Position numbers and translations under genes: made by a program. A stretch of DNA of 64,000 nt. Source: Gemmatimonadales bacterium (GTDB lineage Bacteria; Gemmatimonadota; Gemmatimonadetes; Gemmatimonadales; GWC2-71-9). This document shows positions 1 through 64,000 of the stretch, piece by piece. The DNA is taken from contig DASTFH010000151.1 in the NCBI GenBank assembly GCA_035708725.1, positions 3,783-67,782 on the forward strand, read 5' to 3'. The notes beneath the pieces were generated by a model. That model worked only from the letters and a program-made list of their open reading frames with translations, did not search any database and was not told the DNA's origin. Within the stretch, counting starts at the first letter, position 1. Each line of letters begins with the position of its first letter.

Positions 1-453
1 ACTCGTCAGCTGGTGGCGCCGCCGGAAGGCCGTGGCACCGCCGCGGTTTACACGTACCGGCACCTGCTGCAGGTGCTGGCCATCAAGCTGCGCCAGATGG
101 ACGGGGCAACGCTCGAGGCCATTACTACCGAGCTCACCCACATGACGGGCGACATGATCGAGCGGCGGGTGGCCCAGGTGCTGGGCGCGGCGCTGCCGCC
201 GCCGTCCCGGTTGCCGCTCCTTCAGACGCCGGGCACCGGGCGAGGGCGGGTGGGGCGCGCCGTGCAGGGCTGGATCGCGCCACCTCCCAGCGGCGAAGCA
301 GCGCGCGGCGTCGCCTGCCGGCGAATTGCCGTGGCGCCAGGCGTGGAGCTGCTGATCGACGAAGAGCATCCGGTCGCCCGGCTGCACGGCGGCAGTGAAG
401 CGATTGGCGACGTGGTCCGGCGCGCGCTCGCCACCTTGATGCCGACACTCTGA
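1..453 (+). CDS. MerR-like HTH protein, 5' end cut by window edge
   Basis: Frame 1 is open from nt 1 to the stop at 451-453. The segment AAVYTYRHLLQVLAIKLRQMDGATLEAI resembles the MerR-family HTH/wing region. The C-terminal ~100 aa are unassigned. Confidence 0.4.
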   Translation, partial: TRQLVAPPEGRGTAAVYTYRHLLQVLAIKLRQMDGATLEAITTELTHMTGDMIERRVAQVLGAALPPPSRLPLLQTPGTGRGRVGRAVQGWIAPPPSGEAARGVACRRIAVAPGVELLIDEEHPVARLHGGSEAIGDVVRRALATLMPTL

Positions 454-475
454 CCCTACTTTCCGGAGCTGACCG

Positions 476-1060
476 ATGGGCCTCGTGATCTTTCTCGTGG
501 TCGTGGTGGTCCTGGTGTTGTGGATGGTCGGCGCCTACAACCGGCTCATCTCGCTCAAGAACCAGGTCCTCAACGCGTGGAAGCAGATCGACGTGCAGCT
601 GAAGCGGCGGCACGACCTGATTCCCAATCTCGTCAACACGGTGAAGGGCGCGATGGAGTTCGAGCGCGGTACGCTTGAAGCCGTGATCTCGGCCCGCAAC
701 CGCGCGGTCTCAGCGACCGGTGTCAAGGCAACAGCGAAGGCCGAGGGCGAGCTGACCCAGGCGCTGGGCCGGCTCTTCGCGCTGAGCGAGGCGTATCCCG
801 AGCTCAAGACCAACCAGAACATTCTGTCCCTGCAGGAAGAACTCACCAGCACCGAGAACAAGGTGGGGTTTGCCCGGCAGCACTACAATGACGTGGCCAC
901 CACCTACAATACGGCGCAGTCCACCTTCCCGACCATGCTGGTCGCCGGCATCGCCAAGGCCTCGCCGGCCGACTTGTGGGAGCTGGAGAACCCGGCGGAG
1001 CGGGAGGTGCCGGTGGTGGATTTGGGAGGCGGCGGCAGAGAGCTGAAAGCTGAAAGCTGA
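476..1060 (+). CDS. lemA: LemA family protein
   Basis: N-terminal TM helix followed by YNRLISLKNQVLNAWKQIDVQLKRRHDLIPNLV and ALSEAYPELKTNQN, typical LemA signatures. The last 6 codons (ELKAES) and the stop are encoded by the AGCTGAA repeat array. Confidence 0.9.
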   Translation: MGLVIFLVVVVVLVLWMVGAYNRLISLKNQVLNAWKQIDVQLKRRHDLIPNLVNTVKGAMEFERGTLEAVISARNRAVSATGVKATAKAEGELTQALGRLFALSEAYPELKTNQNILSLQEELTSTENKVGFARQHYNDVATTYNTAQSTFPTMLVAGIAKASPADLWELENPAEREVPVVDLGGGGRELKAES

Positions 1061-1214
1061 AAGCTGTGAGCTGTGAGCTGTGAGCTGTTGTCACTCTGAG
1101 GCCGCGGAGCGGCCGAAGAGGCGGAGCCGTAGCCTGCGTGCCTTCGCTTCGCTCAGGGTGACAAGCTCACTCACCCCTCACCCCTCACCGCTCGCAGCTC
1201 ATAGCTCATAGCTC
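1041..1214. repeat. Composite hairpin element, type A core (1090-1162) flanked by heptamer arrays
   Basis: Left arm (AGCTGAA)3(AGCTGTG)3AGCTGTT at 1041-1089. Core GTCACTCTGAGG...CTCAGGGTGAC at 1090-1162. Right arm AAGCTCAC(TCACCCC)2..(TCATAGC)2 at 1163-1214, an approximate reverse complement of the left arm. Confidence 0.85.
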
Positions 1215-1216
1215 CA

Positions 1217-2224
1217 ATGACCAACTTCCTCGAACAGCAAGCCGCCAACCGCCGCCGGTCGCAGTGGCTGGTGGCGGGGTTCATTCTGTTCTTTGCCTGG
1301 GTCGGCTTTGGCGGCGACCTTGCCTTCGGCCTGCTCACGGCCGACAGCCCGCCCACGGCGTATCATCACGTCGTCCCCTTCATCGGCATCATCACATCCC
1401 TGCTGGCGATCGGCATTTGCTGGCATGCACAGCACAAGGGCGCCGAGCGGGTGCTCTGGGCCACCGGCGCATGGGAAATCATCGACCCGGCGACGCCGGA
1501 GCAGACCCAGTATGTGAACGTGGTGGAAGAGATGGCGATTGCCGCGGGCATCCCGCGGCCGCGCATCTGGATCGTGCCGGAGGAGGATCCCAACGCCTTC
1601 GCGACCGGCACGGACCCGGCCCATGCCAATATCGCGGCGACCGATGGCCTGCTGGCACTGCTCTCGCGCGACGAACTGCAGGGAGTGGTGGCGCATGAGA
1701 TGGCGCACATTCAGAACGAAGACACCCGGCTCATGACCCTGCTGGCCGGGATGATCGGCGCCATCCTGCTGGTGTCGGACGGAAGCCGGCGGTTTCTCGG
1801 CGGCTCGAATCGCAGCCTTGGCGGTCGCAAGGGGGGAGGAGGGAAGGGTGCGGCCGGCATGGTGGTGCTGGTGGTCTGGCTCATCAGCCTCATCATTGCG
1901 CCGCTGATCGCCCGCGTGCTGGCGATGTCGGTGAGCCGGAAACGCGAATATCTCGCTGATGCCACGGCGGCGCAGTTCACCCGGAATCCGCTGGCGCTGG
2001 CCTCGGCGCTGGAGAAGCTGGACTCGGCCACCCCGGCGACGCGCAGCATCGGCCGGGGCGCGGCGCACCTCTGCATCGTGGATCCGGGAGAGCGATCGAT
2101 CAGCGACGTTGACGGGCTGGTGGGCGATGTCTTCTCGTCGCACCCGCCCATCCGCCAGCGGATCATTCGATTGAAGGGGATGGGGTTTGCGTTTGCGAAG
2201 GCGGCGGTGGGACAGACGGCGTAG
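1217..2224 (+). CDS. M48 family (HtpX-like) zinc metalloprotease
   Basis: HEMAHIQNED (HExxH) between TM segments, plus a downstream EYLADATAAQFT glutamate motif. Lies immediately downstream of lemA. Confidence 0.85.
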   Translation: MTNFLEQQAANRRRSQWLVAGFILFFAWVGFGGDLAFGLLTADSPPTAYHHVVPFIGIITSLLAIGICWHAQHKGAERVLWATGAWEIIDPATPEQTQYVNVVEEMAIAAGIPRPRIWIVPEEDPNAFATGTDPAHANIAATDGLLALLSRDELQGVVAHEMAHIQNEDTRLMTLLAGMIGAILLVSDGSRRFLGGSNRSLGGRKGGGGKGAAGMVVLVVWLISLIIAPLIARVLAMSVSRKREYLADATAAQFTRNPLALASALEKLDSATPATRSIGRGAAHLCIVDPGERSISDVDGLVGDVFSSHPPIRQRIIRLKGMGFAFAKAAVGQTA

Positions 2225-2229
2225 GGCCC

Positions 2230-3258
2230 CTACATCTCCTCCAACTCCCGCCCCAGCACCGCCGGGTCGAACGGTACCGGCACCACCAGGTCAGCTCCGG
2301 TCGCGACCCCGGATACTCCGTCACCCGTCAGCGCCACGACACGATAGCTGCGCTCGTTCGCCGGAGGGAGACCGCCGTCGGGCACGTCGAGCGTCGACGC
2401 AAAGATGACGAGCGCGTTATCGCCGGTGGAGGCCATCCCGGACAGTTCTGACGCCGCATGACAGCGCCGCACACTCCATCCAGCTTGGCGCAAGAGCAGT
2501 GAGACGATCCGCGCCAGCGCTTCATCCGGCAGATAAAGCAGCGCGGCGCCCCGGGCGACGGCGGGCACCGCTGGCGGCCGCACGGCACCGTCGCTCAGGT
2601 CGATCATGCGCGTTGTGCCAACGTAGGTGGCGCTGCGCGCATCGCTCAGCGAGCCGATTTGCCGGACGATGTCGCGGATCCGTCCCAGTGCCACGCGCAC
2701 CTCGGTGAGCCCTTCACGCTGCGCCGGTGACAGCGCTTCGGGTGCCGCGAGCAGGAGGTCCACCTCGGCCGAGGCCGCCATGAGCGGATTGTTGATCTCG
2801 TGGTGGAGCGTGACCGTCATCTCACCCATCGCCGCTCGCCGCTCCGCCTGCACCAGCTCGGCCTCCGCCACTTCGAGCGCCCGCTTGAGCGCACGCTCCC
2901 GCCGCACCCGCTCCAGCACCTTGGGCAGCAGGTTGGGCAGGGTGCCGTCCTTCACCAGGTAATCGTCGGCCCCCCGCCGCAGCGATTCGGCCGCGAGCGC
3001 TTCATTGCCATGCGCCGTGATCATCACCACGCTGGGCGGCTCGCGCCGGTCGCGCAGGGAGCGGAGCAGGTCGACGCCCTCGTGATCCGGCAGCTGATGG
3101 TCGAGCAGCACCACGTCCGCCGCCTCGGCCTGCGCCAGGGCTCGCTCGGCGCTGGTCACATGGGCGACGCTGGAGACGCCGGCATTCTGCAGGACGGCAT
3201 CGAGCAGCCGGATGATGGCGGGGTCGTCGTCCACGATCAGCACGCGAAGCTCATCCAT
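2230..3258 (-). CDS. Receiver - HisKA - degenerate receiver protein with no ATPase domain (phosphotransfer-type)
   Basis: MDELRVLIVDDDP receiver, H-box LHHEINNPL, and no N/G1/G2 ATP-binding boxes afterwards. The C-terminal ~130 aa look like a degenerate receiver fold (LLYLPDE...VIFAS...VVALTGD). I chose the ATG at 3258, which leaves 2 nt after the GT2 stop; the ORF track starts at 3288. Confidence 0.7.
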   Translation of the reverse strand: MDELRVLIVDDDPAIIRLLDAVLQNAGVSSVAHVTSAERALAQAEAADVVLLDHQLPDHEGVDLLRSLRDRREPPSVVMITAHGNEALAAESLRRGADDYLVKDGTLPNLLPKVLERVRRERALKRALEVAEAELVQAERRAAMGEMTVTLHHEINNPLMAASAEVDLLLAAPEALSPAQREGLTEVRVALGRIRDIVRQIGSLSDARSATYVGTTRMIDLSDGAVRPPAVPAVARGAALLYLPDEALARIVSLLLRQAGWSVRRCHAASELSGMASTGDNALVIFASTLDVPDGGLPPANERSYRVVALTGDGVSGVATGADLVVPVPFDPAVLGRELEEM

Positions 3259-4813
3259 GGCCTGGGGCCTCGCGCGGACGGAAGCCAACCCGGTCGAATT
3301 TTTCCCAGCCGGTCTTGCCGCGCCATGCGTCCCACAGTCCGCGCAGCCGCCAGTACACCGTCAGCTGCCGGAAGCCGAGGTTCTCCATCACGGCGTAGGC
3401 CAGCAGGATGAAGACGTCACGCCGCCGCTCGAATGGCAGGAGCCCGCGCTGCAACCGGTCGGCGAGCCCGATCCGGAACTTCCACGCGCCCACCAGCACG
3501 GCGAAGATGTTCACCAGGATGCCGTACCCGAGCGACGCGAGGAGGAACGCCCACGCGTAGCTCCGGTTGAGGACGTGAAAGCCGAGCAGCTGTTCGGCGA
3601 CCAGGAAGAGCGCGATGAACACGTAGCCCGAGAACTCGATGATCGGGCCCCAGTACTCGAAGAACCAGAAGGCCGGCAGGGCAAACCAGCCGATCCGGCC
3701 GAACTTCTTCCGGAACAGCATTTCGCGATGATAAAGCAGCGACTCGCGGAGCCCGCGATGCCAGCGGCCGCGCTGCTTCCGGAGCGACGCAAGCGTCTCG
3801 GGCACTTCGGTCCAGGCCACGGGGTGCGGCAGGAAGGCAATGCGCTTGTCGCGGAGCTTGTCCTTGAGGAAGCGGTGCAGCCGGACAATGATCTCCATGT
3901 CCTCGCACACCGTGGTGCGCTGCTCGCCGATGTATTCGCGGACCACCTTGCTGTTCACGAAAGGCGTGAGATACCCGCCGGCACGGATCACGATTTCCTT
4001 CTCGAAGACGGCAAAGACGCCCGAGAGGATCAGCACGCTGTCGATGCGGTCGAGCCCGGTGCGGCCCGTCGTGAACGACCGGAGGTACTCCACCATCTGG
4101 AACCGCGCCAGGTCGTCCTTGGGAAGGCCCACGCGCACCACCCGGCTGTGCTCGATGGTACAGCCATTGGCGATGGCCACCTGGCCGCCGACGGCGGCCA
4201 CCCGCGGGTCTTCCTGCACCACCCGCATCAGTTCCTTGAGCGCCCGCGGGTCAAGGATCGAGTCGGCATCGAGCGACACGAAGAAGGGCGCCGTGGAGGC
4301 ATTGATGCCGGCGTTGAGCGCGTCCGCCTTCCCGCCGTTGGCCTTGTCGATCACGATGACGTGCATCACCTCGTCGGGCAGCGGGATGGTCGCCTCGTAG
4401 AGCGCGTGCACCGGTGCCGTGCCGATGGCGTCGCGGTAGGGCAGGTCGGTGCGGCGCAGCTTGAGCGCCGTCCTGAGCCGATCCAGCGTCGTGTCGCTGG
4501 AGCCGTCGTTGACGATGACGACCTCGAACCGCGGGTAGTCGCAGTGGATCAGGCTCATCACGCTGTCCACGATGGTCACGTCCTCGTTGTACGCCGGGAC
4601 GATCATCGTGAGCGGCTTGGTGTAATGGCTCTGGTCGATGAGGTCGAGGTCCTCGACGAAATGTCCGGCCACGCGCCGGCGCACCACCCGCGCGGAGAGC
4701 GCGATCAGCAGTGCCTGGTACGTGTTGTACAGGAGGAAGTACGCCAGGAAGAACGGCTGCAGGAACAGCGCGAGAAACAGGAACACATTGACGGCGACTT
4801 CCCTCACCGGCAC
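3251..4813 (-). CDS. Processive family-2 glycosyltransferase (PgaC/NodC/cellulose-synthase-like)
   Basis: IVPAYNED, VNDGSSDTT, DADS and QRGRWHRG (QxxRW), plus N- and C-terminal TM helices. Confidence 0.85.
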   Translation of the reverse strand: MPVREVAVNVFLFLALFLQPFFLAYFLLYNTYQALLIALSARVVRRRVAGHFVEDLDLIDQSHYTKPLTMIVPAYNEDVTIVDSVMSLIHCDYPRFEVVIVNDGSSDTTLDRLRTALKLRRTDLPYRDAIGTAPVHALYEATIPLPDEVMHVIVIDKANGGKADALNAGINASTAPFFVSLDADSILDPRALKELMRVVQEDPRVAAVGGQVAIANGCTIEHSRVVRVGLPKDDLARFQMVEYLRSFTTGRTGLDRIDSVLILSGVFAVFEKEIVIRAGGYLTPFVNSKVVREYIGEQRTTVCEDMEIIVRLHRFLKDKLRDKRIAFLPHPVAWTEVPETLASLRKQRGRWHRGLRESLLYHREMLFRKKFGRIGWFALPAFWFFEYWGPIIEFSGYVFIALFLVAEQLLGFHVLNRSYAWAFLLASLGYGILVNIFAVLVGAWKFRIGLADRLQRGLLPFERRRDVFILLAYAVMENLGFRQLTVYWRLRGLWDAWRGKTGWEKFDRVGFRPREAPGHG

Positions 4814-7800
4814 CGCTCCCGCATGGCGTGCACCGCGGCACGGATCGACGGCACCGGATCGGATTCCTCGACCTCGCGCGCCACCTGGTCACGCACCAGC
4901 GCCAGCAGCAGCGCCGCCGCCAGCCGGTGCCGCTCGTCGGGTGAGGTGCGCGCCGCCTCGCGCAGCTCCGCAAGATGATTGGCGTCCATCACGGCGCCCG
5001 CGGCCTCGGCCGGCGCCACGTCGTCGGGGAGTGCGGTGAGCTCGCCGCGGCTGATGGCCGTCACGGCGGCTGCCGCGCGCACCCGTGGCTCGGCGTCCGC
5101 CAGCAGCCGCGCCAGCGTACCCTGGCCCGGCACGGCGCGGAGCAGCATGGCCAGCTCGCGACGGACATCCGCGTCGGGGTCGTCAGCCAGTGCGGCCAGC
5201 GGAACCTCGAATCCTGCAGCGGCCGCGGCATGCGCCGCGGCGAGCCGCACCGGGGTCACCGGATCGGTGATGAGGCCCTGCACCAGCGGTTCTGTCGCGA
5301 GCTCGGTGCGCACGGTCAGCAGCCGCGCGAGGCCCTCGCGCACCGCCGGCTCCGCGCTCCGCGCCAGCGGGACCATCAGGCGCTGCAGCGCCGGGTGGTC
5401 AATGTAGCGCGCCACCTGCGTCACGACGACCGCCTCACGCCCGCTCGCGCCGGAGCCGAGCGCCAGGTCCATGAAGGAATCCCATCCTTCCTGTGCGCGC
5501 GCCGCCACATGTCGGAGCACCGACGGATCGTCATCGGCGCGAACCGTGGCAAGCAGGGCCGGCAGTGCCTCACCCACAGGGAGGTGCTCGAACAGCGTGA
5601 CCGCGGTGCGGCGCACCGTCAGGTTGGGATCGCCGAGCGCGCGTCGTGCGATAACGCCGAGCTCCTCGGAATCGAGCATACCGGCCACCGCCTCGAGTGC
5701 CGCGGCGCGCACGTCGGGGCTGGGATCGCCGCGGACAGCCTGCAGCAGGGTGCTCCGGCTCCGGTCGCCCTGGAAGGCGCTGAGTCCCGCCACCACGCGC
5801 CGGCGTTCCGCCGGATCGAGCACGCTGCGCATGCCATCTGCGAGTTCCTGCTCCATCTGCGTCCGCGTGAGCGACGCCAGTGCGCGCAGCTCAAGGCTAT
5901 GTGACTGCCGGAGCCGCATGCCCAGCAGCCGGTATTCGGCGTCGTCGCGCAGTCGGAGTTGGAGCAGCTCCCGCACCGCGTCGTCATCCGGCATGGCGGC
6001 GACCCTGCCCGCGACCGTCTCGTCGCCCAGTGCGCCAAGTGCCAGGACCGCCGCCGCGCGCACCGGAACGGGCGTCGCGCCGCTGCAGGCTCGCGCCAGG
6101 TCGGGCCGCGCCCGCTCCAGGCCGAGAATGCCGGCGGCGAGCGCCGCCCGCTCACGCACGGCGTCGGCGGGATCATGGGCCAGCATCGCGATGATGCGAT
6201 CGGCGCGCAACGTCTCGCCCAGCCGGATGGTGGCGGTGAGTGCGCCGGCGCGCACCGTCTCGTCGGGATCGTCCAGCCCTTCACTGGCCAGCGCGGCCGC
6301 GTCGGGACTCCGGTGGCGGCCGAGAATCGCAATGGCGGCGGCGCGAAGCGCCGGCTCCGGGTCACGCGCGAACTGGCTCAGGGCCGCGTCGCTGGCCGGT
6401 GATGGCGCGTCGGCCAGTGCGCGGGCAAATCCCAGCCGGGTCTCGGGGCTCGCCTTCTCTTCGATGAGTGCGGCGTGGAGCTCGCCGAGCCGGTCGGGTG
6501 CGAGCGTTGCCACCGCGGACGTGATGGCCTGGCGCAGTTCCGGTGACGCACCGGAGAAGGCACGCACCAGCGGCTGCACCACACTCTCATCGCCCAGTCG
6601 CCCAAGCGCTTCGGCCGCGGCAGCGCGCACCCGGACGTCCGAGTCGCTGAGCCGCTCGACCAGCTCGGGAACCAGCGCGGTGAGGTTGGCGGTCGCGGAC
6701 GCTTCGGCGGCGGCATGCCGCACCGAGGCGGCCGGATCGGTGAGCAGGCGGGAAATTTCAGCGGAGGCATCGCTCGCGCCGACCAGCCCCAGGGCACGCG
6801 CCACCGCGGCGCGCACCGCGACCTCCGGATCCGAGGCCATGTTCCGGAGGTCCATCGTGATCGCCGGACCGCCGAGATCGCCCAGCAGGTGGATGGCTTC
6901 GGTGCGCACCGCCTCATCGGAATCGGTCATGCCGGCGAGCGCGGCTGGTACCGCCTCGCGCTGGCCCAGCGTGCGCAAGGTGTCCAGGGCCGCGGCACGC
7001 ACCGTTGGATCCTGGTCGCTGGTGGCCCGGATCAGCTCGCGGGCAAGGTCGCGACGGCCGGTGCGCCGGATGGCCGCCACCACGGCGAGTCGCACCGCGC
7101 TTGACGGATGCAGCAGCAGCTCGGCCAGGAGTTCCCGGGCGCCTGCCGCCGCAAACTTGGTAAGGATCTCGCGGGCTTCCTCCGGGCGGTCGTTCTCCTC
7201 GATCATGCGCACCGTGCGCGCGGGCACGCCCAGGCGCTCGAGCGCCACCGCGGAGCGAATGCGCAGCTCGGGGTCGGGGTCATCCAGCGCCACGAGCAGG
7301 GGTCCTTCCGCCTGGTCGCCGATCTGCTCCAGCGCTTCCACGCTCCGCATCCGCACCCACCACGCCGGGTCGCCCAGCGAGCGCACCAACCGTTCGATCA
7401 CTTCGGGATCGTCGAACTGCCCGAGCGCGCCGGCGATGCGGGCGCGCACAAAGGGAGCGGGATCGGTGAGGAGATGTTCGAGGAGGTAGGGCGTGGCCCG
7501 GCGGTCGCCCAGGCGACCCAGCGCGTAGGCCGACTTGGCCCGGACTTCATCTTCGAGATCACCGAGGGAGCGGACCAGGACCGGGAAGGCGCGGTGGGCA
7601 TGCACGTCGCCCAGGATGTTGGCCGCCCACGCGCGCGCATGATGACGGCCCCCTTCCTCCAGAAAACTGATCATCGGCTGGACGACGTGCTCGCCGTGGC
7701 GCGTGAGGATGTCGGCCATGCGAGGGGCGAGCCACACTTCGGCGTTGCGCAGTGCCTCGACCAGCGGCGCCACCGCGCGCGGGTCGGCGATGCGGGCCAA

Positions 7801-8283
7801 TGCGCGGAGCGCGATCTCCCGTACGTCGGCATCCTCGGTGCGGGTGTTCTGCACCGTTTCCAGCAGGGCCGGCACGGCCGAGGCGTTGCCGACTCGTCCC
7901 AGCAGCTCGGCGGCGAAGGCGCGTTCGCGCCACCGGCGCGCGTGCCGCAGCCGCTCGATGTATTTCTCGATCAGTCCCAGCCGGTCATAGGCATCGAGCA
8001 GCCACGCCGGCCGGTCTTCGACATCACGTGCCTGCTCCTCGAGCACCGCTTCGAGCGCCTCGAGATCACGCAGGGAGCCGAGCTGGCGGATGGCGGGTTC
8101 GAGCAGCTCGCGCTCGCGTGAGGCGAGGCCGGCCACGAGGTCGCGGTAGGGTCCCTTGCGCGCGGCAAGCCGGCGCTCGAGACCATTGAGGTAGGCGGTG
8201 TAGCCGAACCAGATCAGGATCGCGACGGCGCCAATGGCGGCCATCGCGAGCGCGGCGTAGAGAATGAACTGGAGGAACGTCAT
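4804..8283 (-). CDS. Membrane-anchored HEAT-repeat (PBS-lyase-like) protein, 1159 aa
   Basis: One N-terminal TM helix, then more than 25 tandem ~30-aa units of the form D.D..VR.AA..ALG..G. Overlaps the GT2 start by 10 nt and the upstream CheY gene by 4 nt. Confidence 0.8.
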   Translation of the reverse strand: MTFLQFILYAALAMAAIGAVAILIWFGYTAYLNGLERRLAARKGPYRDLVAGLASRERELLEPAIRQLGSLRDLEALEAVLEEQARDVEDRPAWLLDAYDRLGLIEKYIERLRHARRWRERAFAAELLGRVGNASAVPALLETVQNTRTEDADVREIALRALARIADPRAVAPLVEALRNAEVWLAPRMADILTRHGEHVVQPMISFLEEGGRHHARAWAANILGDVHAHRAFPVLVRSLGDLEDEVRAKSAYALGRLGDRRATPYLLEHLLTDPAPFVRARIAGALGQFDDPEVIERLVRSLGDPAWWVRMRSVEALEQIGDQAEGPLLVALDDPDPELRIRSAVALERLGVPARTVRMIEENDRPEEAREILTKFAAAGARELLAELLLHPSSAVRLAVVAAIRRTGRRDLARELIRATSDQDPTVRAAALDTLRTLGQREAVPAALAGMTDSDEAVRTEAIHLLGDLGGPAITMDLRNMASDPEVAVRAAVARALGLVGASDASAEISRLLTDPAASVRHAAAEASATANLTALVPELVERLSDSDVRVRAAAAEALGRLGDESVVQPLVRAFSGASPELRQAITSAVATLAPDRLGELHAALIEEKASPETRLGFARALADAPSPASDAALSQFARDPEPALRAAAIAILGRHRSPDAAALASEGLDDPDETVRAGALTATIRLGETLRADRIIAMLAHDPADAVRERAALAAGILGLERARPDLARACSGATPVPVRAAAVLALGALGDETVAGRVAAMPDDDAVRELLQLRLRDDAEYRLLGMRLRQSHSLELRALASLTRTQMEQELADGMRSVLDPAERRRVVAGLSAFQGDRSRSTLLQAVRGDPSPDVRAAALEAVAGMLDSEELGVIARRALGDPNLTVRRTAVTLFEHLPVGEALPALLATVRADDDPSVLRHVAARAQEGWDSFMDLALGSGASGREAVVVTQVARYIDHPALQRLMVPLARSAEPAVREGLARLLTVRTELATEPLVQGLITDPVTPVRLAAAHAAAAAGFEVPLAALADDPDADVRRELAMLLRAVPGQGTLARLLADAEPRVRAAAAVTAISRGELTALPDDVAPAEAAGAVMDANHLAELREAARTSPDERHRLAAALLLALVRDQVAREVEESDPVPSIRAAVHAMRERCR

Positions 8284-8651
8284 GGCGCGGACAGCAGGCC
8301 GCGGGCGGTACCAAGCAGTTCGGTCACGTCGATCGGCTTGGTGAGGTAGGCGCTGACCCCGACTTCGTCTGCCCAGAAGCGGTCAGCAGCCTGGTCCTTG
8401 GACGTGAGCATGAGGACGGGCGTGGCGGAGGTCTCCGGCAGGGCGCGGAGCTGGCGGCAGGTCTGGTAGCCGTTCATCCCCGGCATGACCACGTCGAGTA
8501 TGACCAGGTCGGGGCTGTGTTCCCGGGCCAGGGTCACGCCATCCGCGCCGCCGGGCGCAGTGAGTACGCGATACCCCGCCATGGCGAGGCAACGCTGCAA
8601 CAGTTCGCGCTCGATGACATCGTCATCAATGATCAGCACAAGACGGCTCAT
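8280..8651 (-). CDS. Single-domain CheY-like response regulator
   Basis: LIIDDD, DLVILDVVMPGMNG and LTSK receiver motifs; 123 aa. Confidence 0.85.
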   Translation of the reverse strand: MSRLVLIIDDDVIERELLQRCLAMAGYRVLTAPGGADGVTLAREHSPDLVILDVVMPGMNGYQTCRQLRALPETSATPVLMLTSKDQAADRFWADEVGVSAYLTKPIDVTELLGTARGLLSAP

Positions 8652-8688
8652 GACCGGGCCTTTGGCCTACGCCCCGGGGGAGTGGCGG

Positions 8689-9753
8689 TCAGCTCTCTTC
8701 TTCGTCGAGGAATGTGAGCGTGGGTCGGTGGTGGACTACCGTTTCCAGCGCCTTGTGGACCGCTGGATCAATAACCGTGCCCACGAGGTCGCGGAGACGC
8801 TCGACAGCCATGTCGGGCGGCATGCGCTCCTGGTAGGGGCGCGAGGTGGTCAGGGCGTCGTAGATCTCGACCGCGCCGATGATCCGGGCCCCGAAGGGGA
8901 TGGCGTCGCCCGCCAGGCGGTCGGGGTAGCCGTAGCCATCGTAGCGCTCATGGTGGCTGCGGACGAACACGATCACATCCTGCAGGTGAACCAGCGGACT
9001 GAGGATCTGCGACCCGACGATGACATGCTGCTTGACGTGGTCGTACTCCTCGTCAGTGAGCGGACCCTGCTTGTTCAGGATCTCTTCCCTGATGCCGATC
9101 TTGCCGATGTCATGCAGCCGGCCGGCGGTGCGGACCCGTTCGATGGCTTCATCGTCGAAGCCCATCTCCGCCGCGATGGAGGCCGACATGTCGGCCACCC
9201 GTGCGGAGTGGCCCCGGAGGTAGGGATCCTTGGCCTCGAGGGCATTGACCAGCGCCTCGAGGGTGGCGACCGAGATGCGCTCCAGGTTGGCGCGCTCGGC
9301 CCGCACCTCGGCCGCGCGCACCGCCACCTCTTCCTTGAGCCAGCGGTTGAGCTCCTGGTCTTCCATCCGCGACGAGCGGCGCGCCAAAGCGCGCTGGATC
9401 GCGCGCCCCAGCACATCCAGGTCAATCGGCTTGGTGAGGTAGTCGTAGGCTCCGCGCTGCATGCAGAGTGCGGCGGCCGTGGCATCGTTGACCGCGGTCA
9501 GCATGAGGATGGCGGCATTGGGCTCGGCCTGGAGCATCTTGGGCACCAGGTCCAGCCCGCTGCCATCGGGGAGCTTCACGTCGAGCAGGACGCAGGTGAT
9601 CTTGCGACGCTGCAGCGCGCCAAGCGCTTCCTCGCCGGTGGCGGCGGTCAGCACTTCATAGCCGCGTCCGGTCAGGAACCGTTTCAGGGCACTCCGGATG
9701 GAATCCTCATCATCGACAACGAGGACGGCGACAGGACCATCAGCCAGGACCAC
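8689..9753 (-). CDS. Response regulator with HD-GYP domain (c-di-GMP phosphodiesterase type)
   Basis: N-terminal receiver (VLVVDDEDS, LLDVKLPDGSG), then HDIGKIGI and HHERYDGYGYP. Confidence 0.85.
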   Translation of the reverse strand: MVLADGPVAVLVVDDEDSIRSALKRFLTGRGYEVLTAATGEEALGALQRRKITCVLLDVKLPDGSGLDLVPKMLQAEPNAAILMLTAVNDATAAALCMQRGAYDYLTKPIDLDVLGRAIQRALARRSSRMEDQELNRWLKEEVAVRAAEVRAERANLERISVATLEALVNALEAKDPYLRGHSARVADMSASIAAEMGFDDEAIERVRTAGRLHDIGKIGIREEILNKQGPLTDEEYDHVKQHVIVGSQILSPLVHLQDVIVFVRSHHERYDGYGYPDRLAGDAIPFGARIIGAVEIYDALTTSRPYQERMPPDMAVERLRDLVGTVIDPAVHKALETVVHHRPTLTFLDEEES

Positions 9754-9828
9754 GAAGACTCCGCGGCGAGGGGAAATCCGTTCCCAAAAGTACGGAACCC
9801 CGGTTCGTGAGTCGAGGGTTGGCTCGGT

Positions 9829-10665
9829 TCACCCGACGAAATCCACCTGTACTCGTTCCGGAATGAGTCCTGCCTCGAACGCGCGGTCCAGCAGCAGGCG
9901 CACCGCCTCACGACCCCGCTCCCCGTAGTCCACGGTCCAGTCGTTCACGTACATGCCCACAAAGGTGTCGGTGCGCTCATCCCCGATACCCCGGTTGAAC
10001 TGCATGGCGTGGCTCAGGGCAGGGGCGCGGTGGGCCAGGCCGTACTCGATGCTGGCGCGGAGGTCACGGGCAATCTGCTGCATGACCGCCTCGCCCAGGT
10101 CGCGACGGACCACGTTGCCGCCCAGCGGCAGCGGCAGGCCGGTCTCCCGCATCCACCAGGCGCCCAGGTCCTCCCAGAGGTGGAGGCCGTCATCGGCAAA
10201 GGTGAGCTGTCCCTCATGGATCAGGAGGCCCACCTCCACGTCGCCGCGGTGAACCGCATCCTCGATCTGGTCGAATGGGACCACGACGTACTCCACGTCC
10301 GGCTGGTAGAGCTGGAGCGCGAGGAATGCCGTGGTCAGCGTGCCCGGCACGGCCACTCTCCTGCCCTTGAGCGCGGTGCGCGGGTCGGCAGGCGCGGGAC
10401 TCGTGGACACGAGACGCGGGCCATAGCCGTCGCCCATGGAGGAACCCGACGCCAGCAAGGCGTAGGTGCGCCAGAGATGGGCATAGGCGTGAATCGACAC
10501 CGCTGACACCTCGAGCTCACCCTTCAGGGCGCGCCGGTTCAGTGACTCGATGTCCGACAGCTCGTGGACATACTGGATGTCGCCGGTGTCGAGTTTCCCT
10601 TCGGCGAGCGCGTAGAACATGAACGCGTCGTCGGAATCGGGGCTGTGGGCTACGTGGATGAGCAT
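9829..10665 (-). CDS. MqnA/MqnD/SBP-family protein (futalosine-pathway-like)
   Basis: The N-terminus HSPDSDDAFMFYALAEGKLD resembles the SPCPNDTFxFYAL signature of the MqnD family. The subfamily cannot be resolved by eye. Confidence 0.55.
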   Translation of the reverse strand: MLIHVAHSPDSDDAFMFYALAEGKLDTGDIQYVHELSDIESLNRRALKGELEVSAVSIHAYAHLWRTYALLASGSSMGDGYGPRLVSTSPAPADPRTALKGRRVAVPGTLTTAFLALQLYQPDVEYVVVPFDQIEDAVHRGDVEVGLLIHEGQLTFADDGLHLWEDLGAWWMRETGLPLPLGGNVVRRDLGEAVMQQIARDLRASIEYGLAHRAPALSHAMQFNRGIGDERTDTFVGMYVNDWTVDYGERGREAVRLLLDRAFEAGLIPERVQVDFVG

Positions 10666-10666
10666 T

Positions 10667-10761
10667 GAGTTGAGAGTTAAGAGTTGAGATTTGAGGGAGA
10701 AGAGCGGGCCAGCCGAGAGTCGATCGCTCGACTCTCAACTCTTAACTCTTAACTCCCTCCC
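10667..10761. repeat. Hairpin array with inner palindrome
   Basis: Left arm GAGTTGA GAGTTAA GAGTTGA GATTTGA at 10667-10694. Inner palindrome GAGAGTCGA-tcgc-TCGACTCTC at 10715-10736. Right arm (AACTCTT)2AACTCCC. The stop codon of the zinc-ribbon gene (10749-10751) lies inside the right arm. Confidence 0.8.
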
Positions 10762-11570
10762 GCTCGACGTCTGAAATCATCTATCACATTCCTGTGATCC
10801 ACATACTCCTCCCGCCGCGCGGCGCTCTCGGCGGGCCAGGCCTTGAGGAAATCGGCGTAGGCCCGGCGCAGGGCGGTACTGTCGGCCTGGAACTGGGCGA
10901 TGTCGCCGCGGACGGCGTAGGCCAGGAGATAGCCCGGCGTCACGCGGAGCATCGTGTCGGTGAGCGCCAGCGCCTCGGTGAGCCGCCCGACCTGCGCGTT
11001 GAGGATGGCGGCGTGGTAGCGATCGTCCTGCGTCACCGTGTCGAGCTGGGCATAGGCGCCAAGCGCCATCGGCGTGAAGTTGATCACCGTGCTGCTGTCG
11101 CCCTGGGCGGCCGCCTGCATGACCCGGTTGTTGAGCCGGAGGAAGCGCTCCGATGGCGAGAGCTGGCTGATGTCGGGAGCCTGTCCCGTGGGCAGCCCGC
11201 CACCCGGATCCTGGGTGACCTGCGCGCTGTTGGCGTTGCCGGCGTTGGCCATGTCCGGCGTCCGGGCCCCGGTGGTCCCTGTCAGCATCTTCCAGACAAT
11301 GATCGCGAGGAGCGCAACGACCACGGCGCCTGCCACCATCCAGGCGGCGCGCTCCGAGCGGCTCGCCGCGGGCGTAGGCGCCAGCATCCGGGTGCCGGCA
11401 ACGGGGGCACCGCAACGATGGCAGAAGCGGGCCTGCGCCGAGACTTCGGCGCCACACGCCGCACAGGTCCGCGGGCCCTGCGCCGCGCCGCACGAACTGC
11501 AGAATTTCCCGTCCGCTGGCCGGCCGCAAGCAGGGCAGGTCGGGAAGGTCGCTGGTGTCTGGTCTGGCAT
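10749..11570 (-). CDS. Double zinc-ribbon membrane protein with helical-repeat C-terminal domain
   Basis: CPACG..FCSSCG and CAACG..FCHRCG motifs, then one TM helix and a periplasmic helical domain. Confidence 0.55.
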   Translation of the reverse strand: MPDQTPATFPTCPACGRPADGKFCSSCGAAQGPRTCAACGAEVSAQARFCHRCGAPVAGTRMLAPTPAASRSERAAWMVAGAVVVALLAIIVWKMLTGTTGARTPDMANAGNANSAQVTQDPGGGLPTGQAPDISQLSPSERFLRLNNRVMQAAAQGDSSTVINFTPMALGAYAQLDTVTQDDRYHAAILNAQVGRLTEALALTDTMLRVTPGYLLAYAVRGDIAQFQADSTALRRAYADFLKAWPAESAARREEYVDHRNVIDDFRRRAGGS

Positions 11571-11586
11571 GGAGGGAATGTAATTA

Positions 11587-11789
11587 GGGCGTGGGGCATG
11601 GGGCGTGGGGGTCGCGGGTTGCGCTCGCCGAAGCCAGCACTCTGGTCATCCTGAGCGCAGCGAAGGATCTACTGGCCCGATTCCGGATCGGGGTAAATGG
11701 ATCCTTCGGTCGCTGCGCGACCTCTGGATGACACGACCCATGACTTAAGCCCCACGCCCCACGCCCCAAGCCCAGGCCCGCGCCCCATG
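11587..11789. repeat. Composite hairpin element, type B core (11645-11732)
   Basis: Left arm GGGCGTG GGGCATG GGGCGTG. Core GTCATCCTGAGCGCAGCGAAGGATC...GATCCTTCGGTCGCTGCGCGACCTCTGGATGAC. Right arm is a C-rich complement (CCCACGCCCCACGCCCC...). Confidence 0.8.
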
Positions 11790-11848
11790 TCCTCCTTGCC
11801 CCCTTCCCGATCCCGTCCGAGATTACCCGCTCCCGTTTCCAGGCCATC

Positions 11849-13225
11849 ATGACCGATCTTCGTCCCACCCTCAGCGATTTCCCTGCCGACCTCGCCGGCG
11901 CCACCAAGGCCGACGTGCTGGACCTGATTACCCGGTTCCAGGTGGATTTTCTCCGGCTCCAGTTCACCGACATCCTCGGCATCAACAAGAATGTGGAAGT
12001 GCCGAGGAGCCGATTCGAGAAGGCGCTGGACGGGGAGATCATGTTCGACGGGTCCTCGATCGAGGGTTTCGTCCGGATCGAGGAGAGCGACATGCTCCTC
12101 AAGCCGGACCTGCCGACACTGCGGATCCTGCCCTATGAAGACGAGGGCGGCCGCATCGCCCGGCTGCTCTGCGACGTCTACCTGCCGGACAACTCGCCCT
12201 TCAGCGGCTGCCCGCGCCTGGTGCTCAAGCGCCAGCTCGCGCGGGCCGAGAAGCTCGGCTTCACCATGATGGCGGGGTGCGAGGCGGAGTTCTTCCTTTT
12301 CGAAGGATCAGCCGATGGCTCCGTCACCACGGTCACCCATGATGACGGGAGCTACTTCGATCTCGGTCCCAAGGACCGTGGCGAAGAGATCCGGCGCGTG
12401 ATGGTGGACCAGCTGGTGAGCATGGGGATCGAAGTGGAGGCGGCGCACCATGAAGTGTCGCGCGGCCAGCATGAGATTGACCTCCGCTATGCCGATGCGC
12501 TGGTGACCGCCGACAACTTCGCGACGTTCAAGTATGTGGTCCGGAACGTGGCGTCGCGTTTCGGCTACGTGGCGTCATTCATGCCCAAGCCGATCGAGGG
12601 AATCAACGGCAGCGGCATGCACATGCACCAGTCGCTCTTCCGCGGGGAAGGGAAGAACGCCTTTCACGATCCGAAAGCCGACAACGGGCTGAGTGCGCTC
12701 GCGCTGAGTTATATCGAGGGACTGCTGCAGCATGCGCGCGGCTTCTGCGCCATCACCAATCCGCTGGTGAATTCCTACAAGCGGCTGGTGCCGGGCTTCG
12801 AGGCGCCGGTGAACGTCGCGTGGTCCATGCGGAACCGGTCGCCGCTGGTGCGGATTCCCGACCGGCGCGGCACCGGCACGCGCTGCGAGCTCCGGACGCC
12901 GGACCCGAGCTGCAATCCGTACCTGGCGCTCACCGTGCAGCTGGCAGCGGGGCTCGACGGTGTCGAGCGGAAGCTCAAGGCCCGCCCGCCCGTCAACCGC
13001 AACATCTTCACCATGAGCTACCGCGACCGGCGCAAGTTCCGGATCGATGATCTCCCGCGTGACCTCCACGAGGCACTGGACGAGATGAAGAAGGACAAGG
13101 TGATCACCACGGCGCTGGGCGACCACCTCACCGAACGCTTCCTCGAGGCCAAGCGGAAGGAAGTGGAGGAGTACCAGCGGCACGTGAGCGCGTGGGAGGT
13201 GGAGCGGTATCTGGGACGGTACTAG
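11849..13225 (+). CDS. glnA: Type I glutamine synthetase
   Basis: Conserved GS blocks FDGSSIEGF, NGSGMHMHQSLF and NSYKRLVPGFEAP, plus the arginine-rich SMRNRSPLVRIP loop. Confidence 0.9.
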   Translation: MTDLRPTLSDFPADLAGATKADVLDLITRFQVDFLRLQFTDILGINKNVEVPRSRFEKALDGEIMFDGSSIEGFVRIEESDMLLKPDLPTLRILPYEDEGGRIARLLCDVYLPDNSPFSGCPRLVLKRQLARAEKLGFTMMAGCEAEFFLFEGSADGSVTTVTHDDGSYFDLGPKDRGEEIRRVMVDQLVSMGIEVEAAHHEVSRGQHEIDLRYADALVTADNFATFKYVVRNVASRFGYVASFMPKPIEGINGSGMHMHQSLFRGEGKNAFHDPKADNGLSALALSYIEGLLQHARGFCAITNPLVNSYKRLVPGFEAPVNVAWSMRNRSPLVRIPDRRGTGTRCELRTPDPSCNPYLALTVQLAAGLDGVERKLKARPPVNRNIFTMSYRDRRKFRIDDLPRDLHEALDEMKKDKVITTALGDHLTERFLEAKRKEVEEYQRHVSAWEVERYLGRY

Positions 13226-13447
13226 ATGGGCGGGACGGGCAGGATGGGCGGGACCTGAGTCGAGCGTCATTGCGAGGAGGCGAAGCCGACGAAGCAATCG
13301 GGTGGCCTGCGAATTGATGCTTAAGCGACCCGATTGCTTCGCACCCTTCGGGTGCTCGCAATGACGCGCGTGGCGAGCTTCGGCCTGCCCATCCTGCCCA
13401 TCCTGCCCATCCTGCCCATCCTGCCCATCTAGCCCGTCCTGCCATCC
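13225..13447. repeat. Composite hairpin element, type C core (13266-13365)
   Basis: Left arm GATGGGCGG GACGGGCAG GATGGGCGG GAC. Core GTCATTGCGAGG...CTCGCAATGAC. Right arm (CTGCCCATC)5 TAGCCCGTC CTGCCATCC. Sits between the convergent glnA and DUF3108 stop codons. Confidence 0.85.
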
Positions 13448-14124
13448 CACACCAGCGTCGCGCCCCCGATCGGCAGCGGCACGGTGGCGCGGGCGGGGAT
13501 GCGCCTCGCGTCATCCGTGATCCAGAGCTCCGACGTGCGACCAGCCGCCGACACCGTGAGGTGCAGGCAGCGCACCGAGGCACCCGATCCCACTTTCACC
13601 ATTTCCTTTCCCACCACCGAGACCGTGATCGGGTTGAAGCCATTGCGGAAATAGCCGCGGAGGGACTTCGACTGCCCCGGCGCGAGCGGCATGGTGCGGA
13701 TGTAGTAGAGCAAGGCGAGCTCGTCCATTGGATGCGCCGGTGCCTGGAAATCCTGGTCACTGCCCGCCAGCCGATAGCGCGCCGAATCGGGCAGGATCTG
13801 CCATTGCTCGTCGGTCACTCGTCCCGCAAGATCCATGTGGCGATGAAACTGGAGCGAGGCGAACTTTGATGACTCGACCCACGACGTGAGTGCCCAGCTC
13901 GACTTGAGCCCCGGCGGCCCACCGGCCGCGTTGAGGGTGAAGACCACCGACGGCTTGCCGCGCATGCTGGCGGTCCGCTCCACTTGCAGGTCGGCAGTGC
14001 CGGCGGGGAAGTAGCCGAGCTTGGCCTCGTAGTGCAGCGTCTCACCGACGGCAAACGGCCAGTCGGCCGGCGCATGCGCCAGTGAGCCCGCAAGCATGAC
14101 AGCGACAACAGGAAGAACCCGCAC
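13429..14124 (-). CDS. DUF3108-like secreted protein
   Basis: Signal-like VRVLPVVAVMLAGSLAHA, then GETLHYEAKLGYFPAGTADLQV. I chose the GTG start at 14124. The longer ORF-track version (to 14547) runs antisense through the HAD gene. Confidence 0.55.
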   Translation of the reverse strand: MRVLPVVAVMLAGSLAHAPADWPFAVGETLHYEAKLGYFPAGTADLQVERTASMRGKPSVVFTLNAAGGPPGLKSSWALTSWVESSKFASLQFHRHMDLAGRVTDEQWQILPDSARYRLAGSDQDFQAPAHPMDELALLYYIRTMPLAPGQSKSLRGYFRNGFNPITVSVVGKEMVKVGSGASVRCLHLTVSAAGRTSELWITDDARRIPARATVPLPIGGATLVWDGRTG

Positions 14125-14913
14125 GTGACAGCTCCCAGGGCATGGTGTTTCGATCTGGACGGCACCCTCTATCAGGGCGATGCCGCCATTCGCGGTGCGG
14201 CTCAGGTGCTGACAGCGTTGAGACGCACCGGCATTCCATTCCGTTGCGTGTCCAACACCACCAGCCGCTCCCGGCGTCTCATTCGCGAACGCCTGGCCCG
14301 CTACGGGCTGGACGTGGCACCTGATGAAATCTTCACCGCTACGCTCGCCGGCGCATCCTCGCTCGCCCACACCGGTGCCCAGCGGGTAGCACCGTTCGTG
14401 CCGCGAGAGGCGCTGGAAGATCTGGGACAGTTCGCCCTGGTGGGCGGCACCACAGGCACTCCCGCGTCCGGCTCCGTGGACGCCATTGTCCTGGGCGACC
14501 TTGGGCGGGAATGGACCGATGCACTCCTCCAGGAAGCGTTCACCCACCTGATGGCTGGAGCCCGGTTCCTGGCGCTGTCACGCGACCGCTACTGGCACGA
14601 CGGCGTGAAGCTCACCATGGACTGCGGCGCCTACGTGGCCGCACTCGAGTATGCCACGGGCCGGGAGTCGGTGCTGGCGGGGAAGCCGAGCGCCGAATTC
14701 TACCGCCAGGTGCTGGCATCGTTCGGCGACGGCATCGCCGGGGGCGATGTCATCATGGTGGGCGACGACATCCGGTCCGACGTGGGCGGTGCGCAGGCGG
14801 CAGGGATGCGCGGCTGGCTGGTCGAGACCGGCAAGTTCAGTCGAGAGGTGGTGGAGGCGAGCGGCATCACCCCCGACCGGATCATCCCGAGTATCGCCGA
14901 GGTGACGAGGTGA
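14125..14913 (+). CDS. HAD-superfamily hydrolase, subfamily IIA-like
   Basis: FDLDGTLY (motif I), VSNTTS (motif II), VGDDIRSDVGGAQAAG (motif IV). Confidence 0.8.
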   Translation: MTAPRAWCFDLDGTLYQGDAAIRGAAQVLTALRRTGIPFRCVSNTTSRSRRLIRERLARYGLDVAPDEIFTATLAGASSLAHTGAQRVAPFVPREALEDLGQFALVGGTTGTPASGSVDAIVLGDLGREWTDALLQEAFTHLMAGARFLALSRDRYWHDGVKLTMDCGAYVAALEYATGRESVLAGKPSAEFYRQVLASFGDGIAGGDVIMVGDDIRSDVGGAQAAGMRGWLVETGKFSREVVEASGITPDRIIPSIAEVTR

Positions 14914-14928
14914 GGGTATGATTGTCGC

Positions 14929-15393
14929 ATGACGACACCGCCACCGGAAACCCCGCCGCCATCCCCCGAGCCGGCTGACGAACCTGCCGTGCCAGCTCCC
15001 GACGCCAGGGCCGAGCGCCGCCGCCGACTCAAGCGGAAGCTGGAGCGGATCTGGCTCAGTGTCCTGCTTGCGCTGGTGCTCGGCTTCGCGGTGTACACCA
15101 CCATCATGGCCAACTACGCCTACTCCGAGGGGAGCAAGGCCGGATACCTGCGGGTGTTCGAGGACCGCGGCTGGCTCTGCAAGACCCATGAGGGTGAACT
15201 GCTGATCACCTCGGCGCCGGGCGTGCCGCCCGAGACCTGGCACTTCAGCGTGCGGGACAAGGACCTGATCGCGACGCTGCGGCCGGCCGTGGGAAAGCGG
15301 GTGCTGGTGTTCTACGAAGAACACCGCGGACTGCCGACCAGCTGCTTCGGTGCGACGAACTTCTTTGTGGACAGTGTGGTGGTGGCGCCGTAG
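14929..15393 (+). CDS. Hypothetical membrane-anchored protein
   Basis: Pro-rich N-terminus, one TM helix (IWLSVLLALVLGFAVYTTI), coding-like composition, no recognisable motif. Confidence 0.4.
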   Translation: MTTPPPETPPPSPEPADEPAVPAPDARAERRRRLKRKLERIWLSVLLALVLGFAVYTTIMANYAYSEGSKAGYLRVFEDRGWLCKTHEGELLITSAPGVPPETWHFSVRDKDLIATLRPAVGKRVLVFYEEHRGLPTSCFGATNFFVDSVVVAP

Positions 15394-15394
15394 G

Positions 15395-15420
15395 GCGCTC
15401 AGCGCTCAGCGCTCAGCTCA
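15395..15420. repeat. Short heptamer array (GCGCTCA)3
   Basis: Read directly; it starts 2 nt after the TAG stop at 15391-15393. Confidence 0.7.
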
Positions 15421-15480
15421 GCCTTGCCATGCCGCCGCGCGGCCACATAATTAGGTCGTTCCTCTACCACACGAGGCACC

Positions 15481-18400
15481 ATGGAAGACCTCCGCCCGCG
15501 ACTGGAGCAGGCGCTGGCCGGAGTGTACGCCTTCGAGCGCGAGCTGGGCGGTGGCGGGATGTCGCGCACCTACCTGGTGCGCGAAGTGGCGCTCGATCGC
15601 CGGGCGGTGGTCAAGGTGCTTGCACCGGAATTGCTGGCGGGCATCTCGGTGGAGCGGTTCCGGCGCGAAGTCCTCCTGGCCGCCAAGCTGCAGCATCCGC
15701 ATGTCGTCCCGGTCCTCGCCAGCGGCGAAGTCGACGGACTCCCGTGGTTCACCATGCCGTACATTGACGGCGATTCGCTGCGCGATCGCCTCGGCCGTGA
15801 GCCGCTGGGCATCGGCGAAATCGTGAGCATCCTGCGGGATGTTGCCCGCGCGCTCGCCTACGCTCACGACCAGCGCATCATCCATCGCGACATCAAGCCC
15901 GACAACGTGCTGCTCTCCAGGGGGAGCGCCACGGTCACCGATTTCGGCATCGCCAAGGCGATCAGCGCCGCGCGCACGGGCGGCAATGCCGGCCAGACGC
16001 TGACCCAGGTCGGCACCTCGATCGGAACCCCCGCGTACATGGCGCCCGAGCAGGCCGCCGGTGACCCTGGCACCGACCATCGCGCCGACCTCTATTCATT
16101 CGGCGTCATGGCGTACGAGATGCTCGCGGGCCGTCCGCCGTTCGTGGCAACCTCGCCGACCAAGCTGCTCGCGGCTCACATGAGCGAGACGCCGCGCAAC
16201 GTCCTCACCGAGCGTCCCGACTGCCCCGAGGCGCTGGCGGACCTGGTCATGCGCTGCCTCGCCAAGGATCCCGAGGACCGTCCCCAGCGGGCAACCGACC
16301 TGGCCCGGGTGCTCGACACCGTGACGACCAGCGGCAGCGGTGGGGTGGTGCCGGAGATTCTCCGGGGCGGGACGATTCGCCTTGGACGCGCCCTCGCCCT
16401 CTGGGTTGTGGCGACGCTGCTCGTCATCATCACCGCCTGGGCAGCGCGCGAGGTGATTGGCCTGCCGGACTGGGTCCTTCCCGGCGCGGCCGGCGTGATG
16501 CTCGCCGGGCTGCCGGTGCTGCTGTTCACGGCGTATGTGCAGCGCACCACGCACCGCGCCTTTACGGCGACGCCCAATCGTACCCCCGCTCCGCAGGGCA
16601 CGATGGCCACCCTGGCCATGAAGGCGAGCCCCCACATCTCCTGGCGCCGCACCTGGTTCGGCGGCGCCCTGGCGGTGGGCGGCTTTGCCGTCCTGGTGAT
16701 CGGCTTCATGGTACTTCGCGCGCTCGGGATCGGCCCGATGGGGTCGCTTCGGGGAAGCGGCGCCTTTGGCGAGAACGAGCCCCTCATGGTCGCCGACTTT
16801 GTCTCGCCGCCCAGCGACTCGACGCTGGGGGCGACCGCGGCCGAGGCGCTGCGCACCGACCTGGCCCAGTCGAGCTCCCTCGAGATCCTCACGCGATCCA
16901 CCATACGCGATGCGCTGACGCTGATGGAGCGGCCGGTCAACCAGCCGGTGCTGTATGACGTGGCGCGCGAGATCGCCACACGCGAGGGCGCCAAGGCGGT
17001 GCTCGACGGCGATATCAAGCAGATCGGCCAGAGCTATATCATCTCGGCGCGGCTGGTCTCCGCCCTCGACGGCAGCGACCTGGCAGTCTTCCGCGAGGAC
17101 GCGGCGACGCAGGACGGCATCCTCGAGGCCCTGGGCCGGCTTGGCAAGCAGATCCGCAGCAAGGCCGGTGAATCGCTCAAGGACATCCGGGCCAGCAGCG
17201 AGCTGGAGCGGGTCACCACCCCGTCGCTGCCCGCGTTGCGCAAGTACGTCGAAGGCTCCCGGCTCGCCGATGAGCAGGGAGAGATGGAGCGCGGCATGGG
17301 GCTGCTCCGCGAAGCGGTACAACTGGACACCGCCTTCGCGATGGCCTGGCGCAAGCTCGCCGTGTTGCTCAACAACGAGGGCCGCGATCGTCAGGCCCTG
17401 CTGGACGCGATCTCGACCGCCTACCGGCATCGCGACCGCCTTACTGAGACGGAACGACTGCTCACCGAGGGGTTCTACTTCACTCGCGGACCCTCGCCCG
17501 ATCCCGAGCGCGCAATCCGGGCCTACGAGGAGGCCGCCCGGCTTGATACCCTCAACACCTCGGCGCTCAACAACGCCGCAGTGGTGCTCGGCGAGCTGCG
17601 GCAATACGCTCGCGCGGAATCACTGTACCGCCGGGTGGTGCGGCTGCCGCGCACCTTCGGCGGGGCGTTCACCAACCTGCTGATCGCCCAGATCAACACC
17701 GGCCATATCGCCGACGTGGACTCCACGGTGGCCCGCTTCCGGGCCACCTTCCCCAGCAGCAATGACATCTGGGAAGCGGAATGGTACGCCGCGTGGGCCA
17801 AGGCCGACTATGCATTGGCTGATTCCATCAGCCGCGCTGTCGGGGCCGATTCCCACACCCTTCGCCAGGCGATCCAGGCAGGTAGAAAGACCGCTGTGGT
17901 AAACTCGCTACGAGGGCGTATGCGCGACGCGCTCGCGGCCGCGGTCCGCGGCGATGAGGCGCTTTACAGGGCCCAGCCGACCGTGGGCAACCTGCTGGAG
18001 TTCGCGCTCGACACGACCTTTTTCAACCTGGCGATGGAGCGCAATGCCGAGGCGTTCACCGCCCTCGATCGCGGACTGGCCCGCGCGCCGACGGAGAAGA
18101 TCCCGCCGAGCGAACGCCCGTGGGGGGCCCTGCGCGACGCCGGTCTGTTGACCCGTAATCCGGACCTGGCCCGGCGGGCCTTGCAGGGGTTCGATCGCGA
18201 CCTGGCCGCCATGAGCGACGATGCCGCGGGCGAGCGTGCCGGATACCAGGCCGCGGTGTCGTACGCCGAGGGTCGCTGGCGGGACGCGATCACGGAACTG
18301 CACGCTGCGGAGGATGCCTACCAGGTGCTGCCGAAGGTGGGCGGGTTCTACCGTGGCATGGCGTGGCGGGAACTCGGTCGCCCCGATTCGGCGATTGCCG

Positions 18401-18633
18401 AGCTGGAGCGGTCCCGCGCCACACCTGACCCCTTCGGTTTCAACCAGGCCCAGTACCAACCCCGCACGCTCCTCATGCTGGGCGAACTCTACGAGGCGCA
18501 GGGCGACACGGCGCGCGCCATCGAGCGCTACAGCGAGTTCACTGAGCTGTGGAAGGATGCCGATGCGCCGTTGCAACCCCGGGTGAGCGAGATCCGCGGC
18601 CGCATCGCCAGACTGCAGGCAGCGAAGGGATAG
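15481..18633 (+). CDS. Ser/Thr protein kinase with TM segments and a C-terminal TPR-like domain
   Basis: GGGGMSRTY glycine loop, VVKVL lysine, HRDIKPDNVLL, DFGIAK, TPAYMAPE. Followed by TM helices and ~650 aa of helical repeats. Confidence 0.9.
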   Translation: MEDLRPRLEQALAGVYAFERELGGGGMSRTYLVREVALDRRAVVKVLAPELLAGISVERFRREVLLAAKLQHPHVVPVLASGEVDGLPWFTMPYIDGDSLRDRLGREPLGIGEIVSILRDVARALAYAHDQRIIHRDIKPDNVLLSRGSATVTDFGIAKAISAARTGGNAGQTLTQVGTSIGTPAYMAPEQAAGDPGTDHRADLYSFGVMAYEMLAGRPPFVATSPTKLLAAHMSETPRNVLTERPDCPEALADLVMRCLAKDPEDRPQRATDLARVLDTVTTSGSGGVVPEILRGGTIRLGRALALWVVATLLVIITAWAAREVIGLPDWVLPGAAGVMLAGLPVLLFTAYVQRTTHRAFTATPNRTPAPQGTMATLAMKASPHISWRRTWFGGALAVGGFAVLVIGFMVLRALGIGPMGSLRGSGAFGENEPLMVADFVSPPSDSTLGATAAEALRTDLAQSSSLEILTRSTIRDALTLMERPVNQPVLYDVAREIATREGAKAVLDGDIKQIGQSYIISARLVSALDGSDLAVFREDAATQDGILEALGRLGKQIRSKAGESLKDIRASSELERVTTPSLPALRKYVEGSRLADEQGEMERGMGLLREAVQLDTAFAMAWRKLAVLLNNEGRDRQALLDAISTAYRHRDRLTETERLLTEGFYFTRGPSPDPERAIRAYEEAARLDTLNTSALNNAAVVLGELRQYARAESLYRRVVRLPRTFGGAFTNLLIAQINTGHIADVDSTVARFRATFPSSNDIWEAEWYAAWAKADYALADSISRAVGADSHTLRQAIQAGRKTAVVNSLRGRMRDALAAAVRGDEALYRAQPTVGNLLEFALDTTFFNLAMERNAEAFTALDRGLARAPTEKIPPSERPWGALRDAGLLTRNPDLARRALQGFDRDLAAMSDDAAGERAGYQAAVSYAEGRWRDAITELHAAEDAYQVLPKVGGFYRGMAWRELGRPDSAIAELERSRATPDPFGFNQAQYQPRTLLMLGELYEAQGDTARAIERYSEFTELWKDADAPLQPRVSEIRGRIARLQAAKG

Positions 18634-18708
18634 GTTATCGCCCGCTGGCGCCCCTGCCCGGCGGGCTGTATGTTGTCCCCGAGGTTCGGTTTTTCTTCGG
18701 GGTCTGTC

Positions 18709-19359
18709 ATGTCGCTCGCCGAGCTGCGTCAGGAACTTGCCCAGGTCACGCCCCCATCGGCCCAGCCGGAGGGGGTGGCCACCGGCTGGGCACCGCTGGA
18801 CCACGCCCTGGGCGGCACCCTGCCCAGGGGACTCATCACCGAGATCACGGGGCCGGCCGGCTCCGGCCGCACCACGCTACTCCGCCGCCTGGTGGAAGGC
18901 GCCATCCGGCAGGAGCTGCTGGTGGCGTACATCGACGCCGAGTGCACGCTCAATCCCCGGGACTGGGCGCACCTGGCGCGCCGGGCGGATGATGACGGCC
19001 TCTGGGTCATCCGCCCGCCCGATCCCGCCCGCGCCGCCTGGTGCAGTGAGCTCCTGCTCCGGAGTGGCGCCTTTCCCATCGTGATCCTGGACGGCGGCCC
19101 CGTCCTGCCGCACGCCATCACTGTCCGGCTCGCCAGCATCGCGCGCGAGCATGACGCGTCGCTTGTCCTGAGCCGCACCAGCGACAGCGGCTCGCTTCGG
19201 GGCGTGACGGTGGCCGTGCGCGGCCGCGCTTCCCGCACCGTGGAGGTGAAACGTGAGATCGTCGTGGCGCGTCGCCTGTGTGCGCATCCCGAGATTCCCG
19301 ATCGGCGCGGTGTGGAGCGCCGACGTCACGCACCTTCCCGGTACGGACGCGTGGGATGA
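18709..19359 (+). CDS. imuA: ImuA-like RecA-fold protein
   Basis: GWAPLDHALGGTLPRGLITEITGPAGSGRTTLLRRL (Walker-A-like) and its position 5' of imuB-dnaE2. The start is uncertain: ATG 18709 chosen, alternative ATG 18670. Confidence 0.65.
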   Translation: MSLAELRQELAQVTPPSAQPEGVATGWAPLDHALGGTLPRGLITEITGPAGSGRTTLLRRLVEGAIRQELLVAYIDAECTLNPRDWAHLARRADDDGLWVIRPPDPARAAWCSELLLRSGAFPIVILDGGPVLPHAITVRLASIAREHDASLVLSRTSDSGSLRGVTVAVRGRASRTVEVKREIVVARRLCAHPEIPDRRGVERRRHAPSRYGRVG

Positions 19360-20755
19360 CGCCCACCGCGCCCTGAGCGACGGCGCCCGTGTGCGCATGG
19401 TGTCCTCTGCCGCGCGCCTCGCCGGCGTCACGCCCGGCATGACGCTGAACGCGGCGCGCGCCGCGGTGGAGGCACTCGATGTCCGCCCCTGGGATGATCG
19501 CATCATTGCGCGCGCGGTCACCATGGTCACTGGCCAGCTGGTGGAGCTGAGTCCGCAGGTGACGGCCGCCACCGGCGCGCCCGGGGTCTGGTGGATCGGC
19601 GCCAGCGGGTTCGAGAAGCTGGGCGGCGAGCGCGCCCTGCTCAGGCGGCTCCTCACGCTCGCACAGAAATATCATCCGCGCGCCCGCGTGGCCTCGGCTG
19701 ACACCTGCATCGCCGCGCACGTGGCCACGATGCTTCGCTGGCCCAACAACCGTTCGGCGCACCTGGTGCCGCCGGGCGGATCCATGCGGCTGCTGCGCCG
19801 GGCCCCGCTCACGCTCATCCCCATGGACAACGAACTCCGCGCGGCATTCTCGGCGCTGGGCATCGTCACAGCCGGTGCGCTGGCGGCACTGCCCGCCGGC
19901 GAAGTCGAACGCCGCTGGGGCGATGACGGCCTTCGTGCCTGGCATCTCGCGCGTGGCGACGATGATCGCCGCCCCGTGCTCGCCACCATCTCGGCGGCGG
20001 CCGCGGTCACGGTGGAGCTGCCCGATCCGGTGACGACGCTCGAGCCGGTGCTCTTCCTTCTCACCCCCGCACTGGAGCGGCTGGTGCGTGACTCCGCCGT
20101 GAAGGGCGAGGCGATCGCCGCCGTGGTGCTGACGCTGGTGCTCGATCGCGCGGCACCGCATGAGCTGCTGGTGGCGCTCGCGCGCCCGGTGGCACGTGCG
20201 GCGCCGCTGTTTGACCAATGCCGAGCCGCGCTGGAAGCGTGCGCGCTCGACGCACCGATCCGCGCACTCGCCATCACGGTGCGCGAGGCCGTCCCGCTGC
20301 CTGATGAACAGGGCGACCTGCTCCGTCCCACATGGAAGGATCCCACTGCCATGGAAGGCGTCTTTGCCCGGCTCCGCGCGGGGCTCGGCGTGAATGCGGT
20401 GGTGCGGCCGCTGCTGGTGGACCGGGGGCACCGCATCGAGGATCGCGCCATCTGGGCAGACCGTCCCGCCAGCATGGAGGGTGCGGCGCCGAGCGCCACT
20501 GAGGCCTCCACCCGCCTGCTCACGCCGCCGGCACCGGTGGCAGTGCGGCGGCGGCATGGGAAACCCGCGGCCATTCGCTGGGAGGGACGTCGCTGGGTGG
20601 TGACCCGCGCCGTGGGCCCCGAGCACCTGGCCGGCGCGTGGTGGGACCAGCCCTATGATCGCGAATACTGGTACTGCGACACTCCCCGCGGCTCGCTGCT
20701 CATCTACCACGCCCGCGGCACCGGGCGGTGGTGGGTGGAAGGGTGGGGGGATTGA
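19253..20755 (+). CDS. imuB: ImuB, Y-family-polymerase-like protein
   Basis: GTG start. The N-terminus ACVRIPRFPIGAV is typical of ImuB, and the gene sits between imuA and dnaE2. Overlaps imuA by 107 nt as drawn. Confidence 0.75.
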   Translation: MRSSWRVACVRIPRFPIGAVWSADVTHLPGTDAWDDAHRALSDGARVRMVSSAARLAGVTPGMTLNAARAAVEALDVRPWDDRIIARAVTMVTGQLVELSPQVTAATGAPGVWWIGASGFEKLGGERALLRRLLTLAQKYHPRARVASADTCIAAHVATMLRWPNNRSAHLVPPGGSMRLLRRAPLTLIPMDNELRAAFSALGIVTAGALAALPAGEVERRWGDDGLRAWHLARGDDDRRPVLATISAAAAVTVELPDPVTTLEPVLFLLTPALERLVRDSAVKGEAIAAVVLTLVLDRAAPHELLVALARPVARAAPLFDQCRAALEACALDAPIRALAITVREAVPLPDEQGDLLRPTWKDPTAMEGVFARLRAGLGVNAVVRPLLVDRGHRIEDRAIWADRPASMEGAAPSATEASTRLLTPPAPVAVRRRHGKPAAIRWEGRRWVVTRAVGPEHLAGAWWDQPYDREYWYCDTPRGSLLIYHARGTGRWWVEGWGD

Positions 20756-20759
20756 AGGG

Positions 20760-20910
20760 GGTCGTCGGTCGTCGGTCATCAACTGCACTGTCACTCTGAG
20801 GCTGCGAAGCAGCCGAAGAGGCCGGAGCTTGGTTGAGCTTCGGTCCCTTCGCTTTGCTCAGGGTGACAGACGCAAACCTCCGACGACCGATGACTGACGA
20901 CCGATGACCG
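20760..20910. repeat. Composite hairpin element, type A core (20790-20867), between imuB and dnaE2
   Basis: Left arm (GGTCGTC)2GGTCATC. Core GTCACTCTGAGGCTGCGAAGCAGCCGAAGAGGC...CTCAGGGTGAC. Right arm CCGACGA CCGATGA CTGACGA CCGATGA, an exact-type reverse complement of the left arm that contains the dnaE2 ATG (20904). Confidence 0.9.
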
Positions 20911-23900
20911 CGTACACAGAACTCCACACCCACTCCTGCTTCTCGCTCCTCGACGGTGCGTCCACGCCCGAACGGCTGGTGGAGAGCGCCAGCGCACTGG
21001 GCTACCGCGCGCTCGCGCTCACCGACCACAACGAGATGGGCGGGGCGGTGCAGTTCGCCGAAACGGCGCGCGAGAATGGACTCGCGGCCATTCTTGGCAC
21101 CGAGCTCACGGTGCTGTGGGATGATGAACTCACCCATCTCACCCTGCTGGCCGAGTCGCGCGAGGGGTACGGCAACCTCTGCCAATTGATCACGCAGAGC
21201 CGCATGGAGATGCCGCGCGGTGAGCCGGCGGTGCCGCTGGCGCTACTCGCGCAGCATGCGGCGGGAATCTTTGCGCTCACCGGCTGCCTCCGGGGTCGGG
21301 TGCCGGTGCTGGTGGCACGCGGCGATGAAGCGGCTGCCCGAGCGGCTGCCGCACAGCTGCATGACATGCTCGACGGCCGGCTCGCCATCGAGTGCTGGGA
21401 TCACAGCCTGGAGGAGGAACGCGTCGTCGTCCCGGCACTCCAACGCATCGCGCACTTCCTCGGCGTGCCGTGGGTGGTGACCAACGACGTGCACTACGCC
21501 CATCCCGACGAGTGGCGCACGCATGATGTGCTCACCGCGCTGCGTCACCGGCGGACGCTGGAGGAAATGGGGAGCCGGCTCCGCCCCAGCGGCGAGTGGT
21601 ACCTCAAGCATCCGGCCCAGCATGCCCGGCGCTGGCAGCATGCGCCCGAGGGATTGCTCGCGAGCGTCGAGATCGGCGAACGCTGTGTCTTTCGCCTCGA
21701 GCATCTCAAGCCGGCCATGCCGGATTTTCCCCTGCCGCCCGGCGTCACCGCCGACGAATATCTCGCGCGCCTCGTGGCGCAGGGGGCGCGCGAACGCTGG
21801 GGCCGGGACATCACCCTTGCCCAGCGCCGCCAGCTCATGCATGAGCTGGACCTGATCAGGCGGCTCGACTTTGCCGGCTATTTCCTGATTGTCTGGGACA
21901 TCGTGCGCTTTGCCCGTCGCGAGGGGATCCTCTGCCAGGGCCGGGGCTCCGCCGCCAATTCCGCCGTCTGCTACTGCCTCGGCATCACCGCCATCGATCC
22001 CGTCGCCATGGAGCTCCTGTTCGAGCGCTTCCTGAGTGAGGACCGGCGTGAGGCCCCCGACATCGACCTCGACTTCGCGCACCAGGAACGCGAGCGCGTC
22101 ATCCAGTATGTCTACCAGCGCTACGGCCGCGCGCACGCGGCGATGGTGTGCGAGCAGATCACCTGGCGCGAGCGCAGCGCCATCCGTGACGCGGCGCGGG
22201 TGCTCGGGTACTCGGCGGAGGAGGGGGACGTACTTGCAGAGATGGCGGAGCAGGGAGGAAGGGTCAACGGTCAACAGTCAACGGTCGACCGTCGACCGTC
22301 GACCGTCGACCGCGTAGCCGCCTCCCTCCACGGCCTCCCCCGTCATCGCTCCATCCACGTGGGCGGGTTTGTGCTGACGCGCGAGCCGCTGGCGACGGTT
22401 GTCCCGATCGAGCCCGCATCCATGCCGGACCGCACCGTGATCCAGTGGGAGAAGGACGACCTCGATCCGGTCGGTCTGGTAAAGATCGACCTGCTGGGCC
22501 TCGGCATGCTCACCGCGCTGCAGGAGTGCCTGCACACCATCCGTCGCACCCGGGGCGTGTCGCTCGACCTCGCCACCATCCCGCACGGCGACATGGCGGT
22601 GTACGACGACCTGTGCCGAGCCGATACCGTGGGCGTCTTCCAGGTGGAGAGTCGGGCGCAGATGAACACGCTGCCCAGGCTCAAGCCGCGCTGCTTCTAC
22701 GATCTCGTGGTAGAGGTGGCGCTGATCCGTCCCGGCCCCATCCAGGGCGACATGGTGCATCCCTACCTGCGGCGGCGGGCGGGCACCGAGGCGGTGACCT
22801 ATCCGCATCCCGCGCTCGAGCCGATCCTCAAGCGCACGCTCGGTGTGCCGCTCTTCCAGGAGCAGGGAATGCAGGTGGCCATCACGGCGGCCGGCTTCAC
22901 CCCCGGCGAGGCCGACACGCTGCGGCGCGCCATGGGGCACAAGCGCTCGCGCGAGCGGATGGCGGCGATCTGCGCCAAGCTGATTGCGGGGATGCGGCAG
23001 AACGGGATTCCGGAGGAGACGGCGCAGAAGATCTTCAACCAGATCAACGCCTTTGCGGATTACGGCTTTCCCGAGAGTCACGCCGCCAGCTTTGCGATCC
23101 TGGTCTATGCCTCGGCCTATCTCCGCCACTACTACGCGCCAGAATATCTCGCGGCGATGCTCAACGCCCAGCCGATGGGGTTCTACTCGACGGGCACGCT
23201 GGTGGAAGATGCCAGGCGGCATGGCGTGGAGGTGCGCGGCGTGGACCTCACACGGTCGTCGTGGGATTGCACCATGGAAGCAGGCCGCAATGGACCGGTG
23301 GTGCGGCTGGGACTCCGTACCGTGCGCGGGCTGGGTGCGCGAGCGCGGGAGATTCTCGGAGCCGGGGCGGCCACCCGCGCCTACCGGAGCGTGAGTGATG
23401 TCGTCCATGCGGGACTCGACCGCCGCACGTTGCGCGCGCTGGCGGAAGCGGGTGCGTTCGACGGCATGTTTCCCGATGCGCCGGCCAGGAGGCGGAGGCG
23501 CACCGCGCTCTGGGCCGTGCTCGCCGCCGAGCGGGGCGATGCGGGCCCGCTGGCGCCGCCGGTGGCGCTGGTCGAGCCACCGGCATTGCCGGCGATGACG
23601 CCGGTGGAGCTCACGGAAGCCGATTACCGGATGACCGGGCTTTCGCTCGCCGGGCACCCCATGAGCCACCTGCGCGAGTGGCTCAGGCGGAATGGGGTGC
23701 CGACGGCGGCGGAAGTGCTGGAAGATGCGACCTGCGACCTGCGACCTGTGACTTGCGACCTGCGACCCGCGACCCGCGACCTGCGACCTGTGACCGTCGT
23801 AGTCGCCGGCCTGGTCATCTGCCGCCAGCGGCCGCACACGGCCCATGGGTTCGTGTTCGTCACGCTGGAGGACGAAACCGGGATGCTCAATGTGGTGATC

Positions 23901-24068
23901 CCGCCCACGGTCTTCGAGAAGCAGCGGTTGTTGATTGCCAGGACGCCGTTGCTGCTGGTGCGGGGGGAGCTGCAGGTGGAGGGGCTGGTGGTCAATATCA
24001 AGGCGGCGGAATGCGAGGCGATTCATGCTGCCGTGGGCAGGCATGCGAGGAGCCATGATTTCCATTGA
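20904..24068 (+). CDS. dnaE2: Error-prone DNA polymerase III alpha-like subunit DnaE2
   Basis: The PHP N-terminus YTELHTHSCFSLLDGAS, pol III alpha core blocks (GRGSAANSAVCYCLGIT, DIDLDF, FQVESRAQM) and the OB fold region VAGLVICRQRPHTAHGFVFVTLEDETG are all present. Synteny with imuA and imuB supports the call. Confidence 0.9.
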   Translation: MTAYTELHTHSCFSLLDGASTPERLVESASALGYRALALTDHNEMGGAVQFAETARENGLAAILGTELTVLWDDELTHLTLLAESREGYGNLCQLITQSRMEMPRGEPAVPLALLAQHAAGIFALTGCLRGRVPVLVARGDEAAARAAAAQLHDMLDGRLAIECWDHSLEEERVVVPALQRIAHFLGVPWVVTNDVHYAHPDEWRTHDVLTALRHRRTLEEMGSRLRPSGEWYLKHPAQHARRWQHAPEGLLASVEIGERCVFRLEHLKPAMPDFPLPPGVTADEYLARLVAQGARERWGRDITLAQRRQLMHELDLIRRLDFAGYFLIVWDIVRFARREGILCQGRGSAANSAVCYCLGITAIDPVAMELLFERFLSEDRREAPDIDLDFAHQERERVIQYVYQRYGRAHAAMVCEQITWRERSAIRDAARVLGYSAEEGDVLAEMAEQGGRVNGQQSTVDRRPSTVDRVAASLHGLPRHRSIHVGGFVLTREPLATVVPIEPASMPDRTVIQWEKDDLDPVGLVKIDLLGLGMLTALQECLHTIRRTRGVSLDLATIPHGDMAVYDDLCRADTVGVFQVESRAQMNTLPRLKPRCFYDLVVEVALIRPGPIQGDMVHPYLRRRAGTEAVTYPHPALEPILKRTLGVPLFQEQGMQVAITAAGFTPGEADTLRRAMGHKRSRERMAAICAKLIAGMRQNGIPEETAQKIFNQINAFADYGFPESHAASFAILVYASAYLRHYYAPEYLAAMLNAQPMGFYSTGTLVEDARRHGVEVRGVDLTRSSWDCTMEAGRNGPVVRLGLRTVRGLGARAREILGAGAATRAYRSVSDVVHAGLDRRTLRALAEAGAFDGMFPDAPARRRRRTALWAVLAAERGDAGPLAPPVALVEPPALPAMTPVELTEADYRMTGLSLAGHPMSHLREWLRRNGVPTAAEVLEDATCDLRPVTCDLRPATRDLRPVTVVVAGLVICRQRPHTAHGFVFVTLEDETGMLNVVIPPTVFEKQRLLIARTPLLLVRGELQVEGLVVNIKAAECEAIHAAVGRHARSHDFH
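22262..22310 (+). repeat. Heptamer array inside the dnaE2 CDS
   Basis: (GGTCAAC)2 AGTCAAC GGTCGAC (CGTCGAC)3, translated as VNGQQSTVDRRPSTVDR in a linker before LHGLPRH. Confidence 0.85.
23727..23796 (+). repeat. Heptamer array inside the dnaE2 CDS
   Basis: Ten units of GCGACCT/GTGACTT/GCGACCC, translated as CDLRPVT CDLRPAT RDLRPVT directly before the OB-fold segment VVVAGLV. Confidence 0.85.
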
Positions 24069-24072
24069 GGCA

Positions 24073-24135
24073 GTCGGGCGTCGGGCGTCGAGCGTCGAGC
24101 GTCAAGCGCTCGACGCCAGACGCTTGACGCGCGAC
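24073..24135. repeat. Coreless hairpin array
   Basis: (GTCGGGC)2(GTCGAGC)2GTCAAGC | GCTCGAC GCCAGAC GCTTGAC GCGCGAC. It starts 5 nt after the dnaE2 stop and ends 2 nt before the DUF72 ATG. Confidence 0.85.
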
Positions 24136-24137
24136 GC

Positions 24138-25124
24138 ATGACCCACGACCCCGGCATCGACGCCGCCACGCGCCGCGCCGACGCGCTGGCCGACGTGGAC
24201 GCGGTGCCCATCATGGTGGGCAAGGCCGAGGTGCGGATCGGGACGGCGGGGTGGACCGACCCCACGCTTACGAAGCGCGGCGTGTTCTATCCTGCCGGTG
24301 CGGACAGCGCGGAGGACCGGCTCCGCTACTACGCCAGCCGCTTCTCGATGGTGGAGGTGGATTCCACCTATTACGCGCTGCCGGTGTCGCAGATGGCCGA
24401 GCGCTGGGTGGAGCGCACGCCGGAGGGCTTTGTCTTTGACGTGAAGGCGCATGCCCTGATGACGGGGCATCCCACCGATCCGCATCGCCTCCCTCCTGCG
24501 TTAAGAGAAGAGCTGGGCGGCAGTGCCGATGCGCATCGCGTGTATCCCAGGGACATGTCGGATGCGCTGCTGGATCATGTCTGGGAATTTTTTCGCGACG
24601 CGCTCCGGCCGTTGTACGACGCGGGGAAGATGGGCTCGGTGCTCATGCAGTATCCGCCCTGGTTCATGCCGTCCAAGGGCAACGTGGCCAGGATTCTCGA
24701 AGCTCGGCAGCGCCTGGCGCCGCTGGAGATCGCGGTGGAGCTGCGTAACGCGCGCTGGTTCAGCGAGAAGGTCGGCCCGCGCACCGTCGACTGGTGCACC
24801 GAGCATGCAGTGCCGCTCGTCATGGTAGACGAGCCGCAGGGGACGCCGCACAGCGTGCCGAGGCTGGTCACGGTCACGTCCCCTTCGCTGGCGATCCTCC
24901 GCCTGCATGGCCGGAAGGCGGCGACCTGGGCGCGGCGCGGCGCGAGCGTGGGCGAGAAGTACCGCTATCTGTACGACCGGGAGGAGCTGCAGTCGCTGGT
25001 GCCGGACGTCGAGGACGCCGGCCGCGAGGCTCGGCGCATGCACATCATCTTCAATAATTGCTATGGGAACTACGGGACGACGAATGCGCTGGAGATGTGG
25101 GAGGAGCTAAGCGCTCAGCGCTGA
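24138..25124 (+). CDS. DUF72 family protein
   Basis: IGTAGWTDP, FYP..., RLRYYASRFSMVEVDSTYYALP and the IFNNCYGNY C-terminal block. Confidence 0.8.
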   Translation: MTHDPGIDAATRRADALADVDAVPIMVGKAEVRIGTAGWTDPTLTKRGVFYPAGADSAEDRLRYYASRFSMVEVDSTYYALPVSQMAERWVERTPEGFVFDVKAHALMTGHPTDPHRLPPALREELGGSADAHRVYPRDMSDALLDHVWEFFRDALRPLYDAGKMGSVLMQYPPWFMPSKGNVARILEARQRLAPLEIAVELRNARWFSEKVGPRTVDWCTEHAVPLVMVDEPQGTPHSVPRLVTVTSPSLAILRLHGRKAATWARRGASVGEKYRYLYDREELQSLVPDVEDAGREARRMHIIFNNCYGNYGTTNALEMWEELSAQR

Positions 25125-26007
25125 GCGCTGAGCGCTTAGCGTTCTTCTTCACGAACTCGCGAATCAGCACGAAGGCGGAATCTCCCGGCTCGCTCATCCG
25201 GTGCATGGCGCTGTAGTGTGACCGTCCCGGCAGCACCTGGTACTCGGCATGGTTGCCAAGCGCGACGGCGCGCTCGACAAAGGTCCGGTTGGTCTTCAGG
25301 ATGGGTGGCTGTACCTGTTCGCTGTCCGCGATGAGGAACAGGTATGGCGGCATGTCGCGGCGCACATGCTGGATGGGCCAGTGATCCAGGTACATGTCCA
25401 GGCTTTCAAACATCGGGTAGTCGTCGCCACGCACGAATCTCTGCTCGATCCGCGCACGACCGTTGCGCTCCATCGCCTGCTGCAGGTCATCGTCCCACAT
25501 GATGGATCCCATGACCATGACGCCGCGGAGGTCGGCCGTTGTCAGCCCCTGCTCGCGCAGGTAGCGCTCATCGGCGCCCAGAAGGGCTGCCAGCATGGCG
25601 CCCGAGCTGTGCCCGAGGAGGAACAGGCTCGCCGAATCGCCGCCGCGCGCACCGACATTGGCTCGCAGCCAGGCCACTGCCCCCGCCACATCCTGTGCCT
25701 GCGCCGGCCATCGGTGGGCCGTCCCGAGCCGGTAGTTGATGTTGGCGCACGCGATGCCCGCCGCAGGAAAGGGAGCGCAGGCATCGCGGTAGTCGTCGTC
25801 GGCCTTGTCGCCGCTCGTGAGGCTGCCGCCATGAATGAAGATCACGGTGGGGAAGCCGACGGACGCCGGCGTCGAGAGATCCAGGCGCTGCGCTGGATCC
25901 TGACCGTATGCCAGGTCCTTTTCGACCTGCTGCGCCACGGCCGCGCGAGCGTGCGCGCTGACGAGCAGCACGGCCGCCACCACGGCTGGCTGGTAGCGAA
26001 GGTTCAT
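25051..26007 (-). CDS. Alpha/beta hydrolase (esterase/lipase-like), secreted
   Basis: Signal peptide, VIFIHGGSLTSGD, nucleophile elbow GHSSGA. The last ~30 aa are read from the palindrome and the antisense of the DUF72 gene, so the true C-terminus is uncertain. Confidence 0.7.
   Translation of the reverse strand: MNLRYQPAVVAAVLLVSAHARAAVAQQVEKDLAYGQDPAQRLDLSTPASVGFPTVIFIHGGSLTSGDKADDDYRDACAPFPAAGIACANINYRLGTAHRWPAQAQDVAGAVAWLRANVGARGGDSASLFLLGHSSGAMLAALLGADERYLREQGLTTADLRGVMVMGSIMWDDDLQQAMERNGRARIEQRFVRGDDYPMFESLDMYLDHWPIQHVRRDMPPYLFLIADSEQVQPPILKTNRTFVERAVALGNHAEYQVLPGRSHYSAMHRMSEPGDSAFVLIREFVKKNAKRSALSAERLAPPTSPAHSSSRSSHSNY
25108..25141. repeat. Palindromic heptamer block
   Basis: TAAGCGCTCAGCGCTGAGCGCTGAGCGCTTAGC. 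It contains the DUF72 stop (25122-25124) and is read through by the convergent hydrolase ORF. Confidence 0.8.
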
Positions 26008-26678
26008 CGTGACGCCTCGCTGGACGCGCCGAATCTCTTCACGGCGTCGTAATAGTGATTCTCGCCTTCATCGTCGTATTCGCGAATAACAGGGAATCCG
26101 AGCTCTCTCAACCTGGTTCGATAGACCTGGGCGCCCAGCGAACGCGACTCCTCCCCGGTCATCACGTCGCGCCAGCTGCACGCCTGCGCCGCGCTGGTGA
26201 ACAGCAATCGCCCTCCCGGCTCCAGCACGTCCGCGACGCGTCGCAGCAGCTCGAGCTGGGTGGCTTCCGGGAGCAGAAACCACAGTCCCCACGCGAGCAC
26301 CGCATCAAAGCGCCGACCAAAGAACGACGCGTCCTCCACTGCCTCGCAGGCGACTGTGACGCCAGGGAGGTTTGTCCGAAACTCGGCGACGAGCGTGGGC
26401 GAGGCGTCGATCCCGTACACGGTGAGCCCCTCGTCAATCAGCACCTGCGTGAGGGGAAGCCCTGAGCCGCAGCCGAGGTCGAGCACGGTGGCGCCGGCGG
26501 GCACGGATTGGGCCCACGCCCGCACGGCCGTCACGCCGATACCGGTGACCGCCCTGCCGCGAACAACGAGAAATTGCTCCGCGATTCGTTCGTAGCCGCT
26601 TGCGAGACTCGACAGTGATTCTCCATGATCGGCGGTAATCACCCGAGAGTTCCCGGGAGCACGATCCTCGGGACCCAT
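26004..26678 (-). CDS. Class I SAM-dependent methyltransferase
   Basis: VLDLGCGSGLP motif I, acidic loop VYGIDAS. 4-nt overlap with the hydrolase start. Confidence 0.75.
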   Translation of the reverse strand: MGPEDRAPGNSRVITADHGESLSSLASGYERIAEQFLVVRGRAVTGIGVTAVRAWAQSVPAGATVLDLGCGSGLPLTQVLIDEGLTVYGIDASPTLVAEFRTNLPGVTVACEAVEDASFFGRRFDAVLAWGLWFLLPEATQLELLRRVADVLEPGGRLLFTSAAQACSWRDVMTGEESRSLGAQVYRTRLRELGFPVIREYDDEGENHYYDAVKRFGASSEASR

Positions 26679-26750
26679 GGCTCGTGCCCCGACGGAGGTG
26701 CCGACGATCGTCGGAGTGGAGGGTCAGCCTTACGGTGCTCCGCCCTCATC

Positions 26751-27020
26751 CTACGACACCTGGTTGAAGAGCCCGGTTGCCAGAAGCGGTAGCCACACCA
26801 GCATGCCGAGCGTACCGACGATCAAGATCCACCACAACGTAAAGCCACCCCGGAGCTGCCCACCGGAGGCTGCCGTCATGCGCCGCGCCTTCAAGCCGTG
26901 ATAGACGGCGATGGCAGAGCCGATGCCCATCAGCCATAGAATGGGGAAAAGCAGGCCGCGGCCGAGCCCCTTCTGGAACGCTGCCCGATCGACATCGTCT
27001 GGCGCGCTGACAGATGTCAT
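26751..27020 (-). CDS. Small two-TM membrane protein
   Basis: 89 aa with two hydrophobic helices (LLFPILWLMGIGSAIAVY, WWILIVGTLGMLVWLPLLATGL); lower-GC neighbourhood. Confidence 0.4.
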   Translation of the reverse strand: MTSVSAPDDVDRAAFQKGLGRGLLFPILWLMGIGSAIAVYHGLKARRMTAASGGQLRGGFTLWWILIVGTLGMLVWLPLLATGLFNQVS

Positions 27021-27136
27021 GAGGGATCCTGCGAGAGGCTCGCTAATGCATTCGCATCAGCTGCAAGGGCGCCAATCAAATCTTAAACGGACGCAAGACG
27101 TCGGCGCCCTTGTCGGCTGCATGCAGTGATTAGGCC

Positions 27137-27430
27137 TCAGCTCACCCGCTGGCGGCGCTGCCGCTCCTGCTCCAGGCGCTCCGCGAGGAACATCTTGAGC
27201 AGGCTTTGATAGGGCACGTCCTGCTGGTTGGCGAGCAGTTTCAACTCTTCGAGCATCGCCTCTGGCAGGCGCAGGGAAATCGTGGCCGTCGACGGCTTGA
27301 GGTTGGCCAGCGTGATCCGTCGCGCGGCCGACCAGTCGAGCACGGCACTCGAATCCTGGCGCTGCCAGTAGGCGCGCTCCTCGTGCTCGCTCCTAAAGCG
27401 TGGGATCTTCGCCGTGGGCTTCTTGGGCAT
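27137..27430 (-). CDS. brnA: BrnA-type (RHH/CopG-like) antitoxin
   Basis: MPKKPTAKIPRFRSEHEERAYWQRQDS...ISLRLPEAMLEELKLLA. The ATG at 27430 was verified in the sequence. The longer ORF-track N-terminus is rejected. Confidence 0.75.
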   Translation of the reverse strand: MPKKPTAKIPRFRSEHEERAYWQRQDSSAVLDWSAARRITLANLKPSTATISLRLPEAMLEELKLLANQQDVPYQSLLKMFLAERLEQERQRRQRVS

Positions 27431-27728
27431 GCTGATACACCTCTCGCTCGCGGCGGCTCTGGTCCCGGGCCGAGATGACCCGAATGAGCGAGCCCCGCAT
27501 GGTAAAGACCACAAATAAGTCTCGGCCCAAGGGCGTCCGGCCCAGCACGTAGTACCGCGCCTCGGCGCCGGAATGGGCGGCGTCGGGCGCCAGCAGCAGG
27601 GGATGCTGGAAGAAGACCATCTCGCATTCGGCCTGCGTGACGGCGTGCCCGACCCAGTTCTTCGTGGCATTGCCGGCATCCCACTGAAAGCCGGTTGCGG
27701 CGGCCAGCGCCTCCCACGGGTCAACCAT
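27393..27728 (-). CDS. brnT: BrnT (DUF497) toxin
   Basis: FQWDAGNATKN...HS..E.RYYVLG...VVFTMRGSLIRVISARDQSRRERE matches the BrnT family pattern. Lies upstream of, and overlaps, brnA. Confidence 0.8.
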   Translation of the reverse strand: MVDPWEALAAATGFQWDAGNATKNWVGHAVTQAECEMVFFQHPLLLAPDAAHSGAEARYYVLGRTPLGRDLFVVFTMRGSLIRVISARDQSRREREVYQHAQEAHGEDPTL

Positions 27729-27733
27729 GCACT

Positions 27734-27762
27734 AGTATATGGCAGAAATATACGGGCGTCAA
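27734..27762 (-). promoter_or_regulatory. Sigma-70-type promoter of brnTA, apparently leaderless
   Basis: Minus strand reads TTGACG (27762-27757), a 17-nt spacer, TATACT (27739-27734), 5 nt, then ATG (27728). The inverted repeat GTATAT-n7-ATATAC overlaps the spacer and -10 element. Confidence 0.5.
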
Positions 27763-28025
27763 TACGGGGACAGCTCGACGCCCAGGGAGGCCTAATGCGT
27801 ATTCGATTGCAAACTTGCAGGCTTTCCATATTACGCGGCGCAGTGTAATCCGGAAAGACTGCGAGCCAGCCGGCACGAGGCTCGCTCCTGGCCTTGCCCG
27901 CCTGCCCGCGGCGGCAACCCGGCATGATCACTGGCAGTGATCTTCTCCCTCTATTCCCTCCAACCAGCGATTTCACAACATCATAGCCATGCAGCGTGCG
28001 CGACTTAGACTGCGTTGCTTCTGGC

Positions 28026-28144
28026 CAGCGTTCAGCGTTCAGCGTTCAGCGCACAGCGCACAGCGCACAGCGCACAGCGCTCAGCGCTCAGCGCTCAGCC
28101 CTCAGCCCTCAGCCCTCAGCCTTCAGCCCCCAACCCTCACCTCC
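28026..28144. repeat. Graded heptamer array
   Basis: (CAGCGTT)3(CAGCGCA)4(CAGCGCT)3(CAGCCCT)3 CAGCCTT CAGCCCC CAACCCT CACCTCC. The OsmC stop (28123-28125) and its last codons lie in the degenerate end. Confidence 0.9.
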
Positions 28145-28635
28145 ACCAGCACCTCCGGCCCCACCCGCAACGTCTGCAGCACCACGCAATACCGCTCCGT
28201 CAGCTTGAGCAGGGTCGCCAGCTGCTCCTCACTCGCGCCGGTCTCCAGCTCGAACCGGAGCCGGATGGCACCGAACCCCACCTTCGCCTCCTTGCTCACC
28301 CCCAGCGTTCCCCGAAAATCCAGGTCACCCTCGGCGCTGACTCGGCCCGACGTCACCGGAATGTCGAGCGCCGTCGCCACTGCCCGGAGCGTCACCCCCG
28401 CGCACGCCACCAGCGCCTGGAGCAGGAGATCACCGGAACACGCCTGCATCCCCGTGCCGCCCGTGGCCGGATGCAGCCCCGCCTCCACCAGCGCCTGCCC
28501 GGTCTCCACTCGGCACGAGATGCCGGGAGCATCCACGTGCGCTTCAGCCCGTAGCGTGACGACGGCCCGGTCCGGATCGGTGCGGTAGAGGTCCTTCAGA
28601 GGAGCCTGAATGGCTCGAAGATCGTCTGGGCGCAT
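28123..28635 (-). CDS. OsmC/Ohr family peroxiredoxin-like protein
   Basis: 170 aa from the ATG at 28635 (verified). Contains GMQACSGDLLLQALVACAGVT with the two family cysteines. The upstream ORF extension only translates the repeat array. Confidence 0.75.
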   Translation of the reverse strand: MRPDDLRAIQAPLKDLYRTDPDRAVVTLRAEAHVDAPGISCRVETGQALVEAGLHPATGGTGMQACSGDLLLQALVACAGVTLRAVATALDIPVTSGRVSAEGDLDFRGTLGVSKEAKVGFGAIRLRFELETGASEEQLATLLKLTERYCVVLQTLRVGPEVLVEVRVGG

Positions 28636-28646
28636 GGGGCTTCCGG

Positions 28647-28716
28647 GAGCTGTGAACTGCGAGCTGTGAGCTGTGAGCTGCGAGCTGTGAGCTGTGAGCT
28701 GAAGACCGAAAGCTAA
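28647..28716. repeat. Heptamer array (GAGCTGT family)
   Basis: GAGCTGT GAACTGC (GAGCTGT)2 GAGCTGC (GAGCTGT)2 GAGCTGA AGACCGA AAGCTAA. Its reverse complement ACAGCTC is 6/7 identical to the ACAGCGC register of the 28026 array. Confidence 0.85.
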
Positions 28717-28789
28717 GCGAATGAGTTCAGCAAGGGATAAGGCCCGAGGGTGTACCAGCGCCGGCCGAGAGTTCACTTTCGGGCTGCAA

Positions 28790-28821
28790 GGTTGCTTCGC
28801 GCCTTCGGCGCTCGCAATGAC
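28790..28821 (+). repeat. Right half of a type C core
   Basis: GGTTGCTTCGCGCCTTCGGCGCTCGCAATGAC aligns with 13334-13365 and 59144-59180. No left half (GTCATTGCGAG) is present. Confidence 0.7.
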
Positions 28822-28840
28822 AGCTTGGAGCTAGCTTCGC

Positions 28841-28920
28841 CTAACCGCCTAACCGCCTAACCGCCTAACCGCCTAACCGCCTAACCGCCTAACCGCCTAA
28901 CCGCCTAACCGCCTAACCGC
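28841..28920. repeat. Perfect octamer array (CTAACCGC)10
   Basis: Ten identical units counted; it ends 20 nt before the ClC start codon. Confidence 0.95.
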
Positions 28921-28940
28921 CCAGCCGACTATCTTCCCCC

Positions 28941-30734
28941 ATGGCCAGTTCCGACCCGAAATCCGAACCGACCCCACTCGCTGCCGCCACCGCACCACTC
29001 TTCAACGCCGCTCGACTCCTCTCCTCCAACCTCGCCGCCCTGCGTCACGACGAGCAGACGATGCTCGTGGTGCTGGCCGGCATCATCGGGACGCTGGTGG
29101 GATTCGCGGTCAGTGTCTTCTACCGGCTGATCGATCTGGTGCAGGATGTGGTCCTCCGCTCGGCGCTCCGCATCCCGGTCTCGGACCTGGTGCTGATCCC
29201 GCTCTTCGTGGCGCTCGGGCTTGCCATCTGTCGCTGGCTCGGCATCTACGGTGCCCGGGGATCCAACGGCGAGAATATTCCCGACGTGATGTATCGCGTG
29301 GGCGTGAAGGGCGGGGTGATTCCGCTGATGCCGGTGCTGGCCAAGACCGCGGCCGCTGCCGTGGTGATCGGGACGGGCGGATCGGTAGGCGCGGAGGGGC
29401 CGGTCGTTGTGCTCGGGGCCGGAACGGCCTCGAAGCTGGGGCGCTGGATGCGCGCCTCCCCCAGCCGGCTCCGCACCCTGGCCGGTTGTGGCGCTGCCGC
29501 CGGGCTGTCGGCGGCGTTCAACGCGCCGATCGCCGGTGTCATCTTCGGCATTGAAAAAATCACCGGCACCGCTGGCGGCATGGCACTCGCGCCGTACGTG
29601 GTCGGCAGCATCCTCGCCGCCACGGTGAGCCGAGGCATATTCGGCAACCGTCCCGTGCTGACGATGCCCAGCAACTTCGGCGTGCACAGTCCGTGGGAGA
29701 TGATCCTGTACGCACTGCTGGGCGTGGTGTGCGGGATCGTGGCAGTGCTCTACTCGCGCGGGGTGTGGAAGACGCAGGACCGCTTTGCCCTGATCCGGTC
29801 GCCATGGACGCGCCTGGCGCTTGGCGCCCTCATCATCGGGGGCCTGGACCTTCTGTTCCGCCAGGATCTCTGGGGCCACGGTCACCAGAGCCTCAACCTC
29901 GGAATCGTCGTGGTGCGTTCCGGACTCTTCCTGCTCGGCCTCACCGCCGCCAAGCTGATCGCGACCGCCGTGACGTTCGGCGCCGGCGGCACCGGCGGCG
30001 TGTTTACGCCCGCGCTCTATATCGGTGCCACTCTCGGTGGCGCCTGCGGCGTCGCCGCGACGCATGTGTTCCATTCTTCACCAGCGCTGCCCGGCGCGAT
30101 GGCGCTGGTGGGCATGGCGGGATTGGTGGCTGGCGCCACGCATGCCCCGCTCACGGCCATCTTCATGGTCTTCGAGATGACCGGCGACTACGGGCTCATC
30201 CTCCCACTCATGCTCACCAGCGTGCTGGCGTACATGGTAAGCCGGCGGCTCCATCCCGAATCCATCTACACCGAGTGGCTGGTGCGCCGCGGCGTGGTGC
30301 TCTCGCAGGGCGCCGATGCGGTGCTGCTCGCCCGCGCCACCGTGGCCGACTGCTATCATCGCGAGCCGATCACGGTGCCCGCGTGGGCCGATGTGCCCGC
30401 GATTCTCGAGATCACGCGCGGCAGCCGCCAGACGGAATTTCCAGTAGTGAGCGTGCACGGACGGCTGGTGGGAATGCTGTCGCGCGAGACGCTGCGCGAG
30501 CTGGGCGGGGAGATCCCGCCCGGTGCGGTGCTGGCGACGGACCTCGCGCGGTTGTCGGTGAAGCCGGTTACGCCCGAGGATTCGCTGCTCACCGCCATGC
30601 GGCGGCTCGGCGCCGTGGACGTGGACTACCTGCCCGTGGTCTCCGTGCGCGACCGCGGGCGCCTGGTCGGCGTCGTGGGCCGTCACGATCTCACAGCGGC
30701 GTACGACAGGATGATGGCTGAGGAAGCGCATTGA
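28941..30734 (+). CDS. ClC-family chloride channel/antiporter with C-terminal CBS pair
   Basis: GENIPDV, GGSVGAEGP and GVFTP selectivity motifs, 10+ TM helices, then two CBS-like repeats at the C-terminus. Confidence 0.85.
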   Translation: MASSDPKSEPTPLAAATAPLFNAARLLSSNLAALRHDEQTMLVVLAGIIGTLVGFAVSVFYRLIDLVQDVVLRSALRIPVSDLVLIPLFVALGLAICRWLGIYGARGSNGENIPDVMYRVGVKGGVIPLMPVLAKTAAAAVVIGTGGSVGAEGPVVVLGAGTASKLGRWMRASPSRLRTLAGCGAAAGLSAAFNAPIAGVIFGIEKITGTAGGMALAPYVVGSILAATVSRGIFGNRPVLTMPSNFGVHSPWEMILYALLGVVCGIVAVLYSRGVWKTQDRFALIRSPWTRLALGALIIGGLDLLFRQDLWGHGHQSLNLGIVVVRSGLFLLGLTAAKLIATAVTFGAGGTGGVFTPALYIGATLGGACGVAATHVFHSSPALPGAMALVGMAGLVAGATHAPLTAIFMVFEMTGDYGLILPLMLTSVLAYMVSRRLHPESIYTEWLVRRGVVLSQGADAVLLARATVADCYHREPITVPAWADVPAILEITRGSRQTEFPVVSVHGRLVGMLSRETLRELGGEIPPGAVLATDLARLSVKPVTPEDSLLTAMRRLGAVDVDYLPVVSVRDRGRLVGVVGRHDLTAAYDRMMAEEAH

Positions 30735-31010
30735 CAGGGCGAGCAGGGCGAGCAGGGCGAGTCGGTTGGTTGTACGCCGCACGTCGTACGTCGTCATGTC
30801 ACTCTGAGGTCGCGAAGCGACCGAAGAGGCCGAAGCTCAACTGACGCTCCGGCCCCTTCGCTCCGCTCAGGGTGACAACTTCGCTCACAGCTCACAGCGC
30901 ACAGCGCACAGCGCACAGCACACAGCGCACAGCACACAGCACACAGCGCACAGCACACAGCGCACAGCTCACAGCTCACTGTCCATCGGTCCAACTGTCC
31001 ATCTGTCCAC
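30735..31010. repeat. Composite element, type A core (30798-30876), with non-complementary arms
   Basis: Left arm (CAGGGCGAG)3 plus GTACGTCGT-type units. Core GTCACTCTGAGGTCGCGAAGCGACCGAAGAGGC...CTCAGGGTGAC. Right arm has 13 CACAGCN heptamers (30886-30976), then CTGTCCAT-type octamers (30979-31010). Confidence 0.9.
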
Positions 31011-31920
31011 CTGATTTCCACGCCCGCACATACTGCACGAACTCAGCGGCTTTCTCGCCCAGGTCTACGTCGCTCGCCGAGTCGCCGGCGAGGCCCCGCA
31101 TCCGCTCGAGGCTCACGGCCGCCTTGCCGTAGGTGGAGTCCACCTGCAGGGTACGATCAAACTCATCCCGCGCTGCCGCGTAGTGGCGGCTTCCTTCCAG
31201 GGCGATGCCCAGGTTGTTGTGGAAGACCGGCGCGTTGCCGCGCAGTTCCACGGCCCGTGCCAGCGGCGCGATCGCATCCTCGTAGTTGCCCTGCTCGATG
31301 TAGATGAGCCCCAGATTGTTCATGCTCCACTCATCCTGCTCATCATGCACCAGCACATTCCGGTAGGCATCGATGGCGCCGGCGGTGTCGCCGGTGTTGT
31401 AGAGGGCGCGGGCGTAGAGGCGGAGACCATCCACGTCACTGGAATCGATGCTGAGTGCGCGCTCCACACGCTCACGGGCGAGGTCTGCCTTGCCGAGGTC
31501 GAAATAGACCCGCGCCGAATTGAGCAGTGACTTGACGTGCGTCGAGTCAATTGCAAGCGCACGGTCAAACGCGTCGGCGGCCCCATCGAGGTCGCCGGCC
31601 TTCCAGGCGGAGAGTCCCACCATGTAGTGGCCGAACACATTGTCCGGCTTCCGCTCGGCGTACGCCGAAAAGATGGTTTCGGCGTCGCCATAGTGGCCGG
31701 CGCGGAAGGCGGCCTCGCCATCTTCATAGCTGGCGCTCATCGCGCGAGCCACCACGTCGGGCGCGGCTGCGGTCGATGGCATCTCGGGAGTGCTGGCGCT
31801 CACCGACGTGACAGTGGTCGGCTTGACGTCGGTGGGCTTGGCCTCGTCGCCACAGGCAACGATGCTGAGCGAAAACAGGGCCGCGAGCGCGGCGAGCGAG
31901 TACTGATGGCGGGCTGACAT
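30976..31920 (-). CDS. TPR-repeat lipoprotein
   Basis: ATG at 31920 gives MSARHQYSLAALAALFSLSIVACGDE (lipobox), followed by 6-7 TPR units. The last 11 codons are read from the octamer array. Confidence 0.7.
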   Translation of the reverse strand: MSARHQYSLAALAALFSLSIVACGDEAKPTDVKPTTVTSVSASTPEMPSTAAAPDVVARAMSASYEDGEAAFRAGHYGDAETIFSAYAERKPDNVFGHYMVGLSAWKAGDLDGAADAFDRALAIDSTHVKSLLNSARVYFDLGKADLARERVERALSIDSSDVDGLRLYARALYNTGDTAGAIDAYRNVLVHDEQDEWSMNNLGLIYIEQGNYEDAIAPLARAVELRGNAPVFHNNLGIALEGSRHYAAARDEFDRTLQVDSTYGKAAVSLERMRGLAGDSASDVDLGEKAAEFVQYVRAWKSGGQMDSWTDGQ

Positions 31921-31980
31921 GAACTCCTCCTCCGGTGAGCGCCGAAGCGCTGATGGGTGACGACGGACACCCATGGAGAA

Positions 31981-31996
31981 GGCAAGCGGCCGGCCA
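31981..31996 (-). promoter_or_regulatory. Candidate sigma-54 promoter upstream of the TPR lipoprotein gene
   Basis: Minus strand reads TGGCCGGCCGCTTGCC, with GG and GC at the canonical -24/-12 spacing (consensus TGGCACG-n4-TTGCW). It is 61 nt upstream of the ATG at 31920, next to an NtrC-type activator gene. Confidence 0.3.
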
Positions 31997-32162
31997 TGGC
32001 GCGCGCGGTTCGGAGCGAGGACGTAAAGCGTTGTAAAGAGCGCGCTTGGACATGGGGCGCGGGACGCGGGACGCGATGTTCGTGTTCAGCCGGACACGAG
32101 GGGCAGGGAGGCGATGTGGACGGGCGGACACGACGCGTGCCGGACGCCGGGCGTCGAGCCAT

Positions 32163-32194
32163 CCATCTACCCGTCTAACCGTCTGACCGTCGAA
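32163..32194. repeat. Octamer array CCATCTAC CCGTCTAA CCGTCTGA CCGTCGAA
   Basis: Read directly. It contains the stop and last codons (RRSDG) of the NtrC-type regulator. Confidence 0.6.
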
Positions 32195-33527
32195 TCTCCA
32201 GTCTCCGCATGATCTTCAAGAGACTCGCATGATCCGCCAGCCCCAGCGCTTCGGCGGTGCGGGTGATCTGCCATTCATGCTCTTCCAGCGCGGAGAGGAT
32301 AATGCGACGCTCGGCTTCAGTCTTCCGATCCTGGAAGGAGGTGCCGGGTGGCCTCGTGGCGCCTGGCGAGCGGATCTCCTCCGGCACATGCTCGGCCCGG
32401 AGCGCTTCGCCGTCCGCCGCAATCACCATCCGTTCGAGCACATTCCGGAGCTCCCGGACATTATTGCGTTTCCAGTCGTGCGCCATGAGCACCTCCAGCG
32501 CCTCGCCCGAAAGCCGCTTCCGGAGCACGCCGAAGCGCTCGCAGATGTCGGCCAGGAAGCGATCCGCGATCGCTCCGATGTCTGACGCGCGATCCCTGAG
32601 CGGCGGCACCTGGATGACGTGCGCGTTGAGCCGGTAGAGCAGGTCCTCGCGGAAGCGGCCCTCGCGGACTTCAGCATCGAGGTCACGATTCGTCGCGGCC
32701 ACCACCCGCGCATGCACGTCCACCGGCCTGGTGCTGCCCACCCGGACGACACGGTGGTCCTCGAGCACGCGCAGGAGCTTGGCCTGCGCGGCCAGCGGCA
32801 GTTCACCCACCTCATCGAGAAAGAGCGTTCCCTGTTCCGCGGCTTCGAAGGCGCCTCGCCTCGTGGCGATGGCGCCGGTGAACGCGCCCCGCTCGTGACC
32901 GAACAGCTCGCTCTCCACCAGCTGCTCCGGCAGCGCGGCGCAATTGATCGCGACAAACGGCGCCGACGGGTGAGCGCCCAACCGGTGAAGGTCACGTGCA
33001 ACGAGCTCCTTGCCCGTTCCACTCTCGCCCAGGATGAGCACGGTGCTCGGGATCGGCGCCAGCTGGCGAACAGCCGCCTTGAGCTGCTGTATCGGCTGGC
33101 TGCTGCCCACCAGCGACGACTCACCCACGCGTTCCTGCAGCCGCATTACTTCCAGGCGCAGTCGCCGTCGCTCCAGCGTAGTCTCGATTTCGTGCACCAC
33201 CCGCTCCATCGGCTCGGCCTTGTCGATGAAGCCATAGGCGCCGAGGCGCAGGGCCTGGATGCAACGGTCGAAGTTGCCCGTGCCGGTGTAGACGATCACC
33301 GGAACCTCGATGCCGCGGTGCTGCAGCGCCTGCAGGACCTGGAATCCATCCATGCCCGGCATCTCGAGGTCGAGCAGGACGCAATCAATGTCATTCTGCG
33401 CCAGCCGTGCGAGCGCAGCGTCACCGCCATCGGCAATGGCAGCCTCGAAGTCGGCCAGCCGCTTGAGGTCGTAGGCATACTGCTCGGCCAGTGGCCGCAC
33501 GTCATCCACGATGAGAACGCGGGTCAC
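32175..33527 (-). CDS. Sigma-54-dependent response regulator (NtrC family)
   Basis: Receiver (VLIVDD, LLDLEMPGMDG), AAA+ domain (GESGTGKELVARDLH, GAFTGA), C-terminal Fis-type HTH. Confidence 0.9.
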   Translation of the reverse strand: MTRVLIVDDVRPLAEQYAYDLKRLADFEAAIADGGDAALARLAQNDIDCVLLDLEMPGMDGFQVLQALQHRGIEVPVIVYTGTGNFDRCIQALRLGAYGFIDKAEPMERVVHEIETTLERRRLRLEVMRLQERVGESSLVGSSQPIQQLKAAVRQLAPIPSTVLILGESGTGKELVARDLHRLGAHPSAPFVAINCAALPEQLVESELFGHERGAFTGAIATRRGAFEAAEQGTLFLDEVGELPLAAQAKLLRVLEDHRVVRVGSTRPVDVHARVVAATNRDLDAEVREGRFREDLLYRLNAHVIQVPPLRDRASDIGAIADRFLADICERFGVLRKRLSGEALEVLMAHDWKRNNVRELRNVLERMVIAADGEALRAEHVPEEIRSPGATRPPGTSFQDRKTEAERRIILSALEEHEWQITRTAEALGLADHASLLKIMRRLEIRRSDG

Positions 33528-35164
33528 GGGTGCGAATCTCGTGTCAGGGAGCGCGGCAGGGACACCTCGAACCGGGAGCCCGCTCCCGGGCTGCTCGACG
33601 CGCGCAAGCTGCCGTTCAGTTCCATCACCAGCCGGCGCACGCTCGAGAGCCCCAGGCCGGTGCCCGACTCCTTGGTCGTATGGAAATCGCGGAAGGCTCC
33701 ATCGAGCTCGGCGGCAGACATGCCGCGGCCAGTGTCCGTGATGGAGATCGTCACCGTCTCAGGGCCATGCTCGATGCCGGCGGTCACCGAGCCTGTGTGA
33801 TCAGGCAGGCTCTCGATGGCGTTGGAGAGGAGGTTGTGCAGGATGCGCCGCAGGGTGGCGGCATCAGCGGCAACTGCCACACCGGCGGCGTCCCCGCCAA
33901 TCTCCACGCTGATCCTTGCGTCGTCGATGTCGCGTACCACCTCGCGCAGGGCGCCGGCCACACGCGCATGCCCGCCCGAAGTCCTGGGCGAGAGCTGGGC
34001 GTAGTTGCGCGCCATTTCTTCCAGGTGTGCGACGCTCGCCGTGAGCGTGGATTCGCGCTCCCGATAGACTTCCTGCAGCGCTGCTGCGTCCTCGCCTCCG
34101 GCCAGCTCTGACAGGTGTCGCAGGACGTTCCGGATCGGCGCCAGCCCGTTCTTGATGTCGTGATTCACCTGACGAGCGAGATCACCGGTCGCCGCGCGGC
34201 GCTCAGCGTCGCGGAGCTGTGCCACGCTGCGACCCAGCCGATGCTGCATGGCGCCCAGCGCGGTGCTGAGCCGCCCGATCTCGTCGCCTCGGCCGCTCGC
34301 AAAATCCTCATCGAGGTGGTCGATATCCACCCGCTCCGCGCGCTCCGTCAGGTTCCGAAGTGGCCGGCTCATCCGCGCGCCGAGCAGGAGCGCAAGGGCG
34401 GCAGCGATGATGCCGCTCAGCGCGAGGGCAGTCGCAAGACGCTGCGAAATGCCGTTGCGCAGCGCCGCGACGTTGCTCGAGCGCCTCCAGAGAACAATGT
34501 CCGCGACACCGCCGCCCACACCGGCAAGCGGAAGTGCAAGGTTGGCGATCTCGGTGCGCGCTGGCGCCGAGTCACCTGGCAGGCGCAAGGCCACACTGAT
34601 GCTCGTGTCCGCCGACAGCGACCCGAGCCAGGCAGAATCCAGCATGATGCCGCCGGAGAGCAGCAGCATCTGGCCAGCGACTGTCACCTGGGCCGTGCGC
34701 CCCAGCGCGGGCGCGGTCCCCCGTGGCGTCCGGACGAGCCAGACCTGGGCGCTGTCACGCTGCGGCAGCCGCGGTTCCTGCCGCCCATAAAGATTCCGGA
34801 ACTGGCTGCTGCTCAGCACCGTTCCGGCCGAATCCTGCACCATCAATGCATCGAGTCCCGCCGTGCTCGCGGCGCCGGCCCCGTAGTCGATGAGCCAGCG
34901 CCGAGCCGAGGCGTCGCCCGCGAGCGCGCGCACGGTGCGGGGGTCCTGCGCCAGGTCACGCGCAATCACCTGGAGTCGGCTCTCAATCGCCGCGCTTTCG
35001 TCCGAGAGCGACTTGTGGACATGGGCCACGGCCTGGCGGTTCGCGGCCTCTTCCCCGCGCTCGAGCCGGACCGAGAGCTCGCGCCGCACGCCGAGCGCGA
35101 AGACGAGCAGCGGCACCAGCGCGGCGACGAGCAGGGACAGGATCAGTCGCCCGCGAAACGTCAT
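33524..35164 (-). CDS. Sensor histidine kinase (periplasmic domain-HAMP-HisKA-HATPase)
   Basis: Two TM helices, H-box QVNHDIKNGLAPI, N-box LLSNAIES, G-boxes DTGRGMS and GTGLGL. 4-nt overlaps on both sides. Confidence 0.85.
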   Translation of the reverse strand: MTFRGRLILSLLVAALVPLLVFALGVRRELSVRLERGEEAANRQAVAHVHKSLSDESAAIESRLQVIARDLAQDPRTVRALAGDASARRWLIDYGAGAASTAGLDALMVQDSAGTVLSSSQFRNLYGRQEPRLPQRDSAQVWLVRTPRGTAPALGRTAQVTVAGQMLLLSGGIMLDSAWLGSLSADTSISVALRLPGDSAPARTEIANLALPLAGVGGGVADIVLWRRSSNVAALRNGISQRLATALALSGIIAAALALLLGARMSRPLRNLTERAERVDIDHLDEDFASGRGDEIGRLSTALGAMQHRLGRSVAQLRDAERRAATGDLARQVNHDIKNGLAPIRNVLRHLSELAGGEDAAALQEVYRERESTLTASVAHLEEMARNYAQLSPRTSGGHARVAGALREVVRDIDDARISVEIGGDAAGVAVAADAATLRRILHNLLSNAIESLPDHTGSVTAGIEHGPETVTISITDTGRGMSAAELDGAFRDFHTTKESGTGLGLSSVRRLVMELNGSLRASSSPGAGSRFEVSLPRSLTRDSHP

Positions 35165-35916
35165 GGCGCGAGCCGGGTGATCAGGGTCGCACGCGTCTCG
35201 AGGAGCGCGGTCATTCGGGCGCCACAGAAAATCGTCGGCGCGCTGTCCCCGGTCACGAGCGGCACGGCCAGCACCACCCCCGCGTCGCGCCCGTCGCTCA
35301 GTGCCCAGCCAAATTCACGCTGCTCCAGGCCAATGGCTGTCATGCCCGCGAGCGCAGCCAACCGTTCGGCGATCTCGCGGGCTACCGTGTCGGAGTTGAG
35401 ATAGGCAATCGCCGGCCGCGTCTCGCGGGCTCGGCCGATCGCGGAGTCGCAGCGCAGCGGGACCGGAGGCGTGGTAATGGACGGCTCCGCGTCTGTGCTC
35501 ACCGCGAATCGTGCGAGGTCATCCCGCACGCCGACGGCGGAGCCGGAGTCGGCGAGAGCGGGGATGGGCACCATGCTGTCCGAGATCAGCGCATAGAGAC
35601 GGCCCCACGGCAGCCGCTCCGCCGTGGCGGTGCCGGCAGGAAATGCCTTGAGGAACGGCCCGTTGGCAACGGCCGGCAACTGCCCTCGCGCCACCAGGAC
35701 CGATGCGTCACGCGTGTCAGCAACCTGCCACTGCACCGCGGAGGCGTGCAGCAGGCGAGCCAGCGAATCGGTGTGGAGCGTGAGCGTATCGCGGGCATCC
35801 GTCACCCAGACAACAACGGTGTCGGCCTGCGATGGAGCCGGCCCTGCCGGCGCGGGCCCCTGGGTGCCGCAGGCGGCGAGGAGGCCCAGCGCCGGCACGA
35901 TGGCGGATGCTCTCAT
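35161..35916 (-). CDS. Hypothetical lipoprotein, first gene of the two-component operon
   Basis: The lipobox LLAACG is present and an ATGA overlap couples it to the kinase gene. No motif was recognised. Confidence 0.45.
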   Translation of the reverse strand: MRASAIVPALGLLAACGTQGPAPAGPAPSQADTVVVWVTDARDTLTLHTDSLARLLHASAVQWQVADTRDASVLVARGQLPAVANGPFLKAFPAGTATAERLPWGRLYALISDSMVPIPALADSGSAVGVRDDLARFAVSTDAEPSITTPPVPLRCDSAIGRARETRPAIAYLNSDTVAREIAERLAALAGMTAIGLEQREFGWALSDGRDAGVVLAVPLVTGDSAPTIFCGARMTALLETRATLITRLAP

Positions 35917-35953
35917 GCCGGAAAACTATCCCGGTCCCGACCGGAATGAACGG

Positions 35954-37690
35954 CTATCTCGGCTCGCCCACGAGCAGATGACCTTGCACGCTGCCGATCC
36001 GGAACGAGTCGCTCTGGCCAAAGACGTAGATATCATTGAGCGCGAGCATCAACCGCACTGGGCCGGCGGAGCGTTGGCTCATGAGTTGCCGGGCTCGGCT
36101 GGAGCTGTCGGCTGCCAGCCAGGCGCGGTACATCGAGTCGACGTGGAAGCGCACCGGGGCAGCACTGTCCACGCGGACCTCCAGCCAGGTGCGCGTGGAG
36201 TCCCGGGCAATGTGTATCGCATGAGTTCCGGCATGGGTGGACGTCGTGTCGGCCGGGAACTCGAGCGGCACCATCCAGTCGTATCCCGATACCGGCACTG
36301 CCTGTCCGCGCGGCAGTTGCGCCGGCTCTCGCGTGTTGGGCGATCGTGCGCTCAAGGCCGAGTATTCCACGCCCTTGAGCGCCAGCAGGCGGGTGGCAAC
36401 GCTGTCACGCAGAGCCCACGAGCTCTTCGCCAGTTCCGCCCCCGCAAGCGCCGAATCGCCGAAAATCCGCTTCACGGCGTCCCGGGCATCGTATTGCAGC
36501 AGGAATCCGAGCGCAGCGCTTGCCTCGCGTGCACGATCCGGTGTCTGGTCATCACTGGCGAGGAGCTGGGAGAGTCGCTCGGCCTGGCTGTTGATCGATA
36601 GGTTACGCACGCCGAGTGGTCCGCCGAAGCAGACCGCCAGCACGGCGGCTAGCGAGAGCGGAATCGTCCGGATGCTCGTGCCACGGGAAATAGTGTAGAG
36701 CACCGCGATGCCAAGCAGCCAAATGCCCAGCACCAGGCCAAGAGTGCGGAGCGGCGTGAGGCCGTACGGCTCGACTCGCTTCCAGAGCGCAAGCAGCAGC
36801 ATGATCGCAGCCGGAATCAGCCCGATGAACAGCCCCCGCGCATACAGGCGGATCCACCCCTCGTCGGGGAGCGAGCGCAGCGGGTGCACGAGCAGGAAGC
36901 CAAGCAGGCCCGCGACCGAGACGCTGGTCACCAGATAGCCGATCCATCCGTTGGGCCATTCGCTGGTCGCGATGATCTTGCCCAGGTAGATCACCAGGAT
37001 GACCAGATAAATGGCGACGAGCGGCGTGAGCACGTACTGCGTGAAGATCTTGAGCGCCCGAGGATAGGTGCGGAACTCCAGCTCCTCCGCTTCATCGGGC
37101 ACACCGGCCAGGAAGATCCACGGATGCACCAGGAAGGCCATGATGAACCAGAGCCTCGGGTATGCATCATCCGGCATGGGAAGATTGAACAGCTTGTCGA
37201 GTGCCAGCAGCGCCACGGCAAGCCCGGCAAAGAGTACCGCCGCGAAGACCGCGGCGCGCAGGAAGCTCTCGAAGAGGCGTCGGTTGTACTGCCAGAAGGC
37301 CGTGGTCTCCCGCCCCTGGATGAACGGCAGCACGGCGGCAACGAGGTGGAGGATGGCAGCGAGCTGGAGGAAGCGGACCATGTCGCGGTCCTGTGCCGGC
37401 CCCGGCCACGTAAGGAAGAAGAGCACCAGCACCAGGAGCCCCGCCGCCTGCCACAGCGCCTGGCGGGCGACGCTCCAGCCGAGGTAGCGTGCGCGCAGGG
37501 CGAAGCCAACGGAGAGCGGCAGCCCCAGCAGCGCCACCATGGCGATGCGCCACTCGAGGTCATGACCGGAGCCATCTACCGCCGCGACCGCGAACCCGGC
37601 CGCGATCGCGCCGAGCGCCAGCGTGAGCGGGAACCGGCGCGCGACCTCGCCAGCACGTTCGGTCAGGGCCGCAATGGATGGGAAGCGCAT
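35954..37690 (-). CDS. Polytopic membrane protein (DUF4153-like)
   Basis: ATG at 37690 (verified, in frame), about 12 TM helices, then a soluble C-terminal domain. The family assignment is from memory only. The ORF-track extension to 38242 is rejected. Confidence 0.5.
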   Translation of the reverse strand: MRFPSIAALTERAGEVARRFPLTLALGAIAAGFAVAAVDGSGHDLEWRIAMVALLGLPLSVGFALRARYLGWSVARQALWQAAGLLVLVLFFLTWPGPAQDRDMVRFLQLAAILHLVAAVLPFIQGRETTAFWQYNRRLFESFLRAAVFAAVLFAGLAVALLALDKLFNLPMPDDAYPRLWFIMAFLVHPWIFLAGVPDEAEELEFRTYPRALKIFTQYVLTPLVAIYLVILVIYLGKIIATSEWPNGWIGYLVTSVSVAGLLGFLLVHPLRSLPDEGWIRLYARGLFIGLIPAAIMLLLALWKRVEPYGLTPLRTLGLVLGIWLLGIAVLYTISRGTSIRTIPLSLAAVLAVCFGGPLGVRNLSINSQAERLSQLLASDDQTPDRAREASAALGFLLQYDARDAVKRIFGDSALAGAELAKSSWALRDSVATRLLALKGVEYSALSARSPNTREPAQLPRGQAVPVSGYDWMVPLEFPADTTSTHAGTHAIHIARDSTRTWLEVRVDSAAPVRFHVDSMYRAWLAADSSSRARQLMSQRSAGPVRLMLALNDIYVFGQSDSFRIGSVQGHLLVGEPR

Positions 37691-37704
37691 GATGGCTCCT
37701 TGGT

Positions 37705-37815
37705 GGTCGAGGAGTCGAGGGGTCGAGCAGTCAAGGAACCTACCTCGACCTCTCGACTCCTCGACCTCTCGACGGCTCAACCTCTCGACCCCTCGACGTC
37801 TCGACCTCTCGACCG
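37705..37815. repeat. Hairpin array of GTCGAGG-type octamers
   Basis: Left arm GGTCGAGG AGTCGAGG GGTCGAGC AGTCAAGG. Right arm has nine CTCGACNN units ending at the DUF1634 stop codon. Confidence 0.85.
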
Positions 37816-38199
37816 CTAGCCACCACCAAACACCAGACTGAACACCAACACCGCCAGCACCACACTGGTAATAACCACGTACAGCCGGTCGCGCTGCAGC
37901 AGGAATGCAACCAGCGAGAACACTACCCGCGCAATGGGCGTCGCGATGAGCAGCACCAGCCCCAGCTGCACCACTGCCCGGCTGTCGAGGGCGAGCACGC
38001 CACGAACGATCCCGCCGATGCTGGTGAACTCTGCTGTCTCGCCGGTAAAGGTGCCGTAGCTGGCGGCCCGGCCGCCATGCTGCACCAGCACCGCGACGCC
38101 GCCTGCGACGCCCACCGCCGCGGCCAGCAGCACGCCAATGCGCAGCAGGTTGCCCACCACCTGCTCCACGCGATCGTCGCTCCAGCGCTCCCTTTCCAT
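37816..38199 (-). CDS. DUF1634 membrane protein
   Basis: 127 aa with 3 TM helices, in the usual position downstream of a TauE/SafE gene. Confidence 0.65.
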   Translation of the reverse strand: MERERWSDDRVEQVVGNLLRIGVLLAAAVGVAGGVAVLVQHGGRAASYGTFTGETAEFTSIGGIVRGVLALDSRAVVQLGLVLLIATPIARVVFSLVAFLLQRDRLYVVITSVVLAVLVFSLVFGGG

Positions 38200-39032
38200 T
38201 ACGCGCGTCCCATGATGCCCTTGTAGAGCATCTCGGCGGCAAGCACGACTACGACCGCCGTAAAGAGCAGGCGCAGGGCACGCGTCGGCGCGCGGCTGAG
38301 CACCCGCGCACCCACCAGCGCGCCAAGGAGGACGCCAAGCATCACTGGCAGTGCCAGGATCGGATCGATATAGCCTCGGCTCAGGTAGACGCCGGCGCTG
38401 GCGGCCGCCGTCACACCAATCATGAAGTTGCTCGTTGTCGTGGAAACCTTGAACGGCAAGTGCATGGCGCGGTCCATGGCCAGCACCTTCACCACACCGG
38501 AGCCGATACCGAGCAGGGCGGAAAGGATACCGGCGACAAACATCAGGCCGAAGCCGGTGGGCACGTTACGGACTTCATACGGCTGGCGTCCCGCCGGGGT
38601 GGGGTAGTCGGAGGCGAGCCGGAGCTGGCGAGCGAGAGGATCAGACGCGTCGCTGAGGTGCTCGGCGGGGGGCCGGAACGACTGGATCGCGGTGAAGAGC
38701 AGGACGATGGCAAAGATCACCGCGATGGCGTTGGGCGAGATCCATCCCGCGAGGTAGGCACCGGCGAGCGCGCCGATCGTGGTCGCCACTTCGAGCAGCA
38801 TGCCCACCCGGATGTTGGTGTAGCCCTCCTTCACATACGCCGCCGCCGCGCCGGATGAGGTCGCGATGACCGAGACCAGTGACGCGCCGATGGCGTAGCG
38901 CAGGTCCACGCCAAAGGCGATGGTGAGCAGCGGTACGATCACGATCCCGCCACCCAGGCCGGTCAGCGCTCCCAGCAATCCCGCCGCGAACGCGCCCAGC
39001 CCGACCAGCAGGCTCATGAGGAGGATGGTCAT
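38199..39032 (-). CDS. TauE/SafE family sulfite/anion exporter
   Basis: 8 TM helices with internally duplicated GxLxGLxGxGGG motifs. Confidence 0.8.
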   Translation of the reverse strand: MTILLMSLLVGLGAFAAGLLGALTGLGGGIVIVPLLTIAFGVDLRYAIGASLVSVIATSSGAAAAYVKEGYTNIRVGMLLEVATTIGALAGAYLAGWISPNAIAVIFAIVLLFTAIQSFRPPAEHLSDASDPLARQLRLASDYPTPAGRQPYEVRNVPTGFGLMFVAGILSALLGIGSGVVKVLAMDRAMHLPFKVSTTTSNFMIGVTAAASAGVYLSRGYIDPILALPVMLGVLLGALVGARVLSRAPTRALRLLFTAVVVVLAAEMLYKGIMGRA

Positions 39033-39173
39033 TGAAGGTGGAACCTAGCGCGCGACGTCACGCCTGTCCAAAGGGTGCGGAGCTTCCAAGACGCGATGCC
39101 GTCGCGTCCCTATTGTGAGGACTCACCCTAGTCGGCCGCCGCCCGTGCTGGGCGGGGCCGTGGAGATAATCTC

Positions 39174-39617
39174 GTGTCACGCCTTGCCTTGCTCACTGCC
39201 GCCGCCTCGCTCGCCTGCCTCGCGTCCTGCTCCGATTCGAATGGCCCCGACAACAGCGCCCCGCCCCCAGCCGCCGCGTCCGTCACCGCCACGACCGGCC
39301 AGACATTCACACCAGCCACCGTGCGGGTCGCCACCGGAGGCGTCGTAACGTGGGTCTTTCAGTCGCTGGGCCACAACGTGACGTTCACTGCCGCGACGGG
39401 CGCACCGGAGGATATTCCCGGCGTCAACTCCAACACCAGCATCGCCCGGACGTTCACGACCAGCGGAACGTTTGCCTATCACTGCACCATCCATCCCGGC
39501 ATGTCCGGCACGGTGCAGGTAAGCAGCTCGCCCGCGACGGTGTCGACATCGACGCCGGCGACCAGCAACCCGCCCACCAGCAGCGACGGTGATGGTGCGC
39601 TCCCGACCGGGTACTGA
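39174..39617 (+). CDS. Type-1 copper (plastocyanin/amicyanin-like) cupredoxin lipoprotein
   Basis: Lipobox LASCS. Candidate Cu ligands are GHNV ... YHCTIHPGM (His, Cys-x2-His-x2-Met). GTG start. Confidence 0.75.
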   Translation: MSRLALLTAAASLACLASCSDSNGPDNSAPPPAAASVTATTGQTFTPATVRVATGGVVTWVFQSLGHNVTFTAATGAPEDIPGVNSNTSIARTFTTSGTFAYHCTIHPGMSGTVQVSSSPATVSTSTPATSNPPTSSDGDGALPTGY

Positions 39618-40647
39618 CGCCGTGCTGGTGCTCGCGCTGATGCTGGCCGCCGCTCCGCTCGCGTCAGCCCAGAGCCTGCTGGAGCGCGGCCCCAATGTGG
39701 GCGGGCCCTGGGCCATTCCCACGGGTGTCGTCGAGTTCAACTTTTCGCACCGATTCAGCCGAAGCCCGGCGCCGGAGCGCAAGGTGACGGGGTATCCCAC
39801 CTTCCTGCTCGCCACCGGACTGCCGGGGCATGCGAGCGCAGGCGTGCGCTACAGCACCAACTCGACCCTCGTCAGTCGGTACCCGAACGAGTGGGAGTTC
39901 TTCGGGCGCATCATGCCGCTGGCGCAGACGCGGGGCGCGCCCATCGATGCGGCCGTGGCCGCATCGTGGAATCTTGCGGCCCGCGGGCCCGGCGCCGAGC
40001 TGTCGCTGGCGCGGACCGAAGGCCCGGCCCGTGTCATCGCGCTGGGCAGGATCATGGCCGATCCCGACAGCAGCGGCACCGACGCGGCATTTGGCGGCGG
40101 GCTGGTCCTGCGGCTCAGCCGGCATGTCGCGATCGCCGGCGATGCCGTCACCATGCTGCACCGGGACGAGGGCGAGCGCGTGGCGTGGAGTGCCGGGCTC
40201 CAGCTCGTCCTGCCCAATACGCCCCATACCCTCTCACTCCAGGTCTCCAACACCGCGACGACCACCATGCAGTCAGGCGCGCGCGGCACGGGCGACGTGC
40301 GCTTCGGCTTCGAGTTCACCATTCCCGTGACCCTCTCGCGCTACTTCGGCGGCGGGCATCCGACAGCTCCGGCCACCGTCGCGACCGACTCGGTGGTGGA
40401 AGTCCATATCAAGGATCTCAAGTTCACGCCCGCGGTGCTGCAGGTGCGCCAGGGCACGGTTGTGGAGTGGATCAACGATGATCCGCTGGACCACACCGTC
40501 ACGGCGTCGGACTCCTCCTTCGCCTCCGGGTTCATCAAGCCCGGAGCGCGGTGGCGCCACACGTTCACGAGTGCGGGAACCGTCACCTACGCCTGCACGC
40601 CGCACCCGTTCATGCACGGCGAAGTGCGGGTCGAGCGGGCACCGTGA
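39589..40647 (+). CDS. Beta-barrel-like N-terminal domain fused to an amicyanin-like cupredoxin
   Basis: Signal peptide, ~230 aa of alternating beta-strand pattern ending in FGFEFTIPVTL. Then a cupredoxin with DHTV ... YACTPHPFMHG. Confidence 0.6.
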   Translation: MMVRSRPGTDAVLVLALMLAAAPLASAQSLLERGPNVGGPWAIPTGVVEFNFSHRFSRSPAPERKVTGYPTFLLATGLPGHASAGVRYSTNSTLVSRYPNEWEFFGRIMPLAQTRGAPIDAAVAASWNLAARGPGAELSLARTEGPARVIALGRIMADPDSSGTDAAFGGGLVLRLSRHVAIAGDAVTMLHRDEGERVAWSAGLQLVLPNTPHTLSLQVSNTATTTMQSGARGTGDVRFGFEFTIPVTLSRYFGGGHPTAPATVATDSVVEVHIKDLKFTPAVLQVRQGTVVEWINDDPLDHTVTASDSSFASGFIKPGARWRHTFTSAGTVTYACTPHPFMHGEVRVERAP

Positions 40648-41051
40648 CGGGACGGGTGTGGGCTGTTCTTCTGGCGTCAGCGGCGACCGTGGCTTGCTTC
40701 TCGGCGCATGAGCCTTCCACCGACGCGGCCGGGGTCACCTGCGAGCGAGCCGCGCAGCCGGCAGGTCCTGACACCGCGTTTGTGACGATCCGGGACTTTG
40801 CCTTTCACCCGGCAGTGCTCACGGTGGCGGAGGGGACGACGGTGATCTGGGTGAATTGCGAAACGGCTGAGGGAATCCCCGGTCACACGACGACGAGCGC
40901 CACATGGGACTCACCCACGCTCACGCCGGGGCAGGGCTTCGCCTTCGTGCCCACGGCGGGGACGCACGCGTATCACTGTCGCCCCCATCCATTCATGGAA
41001 GGCAGCGTGACGGTGACGGCAGCTCAGCCGGTGGCGATCGCTCGGCGATAG
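40644..41051 (+). CDS. Amicyanin-like cupredoxin
   Basis: GTG at 40644 overlaps the upstream TGA (GTGA). Signal/lipobox-like VACFS; ligands GHTT ... YHCRPHPFMEG. Confidence 0.7.
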   Translation: MTGRVWAVLLASAATVACFSAHEPSTDAAGVTCERAAQPAGPDTAFVTIRDFAFHPAVLTVAEGTTVIWVNCETAEGIPGHTTTSATWDSPTLTPGQGFAFVPTAGTHAYHCRPHPFMEGSVTVTAAQPVAIARR

Positions 41052-41842
41052 CGCGCGGGCGTGATCCCGTACGTGCGGCGGAAGAGGTTGGTGAAATGAC
41101 TTTGATCGTAGAAACCGGCGCGCTGGGCCACCTGGGCCAGCGGCTGCGCCGAGTCGGCCAGGTCCAGCGATGCGCGCTCGAGGCGGAGCCGGCGCTGCAT
41201 GTCGCCAATCGAGCAGCCGAACGCACGCCGGAAGCCCCGCGCCAGCGTGGCCTGGTGCACACCGACCTGCTCGGCGATCGCGGCAATGGAGAGCGGGTCG
41301 GTCACGTGGGCGTGGATGATTTCACGGGCCTGCAGTGCCCAGCCCGGGCAGTCTCCCGGCCGCTGCCGGTCGCCGTTTCGCGCCAGCTGGACCACGAGCT
41401 CAAGCAGGAGCCCCTCCATGGCGAGCGGGGCCACAGTGTCGGTGTTCTGGAATTCACCGTAGAGCCGGCGCGCGATCGCCACTTCGGGTCCCGCAACGAA
41501 CTGCGCCTGGCGCTCCAGTGCCCGGTCGATCTCCAGGTCGCCGCCCAGCGCGGCCGTCTCCAGCTCGGCCATGAAGCCATGCACGTCACTGACATGGAAG
41601 CTGTTCCAGTGCCGCTCGCCCGCGGGCATGAACTTGAGGGATGAGGGATGGCAGTCGGCAACGTGTCCGGTGCTGTATTCCGAGAAGCGGCCACGCAAGA
41701 CGAAGCACATGGTCGGATCATCGTGCATGTGCCACGGAATCACGCCGCCGGCGCGGTGGGTGCCCTCGGTGAATTGTGCGCCCCGCACCGTGCGGCGCCG
41801 CAGCCGCTGATACTCATCGGGATGTGATGTGTCACGTGACAT
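41024..41842 (-). CDS. AraC family transcriptional regulator
   Basis: Cupin-like N-terminus and a C-terminal double HTH (AGFYDQSHFTNLFRRTYGITPARYR). Confidence 0.85.
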   Translation of the reverse strand: MSRDTSHPDEYQRLRRRTVRGAQFTEGTHRAGGVIPWHMHDDPTMCFVLRGRFSEYSTGHVADCHPSSLKFMPAGERHWNSFHVSDVHGFMAELETAALGGDLEIDRALERQAQFVAGPEVAIARRLYGEFQNTDTVAPLAMEGLLLELVVQLARNGDRQRPGDCPGWALQAREIIHAHVTDPLSIAAIAEQVGVHQATLARGFRRAFGCSIGDMQRRLRLERASLDLADSAQPLAQVAQRAGFYDQSHFTNLFRRTYGITPARYRRAIATG

Positions 41843-41957
41843 GCTTGCTCCGGACTATGCCGCTGGACCCGCTGAATCTGACGTCCTCCAGAAGCGCGCT
41901 TGCACAACCTGTAACAGCCGAAACATCTGAATGGTTCACGGATACCTGGAGGTGATG

Positions 41958-42938
41958 ATGCGAGTGATCCGCACTTTTACGGGGGTGGCGCTGGTCCTTG
42001 CCGGCGTTGCGGCCTGCGGCGGCTCCGATACGGGCACCAACCCGCCACCGCCGCCGCAGCTGGCCGTGGCCAAGGCGCCCTCAGCGAGTGGCGATGCCCA
42101 GGTCGGAGTCGTGGGCGCGCCCCTCGCCGACCCCATCAGGGTCCGCGTAACGGAAGGTGGAACACCCAAGGCAGGTGTGAGCGTGTCATTCGCTGCCGCC
42201 GGTAGCGGCGCGGGAGTTGACCCGGCCTCAGCGACCACCGACGCCGACGGCCTGGCCTCCACCGCCTGGACACTGCCTCACGCGATAGGCAACGCCACCG
42301 CAACTGCCACAGTGACTTCGGCAAGTGGTTCACCGGTGACATTCAGCGCGACGGCGACCGTCGGTCCGGCAACGCAGATGGCGGCATCCGGAGGGATCAA
42401 CCAGACGGGCACGGTCGGCGCAGTGCTCGCCTCTCCCTTCGAGGTGACGGTCACGGATCAGTTCGGCAATGCAGTCGCTGGAACGAGTGTGACGTGGGCT
42501 GTCACGGCGGGCGACGGATCCATTGCGCCGCCGGCTTCGACAACTTCTGCCAGCGGTACCGCATCGGCGTTGCTGACACTTGGTCCCGCGGCCGGCGCCA
42601 ACACTGCGACCGCGACATCCACGGGGCTTGCCGGGTCGCCGGTGACGTTCACGGCTGCCGGCGAAGCGATTCCCACGACCTCCGATGTGGCAGTGGGCGA
42701 TGACTTCTTTGATCCCGCCACGATCCAGGTTCCGGCCGGTACAACCGTCACCTGGACATGGAAGAACGGGGCCGCTTCCCACAGCGTGCAGTCGCTCGGC
42801 GCGCCCAGCTTCACGAGCAGTGCAATCATGACTGGCGGCGGCAGCACCTACTCCGTGACGTTCAACACACCGGGCACGTACAAGTACGACTGTGCCGTGC
42901 ACGGCACCGCGATGTCGGGGACGGTGATTGTGGAGTGA
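41958..42938 (+). CDS. Lipoprotein with Ig-like (Big_1-type) repeats and a C-terminal cupredoxin
   Basis: An extended SD GGAGGTGAT lies at 41948-41956 and the lipobox is VAACGG. Two ~90-aa Ig-like repeats follow (GSPVTF.A). The cupredoxin carries SHSV ... YDCAVHGTAMSG. The start could instead be 41955. Confidence 0.65.
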   Translation: MRVIRTFTGVALVLAGVAACGGSDTGTNPPPPPQLAVAKAPSASGDAQVGVVGAPLADPIRVRVTEGGTPKAGVSVSFAAAGSGAGVDPASATTDADGLASTAWTLPHAIGNATATATVTSASGSPVTFSATATVGPATQMAASGGINQTGTVGAVLASPFEVTVTDQFGNAVAGTSVTWAVTAGDGSIAPPASTTSASGTASALLTLGPAAGANTATATSTGLAGSPVTFTAAGEAIPTTSDVAVGDDFFDPATIQVPAGTTVTWTWKNGAASHSVQSLGAPSFTSSAIMTGGGSTYSVTFNTPGTYKYDCAVHGTAMSGTVIVE

Positions 42939-42948
42939 CGATCATCTT

Positions 42949-42988
42949 GCCGAGCCGCCGAGCCGCCGAGCCGCCGAGCCGCCGAGAA
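42949..42988. repeat. Octamer array (GCCGAGCC)4 GCCGAGAA
   Basis: Read directly, 11 nt after the stop at 42938. Confidence 0.85.
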
Positions 42989-43004
42989 GTCGGGTTCCGA
43001 ATCC

Positions 43005-43033
43005 CGGCCATGGTGGCTAGAATAGTTGCGGGA
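43005..43033 (+). promoter_or_regulatory. Weak candidate promoter for the small transcript upstream of the transposase gene
   Basis: TTCCGA, a 17-nt spacer, then TAGAAT (43028-43033), in a locally AT-richer stretch. The -35 matches only 3/6. Confidence 0.25.
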
Positions 43034-43064
43034 AGTGTTTCCGCCCAATGTTCCACCCTGCATG

Positions 43065-43141
43065 AAGGAGGTGATCCATTGTCTCGTGACAGTTGCATCG
43101 CATACTCGAATTGGGCAAACGGTCGCCTGGCGACGCGCTAA
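43065..43141 (+). other. 13-nt perfect anti-SD complement followed by a 20-codon TTG-initiated mini-ORF
   Basis: AAGGAGGTGATCC (43065-43077) is the exact complement of the canonical 16S 3' tail GGAUCACCUCCUU. TTG at 43079 opens MSRDSCIAYSNWANGRLATR, with the stop at 43139-43141. Confidence 0.35.
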
Positions 43142-43195
43142 GCACCAATCGGCAATGCGCCGTTGAGACGACGCGTTTCGAGATCGATGCCAACA

Positions 43196-43232
43196 GAAGG
43201 CGCCGTGTGATCACTGATCACACGGCGCCTTC
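43196..43232. repeat. Perfect 18-bp palindrome
   Basis: GAAGGCGCCGTGTGATCA-c-TGATCACACGGCGCCTTC, 28 nt upstream of the transposase ORF start. Confidence 0.9.
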
Positions 43233-43259
43233 CACGTTTGCGACCCGCCACTCGCGGAA

Positions 43260-44078
43260 ATGATCATGATACCGGTTGATGCCCGGTTTGGCTCGCCGTG
43301 CGAGATTCGCCGCCCTTCACTTTCTTCCGAGGCCGGCTTGTCTCGTCGATTCGAGCCTCTGGCAGATGACCGACAGTCCATCCGGCTCGATGGATATGAC
43401 TACGCGCGGGACGGCGCGTATTTCATCACGATGTGTGTCGCCGGGCGCAGGCGCATCCTTGGCCAGATTCGCAACGGGGTCGTGGTGCTGAGCGAAGCGG
43501 GGCGCATCGTGCGGGACGCGTGGGAACAGTTGCCTGCCCATTATCCCCATGTGCGGCTGGATGAATTCGTGATCATGCCCAACCACGTGCACGGCATCAT
43601 CATGTTAACGGGCGACGGCCAGGACGTGGGAACGGGTCCGGACGTGGGAATGGATCGGAACGTGGGAATGGATCGGGACGTGGGAACGGACCGGGACGTG
43701 GGAACGGATTGGGACGTGGGAATGGATCGGGAGGTGGGAACGGATCGGGAGGTGGGAACGGATCGGGACGTGGGAACGGATCGGGACGTGGGAAAGGTAG
43801 GGGCGGGTCTAAGACCCGCCCCTACGGCCGCCCGGGGTACCATCCCAACGTCACGCGGCGTCCCGATCTCGACCCGCGTCCACGCATTACCGGAAATCGT
43901 CCGCGCGTTCAAATCCTTCTCCGCGCGCGCCATAAACATTCACCGCGGTACACCGGGCGCCCGTGTCTGGCAACGGAACTACTACGAACGGATTATCCGT
44001 AACCAGCACCATCTTGAGCAGACCCGCCGCTACATTCGGGAGAACCCGACCAAATGGGGTGACGACCGGTTCCACTAG
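43260..44078 (+). CDS. HUH-Y1 transposase homologue (IS200/IS605 TnpA / REP-associated tyrosine transposase-like)
   Basis: The family N-terminal block SIRLDGYDYARDGAYFITMCV, the HUH motif MPNHVHGII and the catalytic Tyr helix HHLEQTRRYIRENP are all present. The start is uncertain (an in-frame TTG at 43338 is possible). The linker carries an expanded repeat. Confidence 0.75.
   Translation: MIMIPVDARFGSPCEIRRPSLSSEAGLSRRFEPLADDRQSIRLDGYDYARDGAYFITMCVAGRRRILGQIRNGVVVLSEAGRIVRDAWEQLPAHYPHVRLDEFVIMPNHVHGIIMLTGDGQDVGTGPDVGMDRNVGMDRDVGTDRDVGTDWDVGMDREVGTDREVGTDRDVGTDRDVGKVGAGLRPAPTAARGTIPTSRGVPISTRVHALPEIVRAFKSFSARAINIHRGTPGARVWQRNYYERIIRNQHHLEQTRRYIRENPTKWGDDRFH
43623..43802 (+). repeat. Ten tandem 18-nt units inside the transposase CDS
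   Basis: GACGTGGGAACGGATCGG-type units, translated as (DVGTDR)n, between the HUH and Tyr motifs. Confidence 0.9.
43799..43823. repeat. Perfect 12-bp palindrome inside the transposase CDS
   Basis: AGGGGCGGGTCT-a-AGACCCGCCCCT, translated as GAGLRPAP. Confidence 0.9.
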
Positions 44079-45602
44079 TCACTGGCGACGCAGCGCCCGC
44101 TCTATCCCGGCAATCGCCTTCCGCACACTATCCGCGCCACTGTCCTTCCCGGTCCAGCCCGCGTCCACATCGGGCGTGATCCCCGCCGCCTCGTTGGTGC
44201 CATCCATGCGAAGGCGCTGGCAATCGGGTGCCCGCACCAGCAGGCCCAGGGCGCGCAGCTTGAGCGACGTGCCGCCATTGCTGTAGCCGCAGCCGGCGCC
44301 ATAGCTCCGGCTCCCGACAATCGTCGCGGCGTTGTTGTCCCGCAGCCGAGCGGCGAATTCCTCGGACGCCGAAGCGGAGCGATGATCCTGCAGGATCAGG
44401 AGCGGCCCGGTGTAGATCCCTTCCGTGGCACCATGCCATGATGCGGGCCAGATTACCCAGCCGTTCTCCAGGCCGTCCAGTGTGCCGGGTGGCAGGTAGC
44501 TGGCGAGCGGGGGCGCCAGCACGACGCTCGAACACGCAGGTTGACGACCTTCCCACACCATGTCGCGATCACACGCTTGCTGAGCCTCGGCGCGGAGCGA
44601 ATCGAGCCGAGCTTCGGCCTGCGCGATCAGGACGCGCTGGGAAGGTGTGGCGCGCGCGCGGTCGCTCGCGATGGCGTCGCGCATTTCGCCCAGGTAGTTC
44701 ACGTGCAACGCGTGGCGAATGAAGCCTCCGGACGCCAGATGCAGCGGCGTCGCGGTGAGCGCCCGCGCCATGGCATCGGCCATTTCGGAACCGCCGCCAT
44801 TCCCGGTGATGTCCACGACCACGGCATCGGCCCCGCGCCGCTGGAGGTCGCGCGCCAGATGGGCTGCGCGCTCACCAGCCTCCCGCATCACGGCCGCCTC
44901 CAGGCGGGATACGCAGTCGCCTGTGCAGGGCACGGGCAACGAGGTGCGATACGCCGCCCACGCCCGCTCGCAGCTTGGCCCGAAGTGCTCGTGCCCGAAG
45001 TTGGCCACACGCAGGATGCCAACCTTGCCGCCATCTGGCAGCGGAACGATCACCGCGGGAAATTCTGCGTCAGGCATCAGCTCAGCGCCGGCCGCATCGG
45101 GGAAGGGGAGCGACCAACCATCCGGGCGCGCATCGATGTCGAGGCCGACAGCGCTGCATGCCTCGGCGGCCGACATGTCGCGCCCCAGAGCGGGAGCCAC
45201 CGGAGTCGCCACGTCGGATGCTGCGATGCCGGCGCCTGACGATGCAGGTGCGGGTCCTGATCCTCGAATCCCTTGCCACCAGATCGCGGGCCGTACCCAC
45301 GCCCGCGTGTGGCCATCATCGAACCGGCGAACAAAGCTGCGAACCGTCCACGCCGCACTGAGCGATGTCCAGGAGTGCGCCACCCGCTCGCGAGTGGTTG
45401 AGTCCAGGGTGGGCAAGTCGATTTTTCTCCTGGCCACGACCCAGTCGAAGTTGGCATCGGCTGAGGCGAGATAATGCCTGGTGCTGTCATACTCGGCGAG
45501 CCACTGGCGGACGCGGGCAGGGGTGCGCAGGGTCAGCGCGGTGACCGCCAGCATGAGCACCAGCCCGAGGCCCAGGGTCAGTCGCAATAGTGATCGTAGC
45601 AT
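44079..45602 (-). CDS. S41 family peptidase (C-terminal processing protease-like)
   Basis: The ATG at 45602 gives a signal anchor. VVVDITGNGGGS and LLILQDHRSASASEEFA match the S41 Ser/Lys regions. Confidence 0.7.
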   Translation of the reverse strand: MLRSLLRLTLGLGLVLMLAVTALTLRTPARVRQWLAEYDSTRHYLASADANFDWVVARRKIDLPTLDSTTRERVAHSWTSLSAAWTVRSFVRRFDDGHTRAWVRPAIWWQGIRGSGPAPASSGAGIAASDVATPVAPALGRDMSAAEACSAVGLDIDARPDGWSLPFPDAAGAELMPDAEFPAVIVPLPDGGKVGILRVANFGHEHFGPSCERAWAAYRTSLPVPCTGDCVSRLEAAVMREAGERAAHLARDLQRRGADAVVVDITGNGGGSEMADAMARALTATPLHLASGGFIRHALHVNYLGEMRDAIASDRARATPSQRVLIAQAEARLDSLRAEAQQACDRDMVWEGRQPACSSVVLAPPLASYLPPGTLDGLENGWVIWPASWHGATEGIYTGPLLILQDHRSASASEEFAARLRDNNAATIVGSRSYGAGCGYSNGGTSLKLRALGLLVRAPDCQRLRMDGTNEAAGITPDVDAGWTGKDSGADSVRKAIAGIERALRRQ

Positions 45603-45762
45603 CGTGCTTTCTCCCGTTATGCCGTGACCGCAACGTGGCGGGCAGTACGGGGTTGAGCCCATGGAGGTTTCATGATGCTACGTCAGATGGGGAAGTCTTG
45701 TTCGGACAGCAACTTGGGAGCGGCTTTGCGGCGGTCGGTTCCGGCGCTATTCTTCTCCCTCC

Positions 45763-45834
<72 letters not shown>

Positions 45835-45836
45835 CT

Positions 45837-45940
45837 GGACAGGACGGGCAGGGCGAGCGGGACAGCCGGGCGGGCAGGTTATGCTGTGACCCGCGACCAC
45901 CTGCTCGCCCTGCTCGCCTTGTCTTCCCGCTCGCCTTGCT
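45837..45940. repeat. Hairpin array of 9-mers downstream of tRNA-Cys
   Basis: G-rich left arm GGACAGGAC GGGCAGGGC GAGCGGGAC..., 22-nt loop, then right arm (CTGCTCGCC)2 TTGTCTTCC CGCTCGCC. The stop of the convergent gene (45939) lies inside. Confidence 0.8.
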
Positions 45941-46985
45941 ACGTTGTCTCCCTCCCTCGCACCACCAGGCGCCCGATCGTATTGCGATCGGTCCCGAACC
46001 AGATGGCGCCGGTGCGGGCATCGTACGTCATGTGCCGGATGGTGTTGGGCACCTCGCCGCCGCCCACTTCGACGATATCGGTGAACGTGCCCCGTGCCGG
46101 ATCGAAGGCCACGAGCCGATTGGGCCTGAGCCCCGTCTCCGCGACCCAGATCCGTCCCTGGCCGTCGAGCGCCATGCCATAAGGCAGCGACATGGCTCCG
46201 CCGGGCAGGGCGTACTCCTTCGTGTCACCCGTCTTCGGATCCAGCCGGCCCAGATACCCGCGCGAATAGTCGCCATACCAGATCATGCCGTCATGCGTGA
46301 TGGCGATGCGCCGGGGACGGGTCCGCTCGTTCGGCAGCGCGAAGGTTTTCACTTCCATGACCTTCGGATCGATCATCCCCAGCTTGTTGGTGCCGAAGAG
46401 GTCGAACCACACCCTCCCGTCGGGCGCGACCGTGATGCCATAGGGCCGGCTACCGCGCTCCAGGTGCCAGAGACGGATGGCCCCGGTCTTCATGTCGATA
46501 TGTCCCACGGCGTTCGACTGCTGGGCGGTGAACCATGCATTGCCGGCAGCATCGAATGTCATGGTGTGGGGATCCTGCACCGCTGAATCGGGCATCATGT
46601 AGTTGGTGAGCTTGCCCGTCGCGGGATCGAGCCGAACCACTCGCCCGTTCCGGTTGCCGGTAAACCAGACCTCCCCCTTCGGGCTCACCACCAGGTTGTG
46701 CGGATGGGTGCCCTCTTCCACTTCATAGCGCTTGAACTGGCCGGTGGCAGGATCGAGATAGGCCACGTAATTGCCGGCCTGGCCCACGAACCAGACCCGC
46801 CCCTGTGCGTCGGCAAAGGGATCGCGGGGACGGCTCCGCTCCCACGGCACCGTCCACTCGGTGAGCAGGGAATCCGGGTCCGCAGATTTCACGGATTGAT
46901 CGACAGATGCCGCGGATGGGGTCGAGGCCAGTGCGGCTGACGATGCCAGGGCAGTTACAAGAGTAGGCAGCAAGAGCGTGAGCAT
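45939..46985 (-). CDS. Secreted beta-propeller protein, Vgb (streptogramin lyase)-like repeats
   Basis: Signal peptide and repeated PYGITVAPDGRVWF / PHTMTFDAAGNAWFT-type blades. Confidence 0.65.
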   Translation of the reverse strand: MLTLLLPTLVTALASSAALASTPSAASVDQSVKSADPDSLLTEWTVPWERSRPRDPFADAQGRVWFVGQAGNYVAYLDPATGQFKRYEVEEGTHPHNLVVSPKGEVWFTGNRNGRVVRLDPATGKLTNYMMPDSAVQDPHTMTFDAAGNAWFTAQQSNAVGHIDMKTGAIRLWHLERGSRPYGITVAPDGRVWFDLFGTNKLGMIDPKVMEVKTFALPNERTRPRRIAITHDGMIWYGDYSRGYLGRLDPKTGDTKEYALPGGAMSLPYGMALDGQGRIWVAETGLRPNRLVAFDPARGTFTDIVEVGGGEVPNTIRHMTYDARTGAIWFGTDRNTIGRLVVRGRETT

Positions 46986-47036
46986 CGGTACCTCTCAGCG
47001 CAGTTTCGTGAGATCTACCTCCATCCAAGTCTATCC

Positions 47037-47117
47037 CAGGGCGAGCAGGGCGAGCAAGACGAGCAGGAGGTCTACTTGCTCGCCTTGCTCGCCCTGTCGT
47101 CCTGTCCGTCCTGTCGC
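47037..47117. repeat. Hairpin array of 9-mers
   Basis: (CAGGGCGAG)2 CAAGACGAG CAGGAGG, loop, (CTTGCTCGC)2 CCTGTCGTC CTGTCCGTC CTGTCGC. The stop at 47072 sits at the loop. Confidence 0.85.
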
Positions 47118-47734
47118 AGGATTTCCAGCACCCGCCGCTCCTGATTGAACGTCAGCACGATCACCTCGCGCGGGGCAATGTCCAGCACGGTGTCGAGCAC
47201 CAGCCGAGGCGGGATCGCCGCCTTCCCCCGCCGGGCACGTTCCACCGCCTCGCGCTGGGCCCGGCCGGCGGAGATGCCGCTGTCCGCGCTGGTACGCCGC
47301 TCGGAGTCATCGTCGTCTCCGTCATGCTTCGTCTCGGAGCGCTCACGGCGGGTGAATTCCACCCGCACGCGCCGCCGTCCGGCGGGGACGTCAAAGCTGC
47401 GGAGCAGGTACATAGGCCGGTCGTGGCGCATGCCCGCGCCGCGCACAATGGCGGTGTCCGCCGCCTGCCCGTCGAGCGCCACCACCAGCGCGTAGCTGGC
47501 AAAGTGTCCCTCGCATTCGACCCGCTGGCGCATGTGTTCCTCGCGTTCCGCCAGCTCCTTGGCGGACACCTCCCGGCATCGTTCGATCCGCTCGGGGCGG
47601 GCGCTCCACGAGAGCCGAAGCCGTCCGCCTTCCTCCGCATGGAACGGAACCGGCGCAGACGACCCGGCCGCGATCAGGGCCATGGCCACAGCGCTCGCAG
47701 CTACTGCCAGCGCGCCGCGCGCTATCCCGCTCAT
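47072..47734 (-). CDS. Hypothetical protein with N-terminal anchor, translationally coupled to the cytochrome b fusion
   Basis: An ATGA overlap sits at 47731-47734 and the composition is coding-like. No motif was recognised, and the C-terminal tail is read from the repeat arm. Confidence 0.45.
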   Translation of the reverse strand: MSGIARGALAVAASAVAMALIAAGSSAPVPFHAEEGGRLRLSWSARPERIERCREVSAKELAEREEHMRQRVECEGHFASYALVVALDGQAADTAIVRGAGMRHDRPMYLLRSFDVPAGRRRVRVEFTRRERSETKHDGDDDDSERRTSADSGISAGRAQREAVERARRGKAAIPPRLVLDTVLDIAPREVIVLTFNQERRVLEILRQDGQDDRASKASK

Positions 47735-49296
47735 GTACCCTCGGCCTCGAGCGGCACCGGTTCACATTCGGTGTCCAGCTCCAATAGGGACTCGCTATCG
47801 GCTATGTCGAGCGAAGCGAGCGAGCCAGCAAATGCGTCATATGCGGCGAGTGCCGCGCCGAGCGCGCCGGGGGCACAGGTGATGACCGTGATTCGCCGGC
47901 GATCGACCCGGGCCTGCAACTCGGCCTCACGATCATTGAACAGGCGTTCGCCCAGCCATTTCGGGCCCTCCCGGCTCACACAATCCCGCGGCGGGCAGGC
48001 GCAGACCACCACACCACGCGCGCCGCTCCGCACGAATAGCTCGACCACTGATGTGTGCAGGTTGCCGGCGCAGCTCACCTGCTGGATCAAAGCGCCACGC
48101 TCGCTGAGTGCTGCGACGTGGGACGGCGGCACCTGTGAGCAGCAAATGGCGATGACCTGCCCCGCCGCGCTTCCAGCGGCAGGCCCGGCCAGTTCAGCCC
48201 GGGCCGCGGCCAGCTGGTCTCGTCCCGTCCTGCCGGCTGGTCCTATGCCCATCGGTGCGCATGACCCGGCACAGATGCCACAGCTGACGCACCGCGCCGG
48301 ATCGACATGGGCCACCAGGGTGGGCCGGTCGTCATCACGCTTGATCATGGTGATGGCGTCCCACGGACAATCCTGCGGGCACTGATTGCAGCCGGTGCAG
48401 AGCCGCGGGTCTACGACACTGGGCGCCCAGCGCCCCTCCCGGGGGCGACGAGTCCACTTCGGGATCATCACCAGGGCCAGCATTCCCACGAGGCCGATTC
48501 CCCACGTCTCTCCTGGTGAAAGCCGCTCGGCCAGCGGCAGCCACCACGCCACGAACAGGTCAGTTGGGGTGTGCGACGCCAGCACGAAGGGATTGGCGGC
48601 AGGTCCCAGCTCGGCAGGCAGCAGCACGGCGGTGAGGACGAGCGCACCAACGATGCTCCAGGTCACCCGCTTCGGCGGCATCAGGGTGGGGCGGGCCAGC
48701 CGGGAGACGTGCAGCCAGAGCATCGCGCCCATCGCCAGCGGCAGCGCGATGTGCATGAACATGTTCACGAAGAAGAACGCGCTCGGGACCGGACCATCGC
48801 CGGCGAAGATCCGGCCAAGCGGTTCCGAGAGGATCGGCAGCGCATCGAGAAGGCGTGCACCGTTGAGTGCCAGCCGCTCGCCGAAGCTGTCCCATGCCAT
48901 GACGAAACCGGTCCAGGCACAGGCGAATCCCACACCGAGCAGCAGCAGCCCTGAGATCCAGGCGAGCGTGCGCGAGCCCCAGCTCCGCGACTGCGCAAAC
49001 ATGCGGATCAGGTGCAGGACGGCGGCGATGACGAACAGGTCGGAGGCATAGCGGTGGAAGCTGCGGATCCAGCTGCCGAGCCAGGGGTCTGCGGCCATCC
49101 GGGCCACGGAAGCCGAGGGTGCACCAAGCCGGTAGAACAGAATGAGATAGACCCCGGATGCGATCAGGGCGACCAGCATCGCGACCGCGATGGTGCCGCT
49201 CTGGTGCAAGGGATTCCAAGGCCAGCCATAGAGCTTGGTGGCCGCGGCGTCGAGGACGCCGAGCAGGCGGCGGAACCCGCGTTGGAGGGGTGGCAT
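47731..49296 (-). CDS. Fusion: di-heme cytochrome b + 2x[4Fe-4S] ferredoxin + MvhD/FlpD-like Fe-S domain
   Basis: Two H-x13-H pairs sit in TM helices (FHRYASDLFVIAAVLH, MHIALPLAMGAMLWLH). The ferredoxin motifs are CTGCNQCPQDCP and CVSCGICAGSCAP. The C-terminal SCAGN...GVVVCACPPRDCVSREG resembles the hydrogenase delta-subunit fold. Confidence 0.7.
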   Translation of the reverse strand: MPPLQRGFRRLLGVLDAAATKLYGWPWNPLHQSGTIAVAMLVALIASGVYLILFYRLGAPSASVARMAADPWLGSWIRSFHRYASDLFVIAAVLHLIRMFAQSRSWGSRTLAWISGLLLLGVGFACAWTGFVMAWDSFGERLALNGARLLDALPILSEPLGRIFAGDGPVPSAFFFVNMFMHIALPLAMGAMLWLHVSRLARPTLMPPKRVTWSIVGALVLTAVLLPAELGPAANPFVLASHTPTDLFVAWWLPLAERLSPGETWGIGLVGMLALVMIPKWTRRPREGRWAPSVVDPRLCTGCNQCPQDCPWDAITMIKRDDDRPTLVAHVDPARCVSCGICAGSCAPMGIGPAGRTGRDQLAAARAELAGPAAGSAAGQVIAICCSQVPPSHVAALSERGALIQQVSCAGNLHTSVVELFVRSGARGVVVCACPPRDCVSREGPKWLGERLFNDREAELQARVDRRRITVITCAPGALGAALAAYDAFAGSLASLDIADSESLLELDTECEPVPLEAEGT

Positions 49297-49319
49297 GGGA
49301 TCGGGGCTTGCGCAAATTT

Positions 49320-49353
49320 ATCATACTGATATGATGTTTGACAACCCTTGTCA
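49320..49353. promoter_or_regulatory. Two palindromes in the divergent promoter region (candidate Rrf2 operator)
   Basis: ATCATA-ctga-TATGAT (49320-49335) and TGACAA-ccc-TTGTCA (49339-49353), in the only AT-rich patch of the 74-nt spacer. Confidence 0.4.
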
Positions 49354-49370
49354 GGCGGGTACCCGCTTCC

Positions 49371-49856
49371 ATGTGGCTTTCCAGCACCGCCCAGCAGGCG
49401 CTGCACGCCGTGCTGTGTATCGCCGGCAGCGGCGCTGATCGCCCTGTCCGCGTAGACGCGATCGCGGCCGTCATCGGCTGCCCGCGCAACTACCTCTCCA
49501 AGACCTTGCATGTGCTCACCCGGGCCGGGGTCCTTCGCTCCCGGCGCGGGCCTGCTGGCGGATTTCTGCTGGCGGTCCCGCCCAGCCAGCTGACGCTGGC
49601 CCAGGTCATCGCGCCCTTCGAGCCGGCCAGCGAGCGGCGATGCCTCCTGGGACGACCCACCTGTGGCGACGCCGATGCCTGTGCGGCGCACGAGCGCTGG
49701 GCCTGCATCGCCCGGCGCGCCGAAGAGTTTTTCCAGGCCACAACCATCGCGCACCTGCTGAGGGACTGGCCCCGCGCCGGATCCACGGCCCGCGCGCGCC
49801 TCACGTCCCTTCGCGGTCCCCAGACCAGGAGAGCACATGGACCAGTCCGTCGCTGA
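49371..49856 (+). CDS. Rrf2 family (IscR/NsrR-like) transcriptional regulator
   Basis: MWLSSTAQQALHAVLCIA..., wHTH YLSKTLHVLTRAGVLRSRRGPAGGFLL, cluster ligands C-x6-C-x5-C-x2-H (CLLGRPTCGDADACAAH). Confidence 0.8.
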   Translation: MWLSSTAQQALHAVLCIAGSGADRPVRVDAIAAVIGCPRNYLSKTLHVLTRAGVLRSRRGPAGGFLLAVPPSQLTLAQVIAPFEPASERRCLLGRPTCGDADACAAHERWACIARRAEEFFQATTIAHLLRDWPRAGSTARARLTSLRGPQTRRAHGPVRR

Positions 49857-50010
49857 ACCCGACGACCCGGTGACAGAAGTCCCGCTGGGCCAGCGCCTGT
49901 ATGACAACATGTACCTGCTGCTCGTCCTCGGCGTGCTCGTGATGCTCATCGTCTTCACGGCGTGGGGCGTGTGGGAAGTGCTCTCGATGCCGGTTGACCC
50001 CTTACCGTAG
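49837..50010 (+). CDS. 57-aa single-TM protein not in the ORF track (possible small oxidase subunit)
   Basis: An SD AGGAGAG lies at 49827-49833 and the ATG is at 49837. The peptide is MDQSVAEPDDPVTEVPLGQRLYDNMYLLLVLGVLVMLIVFTAWGVWEVLSMPVDPLP, with a TAG stop at 50008-50010. It lies directly 5' of subunit II. Confidence 0.45.
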   Translation: MDQSVAEPDDPVTEVPLGQRLYDNMYLLLVLGVLVMLIVFTAWGVWEVLSMPVDPLP

Positions 50011-50019
50011 GAGCGCGGG

Positions 50020-50625
50020 ATGCTGACCAGGATGCATACGGGGCTGGACCCGGCGCCGGGGGTGTGGTGGAAGCCGGCACACAAGGCCGAGAAGGTGTGG
50101 GTGTCGATCGCCTTCGTCTGGTGCATCATCCTGTTCGCGATGATGCCCCTCTGGCACTGGAAGGGCGGGCAGAATCCGTCCGGGATACGGACTCGCGTGG
50201 ATCCCCAGGCCTATTACAAGCGCACCGTGGCCTTTGCCAAGCAGTACGGCGTGGGTGACGACCGCGGGCTCCCCATCGTCGCGCCGCCGCCGGGCGCCGA
50301 TGTGTACCTCATGGCGCTCACCTTTCAGTGGTACCCGATCCTCCAGCTGGAGCAGGGCAAGGAGTACACCCTGCACATGTCCGCCCTGGACGTGAACCAC
50401 GGATTTTCGCTCTATCCGCTCAACATCAATTTCGCGGTGGTGCCGTCCTTCGATTACGCGCTCAAGGTGACCCCCACGGTGGCTGGTGATTTCCGGATCA
50501 TCTGCAACGAGTTCTGCGGGATCGGCCACCATACCATGGTGGGTCGCGTGATCGTGGTGGACTCCACTGGCGCTCCGGTCGCCGACAACCGCTCGGCGCG
50601 GATCGAGCACGGAGGTGGACTATGA
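50020..50625 (+). CDS. Heme-copper oxidase subunit II with CuA centre
   Basis: SD GGAG 7 nt upstream, one TM helix, and a cupredoxin with DVNHGFS ... CNEFCGIGHHTM (the H, C-x-E-x-C-x3-H-x2-M CuA pattern). Confidence 0.8.
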   Translation: MLTRMHTGLDPAPGVWWKPAHKAEKVWVSIAFVWCIILFAMMPLWHWKGGQNPSGIRTRVDPQAYYKRTVAFAKQYGVGDDRGLPIVAPPPGADVYLMALTFQWYPILQLEQGKEYTLHMSALDVNHGFSLYPLNINFAVVPSFDYALKVTPTVAGDFRIICNEFCGIGHHTMVGRVIVVDSTGAPVADNRSARIEHGGGL

Positions 50626-52400
50626 CCGCCGCGGCTACGCCCATGCCCGCCGGCTTCACACCGGCCTCGGCCCGCGCCTCGCGCACCTGTCCCGTCACCG
50701 GCCGTCGCATTGACCTCGGCGCGGAACGGCTGATCAAGTGGAACGCGGTGGTGTCGGTGGTTGCGCTGCTGGTCGGCGCGACAGCCGCCCTGCTGCTGGC
50801 GCTGACGCGCTGGCAGGCCGTGCACCTGCTGCCGGCCGTGTGGTACTACCGGATCCTCGGTGTCCACGGCATGAACATGCTGATCTTCTTCATCATCTTC
50901 TTCGAGATGGCGGTGCTCTGGTTCGCCGGGACCGTATTGCTCAACGCCCGCCCGGCCGCTCCCCGCCTTGGCTGGTTCAATTTCGGGCTGATGCTCGCTG
51001 GCGCGCTCCTGGTGGAAGCCATGCAGTGGAGCGGCCGGGCGGACGTGCTGTACACGTCGTATCCGCCGCTCAAGGCACACCCACTCTTCTACCTCGGTGT
51101 CATTCTCTTCGCGGTGGGCGCCCTCGCGGTGGTGGGCCAGTTCTTTGCCACGCTCACCATCGCGAAGCGGGAGAAGACCTACACTGGCTCGATGCCACTG
51201 GTGGTGTACGGCGCCATGACCGCGGCGATCATCGCCGTGATCACGCTGCTGCATGGGGCCATGATCTACGTGCCCACGTTCCTCTGGTCGGTGGGGATCA
51301 TTGACACCGTCAATCCGCAGCTTTACCGCCTGCTCTGGTGGGCGCTGGGCCATTCGGCCCAGCAGATCAATGTCGCCGCCATGGTGGCCGTGTGGTACAT
51401 GCTTGGGGCGCTCACCGTGGGCGCGGCGGTGCTCAACGAAAAGGTGAGCCGCTCCGCCTTCGTGCTCTACATCCTGTTCATCTCCATGGCGTCGGCCCAT
51501 CACCTCCTCGTGGACCCGGGTTTTGGCTCGGCCTGGAAGATTGTCAATACTTCCTACTTCATGTACATGGCCGTGCTCGCGTCCATGGTGCATGGCTTCA
51601 CCGTGCCCGCCGGCATGGAGCTCGGCATGCGCGTGCGGGGTTACACCCACGGCCTCTTCGAGTGGCTCCGGAAGGCGCCCTGGGGCGATCCCGGATTCTC
51701 CTCGCTGGTGCTGTCGGTGGTGGTTTTCGGCTTCTTCGGCGGGATCACCGGCGTCACCATCGGCACCGAGCAGATCAACATCATTGCCCACAATACCCTC
51801 CGCATCCCGGGGCACTTTCACGCCACCGTGGTAAGCGGAACGGCGCTCGCCTTCATGGGCGTCACCTACTACCTGCTGCCACTGATCTTCCAGCGCAAGG
51901 TCGCTTTCTGGAGGCTGGCGAAGATCCAGCCGTACCTCTTCGCGGGCGGGATGCTGCTGGTGGAATTCGGGATGACCTTTGCCGGCAGCTTCGGCGTGCC
52001 CCGGCGGCACTGGGACATCTCGTTCTCGCAAGCTCCGTTCGATGTGCCCTTCAACCCGATCGTGGACCTGTTCCTGGCCATGATCGGCATCGGCGGCATC
52101 CTCGCGGTGACGGGAGCGTACTCCTTCATCCTGATCGCGGTGAAGTCCGTCTTCCTCGGCGAGCGCGTCACCGAGTTCCCGCGCGGTGTCGCCGTGGCGG
52201 GACTGCCGCAGGGGCTCACCAATCCGCCGACCTATCCGGCGGACGCCGATGCAATCAATGAGCAGCTCCACTCGCCGGGTCGCGGCTGGATGGGGCCGAC
52301 CCCGGGGACGCTGGTGCTGGTCGCCGTCTTCTTCCTCGCGTTCGTGCTGTACTACTTCACCAACTGGAAGCTGCTGAGCTTCCTGTGGAAGATCGGCTAA
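50622..52400 (+). CDS. Heme-copper oxidase superfamily subunit I, non-canonical active site
   Basis: All six His ligands are present: GVHGMN (helix II), ALGHSAQQ (helix VI), SAHHLLV (helix VII), GHFHATV (helix X). The residue at His+4 in helix VI is Gln, not Tyr or Glu. Confidence 0.85.
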   Translation: MTAAATPMPAGFTPASARASRTCPVTGRRIDLGAERLIKWNAVVSVVALLVGATAALLLALTRWQAVHLLPAVWYYRILGVHGMNMLIFFIIFFEMAVLWFAGTVLLNARPAAPRLGWFNFGLMLAGALLVEAMQWSGRADVLYTSYPPLKAHPLFYLGVILFAVGALAVVGQFFATLTIAKREKTYTGSMPLVVYGAMTAAIIAVITLLHGAMIYVPTFLWSVGIIDTVNPQLYRLLWWALGHSAQQINVAAMVAVWYMLGALTVGAAVLNEKVSRSAFVLYILFISMASAHHLLVDPGFGSAWKIVNTSYFMYMAVLASMVHGFTVPAGMELGMRVRGYTHGLFEWLRKAPWGDPGFSSLVLSVVVFGFFGGITGVTIGTEQINIIAHNTLRIPGHFHATVVSGTALAFMGVTYYLLPLIFQRKVAFWRLAKIQPYLFAGGMLLVEFGMTFAGSFGVPRRHWDISFSQAPFDVPFNPIVDLFLAMIGIGGILAVTGAYSFILIAVKSVFLGERVTEFPRGVAVAGLPQGLTNPPTYPADADAINEQLHSPGRGWMGPTPGTLVLVAVFFLAFVLYYFTNWKLLSFLWKIG

Positions 52401-53281
52401 CAGTACCGTCCAGGAGGCGACCGGGCGCGGCGCTCGCGGCGCTGGTGGTGATACTGTGCATCACCGCGGCGTGGTGGGCGCTGGCGCTCTGGCCGGCTGC
52501 GTCCGCTACGCCCGGCTGGATCATCCGGTTTCGCTCGGTCTGCTTCGGAGCCGAAGCCAATGGGCTTCCCGATGCGGTGGGATGGGCGCTCCTGCTGGGT
52601 GAACCGGCGGGGATGATCGGCATCCTGCTGGTGCTGTGGGGTGGGGCAGTCAGGCGTGACCTTCGATGGGTTGCAGCACACCGGGTCTGGCGGCTGGTTG
52701 CGGCGATACTGGTAATCCTGGCTCTGGCGGCCTTCAGCGTGCTCGTGGTGCGTGTGGTGCGTGTCTGGATCAGCAGCCGGGCCGACTATACCGATACAGG
52801 GAGTGTCGTTCATCGGGTGAACCGGAACCTGCCGCCACTCCAGCTGGTGGACCAGGATGGGCGCGCACTAGTGCCGGCTGACCTGCGTGGCCGTACCACC
52901 CTCGTGACCTTCCTGTTCGGCCACTGCACCAGCGTCTGCCCGCTGACGGTGCAGGAGCTGCAGGCCGCGCGTCGCGAGTCAGGCCGGCGCGACGTGCACA
53001 TCATGGTCATCACGCTCGACCCCTGGCGCGACACTCCGGAGCGCCTGCCATCGCTGGTAGCGCACTGGGGACTTTCACCGCAGGATCGCGCGTTATCGGG
53101 GAACGTGGCTGATGTGGAGCAGGCGCTGGACTCGCTGGGTGTCGCGCGAAGCCGGAACACCGTGACCGGCGACATGGATCACATCACCGCGGTCCTCCTG
53201 CTCGATCCCGATGGGAAGATTGCCTGGCGGGTGGAGGGCAGCGCGCGTCGCGTGGCCGGGCTGCTCGCTCGCAGCCCATAG
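52385..53281 (+). CDS. SCO1/SenC-type copper chaperone fused to an N-terminal multi-TM domain
   Basis: The GTG start overlaps the subunit I end. About 130 aa with 4 TM helices are followed by a thioredoxin fold with FGHCTSVCP (CxxxC) and the conserved His in DHITAV. Confidence 0.7.
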   Translation: MEDRLTVPSRRRPGAALAALVVILCITAAWWALALWPAASATPGWIIRFRSVCFGAEANGLPDAVGWALLLGEPAGMIGILLVLWGGAVRRDLRWVAAHRVWRLVAAILVILALAAFSVLVVRVVRVWISSRADYTDTGSVVHRVNRNLPPLQLVDQDGRALVPADLRGRTTLVTFLFGHCTSVCPLTVQELQAARRESGRRDVHIMVITLDPWRDTPERLPSLVAHWGLSPQDRALSGNVADVEQALDSLGVARSRNTVTGDMDHITAVLLLDPDGKIAWRVEGSARRVAGLLARSP

Positions 53282-53305
53282 CGCTGGGCGCTGTGCGCCC
53301 AGCGC
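53281..53305. terminator. Perfect 11-bp hairpin between convergent genes
   Basis: GCGCTGGGCGC-tgt-GCGCCCAGCGC starts at the last base of the SCO stop codon. There is no U tract. Confidence 0.45.
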
Positions 53306-53347
53306 TCAGCCTTTCGCCTTCAGCCTTCCGCCCCCAGCCCCTCAGCC
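53305..53347. repeat. Degenerate heptamer array
   Basis: CTCAGCC TTTCGCC TTCAGCC TTCCGCC CCCAGCC CCTCAGCC. It contains the RND stop (53320) and encodes its tail AEGLGAEG. Confidence 0.7.
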
Positions 53348-56300
53348 ACAACCATTTCGCCCGTTCGCTTCCGGCCCAGCCGCTTCTGGAACGCGTCCAT
53401 GTAGGTGTACACCACGGGCGTGATGTAGAGGGTGATGAGCTGCGAGAATGCGAGCCCACCTACCACGGCCACGCCCAGTGGCCGGCGCGATTCAGCACCG
53501 GCACCCGCGCCCAGCGCGATTGGCAGCGTACCCATCAGGGCCGCCATGGTGGTCATCATGATGGGCCGGAACCGCACCCGTGCCGCCTCGAGGATGGCAT
53601 CACGCGCCGAGAGGCCCTGGGTCCGCTCCGCCTCGACGGCAAAGTCGATCATCATGATGGCGTTCTTCTTGACCAGGCCGATGAGCATGATGATGCCGAC
53701 GAAGGCGTAGACGCTGAGGTCCATTCGGAATACCACCAGCACGAGCAGGGCGCCGAATCCTGCGAAGGGCAGACCCGAGAGGATCGTGAGCGGATGGATG
53801 AAGCTCTCGTACAGGATGCCGAGCACGAGGTAGATCACGACGATGGCGAGGATCAGCAGCATCAGCAGCCCGCGCTGCGCTTCCTGGAACGCCTGCGCCG
53901 TGCCGGAGAATGCCGTGCTGATGCTGGACGGCAGCACCTCGCGCGCGGCGCCCTCCACTTCGGTGACGGCGGTACCGAGCGAGACGCCTTCTTCCAGGTT
54001 GAACGAGAGCGTGACCGACGGCACCTGCCCGGAGTGGTTCACCGTGAGCGGTCCCGTCCCTGGCGTCACTGTTGCCAGCGAGCCGAGCGGCACCGCCGTG
54101 CCCTCGCGGCCGGTGACGTGCAGCAGGTTAAGCGCCGACAGGTCCTTCTGGTATTCCGGCAGCAACTCCATGATCACCTGGTACTGGTTGTTGGGCGTCA
54201 GGATCGTGGAGATCTGCCGCGACCCGTAGGCGTTGTAGAGTGCTTCCTCGATCTGGGTCACGTCGATGCCAAGCGAGGCGGCGCGGTCGCGGTTGATGGC
54301 CACCTGCACCTGCGGGTTCTTGATCTGCAGGTCGCTGGTGACATCGGTGAGCCCCGGCAGCTCGCGCATCCGGGCTTCCATGCGCTGCGAGCCGGCGTAG
54401 AGCTCATTGATATCGGACCCCTGCAGCGTGAACTGGTATTCGCTCTTGGACCGCCGGCCGCCCACGTTGATCACGGGCGGATTCTGGATGAACACGCGGA
54501 GCCCGGGGATCGCCGAGATCTTCCGCGTCAGCTCACGTGCCACCTCATCGGCGCTGAGGTCACGTTCCGAGCGGTCCTTGAGGTGAATGAAGAGCGAGCC
54601 CTGGTTGGTCGAGCCCCGCCCACCGCCGACCGACGACATGAACCCCTCGACATTCGAGTCCGCCTGCACGACCGCGGCCGCCGCAATCTGGTGCTGCATC
54701 ATGTTGTCGAAGCTGGTCCCCTCGGCGGTTTCCGTGGTGCCGAAGAGTTGGCCCTGGTCCTCGCTCGGGATGAAGCCCTTGGGCACGATGCGCGCGAGGA
54801 AGAGCGTCGCCAGCAGGATCAGTGCGCTGAAGACCATCGCCATGCCCCGGCGGTCCATGACCCACGCCAGGCTCCGGTCGTACCCCGACGCCGTCCGCTC
54901 CCACGCCCGTTCAGTCGCATTGAAGAACCGGCCATGCTTCTCCTGCTCCGGATGGGGCTTGAGCCACCGGCTGCAGAGCATCGGCGTGAGCGTGAGCGAG
55001 ACGAAGCCGGAGACCAGGATGGCGACGCCGATCGTCACGGCAAACTCGTGGAACAGCCGTCCCACCAGCCCGCCCAGGAAGAGCACCGGGATGAAGACCG
55101 CGACCAACGAGATCGTCATCGAGAGAATGGTGAAGCCGATCTCCTTGCTGCCCTTGAGCGCGGCTTCCATCACCCCTTCGCCCTGCTCGATGTGGCGGAC
55201 GATGTTCTCGAGCATCACGATGGCATCGTCCACCACGAACCCGACGCAGAGGGTAAGTGCCATGAGCGACAGGTTGTCGAGGCTGTAATTCAGCAGGTAC
55301 ATCACGGCAAAGGTGCCCACCAGTGACATGGGCAGCGCCAGGCTGGGGATGATCGTGGCGCGGACGTTCCGGAGAAAGAGGAAGATCACCATCACCACGA
55401 GGCAGAGCGTGATGAACAGCGTGGTCTTGACGTCGGTCACCGAGTCCTGGATGGAGACCGACCGGTCATAGAGCGTCTGGATATCCACCGAGGCCGGCAG
55501 CTCGGGCTTGATCCGGGCGATTTCATCCTTCACCCGCTGGGCCACGGCGACGGTGTTGGTGCCGGGCTGCCGCTGGATGGCGAGCACGATAGCGCGCTCG
55601 CCGTTGTACCAGCTGGCGTTCTTGTTGTTCTCGACGCTGTCGATGACCCGCCCCAGGTCCCGAAGCCTGACGGGCGCGCCATCGCGGTACGTCACGATCA
55701 GCCGGCCGAAATCGGCCGCGTTGTCGAGCTGGCCGCTCGACTCGACCGAATACGCCTTGTCGGTGCCCCAGAGAATGCCGGTGGGGAGGTTGGCGTTGCC
55801 GTTCCGGACCGCCTGCGACACCTCGTCGATGCCGATGTTGCGGAGCGCCAGTTGCTGCGGATCGAGCTGGATGCGCACCGCATACTTCTGCGAACCGTAG
55901 ACCTGCACCTGTGCCACACCGTCGATGGTCGAGAGATGCTGCGCCAGGGTTGTCTGGGCGTACTCATCGAGCTGCTGCAGTGGCAGCGTGCTGGTGCGAA
56001 GGGCAAGGTAGAGAATGGCGCTGGCCGAGGGATCCACCTTGCGGAAGCTGGGCGGCAGGATGTCCTGCGGCAGCCGGCGGAGCGTCTGCGAGATGGCCGC
56101 CTGCACGTCCTGCGCGGCCGCATCCACGTCCCGGCTCAGGGTGAACTGCAGCGTGATGGATGTACTGCCCTGGCCGCTGCTCGACGTCATGGCGTCGAGG
56201 CCCGCAATGGTGGAGAAGGTCTTTTCCAGCGGCGTGGCCACGGCCGACGCCATCGTCTCGGGACTCGCACCCGGGAGGCTCGCGCTCACGTTGATGGTGG

Positions 56301-56427
56301 GATAGTCCACCGATGGCAGGTCGCTCACCGGCAGCAGCCGGTACGCCACGATCCCGAAGAGCAGAATGCCGATCATGACGAGCGTGGTCATGACCGGCCG
56401 GCGAATGAAGAGTCCCGCGATATTCAT
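53320..56427 (-). CDS. RND efflux transporter permease (AcrB/MdtB-like)
   Basis: 1035 aa, N-terminus MNIAGLFIRRPVMTTLV, 12-TM/2-loop architecture with conserved AcrB-family blocks. Confidence 0.9.
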   Translation of the reverse strand: MNIAGLFIRRPVMTTLVMIGILLFGIVAYRLLPVSDLPSVDYPTINVSASLPGASPETMASAVATPLEKTFSTIAGLDAMTSSSGQGSTSITLQFTLSRDVDAAAQDVQAAISQTLRRLPQDILPPSFRKVDPSASAILYLALRTSTLPLQQLDEYAQTTLAQHLSTIDGVAQVQVYGSQKYAVRIQLDPQQLALRNIGIDEVSQAVRNGNANLPTGILWGTDKAYSVESSGQLDNAADFGRLIVTYRDGAPVRLRDLGRVIDSVENNKNASWYNGERAIVLAIQRQPGTNTVAVAQRVKDEIARIKPELPASVDIQTLYDRSVSIQDSVTDVKTTLFITLCLVVMVIFLFLRNVRATIIPSLALPMSLVGTFAVMYLLNYSLDNLSLMALTLCVGFVVDDAIVMLENIVRHIEQGEGVMEAALKGSKEIGFTILSMTISLVAVFIPVLFLGGLVGRLFHEFAVTIGVAILVSGFVSLTLTPMLCSRWLKPHPEQEKHGRFFNATERAWERTASGYDRSLAWVMDRRGMAMVFSALILLATLFLARIVPKGFIPSEDQGQLFGTTETAEGTSFDNMMQHQIAAAAVVQADSNVEGFMSSVGGGRGSTNQGSLFIHLKDRSERDLSADEVARELTRKISAIPGLRVFIQNPPVINVGGRRSKSEYQFTLQGSDINELYAGSQRMEARMRELPGLTDVTSDLQIKNPQVQVAINRDRAASLGIDVTQIEEALYNAYGSRQISTILTPNNQYQVIMELLPEYQKDLSALNLLHVTGREGTAVPLGSLATVTPGTGPLTVNHSGQVPSVTLSFNLEEGVSLGTAVTEVEGAAREVLPSSISTAFSGTAQAFQEAQRGLLMLLILAIVVIYLVLGILYESFIHPLTILSGLPFAGFGALLVLVVFRMDLSVYAFVGIIMLIGLVKKNAIMMIDFAVEAERTQGLSARDAILEAARVRFRPIMMTTMAALMGTLPIALGAGAGAESRRPLGVAVVGGLAFSQLITLYITPVVYTYMDAFQKRLGRKRTGEMVVAEGLGAEG

Positions 56428-57536
56428 TCGTCCTCCTGTGCCACCGCGGCGGCAGGCTTCCGGATCTGGACCTTGGCCCCGTCCCGAAGCAGGATCTGGC
56501 CGTCCGTGACCACCTGGCTGCCGGGCTGCAGTTCCGCCGTGACAACGGCAAGGCTGTCATTGGTCCGCTGCACCTTGACCGGCACCATGGCCGCCGTGCT
56601 GTCCGGCTTGATCGCAAAGACGAACGTGCCCGATTGTCCCGACACAACCGCGGCCGACGGCACCGTGAGCGCGCTGTCCTGCACATAGAGCCGGATCCGC
56701 ACGTTCACGAATTCACCAGGCCACAGCAGGCCATCCTCATTGGGAAAGCGGGCCTTGAGCAGGATGGTCCCGGTGGTGGTGTCCACGGCATTGTTGATGA
56801 AATCGAGCGTGCCGATGCTGGCGTCCCCGCCGGCCGTCGGCTCCACCCGCACGGGCAGCGAATCATCGCGCCGCCGCTGGAGCTCCGCGAGATTGCCGGC
56901 CGGCACCGAGAAACGCGCAAGGATGGGCCGGATCTGGTTGATGGTCACCAGCGGGGAAGGATCCGAGGCGCGCACCAGGTTGCCTTCACGCACCAGCAGG
57001 CTTCCGGTTCGGCCGCTGATCGGCGCGCGAATGGTGGCGTACTGGAGATTGAGCTGGGCCTCATCCACGGCTGCCTGGCTCGCGGCCAGTGTCGCACTGG
57101 CGGAGAGCGCGTCAGCCCGCGCCTGGTCGCTCTGCTGCGTGGTCACGAACTCCTTCTCCGCCAGCGTGGCATACCGCTTCGCCTGCTGCTCGGTCTGCTC
57201 CGCTCGTGCCCTGGCGCCCGCGAGGTTGGCCTGCGCCTGCTGCAGCGCCGCGCGGAAGGGACGCGGATCGATCTCGAAGAGGATCTGGCCCTTCTTGACG
57301 TTGTCGCCCTCGTGGAAGGCCACATTCACGATCTGCCCGCTCACCTGCGGTGCCACCGCGACCGTCTGCACCGGCTCGATCGTACCGGTCGCAGAAAGCT
57401 CATAGGGAACTGGCCCCTGCTTCACCAGGCCGACCGTGACTGGCGTCGCCGCGGGCGCAGGCGCCTTGCCGTCACCGCAGGCGGCGAGCAGGAGGAGGCA
57501 GCTGAGAAGCGACAGTCGCGAGGAAAAATCAGTCAT
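56424..57536 (-). CDS. RND periplasmic adaptor (membrane fusion protein)
   Basis: ATG at 57536 gives the lipobox LLAACG. Also a coiled-coil hairpin plus the lipoyl/beta-barrel motifs GQILFEID and APISGRTG. Confidence 0.85.
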   Translation of the reverse strand: MTDFSSRLSLLSCLLLLAACGDGKAPAPAATPVTVGLVKQGPVPYELSATGTIEPVQTVAVAPQVSGQIVNVAFHEGDNVKKGQILFEIDPRPFRAALQQAQANLAGARARAEQTEQQAKRYATLAEKEFVTTQQSDQARADALSASATLAASQAAVDEAQLNLQYATIRAPISGRTGSLLVREGNLVRASDPSPLVTINQIRPILARFSVPAGNLAELQRRRDDSLPVRVEPTAGGDASIGTLDFINNAVDTTTGTILLKARFPNEDGLLWPGEFVNVRIRLYVQDSALTVPSAAVVSGQSGTFVFAIKPDSTAAMVPVKVQRTNDSLAVVTAELQPGSQVVTDGQILLRDGAKVQIRKPAAAVAQEDE

Positions 57537-58998
57537 TGCCTGGAGCCGAAGGTGTCGAGTCTTGAATGAGCCTGAGCGAGCTGCCGCCCTGCGTATCGAG
57601 CACGCCGGCATCGTGCGCCAGCTGCGCCAGCGAGACGTTCCATTCCAGGCGAGCCTGGATACGCTGGGCCCGCGCGTCGGCGAGCGCGCTCTGCGCCGCG
57701 AGGAGATCGAGCACGGTGCCGACGCCCTCCTTGTAGCGTGCCAATGCTACCTGGGTCGACTGCTCTGCACTCGCCAGCAGGTCTTCCGCCGTATGCACTC
57801 GGCGGGTCGCCGTCTGCAGCGTGTAGTAGGAACTGAAGACCTCGAAAATGACCTGCTGGCGGAGGCTTGCCGTTTGGGCCCGCGCCGCCTCAGCGGAATA
57901 TTGTGCACTCTTGAGGTCGTAGCGTCGGGAGAAGCCGCTGAAAATCGGGACGCTGAGGCCGAGTGAGACGGTGTAGTTGTCGGAGCCGTTCGGAATGCTC
58001 GTGGCGTACGTCCGGCCGGCGTTGGCGCTGAAGCGAAGCTCGGGCAGCAGCGCCGAGCGTGCGTCGCCGACCCGCGCGGCGGCGGCTTCGGCGTCAGCGC
58101 GAGCCGCAGCGAGGTCGGGACGGCCGGCCACGGCTGCATTGATGAGCTGCTGCACGCTGTCAGCGAGCACCGCCACCGGCACATCGGCCGCAGTGGTGTC
58201 AACATCATATGGCACGTTGGCTGGAAGCCCGAGCGCGAGCGCCAGCGCGCCTCGCGTCGTCGCGAGCGATCCCTCAGTGCTCTGCATGGTGAGCTGCACC
58301 TGGCTCAGCGCGGTCTTTGCCTGCAGGACATCGGCAATGGTGGCGAGCCCCACGCGGCGCCGCTCCTCCGCGGCCGACAGGTTGGCCTGGGCTTCCTTGA
58401 GTGTTGTCGCCTGTGCCTCCAGTAGCGCCCGCGTCGCCACGTACTGGAAGTAGCTCACCTCGATCTGCAATACTGCGGACTGAAGCACTGCGTTATGGGT
58501 AAAGTCGGCGGCGACCAGTTGCTCCCGTGCCGACCCCACGCGTCCGTTGCGCCCGCCGAAATCCAGCAGCAGCCAGGAGAGCGAGAGACTGGGCGCAAAG
58601 ACCGACTGCCTGACCGCGCTCCGGCCCTGGCTCGCCGTGGTCTTGAGGCGGGTGGCGTTGACGTCGGCGTCCAGTGTTGGTAGCCACTCACCCCGTGCCG
58701 ATCCATAACTGGCGGCGGCGGCCCGAGCCTGTGCCCATGACTGGCGGGTGGCGGTGTTGTTCCGGAGCCCGATATCGATCAGCTCACCCAGAGTCAGGTG
58801 GCTGGCTCGCTCCGCGATATCCGGTGGCAGCGCGATGTCCGGGGTGGCCGTGTCGGCGGAATTCCGTTCCGTCACCGACAGCGGCGGAATCCACGGCTCG
58901 GCAGGGCCGGGCGCGGTCCCGGCCACTCCTTGCACGGACGGAGTGCCAACGCACGCTACTATAAGGAAAGGGACGGCGCAGAAAAGGAGAGATTTCAT
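57529..58998 (-). CDS. Outer-membrane efflux factor (TolC family) lipoprotein
   Basis: ATG at 58998 (in frame), lipobox IVAC, two tandem TolC-type helical repeats. The ORF-track extension to 59427 translates a repeat element. Confidence 0.8.
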   Translation of the reverse strand: MKSLLFCAVPFLIVACVGTPSVQGVAGTAPGPAEPWIPPLSVTERNSADTATPDIALPPDIAERASHLTLGELIDIGLRNNTATRQSWAQARAAAASYGSARGEWLPTLDADVNATRLKTTASQGRSAVRQSVFAPSLSLSWLLLDFGGRNGRVGSAREQLVAADFTHNAVLQSAVLQIEVSYFQYVATRALLEAQATTLKEAQANLSAAEERRRVGLATIADVLQAKTALSQVQLTMQSTEGSLATTRGALALALGLPANVPYDVDTTAADVPVAVLADSVQQLINAAVAGRPDLAAARADAEAAAARVGDARSALLPELRFSANAGRTYATSIPNGSDNYTVSLGLSVPIFSGFSRRYDLKSAQYSAEAARAQTASLRQQVIFEVFSSYYTLQTATRRVHTAEDLLASAEQSTQVALARYKEGVGTVLDLLAAQSALADARAQRIQARLEWNVSLAQLAHDAGVLDTQGGSSLRLIQDSTPSAPGND

Positions 58999-59037
58999 CC
59001 TGATCAATACGGTGAATGGGGGGGATTTGTTGACCAA

Positions 59038-59222
59038 GATGGGCAGGATGGGCGAGATGGGCAGGACTTTGATTGAGCGTCCTTGCGAGCCGCGAAGCGG
59101 CGAAGCAACCGGGTAGCCGAAATCGAGATGCTGGCGACCCGATTGCTTCGTCGAGCCCTCCGGGTTCTCCTCGCAATGACGCGTCAGGGTTAGCTTCATC
59201 CCGCCCATCCCGCCCACGGTCC
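59038..59222. repeat. Composite hairpin element, type C core (59079-59180)
   Basis: Left arm GATGGGCAG GATGGGCGA GATGGGCAG GAC. Core GTCCTTGCGAG...CTCGCAATGAC. Right arm (CATCCCGCC)2 CACGGTCC, ending at the DUF2207 stop. Confidence 0.85.
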
Positions 59223-61024
59223 TACCAGCTTCCTCCGCCCCCACCCCCTCCACCTCCACCCACCGACCCGCCGCCACCCGAGCCCGAGCTCGAGCCGGGA
59301 GACGATCCCATGGTGCGGGTGGCCGCGGTCTGGAAGCTGGAGAGGCCGCTGCTGAAGTTGCCCACATTGAACTGGCCGGATGTTCCGACATACCAGTTGG
59401 GCGGTTGGGACGCCAGGACGCCGGCAAACTGGCTCACCCAGATGTCGCTCACGTCCAGCGCCACCGCATAAGGCAGCAGCGCCGAGAAGAGTTCGGTGGT
59501 ACGCTCGGGACCTTGCGACATCTCGAGCTCCGATTTCTCGGCGCGGCGGATGTACTCCTCGAGTCCCTTCACCTCGCGCCAGCGGCGAGCGCCGTCGGCG
59601 GTCTTGGCAGGCATGATGCCGCTGAACGCCAGGATGATGATGCCGGTGAGGGCTATGCCCGCGCCGAGCACCACGTTGGTGGTTACGGCGCCGATCGGGA
59701 TACCGGCGATGGTCAGGAGGATGCCGAGCACCAGGTAGCCATTCCGCACCGATGCGGGACTCCTGGGAAAGAGTCGTTCCTTCACCAGGAAGTCGTACAT
59801 CCCTTCCTTGATGGCAGATATATGGGTGTAGAACTCGTTGTGCAGGTCGCTCATGCGCCGAGTGGTGCTGCCGTCGTCAAAAACGCCGTCGAGCACGGTC
59901 GTCTCATACGGAACAAGGTCGCCGGGCAACGGCTTGGCGGTGCGTGAGAGTTCCCAGTCGGTCTTTGAAAGACCCAGCGAGCGAAGCGCCTTGCCGAGAA
60001 AGGAGTCCTCACCGAGTGTGGCGGTGAGGTTCGATGGCACTTCCGCAATGTTGATGTAGCCGCGCACGGCAAGGTCGAGCAACGTGGCGACGATGTCATC
60101 CATGTCGGCGCGCTGGTCCACCAGCGTTCCCGCTGCGCCCGGCGGCAGGCCGGCGGGCGGATGCCAGTTGGGGACAATGCTGCCCGGATCCGGCTCGCGG
60201 CCCTTGCTGCGCCAGCGGCTGAACATGCCGAAGAATCCGAGGAGCGGCAGCAGCACCGGCCACCAGAAGCTGGCCTCATCGCGCAGCTTGTCCGCTGCTG
60301 TGGGTGCGGCGATCACCCCCTTGGGAAACGCCGCCACCATGGTGAGCCCTTCACCGGGATCCAGGCGGCTAGCGCTGAACGCGTACTGCCCCGGACCAGT
60401 GACCGCCGCCGTGCAGCGTTCGTTGCTGTTGCTCTCGGCCCACCCGGCATAGCACCAGGCTGAAGACCCAGCGCCGTCCGCCCTGTCCGCCCCGTCCGCC
60501 GGTAAGTCCACCGTCGCACTCGCCTTCAGGATGGGCACCGGCCAGTTGGTGCCCGTCACCTGCCAGTAGAGCTCGTCGTGATCGTCAAAGAAGCCGAGTC
60601 CACGGTCCAGGCGGTAGCGAATGATGTATGTCTGCACGCCGGACACTGTGACGTCGGGATCGCCGATCCGGATGCGCACGTTGTTTCCGCTGCTGACCTG
60701 TGTGCCCAGTTTCCGGCCCTGCTCATCGGTCACGCTGAGCACGTCGAGGCCCACCTTGACCGTGCCAGCTCGAACGGGTGCACCGGCATCAAGAACCTTC
60801 GCATAGCTGACCGGGATCTCGCGGTAGATCCCATGCTTCTGGAGCGAGCCGAAGTCCACCGTGATCTGCTCGATCACATTGATGGTGCGGTCGGCTTTCA
60901 CCGAGTACTGGGCATCGAACGACTGGATGACCCAGCCGGTATCCTGGGCAGTGAGTGAAACGGGAAGTAGAAGAACGATAAGGAGCACGACGGCACGACT
61001 GAGCATCGTGAATCGCTCGTTCAC
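59222..61024 (-). CDS. DUF2207 membrane protein
   Basis: Signal peptide, large N-terminal beta domain, 3-4 TM helices, Gly-rich tail ...SSGSGGGGSVGGGGGGGGGGSW. Overlaps lemA by 4 nt. Confidence 0.7.
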   Translation of the reverse strand: MNERFTMLSRAVVLLIVLLLPVSLTAQDTGWVIQSFDAQYSVKADRTINVIEQITVDFGSLQKHGIYREIPVSYAKVLDAGAPVRAGTVKVGLDVLSVTDEQGRKLGTQVSSGNNVRIRIGDPDVTVSGVQTYIIRYRLDRGLGFFDDHDELYWQVTGTNWPVPILKASATVDLPADGADRADGAGSSAWCYAGWAESNSNERCTAAVTGPGQYAFSASRLDPGEGLTMVAAFPKGVIAAPTAADKLRDEASFWWPVLLPLLGFFGMFSRWRSKGREPDPGSIVPNWHPPAGLPPGAAGTLVDQRADMDDIVATLLDLAVRGYINIAEVPSNLTATLGEDSFLGKALRSLGLSKTDWELSRTAKPLPGDLVPYETTVLDGVFDDGSTTRRMSDLHNEFYTHISAIKEGMYDFLVKERLFPRSPASVRNGYLVLGILLTIAGIPIGAVTTNVVLGAGIALTGIIILAFSGIMPAKTADGARRWREVKGLEEYIRRAEKSELEMSQGPERTTELFSALLPYAVALDVSDIWVSQFAGVLASQPPNWYVGTSGQFNVGNFSSGLSSFQTAATRTMGSSPGSSSGSGGGGSVGGGGGGGGGGSW

Positions 61025-61596
61025 TCGATCGCTCCCAGGTTGGCGGCGGGCGCATTGCGTTCGCTGATGTCACTGAGTTCGAAAAACTCACCGGGCTGGA
61101 ATCCGAATACGCTGGCGACCAGCAGGCTGGGGAATGATTGGCTCAGCGTGTTGAAGTCGCGCACCACGGCGTTGTAGTAGCGCCGGGCGCTGGCGATGTC
61201 ATTCTCGGTCTCGGTGAGTTGCTGCTGCAGGGCCAGCACGTTCTCGCTGGCCTTGAGCTCAGGGTAGGCCTCGGCGAGCGCAAAGATCTGCCGCACGCCG
61301 CTGGTGAGCACGTTCTCGGCGTGGGCGCGGGTGGTGTTGTCGCTGGGCTTGCCGCCGGCGGAAAGCGCCTCGGCGCGCGCCTCGGTCACGGCTGCGAGGG
61401 TATGCTGCTCATGCCCCATGTAGCCGCGCACCAGGTCAACGAGGTTGGGAATCAGGTCGGTCCGGCGCTTGAGCAGCGCATCCACGCTGGCCCACGCCGC
61501 CCGCATCCGGTTCCGCAGGGCGACGAGCCGGTTGAACGTCCATGCCAGCCACGCCGCCACGAGGATGGCGAGGGCCAGGAGGAGGATGGAGAGCAT
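61021..61596 (-). CDS. lemA: LemA family protein (second copy)
   Basis: FNRLVALRNRMRAAWASVDALLKRRTDLIPNLV and ALAEAYPELKASEN. Confidence 0.9.
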   Translation of the reverse strand: MLSILLLALAILVAAWLAWTFNRLVALRNRMRAAWASVDALLKRRTDLIPNLVDLVRGYMGHEQHTLAAVTEARAEALSAGGKPSDNTTRAHAENVLTSGVRQIFALAEAYPELKASENVLALQQQLTETENDIASARRYYNAVVRDFNTLSQSFPSLLVASVFGFQPGEFFELSDISERNAPAANLGAIE

Positions 61597-61608
61597 GGAG
61601 GAAAGATA

Positions 61609-61674
61609 GTCGAGGGTCGAGAGTCGAGGGTCGAGGGTTCGTTACCCTGTTGCTCGACTCTCGACCCTCGACTC
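61609..61674. repeat. Hairpin array GTCGAGG family
   Basis: GTCGAGG GTCGAGA (GTCGAGG)2, 15-nt loop, CTCGACT CTCGACC CTCGACT. The cupin stop (61673) lies in the right arm. Confidence 0.85.
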
Positions 61675-62167
61675 ACTTCGTCGGATCGTCCTTCGGATTC
61701 ACGTACGTCAGCTGGAACGGGCCCATCATGTGCACCTGCACGACCGTCTCGCCCTGGGCCCTGGCATAGTGATGCGCGTTGGCCGGGGCGGTGATGAAAT
61801 CGCCCACCTTGAGCGACGGGAGCTCGGCGTCAGGCGACATCGTGTCGCCCATCCCGATGACGAGCTGGCCCTTGATCACGGTCACATGTTCGTCGGTCGG
61901 GTGCCAGTGCGGCGGGATGGTGTAGTTGTTGGGCATCTTGAGCCGCACGGTGACGATGGCGCTGGCCGCAGGATCGCCCTGCAGGACCACCATCTGGGCG
62001 CCGGCCGGGAAGATGGCCGGGGCGGGGCCCCACGCCAGCTTGTCGGCCCGCATGGCGGGATCGGCACCGGCATGATCGGTGGGTTGCTGGGCCATGAGGC
62101 TTGGCGCGGCAGTGAAAGTAACGAGCGCGATGAGCCACGCGCTGGTGCGGAAATGACGTGTATTCAT
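61673..62167 (-). CDS. Secreted cupin-domain protein
   Basis: ATG at 62167 gives a signal peptide. Cupin motifs PPHWHPTDEHVTVIKG and GDFITAPANAHHY. Confidence 0.7.
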   Translation of the reverse strand: MNTRHFRTSAWLIALVTFTAAPSLMAQQPTDHAGADPAMRADKLAWGPAPAIFPAGAQMVVLQGDPAASAIVTVRLKMPNNYTIPPHWHPTDEHVTVIKGQLVIGMGDTMSPDAELPSLKVGDFITAPANAHHYARAQGETVVQVHMMGPFQLTYVNPKDDPTK

Positions 62168-62261
62168 TGCACGCTCTCCTCGGAAGGAATCCATTCGGTG
62201 AAGCAGATCCGCAGATTACGCCGATTTCGCAGATTGCTTCGATCTTGTGGCTGCTCCCAGG

Positions 62262-62325
62262 CTGTCCACCTGTCCACCAGTCCGTCTGTCCGTCTGTCCG
62301 TCTGTCCGTCTGTCCGTCTGTCCGA
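62262..62325. repeat. Octamer array (CTGTCCAC)2 CAGTCCGT (CTGTCCGT)4 CTGTCCGA
   Basis: Counted directly. Same unit family as 30979-31010 and 47094-47117. Confidence 0.9.
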
Positions 62326-62565
62326 ACTTACCGCCGGCCCACGGGGCGTCCAGAGGAAGGCCTCACCGGGTTATCGGATTTCCGAGGCGTAACACGACAG
62401 GAGAGGCTGCTGTGCGGGGGGGGTAGGGGCTACGCATCGCCCTCCGGTGGTGCGGGCCCGGATACTCATCACGCGAGAGTCGCCGCAGGCGACTCGGATA
62501 TGCCGAGGCGCGACTGTCAGTCGCGCAATCCCCAGCCCCATTTACGGCAACCGTGCGAGGCATTG

Positions 62566-63741
62566 ATGAAGACCAGCCGTATGCTGCTTGCGACCATCGC
62601 CGTACTGAGCGGAGGATGCCGCTCGGACCACCCCGCCACCGCTGCGTGGCGTGGCTCCGCCGAACTGCGCGACAGCGTGTGGGTGGTCACAAATCCCGAC
62701 GCGCCGGTCTTCAATTCGACGCAGGTGCGCCTCAGCCCCCAATGGGATGTCGAGTTGCTGCCGGACAGTGTCGTGGGATGGGAGTCGCCGGAAAATGTGC
62801 GCCTGCTGCATGGCGTTGCGTACGTGCTCGACCTGCCTGCTCATCGCATCGCTGCCTTTGACACGCTGGGCCGGCGCGTCGTCGCGTTTGGCCGGGAGGG
62901 GGCCGGTCCGGGCGAGATGAAGGCGCCGACGGATCTTGTAGTCACGGGCGATGCTGTCGGTGTGGGCGATGGCCGGCTCGGTCGCTTCATGCTGTTCGAT
63001 CCACAAGGGCACTATCTCCGCTCGACGCCTATTCCACAGATGTCATCGGTGATCCCCGTAGGGGATTCGGCGATTCTGGTGAAATACTTCCAGCCGGAGG
63101 AGCCGGGCTGGCGACTTATTTCAGGTGACTCGGTGCGGGAGATGGGACCGATGAGCAATCGCGGCGGAGCTGACGTGCCGTCCGACGTGGGAAGCTGGGG
63201 TGATGCATCAGGGGGTGTGGTCGTGCTCGCCAGCTCCAGCCGCCCCACGTTCCTGGTGTTCTCTCCCTCATTGCGACTCACGCGCGTCGTCAACATAAAA
63301 CGGCCTCAGGAGCGCGCCACCGATGAGCAGATGACGCAGTTGAAGGCATCCATGAACGCGAGACTTTCGCAGATGCCGATCAAGCCGGATGCGAGAGCCA
63401 GTATTGTTGAGGAGGCACTGAAGAATCAGGCCATGCGCAGGGACATACAGGGCATTGCGATCGACTCGGCGGGCGGGCTCATTGGCATCTGGAGCCAGAT
63501 CAGCCAGCAGTACGGCGGTGGCAATGCCTGGGTGGACGTCCTGTCCCTCTCAGGGGTCTATCTCTCGCGAATCGCCCTGCCAAGGCCGCTCAAGGCGCTT
63601 GATCTCGATGACGGGCGGCTCGTGACGCTTGCGGAGGATTCGCTCACCGGCACGGTCACACTGCGCTCGGCGCGGATCGAGCTGCCGGATAGGTGGCGCG
63701 CGATTGCTGCTGCTCCGGACGACACGAGAAGGTCTGATTGA
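62566..63741 (+). CDS. Beta-propeller (NHL/6-bladed-like) lipoprotein
   Basis: ATG at 62566 gives the lipobox LSGGC. The blade motif FGREGAGPGEMKAPTDLVV...GRFMLFDPQGHYL is present. The ORF-track N-terminal extension translates repeats. Confidence 0.55.
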   Translation: MKTSRMLLATIAVLSGGCRSDHPATAAWRGSAELRDSVWVVTNPDAPVFNSTQVRLSPQWDVELLPDSVVGWESPENVRLLHGVAYVLDLPAHRIAAFDTLGRRVVAFGREGAGPGEMKAPTDLVVTGDAVGVGDGRLGRFMLFDPQGHYLRSTPIPQMSSVIPVGDSAILVKYFQPEEPGWRLISGDSVREMGPMSNRGGADVPSDVGSWGDASGGVVVLASSSRPTFLVFSPSLRLTRVVNIKRPQERATDEQMTQLKASMNARLSQMPIKPDARASIVEEALKNQAMRRDIQGIAIDSAGGLIGIWSQISQQYGGGNAWVDVLSLSGVYLSRIALPRPLKALDLDDGRLVTLAEDSLTGTVTLRSARIELPDRWRAIAAAPDDTRRSD

Positions 63742-64000
63742 TGGGGATGTCTGGCGCTGAAACGAGGCTTTGTGTCGCACTGGCGATCGCCTTGCTGCCA
63801 GTCGCGGCCTGCTCGGACCAATCGGGGAGAGCCTCCATGGCGGAGGGAACCCCGATTGTCATCGACTCGACCCTTGTCCATTACACGCTAGCGAGTCAGC
63901 CCACGTTGACCATCGGGAATGACCCACAGGGTAGCCTGTTCCAGGTACTCGGTGTACTGAAGCTCTCGGATGGCAATCTCGTGATTGCCAATGGGCAGGA
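63741..64000 (+). CDS. Second lipoprotein (probable paralogue), 3' end beyond the window
   Basis: A TGATG overlap with the previous stop, lipobox VAACS, open to the window end. Confidence 0.4.
   Translation, partial: MGMSGAETRLCVALAIALLPVAACSDQSGRASMAEGTPIVIDSTLVHYTLASQPTLTIGNDPQGSLFQVLGVLKLSDGNLVIANGQ

Follow-up and report, generated by a model that had tools for sequence, protein, structure and literature searches.

The locus lies in a 64-kb window, the whole stretch of DNA that was analysed, and consists of two divergent operons separated by a gap of 74 bp (Table 1). The rightward operon encodes, in this order, an Rrf2-family regulator, a 57-aa peptide, subunits II and I of a haem-copper enzyme and a SCO copper chaperone. 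These genes are closely packed: the Rrf2 gene overlaps the 57-aa ORF by 20 nt and the stop codon of the subunit II gene overlaps the start codon of the subunit I gene (ATGA). The leftward operon encodes a 521-aa cytochrome b/Fe-S fusion protein and a 220-aa exported protein. All ORFs reported in the initial annotation were recovered at the same positions, and the absence of a subunit III gene from the cluster was confirmed. The cluster also contains no gene encoding a haem A or haem O synthase (ctaA, ctaB). By contrast, the Rrf2 gene had been described as divergent from the oxidase genes, and this has to be corrected: it is located directly upstream of them on the same strand and heads their operon.

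Table 1. Genes and sequence features of the locus (positions in the window; TM, transmembrane)
Feature	Position	Strand	Characteristics
220-aa protein	47072..47734	-	N-terminal signal/anchor helix and beta-rich domain
521-aa cytochrome b/2x[4Fe-4S]/FlpD/MvhD-like fusion	47731..49296	-	five or six TM helices
Putative rightward promoter	TTGCGC 49308-49313 / TATGAT 49330-49335		
Candidate Rrf2 operator	49318..49337	.	palindrome TTATCAT-N6-ATGATgt, conserved at this location among related loci
Putative leftward promoter	TTGTCA 49344-49339 / TAAATT 49320-49315		
Rrf2-family regulator	49371..49856	+	first operon gene; 161 aa from ATG 49371, 172 aa from TTG 49338
57-aa peptide	49837..50010	+	one predicted TM helix; position of ba3 subunit IIa
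Subunit II of the probable eNOR, 201 aa	50020..50625	+	one TM helix and cupredoxin domain, full CuA site
Subunit I of the probable eNOR, 592 aa	50622..52400	+	Pfam COX1, ba3 alignment, NJ tree, AF2 model
Membrane-anchored SCO1/SenC copper chaperone	52385..53281	+	three predicted TM helices and thioredoxin-fold domain

In profile searches, subunit I matches Pfam COX1 with 216 bits and scores far under the cut-off of every NCBIfam equivalog model. Its AF2 model (pTM 0.84) has ba3-type oxidases as top structural matches. Alignment with the T. thermophilus ba3 oxidase shows that the six canonical His ligands claimed previously are all present: H82, H244, H293/H294 and H398/H400 correspond to H72, H233, H282/H283 and H384/H386 of ba3, respectively. 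The same alignment bears out the proposed replacement of the cross-link Tyr by a Gln, since Q248, which forms with Q247 the end of the GHSAQQ motif, aligns exactly with Y237 of ba3. GHxxQQ is read by all of the 120 closest database homologues and by 35 of the more distant representatives; hence, the Gln of subunit I is not due to chance. Moreover, Q248 is invariant among 55 aligned family members. The K-channel-like residues Y259 (Y248 in ba3), Y283, S321 (S309 in ba3) and H324 (at the position of T312) are also invariant in the aligned QQ sequences.

Subunit II aligns to its ba3 counterpart (8e-18) and its E24 is equivalent to E15 of the latter. It had been described as carrying a full CuA site and lacking a haem c motif; indeed, the five ligands (H127, C162, C166, H170 and M173) align with those of the ba3 CuA site, and a search for CxxCH in this subunit gave no hit. 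The 57-aa peptide, likened initially to subunit IIa of ba3, has a single predicted helix and the corresponding location; it carries conserved residues and was detected in 69 of the 83 related loci. Small ORFs are also annotated at the equivalent place in Defluviimonas, Thermomicrobium and Thermus. The last gene, initially described as encoding a SCO copper chaperone fusion, specifies TM helices plus a SCO1/SenC domain (89 bits) in which the CxxxC motif (C181-x3-C185) and H266 are conserved. It is present in 77 of the 83 related loci, and translation from another possible start, located ~60 nt further downstream, would lead to a protein of 278 aa.

In the initial annotation, the enzyme was taken as a candidate CuA-type NO reductase related to the eNOR/sNOR/gNOR families, and the exact family was left open. 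The residue found at the cross-link position is Tyr in O2 reductases, Glu in cNOR and qNOR, Asn in sNOR and CuANOR, Asp in gNOR and Gln in eNOR (PMC8756737 Table A4, after Hemp & Gennis 2008); bNOR has an Asn, like sNOR. Published work uses a Gln in this position as the criterion for eNOR (PMC8756737 section 2.7.1, Table A4). Therefore, among these families, subunit I would belong to eNOR. Furthermore, the GHxxQQ sequences form a clade that is monophyletic in 100/100 NJ bootstraps and is related to the B family, the nearest sequences outside it being Tyr-containing GHxxQY archaeal proteins, followed by the B family itself. Its members include sequences from the haloarchaeon Natrarchaeobius (P0124), Thermus, Thermomicrobium and Defluviimonas. 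Several other features described for eNORs were found here or in relatives. Some eNORs are described with His/Lys ligation of the low-spin haem and others with His/His; the Thermus clade member has a Lys at position 400 (GHFKGTV). The equivalent of ba3 S309, conserved in eNOR according to the literature, is S321. Genes encoding a haem o synthase, a published trait of eNOR operons (PMC11214002), are present in operons of relatives. Taken together, these data suggest that the locus very probably encodes an eNOR-type NO reductase derived from B-family O2 reductases, with genes for its assembly and control. This assignment is based on the diagnostic residue known from the literature, on traits in common and on overlapping taxa, the eNORs of R. 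marinus and Magnetospirillum being compared by description only.

The other families were rejected on the following grounds. sNOR and bNOR (qCuANOR) need an Asn at the site occupied by Gln248. gNOR needs an Asp in place of one CuB His and a cupredoxin devoid of CuA ligands, whereas three His and a complete CuA site are found here. cNOR, qNOR and nNOR need a Glu at this site and a haem c subunit or a quinol site, whereas the enzyme has a Gln and a CuA-type subunit II; in addition, nNOR needs His/Met ligation of the low-spin haem, and position 400 is a His. Finally, a B-family ba3-type O2 reductase needs the His-Tyr cofactor (GHP[IL]VY), and the GHSAQQ motif lacks the Tyr.

By homology, a periplasmic donor would reduce the CuA site, which the SCO protein would metallate. 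Electrons would then reach the low-spin haem (H82/H400) and, from there, the binuclear site made of the high-spin haem (H398) and a non-haem metal (H244, H293, H294), whose nature (Cu or Fe) the sequence does not reveal. At this site, two NO would be converted to N2O and H2O with two electrons and two protons. As Gln248 replaces the redox-active cross-linked Tyr, the fourth electron required for O2 splitting would be missing, and O2 reduction should thus be lost. A K-channel-like path (E24 of subunit II, then S321, H324, Y259 and Y283) would probably supply protons from the cytoplasm, so that turnover could be electrogenic. The Rhodothermus marinus enzyme, the only eNOR assayed biochemically, reduces NO with a low turnover (0.68 per s) and shows no O2 reduction (Murali 2024, PMC11214002). 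This enzyme carries haem As in both haem sites (PMC11214002).

The Rrf2 gene is present in 42 of the 83 related loci. The encoded protein scores 95 bits with the Rrf2 superfamily model (cut-off 73), 59 with the IscR model (cut-off 208) and 35 with the NsrR model (cut-off 182). Its conserved C102, C109, C115 and H118 (172-aa numbering) form a C-x6-C-x5-C-x2-H set that is IscR-like and differs from the Cys3 plus carboxylate set of NsrR. Hence, of the link to NsrR suggested initially, membership in the Rrf2 family and the Fe-S ligand set are retained; identity with NsrR and the divergent orientation are not. The regulator shares with IscR and NsrR the winged-helix domain, three Cys for an Fe-S cluster and an AT-rich palindromic operator overlapping the promoter, this operator being here a candidate. 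Located between the divergent operons, the palindrome shares bases with the -10-like hexamer of each putative promoter. When the window was scanned, this site was the closest match (two mismatches), with one other site at three mismatches and 0.13 matches expected. The core ATCAT-N6-ATGAT occurs in 18 of 88 loci, as one copy each except for two in L010. The Fe-S Rrf2 protein would bind this palindrome and repress both operons until NO or an oxidant modifies its cluster; that the signal is NO is a guess. On Thermus plasmids, the homologue is found near a NirK-like gene and is followed by an Rrf2-ScdA-cupin trio that resembles the NO-responsive nsrRST genes. The palindrome described here shows no sequence relationship with the operator of Thermus NsrR (CTTGACCNNGGTCATGG).

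Both genes of the leftward operon fell inside the interval delimited by the initial annotation, which gave no description of them. The 521-aa fusion protein carries the ligands of a di-haem cytochrome b (H81, H95, H182 and H196), two [4Fe-4S] motifs (C300-C310 and C336-C346) and an FlpD/MvhD-like domain with conserved C386, C409, C434 and C439; its Fe-S part is predicted to be cytoplasmic. This cytochrome b/Fe-S module is found in 71 of the 83 related loci, where it is divergent or follows the SCO gene, and is annotated within the operon in Defluviimonas. The 220-aa protein matches no known family in profile searches. H67-M68-R69 is invariant in it, which is partly circular since the HM[RK] motif served to locate the domain, and C53 and C74 are nearly invariant. 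This domain was detected in 49 of the 83 related loci, and in L076, L079, L080, L083 and L084 it is joined C-terminally to the cytochrome b/Fe-S protein, module and periplasmic domain thus forming a single polypeptide in several phyla. The two proteins may constitute an accessory redox module, perhaps a dedicated electron route from a cytoplasmic or quinone-pool donor to the enzyme. A more specific proposal, which we consider rather unlikely, is that the fusion protein and its periplasmic partner are a dedicated electron-input or energy-coupling module of eNOR, linking such a donor directly to NO reduction and bypassing bc1/ACIII and soluble carriers; in Gemmatimonadota, the Fe-S Rrf2 sensor would repress this module together with the enzyme from a single palindromic operator common to both.

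An eNOR-family enzyme could also have a role other than NO respiration, such as microoxic NO detoxification or the conversion of another small substrate, NO turnover being then a side activity. The slow turnover of the R. marinus eNOR (PMC11214002), the stress-type Fe-S Rrf2 regulator and the absence of nir and nos genes from the scanned parts of the window agree with such a role, and detoxification is also raised in a preprint on Ferrigenium (bioRxiv 10.64898/2026.01.22.701106). However, eNOR is the sole recognised NOR of R. marinus, which denitrifies to N2 (PMC11214002), published data from estuarine sediments place eNOR transcripts at the top of nor transcripts, and under denitrifying conditions those of Ferrigenium are the highest of three haem-copper oxidoreductases (bioRxiv 10.64898/2026.01.22.701106). 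We therefore regard this explanation as quite improbable.

Another explanation is that the enzyme is still an O2 reductase, Tyr283 of helix VII supplying the cross-link or radical function from another helix, as in cbb3. This residue (VLYILF) is invariant in the family, as seen in the 55 aligned QQ sequences, and its place in helix VII is below the CuB histidines. In cbb3 structures, the C-family Tyr is located on helix VII about 6 residues ahead of the HH pair. Here, Ile287 is found at this distance, whereas Tyr283, the sole Tyr, aligns to F272 of ba3 and is located 10 residues, or about 2.8 helical turns, before H293. Furthermore, Y283 is also invariant in four sampled GHxxQY sisters that keep the canonical Tyr of helix VI. 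It is thus no replacement for the cross-link Tyr and, judging from its conservation, probably has a role in the proton channel. The Tyr that had been put forward as a caveat is therefore present, but the C-family-like cross-link is rejected on the basis of the alignment. In addition, Tyr migration was not reported for these families by Murali et al., and the R. marinus eNOR is devoid of O2 reduction (PMC11214002). An O2 reductase is thus very improbable. Lastly, although convergent active sites are documented in the superfamily (sNOR/bNOR, nNOR/cNOR) and the comparison of GHxxQQ sequences with reference eNORs was by description only, an undescribed haem-copper family resembling eNOR solely through a convergent Gln is hardly credible, given that a scan of 1.84 billion representatives returned a single Gln-bearing clade, that its taxa match the published eNOR distribution (Halobacteria, Thermus, Chloroflexota-related groups, Rhodothermales and Proteobacteria) and that the eNOR side traits mentioned above (His/Lys haem ligand variant, S309 equivalent and haem o synthase genes) are present.

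Among the known enzymes compared, the T. thermophilus ba3 oxidase (PDB 1EHK and others) is the best match of the probable eNOR in both sequence (~1e-45) and fold (TM ~0.7). They share a two-subunit core with a small TM peptide, the CuA site and the equivalents of E15(II), S309 and Y248. Relative to ba3, subunit I differs by the replacements Y237 to Q, V236 to Q, W239 to N, T312 to H and Y244 to V and by an invariant Glu95 in helix II; unlike ba3, the enzyme is expected to lack O2 reductase activity. The GHxxQY archaeal relatives (P0126 from Hodarchaeales and P0129 from Thermoproteota), which branch as a grade at the base of the QQ clade in the NJ tree, are 38-44% identical and share Q247, N250, E95, Y283 and H324. 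They retain the cross-link Tyr and are thus presumably O2 reductases; our guess is that they may correspond to the 'K family', which is said to cluster with eNOR (bioRxiv 10.1101/592808). bNOR/qCuANOR from Bacillus azotoformans and sNOR are likewise CuA-type NO reductases lacking the Tyr and originating from B-family-like oxidases, but they have Asn instead of Gln and form separate clades according to the literature.

With the eNOR family (Hemp & Gennis 2008; R. marinus, PMC11214002), the enzyme shares the Gln at the Tyr site, the three His, the CuA subunit II, the relatedness to the B family, the K-channel-like residues including the S309 equivalent and the sco gene in the operon. The cluster differs by the lack of a haem A/haem O synthase gene and by the Rrf2 gene that leads the operon. 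The enzyme would be an ordinary, previously unstudied member of a known family, carried by what is probably a Gemmatimonadota soil bacterium, and the locus adds no new principle. Nevertheless, eNOR appears to be among the most abundant NO reductases in nature, and Gemmatimonadota-type soil bacteria carry the full cluster. Since annotations still label eNOR as 'cbb3-type' or 'b(o/a)3-type cytochrome c oxidase', such genomes are counted as devoid of a NOR and their N2O production is overlooked.

The new leads are the conserved candidate operator of the Fe-S Rrf2 regulator and the cytochrome b/Fe-S module. The eNOR operon of Ferrigenium straubiae also comprises the genes of eNOR II, eNOR I and sco1 and an adjacent cytochrome b-[Fe-S] gene (bioRxiv 10.64898/2026.01.22.701106). 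In Ferrigenium, one cytochrome b-[Fe-S] protein has FAD/NADH domains, whereas the protein described here has an MvhD-like domain and is divergently transcribed. The Ferrigenium genes were termed 'rather unusual' (bioRxiv 10.64898/2026.01.22.701106); our analysis indicates that this module is far commoner in eNOR clusters than the one paper noticing it assumed.

Subunit I of the oxidase-like enzyme has as closest solved relatives the B-family haem-copper oxidases of Aquifex (7DEG) and Thermus thermophilus (ba3) (~1e-46). When it is aligned with ba3, H82, H244, H293/H294 and H398/H400 correspond to H72, H233, H282/H283 and H384/H386, respectively, and Q248 corresponds to the cross-link tyrosine Y237. 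Subunit II aligns with that of ba3 (8e-18), carries the complete CuA ligand set and has no CxxCH motif in its sequence. These alignments bear out all that the initial annotation had reported for the catalytic site, from the His ligands to the Gln replacing Tyr and the features of subunit II. Furthermore, E24 of subunit II occupies the position of E15(II), which in ba3 marks the entrance to the K-channel analogue. For subunit I, the AF2 model (pTM 0.84) has ba3-type structures as top matches, with none of the structural matches described as eNOR; the model adds only confirmation of the ba3-like fold.

At the Tyr position, oxygen reductases have Y, cNOR and qNOR have E, sNOR and CuANOR have N, gNOR has D and eNOR has Q (PMC8756737, residue table modified from Hemp & Gennis 2008); the same paper took Gln at this position as its criterion for including sequences in eNOR. 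An HMMER scan of 1.84 billion representatives revealed a GHxxQQ motif, i.e. the same Gln, in 120/120 close homologues and in 35 more distant representatives. The nearest full-length sequences outside this QQ group are archaeal (Hodarchaeales, Thermoproteota; 38-44% identity) and keep the Tyr (GHxxQY); classical B-family GHP[IL]VY sequences come next. The QQ group is monophyletic in 100/100 bootstraps of a neighbour-joining tree, with the QY sequences branching as a basal grade. Arg21-x-Cys23, in the cytoplasmic N-terminus of subunit I, is invariant throughout the GHxxQQ family, partly common to the GHxxQY relatives and missing in ba3.

The closest named matches (83-91% identity) are mostly MAGs of Gemmatimonadales and Gemmatimonadaceae, so that the locus probably comes from a member of Gemmatimonadota. 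The QQ clade also includes plasmid genes of Thermomicrobium roseum and Defluviimonas (51% identity each) and of Thermus thermophilus (49-50%), the haloarchaeon Natrarchaeobius (42%) and MAGs of Gemmatimonadota, Acidobacteriota, Myxococcota, Nitrospirota, Rhodothermales and others. This is the published distribution of eNOR. Three published eNOR traits are also encountered: a conserved equivalent of ba3 S309 (S321, conserved here), a Lys replacing the second low-spin haem His (in one QQ member, from Thermus) and a haem o synthase gene in the operon (in operons of relatives). Because of the Gln, the clade with its taxa and these shared traits, we consider the enzyme a putative eNOR, an assignment made from published residue, traits and taxa. 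The eNOR of R. marinus reduces NO (0.68 per s) but not O2 (PMC11214002). The initial proposal of a CuA-type NO reductase is supported and can be sharpened to this known and biochemically validated family, to which the enzyme would add a member rather than being a new kind of enzyme. The Thermus sequence of the published eNOR alignment, WP_015717644.1, was not seen in cluster look-ups. Homologue searches from a Rhodothermales MAG protein and a Defluviimonas protein gave close relatives only, with no Rhodothermus or Magnetospirillum, and a contig scan for characterised eNOR matched MAGs only, all with at least 56% identity. The sNOR family, first expected because ammonia oxidisers have the gene order norSY-senC, was dropped since, according to the published table, the Tyr position holds Asn in sNOR and Gln in eNOR.

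The initial annotation had also raised the possibility that a helix-VII Tyr provides a C-family-like cross-link. The cross-link Tyr of cbb3 lies about six residues ahead of the HH pair. In subunit I, position -6 is Ile287, and the helix-VII Tyr, Y283, is located ten residues ahead of H293 and aligns with ba3 F272. Moreover, Y283 is invariant in 55 aligned QQ sequences, and it is likewise invariant in the four QY sequences, which retain the canonical helix-VI Tyr. Since both tyrosines coexist in these sister sequences, Y283 appears to be no substitute for the cross-link Tyr, and the caveat is not borne out. More likely, Y283 lines, with S321, H324 and Y259, the K-channel-like path described by Murali et al., who report no Tyr migration in these families.

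The five + strand genes, which overlap or almost touch their neighbours and therefore probably form a single operon, are separated by a 74-bp gap from two genes running in the opposite direction. The Rrf2 gene, previously described as divergently paired with the oxidase genes, actually heads their operon; it is the cytochrome b/Fe-S gene that lies divergent to this operon. Identical gene order was seen on JGI metagenome contigs retrieved by exact look-up of subunit I. The G+C content of the window is ~67%. Most long ORFs of the window were scanned against Pfam and NCBIfam, and none of nir, nos, ctaA and ctaB was detected.

Features of the eNOR locus and of the rest of the window, with matches of the encoded proteins in 83 related loci (tblastn)
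Feature	Position	Strand	Basis or remark	Loci with match
Layout of an imuA-imuB-dnaE2 mutagenesis cassette	18670-24068	+	RecA-like ORF, 500-aa ORF without Pfam match, error-prone DNA polymerase (DnaE2-type, 1258 bits)	
352-aa protein	39589-40647	+	C-terminal amicyanin/plastocyanin-like cupredoxin domain; ~10 kb from eNOR operon	
IS200-like Y1 transposase ORF	43260-44078	+	weak Pfam match to its C-terminal part	
In-frame tandem array in transposase ORF	43622-43794		9.6 copies of 18-bp unit, encoding (DVGTDR)-like repeats	
S41 peptidase and Vgb-lyase-like beta-propeller protein	44079-46985	-	past 220-aa gene	Vgb-like, 1/83
220-aa protein with signal/anchor helix	47072-47734	-	no Pfam or NCBIfam match	49/83
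521-aa fusion: cytochrome b N-terminal domain, two [4Fe-4S] motifs, FlpD/MvhD-like domain	47731-49296	-		71/83
Palindrome TTATCAT-N6-ATGATGT	49318-49337		within 74-bp intergenic gap	
Rrf2 regulator	49338 or 49371 to 49856	+	ORF listing, family scans	42/83
57-aa one-helix ORF	49837-50010	+	ORF listing, family scans	69/83
Cupredoxin subunit II	50020-50625	+	ORF listing, family scans	81/83
COX1-type subunit I	50622-52400	+	Pfam COX1 216 bits, far under all NCBIfam equivalog cut-offs	
Arg21-x-Cys23 of subunit I	50682-50690			
Membrane-anchored SCO1/SenC protein	52385-53281	+	ORF listing, family scans	77/83
RND efflux permease (1035-aa ORF) and membrane-fusion protein	53320-57611	-	directly downstream of SCO	RND-like, 2/83

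The cytochrome b/Fe-S and 220-aa genes are divergent from the oxidase operon in Gemmatimonadota; in Defluviimonas and in clades further away, the cytochrome b/Fe-S pair comes after SCO and has the same orientation. The adjacency of the RND genes to eNOR is not conserved, and the S41 peptidase and Vgb-like genes are not kept beside eNOR elsewhere. The 352-aa cupredoxin protein could be a periplasmic electron carrier.

The Rrf2 protein conserves C102, C109, C115 and H118, a set that aligns with the ligands of IscR with the first Cys shifted by one residue, and it scores under both the IscR and NsrR cut-offs. For the palindrome, no site in the window matches better than that of the intergenic gap (2 mismatches), with one further site having 3 mismatches (chance expectation, 0.13 matches). 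Related loci have the palindrome in the same position; its core, ATCAT-N6-ATGAT, occurs in 18/88 fetched loci, twice in L010 and as a single copy in each of the others. The palindrome overlaps -10-like hexamers of both directions (identified partly by eye), so that a single Rrf2 dimer bound to this candidate operator could repress both operons.

On two Thermus thermophilus plasmids (L087, 8986-11681; L088, 5986-8688), the eNOR homologue (GHFKGTV, in which the second low-spin haem His is replaced by Lys) precedes genes for Rrf2, a 65-aa ScdA (DUF542)-domain protein and a cupin, the same arrangement as in the NO-responsive nsrRST system. This second, unrelated Rrf2 association supports a putative Fe-S-based control of eNOR, whose signal would possibly be NO. 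Both plasmids also carry a NirK-like multicopper oxidase gene and a cytochrome c gene nearby, and L087 alone carries a cytochrome P460 gene.

The fusion protein retains four haem-ligand His and eight Cys for two [4Fe-4S] clusters, and its MvhD-like part has four or five additional conserved Cys. Five TM helices are clearly predicted, and we read a sixth hydrophobic stretch as another one; KWTRRPREGR comes after this stretch, which suggests that the Fe-S part is cytoplasmic. Five loci (L076, L079, L080, L083 and L084) have the 220-aa domain as a C-terminal part of the cytochrome b/Fe-S protein itself, past an extra TM helix. These fused polypeptides, 705-748 aa long, are encoded downstream of SCO; those of L076 and L080 lack both conserved Cys of this domain and keep its His-Met-Arg motif. 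The single-sequence structure model of the 220-aa protein (pLDDT 45) was too poor for structure search. The cytochrome b/Fe-S module may have an electron-input or coupling role. Its breadth and the conserved operator are small additions that merit follow-up. For Ferrigenium straubiae, a 2026 preprint gives an eNOR operon of eNOR II, eNOR I, haem o synthase, sco1 and a 'scaffold protein' and terms the adjacent cytochrome b-[Fe-S] genes 'rather unusual' (bioRxiv 10.64898/2026.01.22.701106); our survey of 83 loci suggests that such genes are common in eNOR loci.
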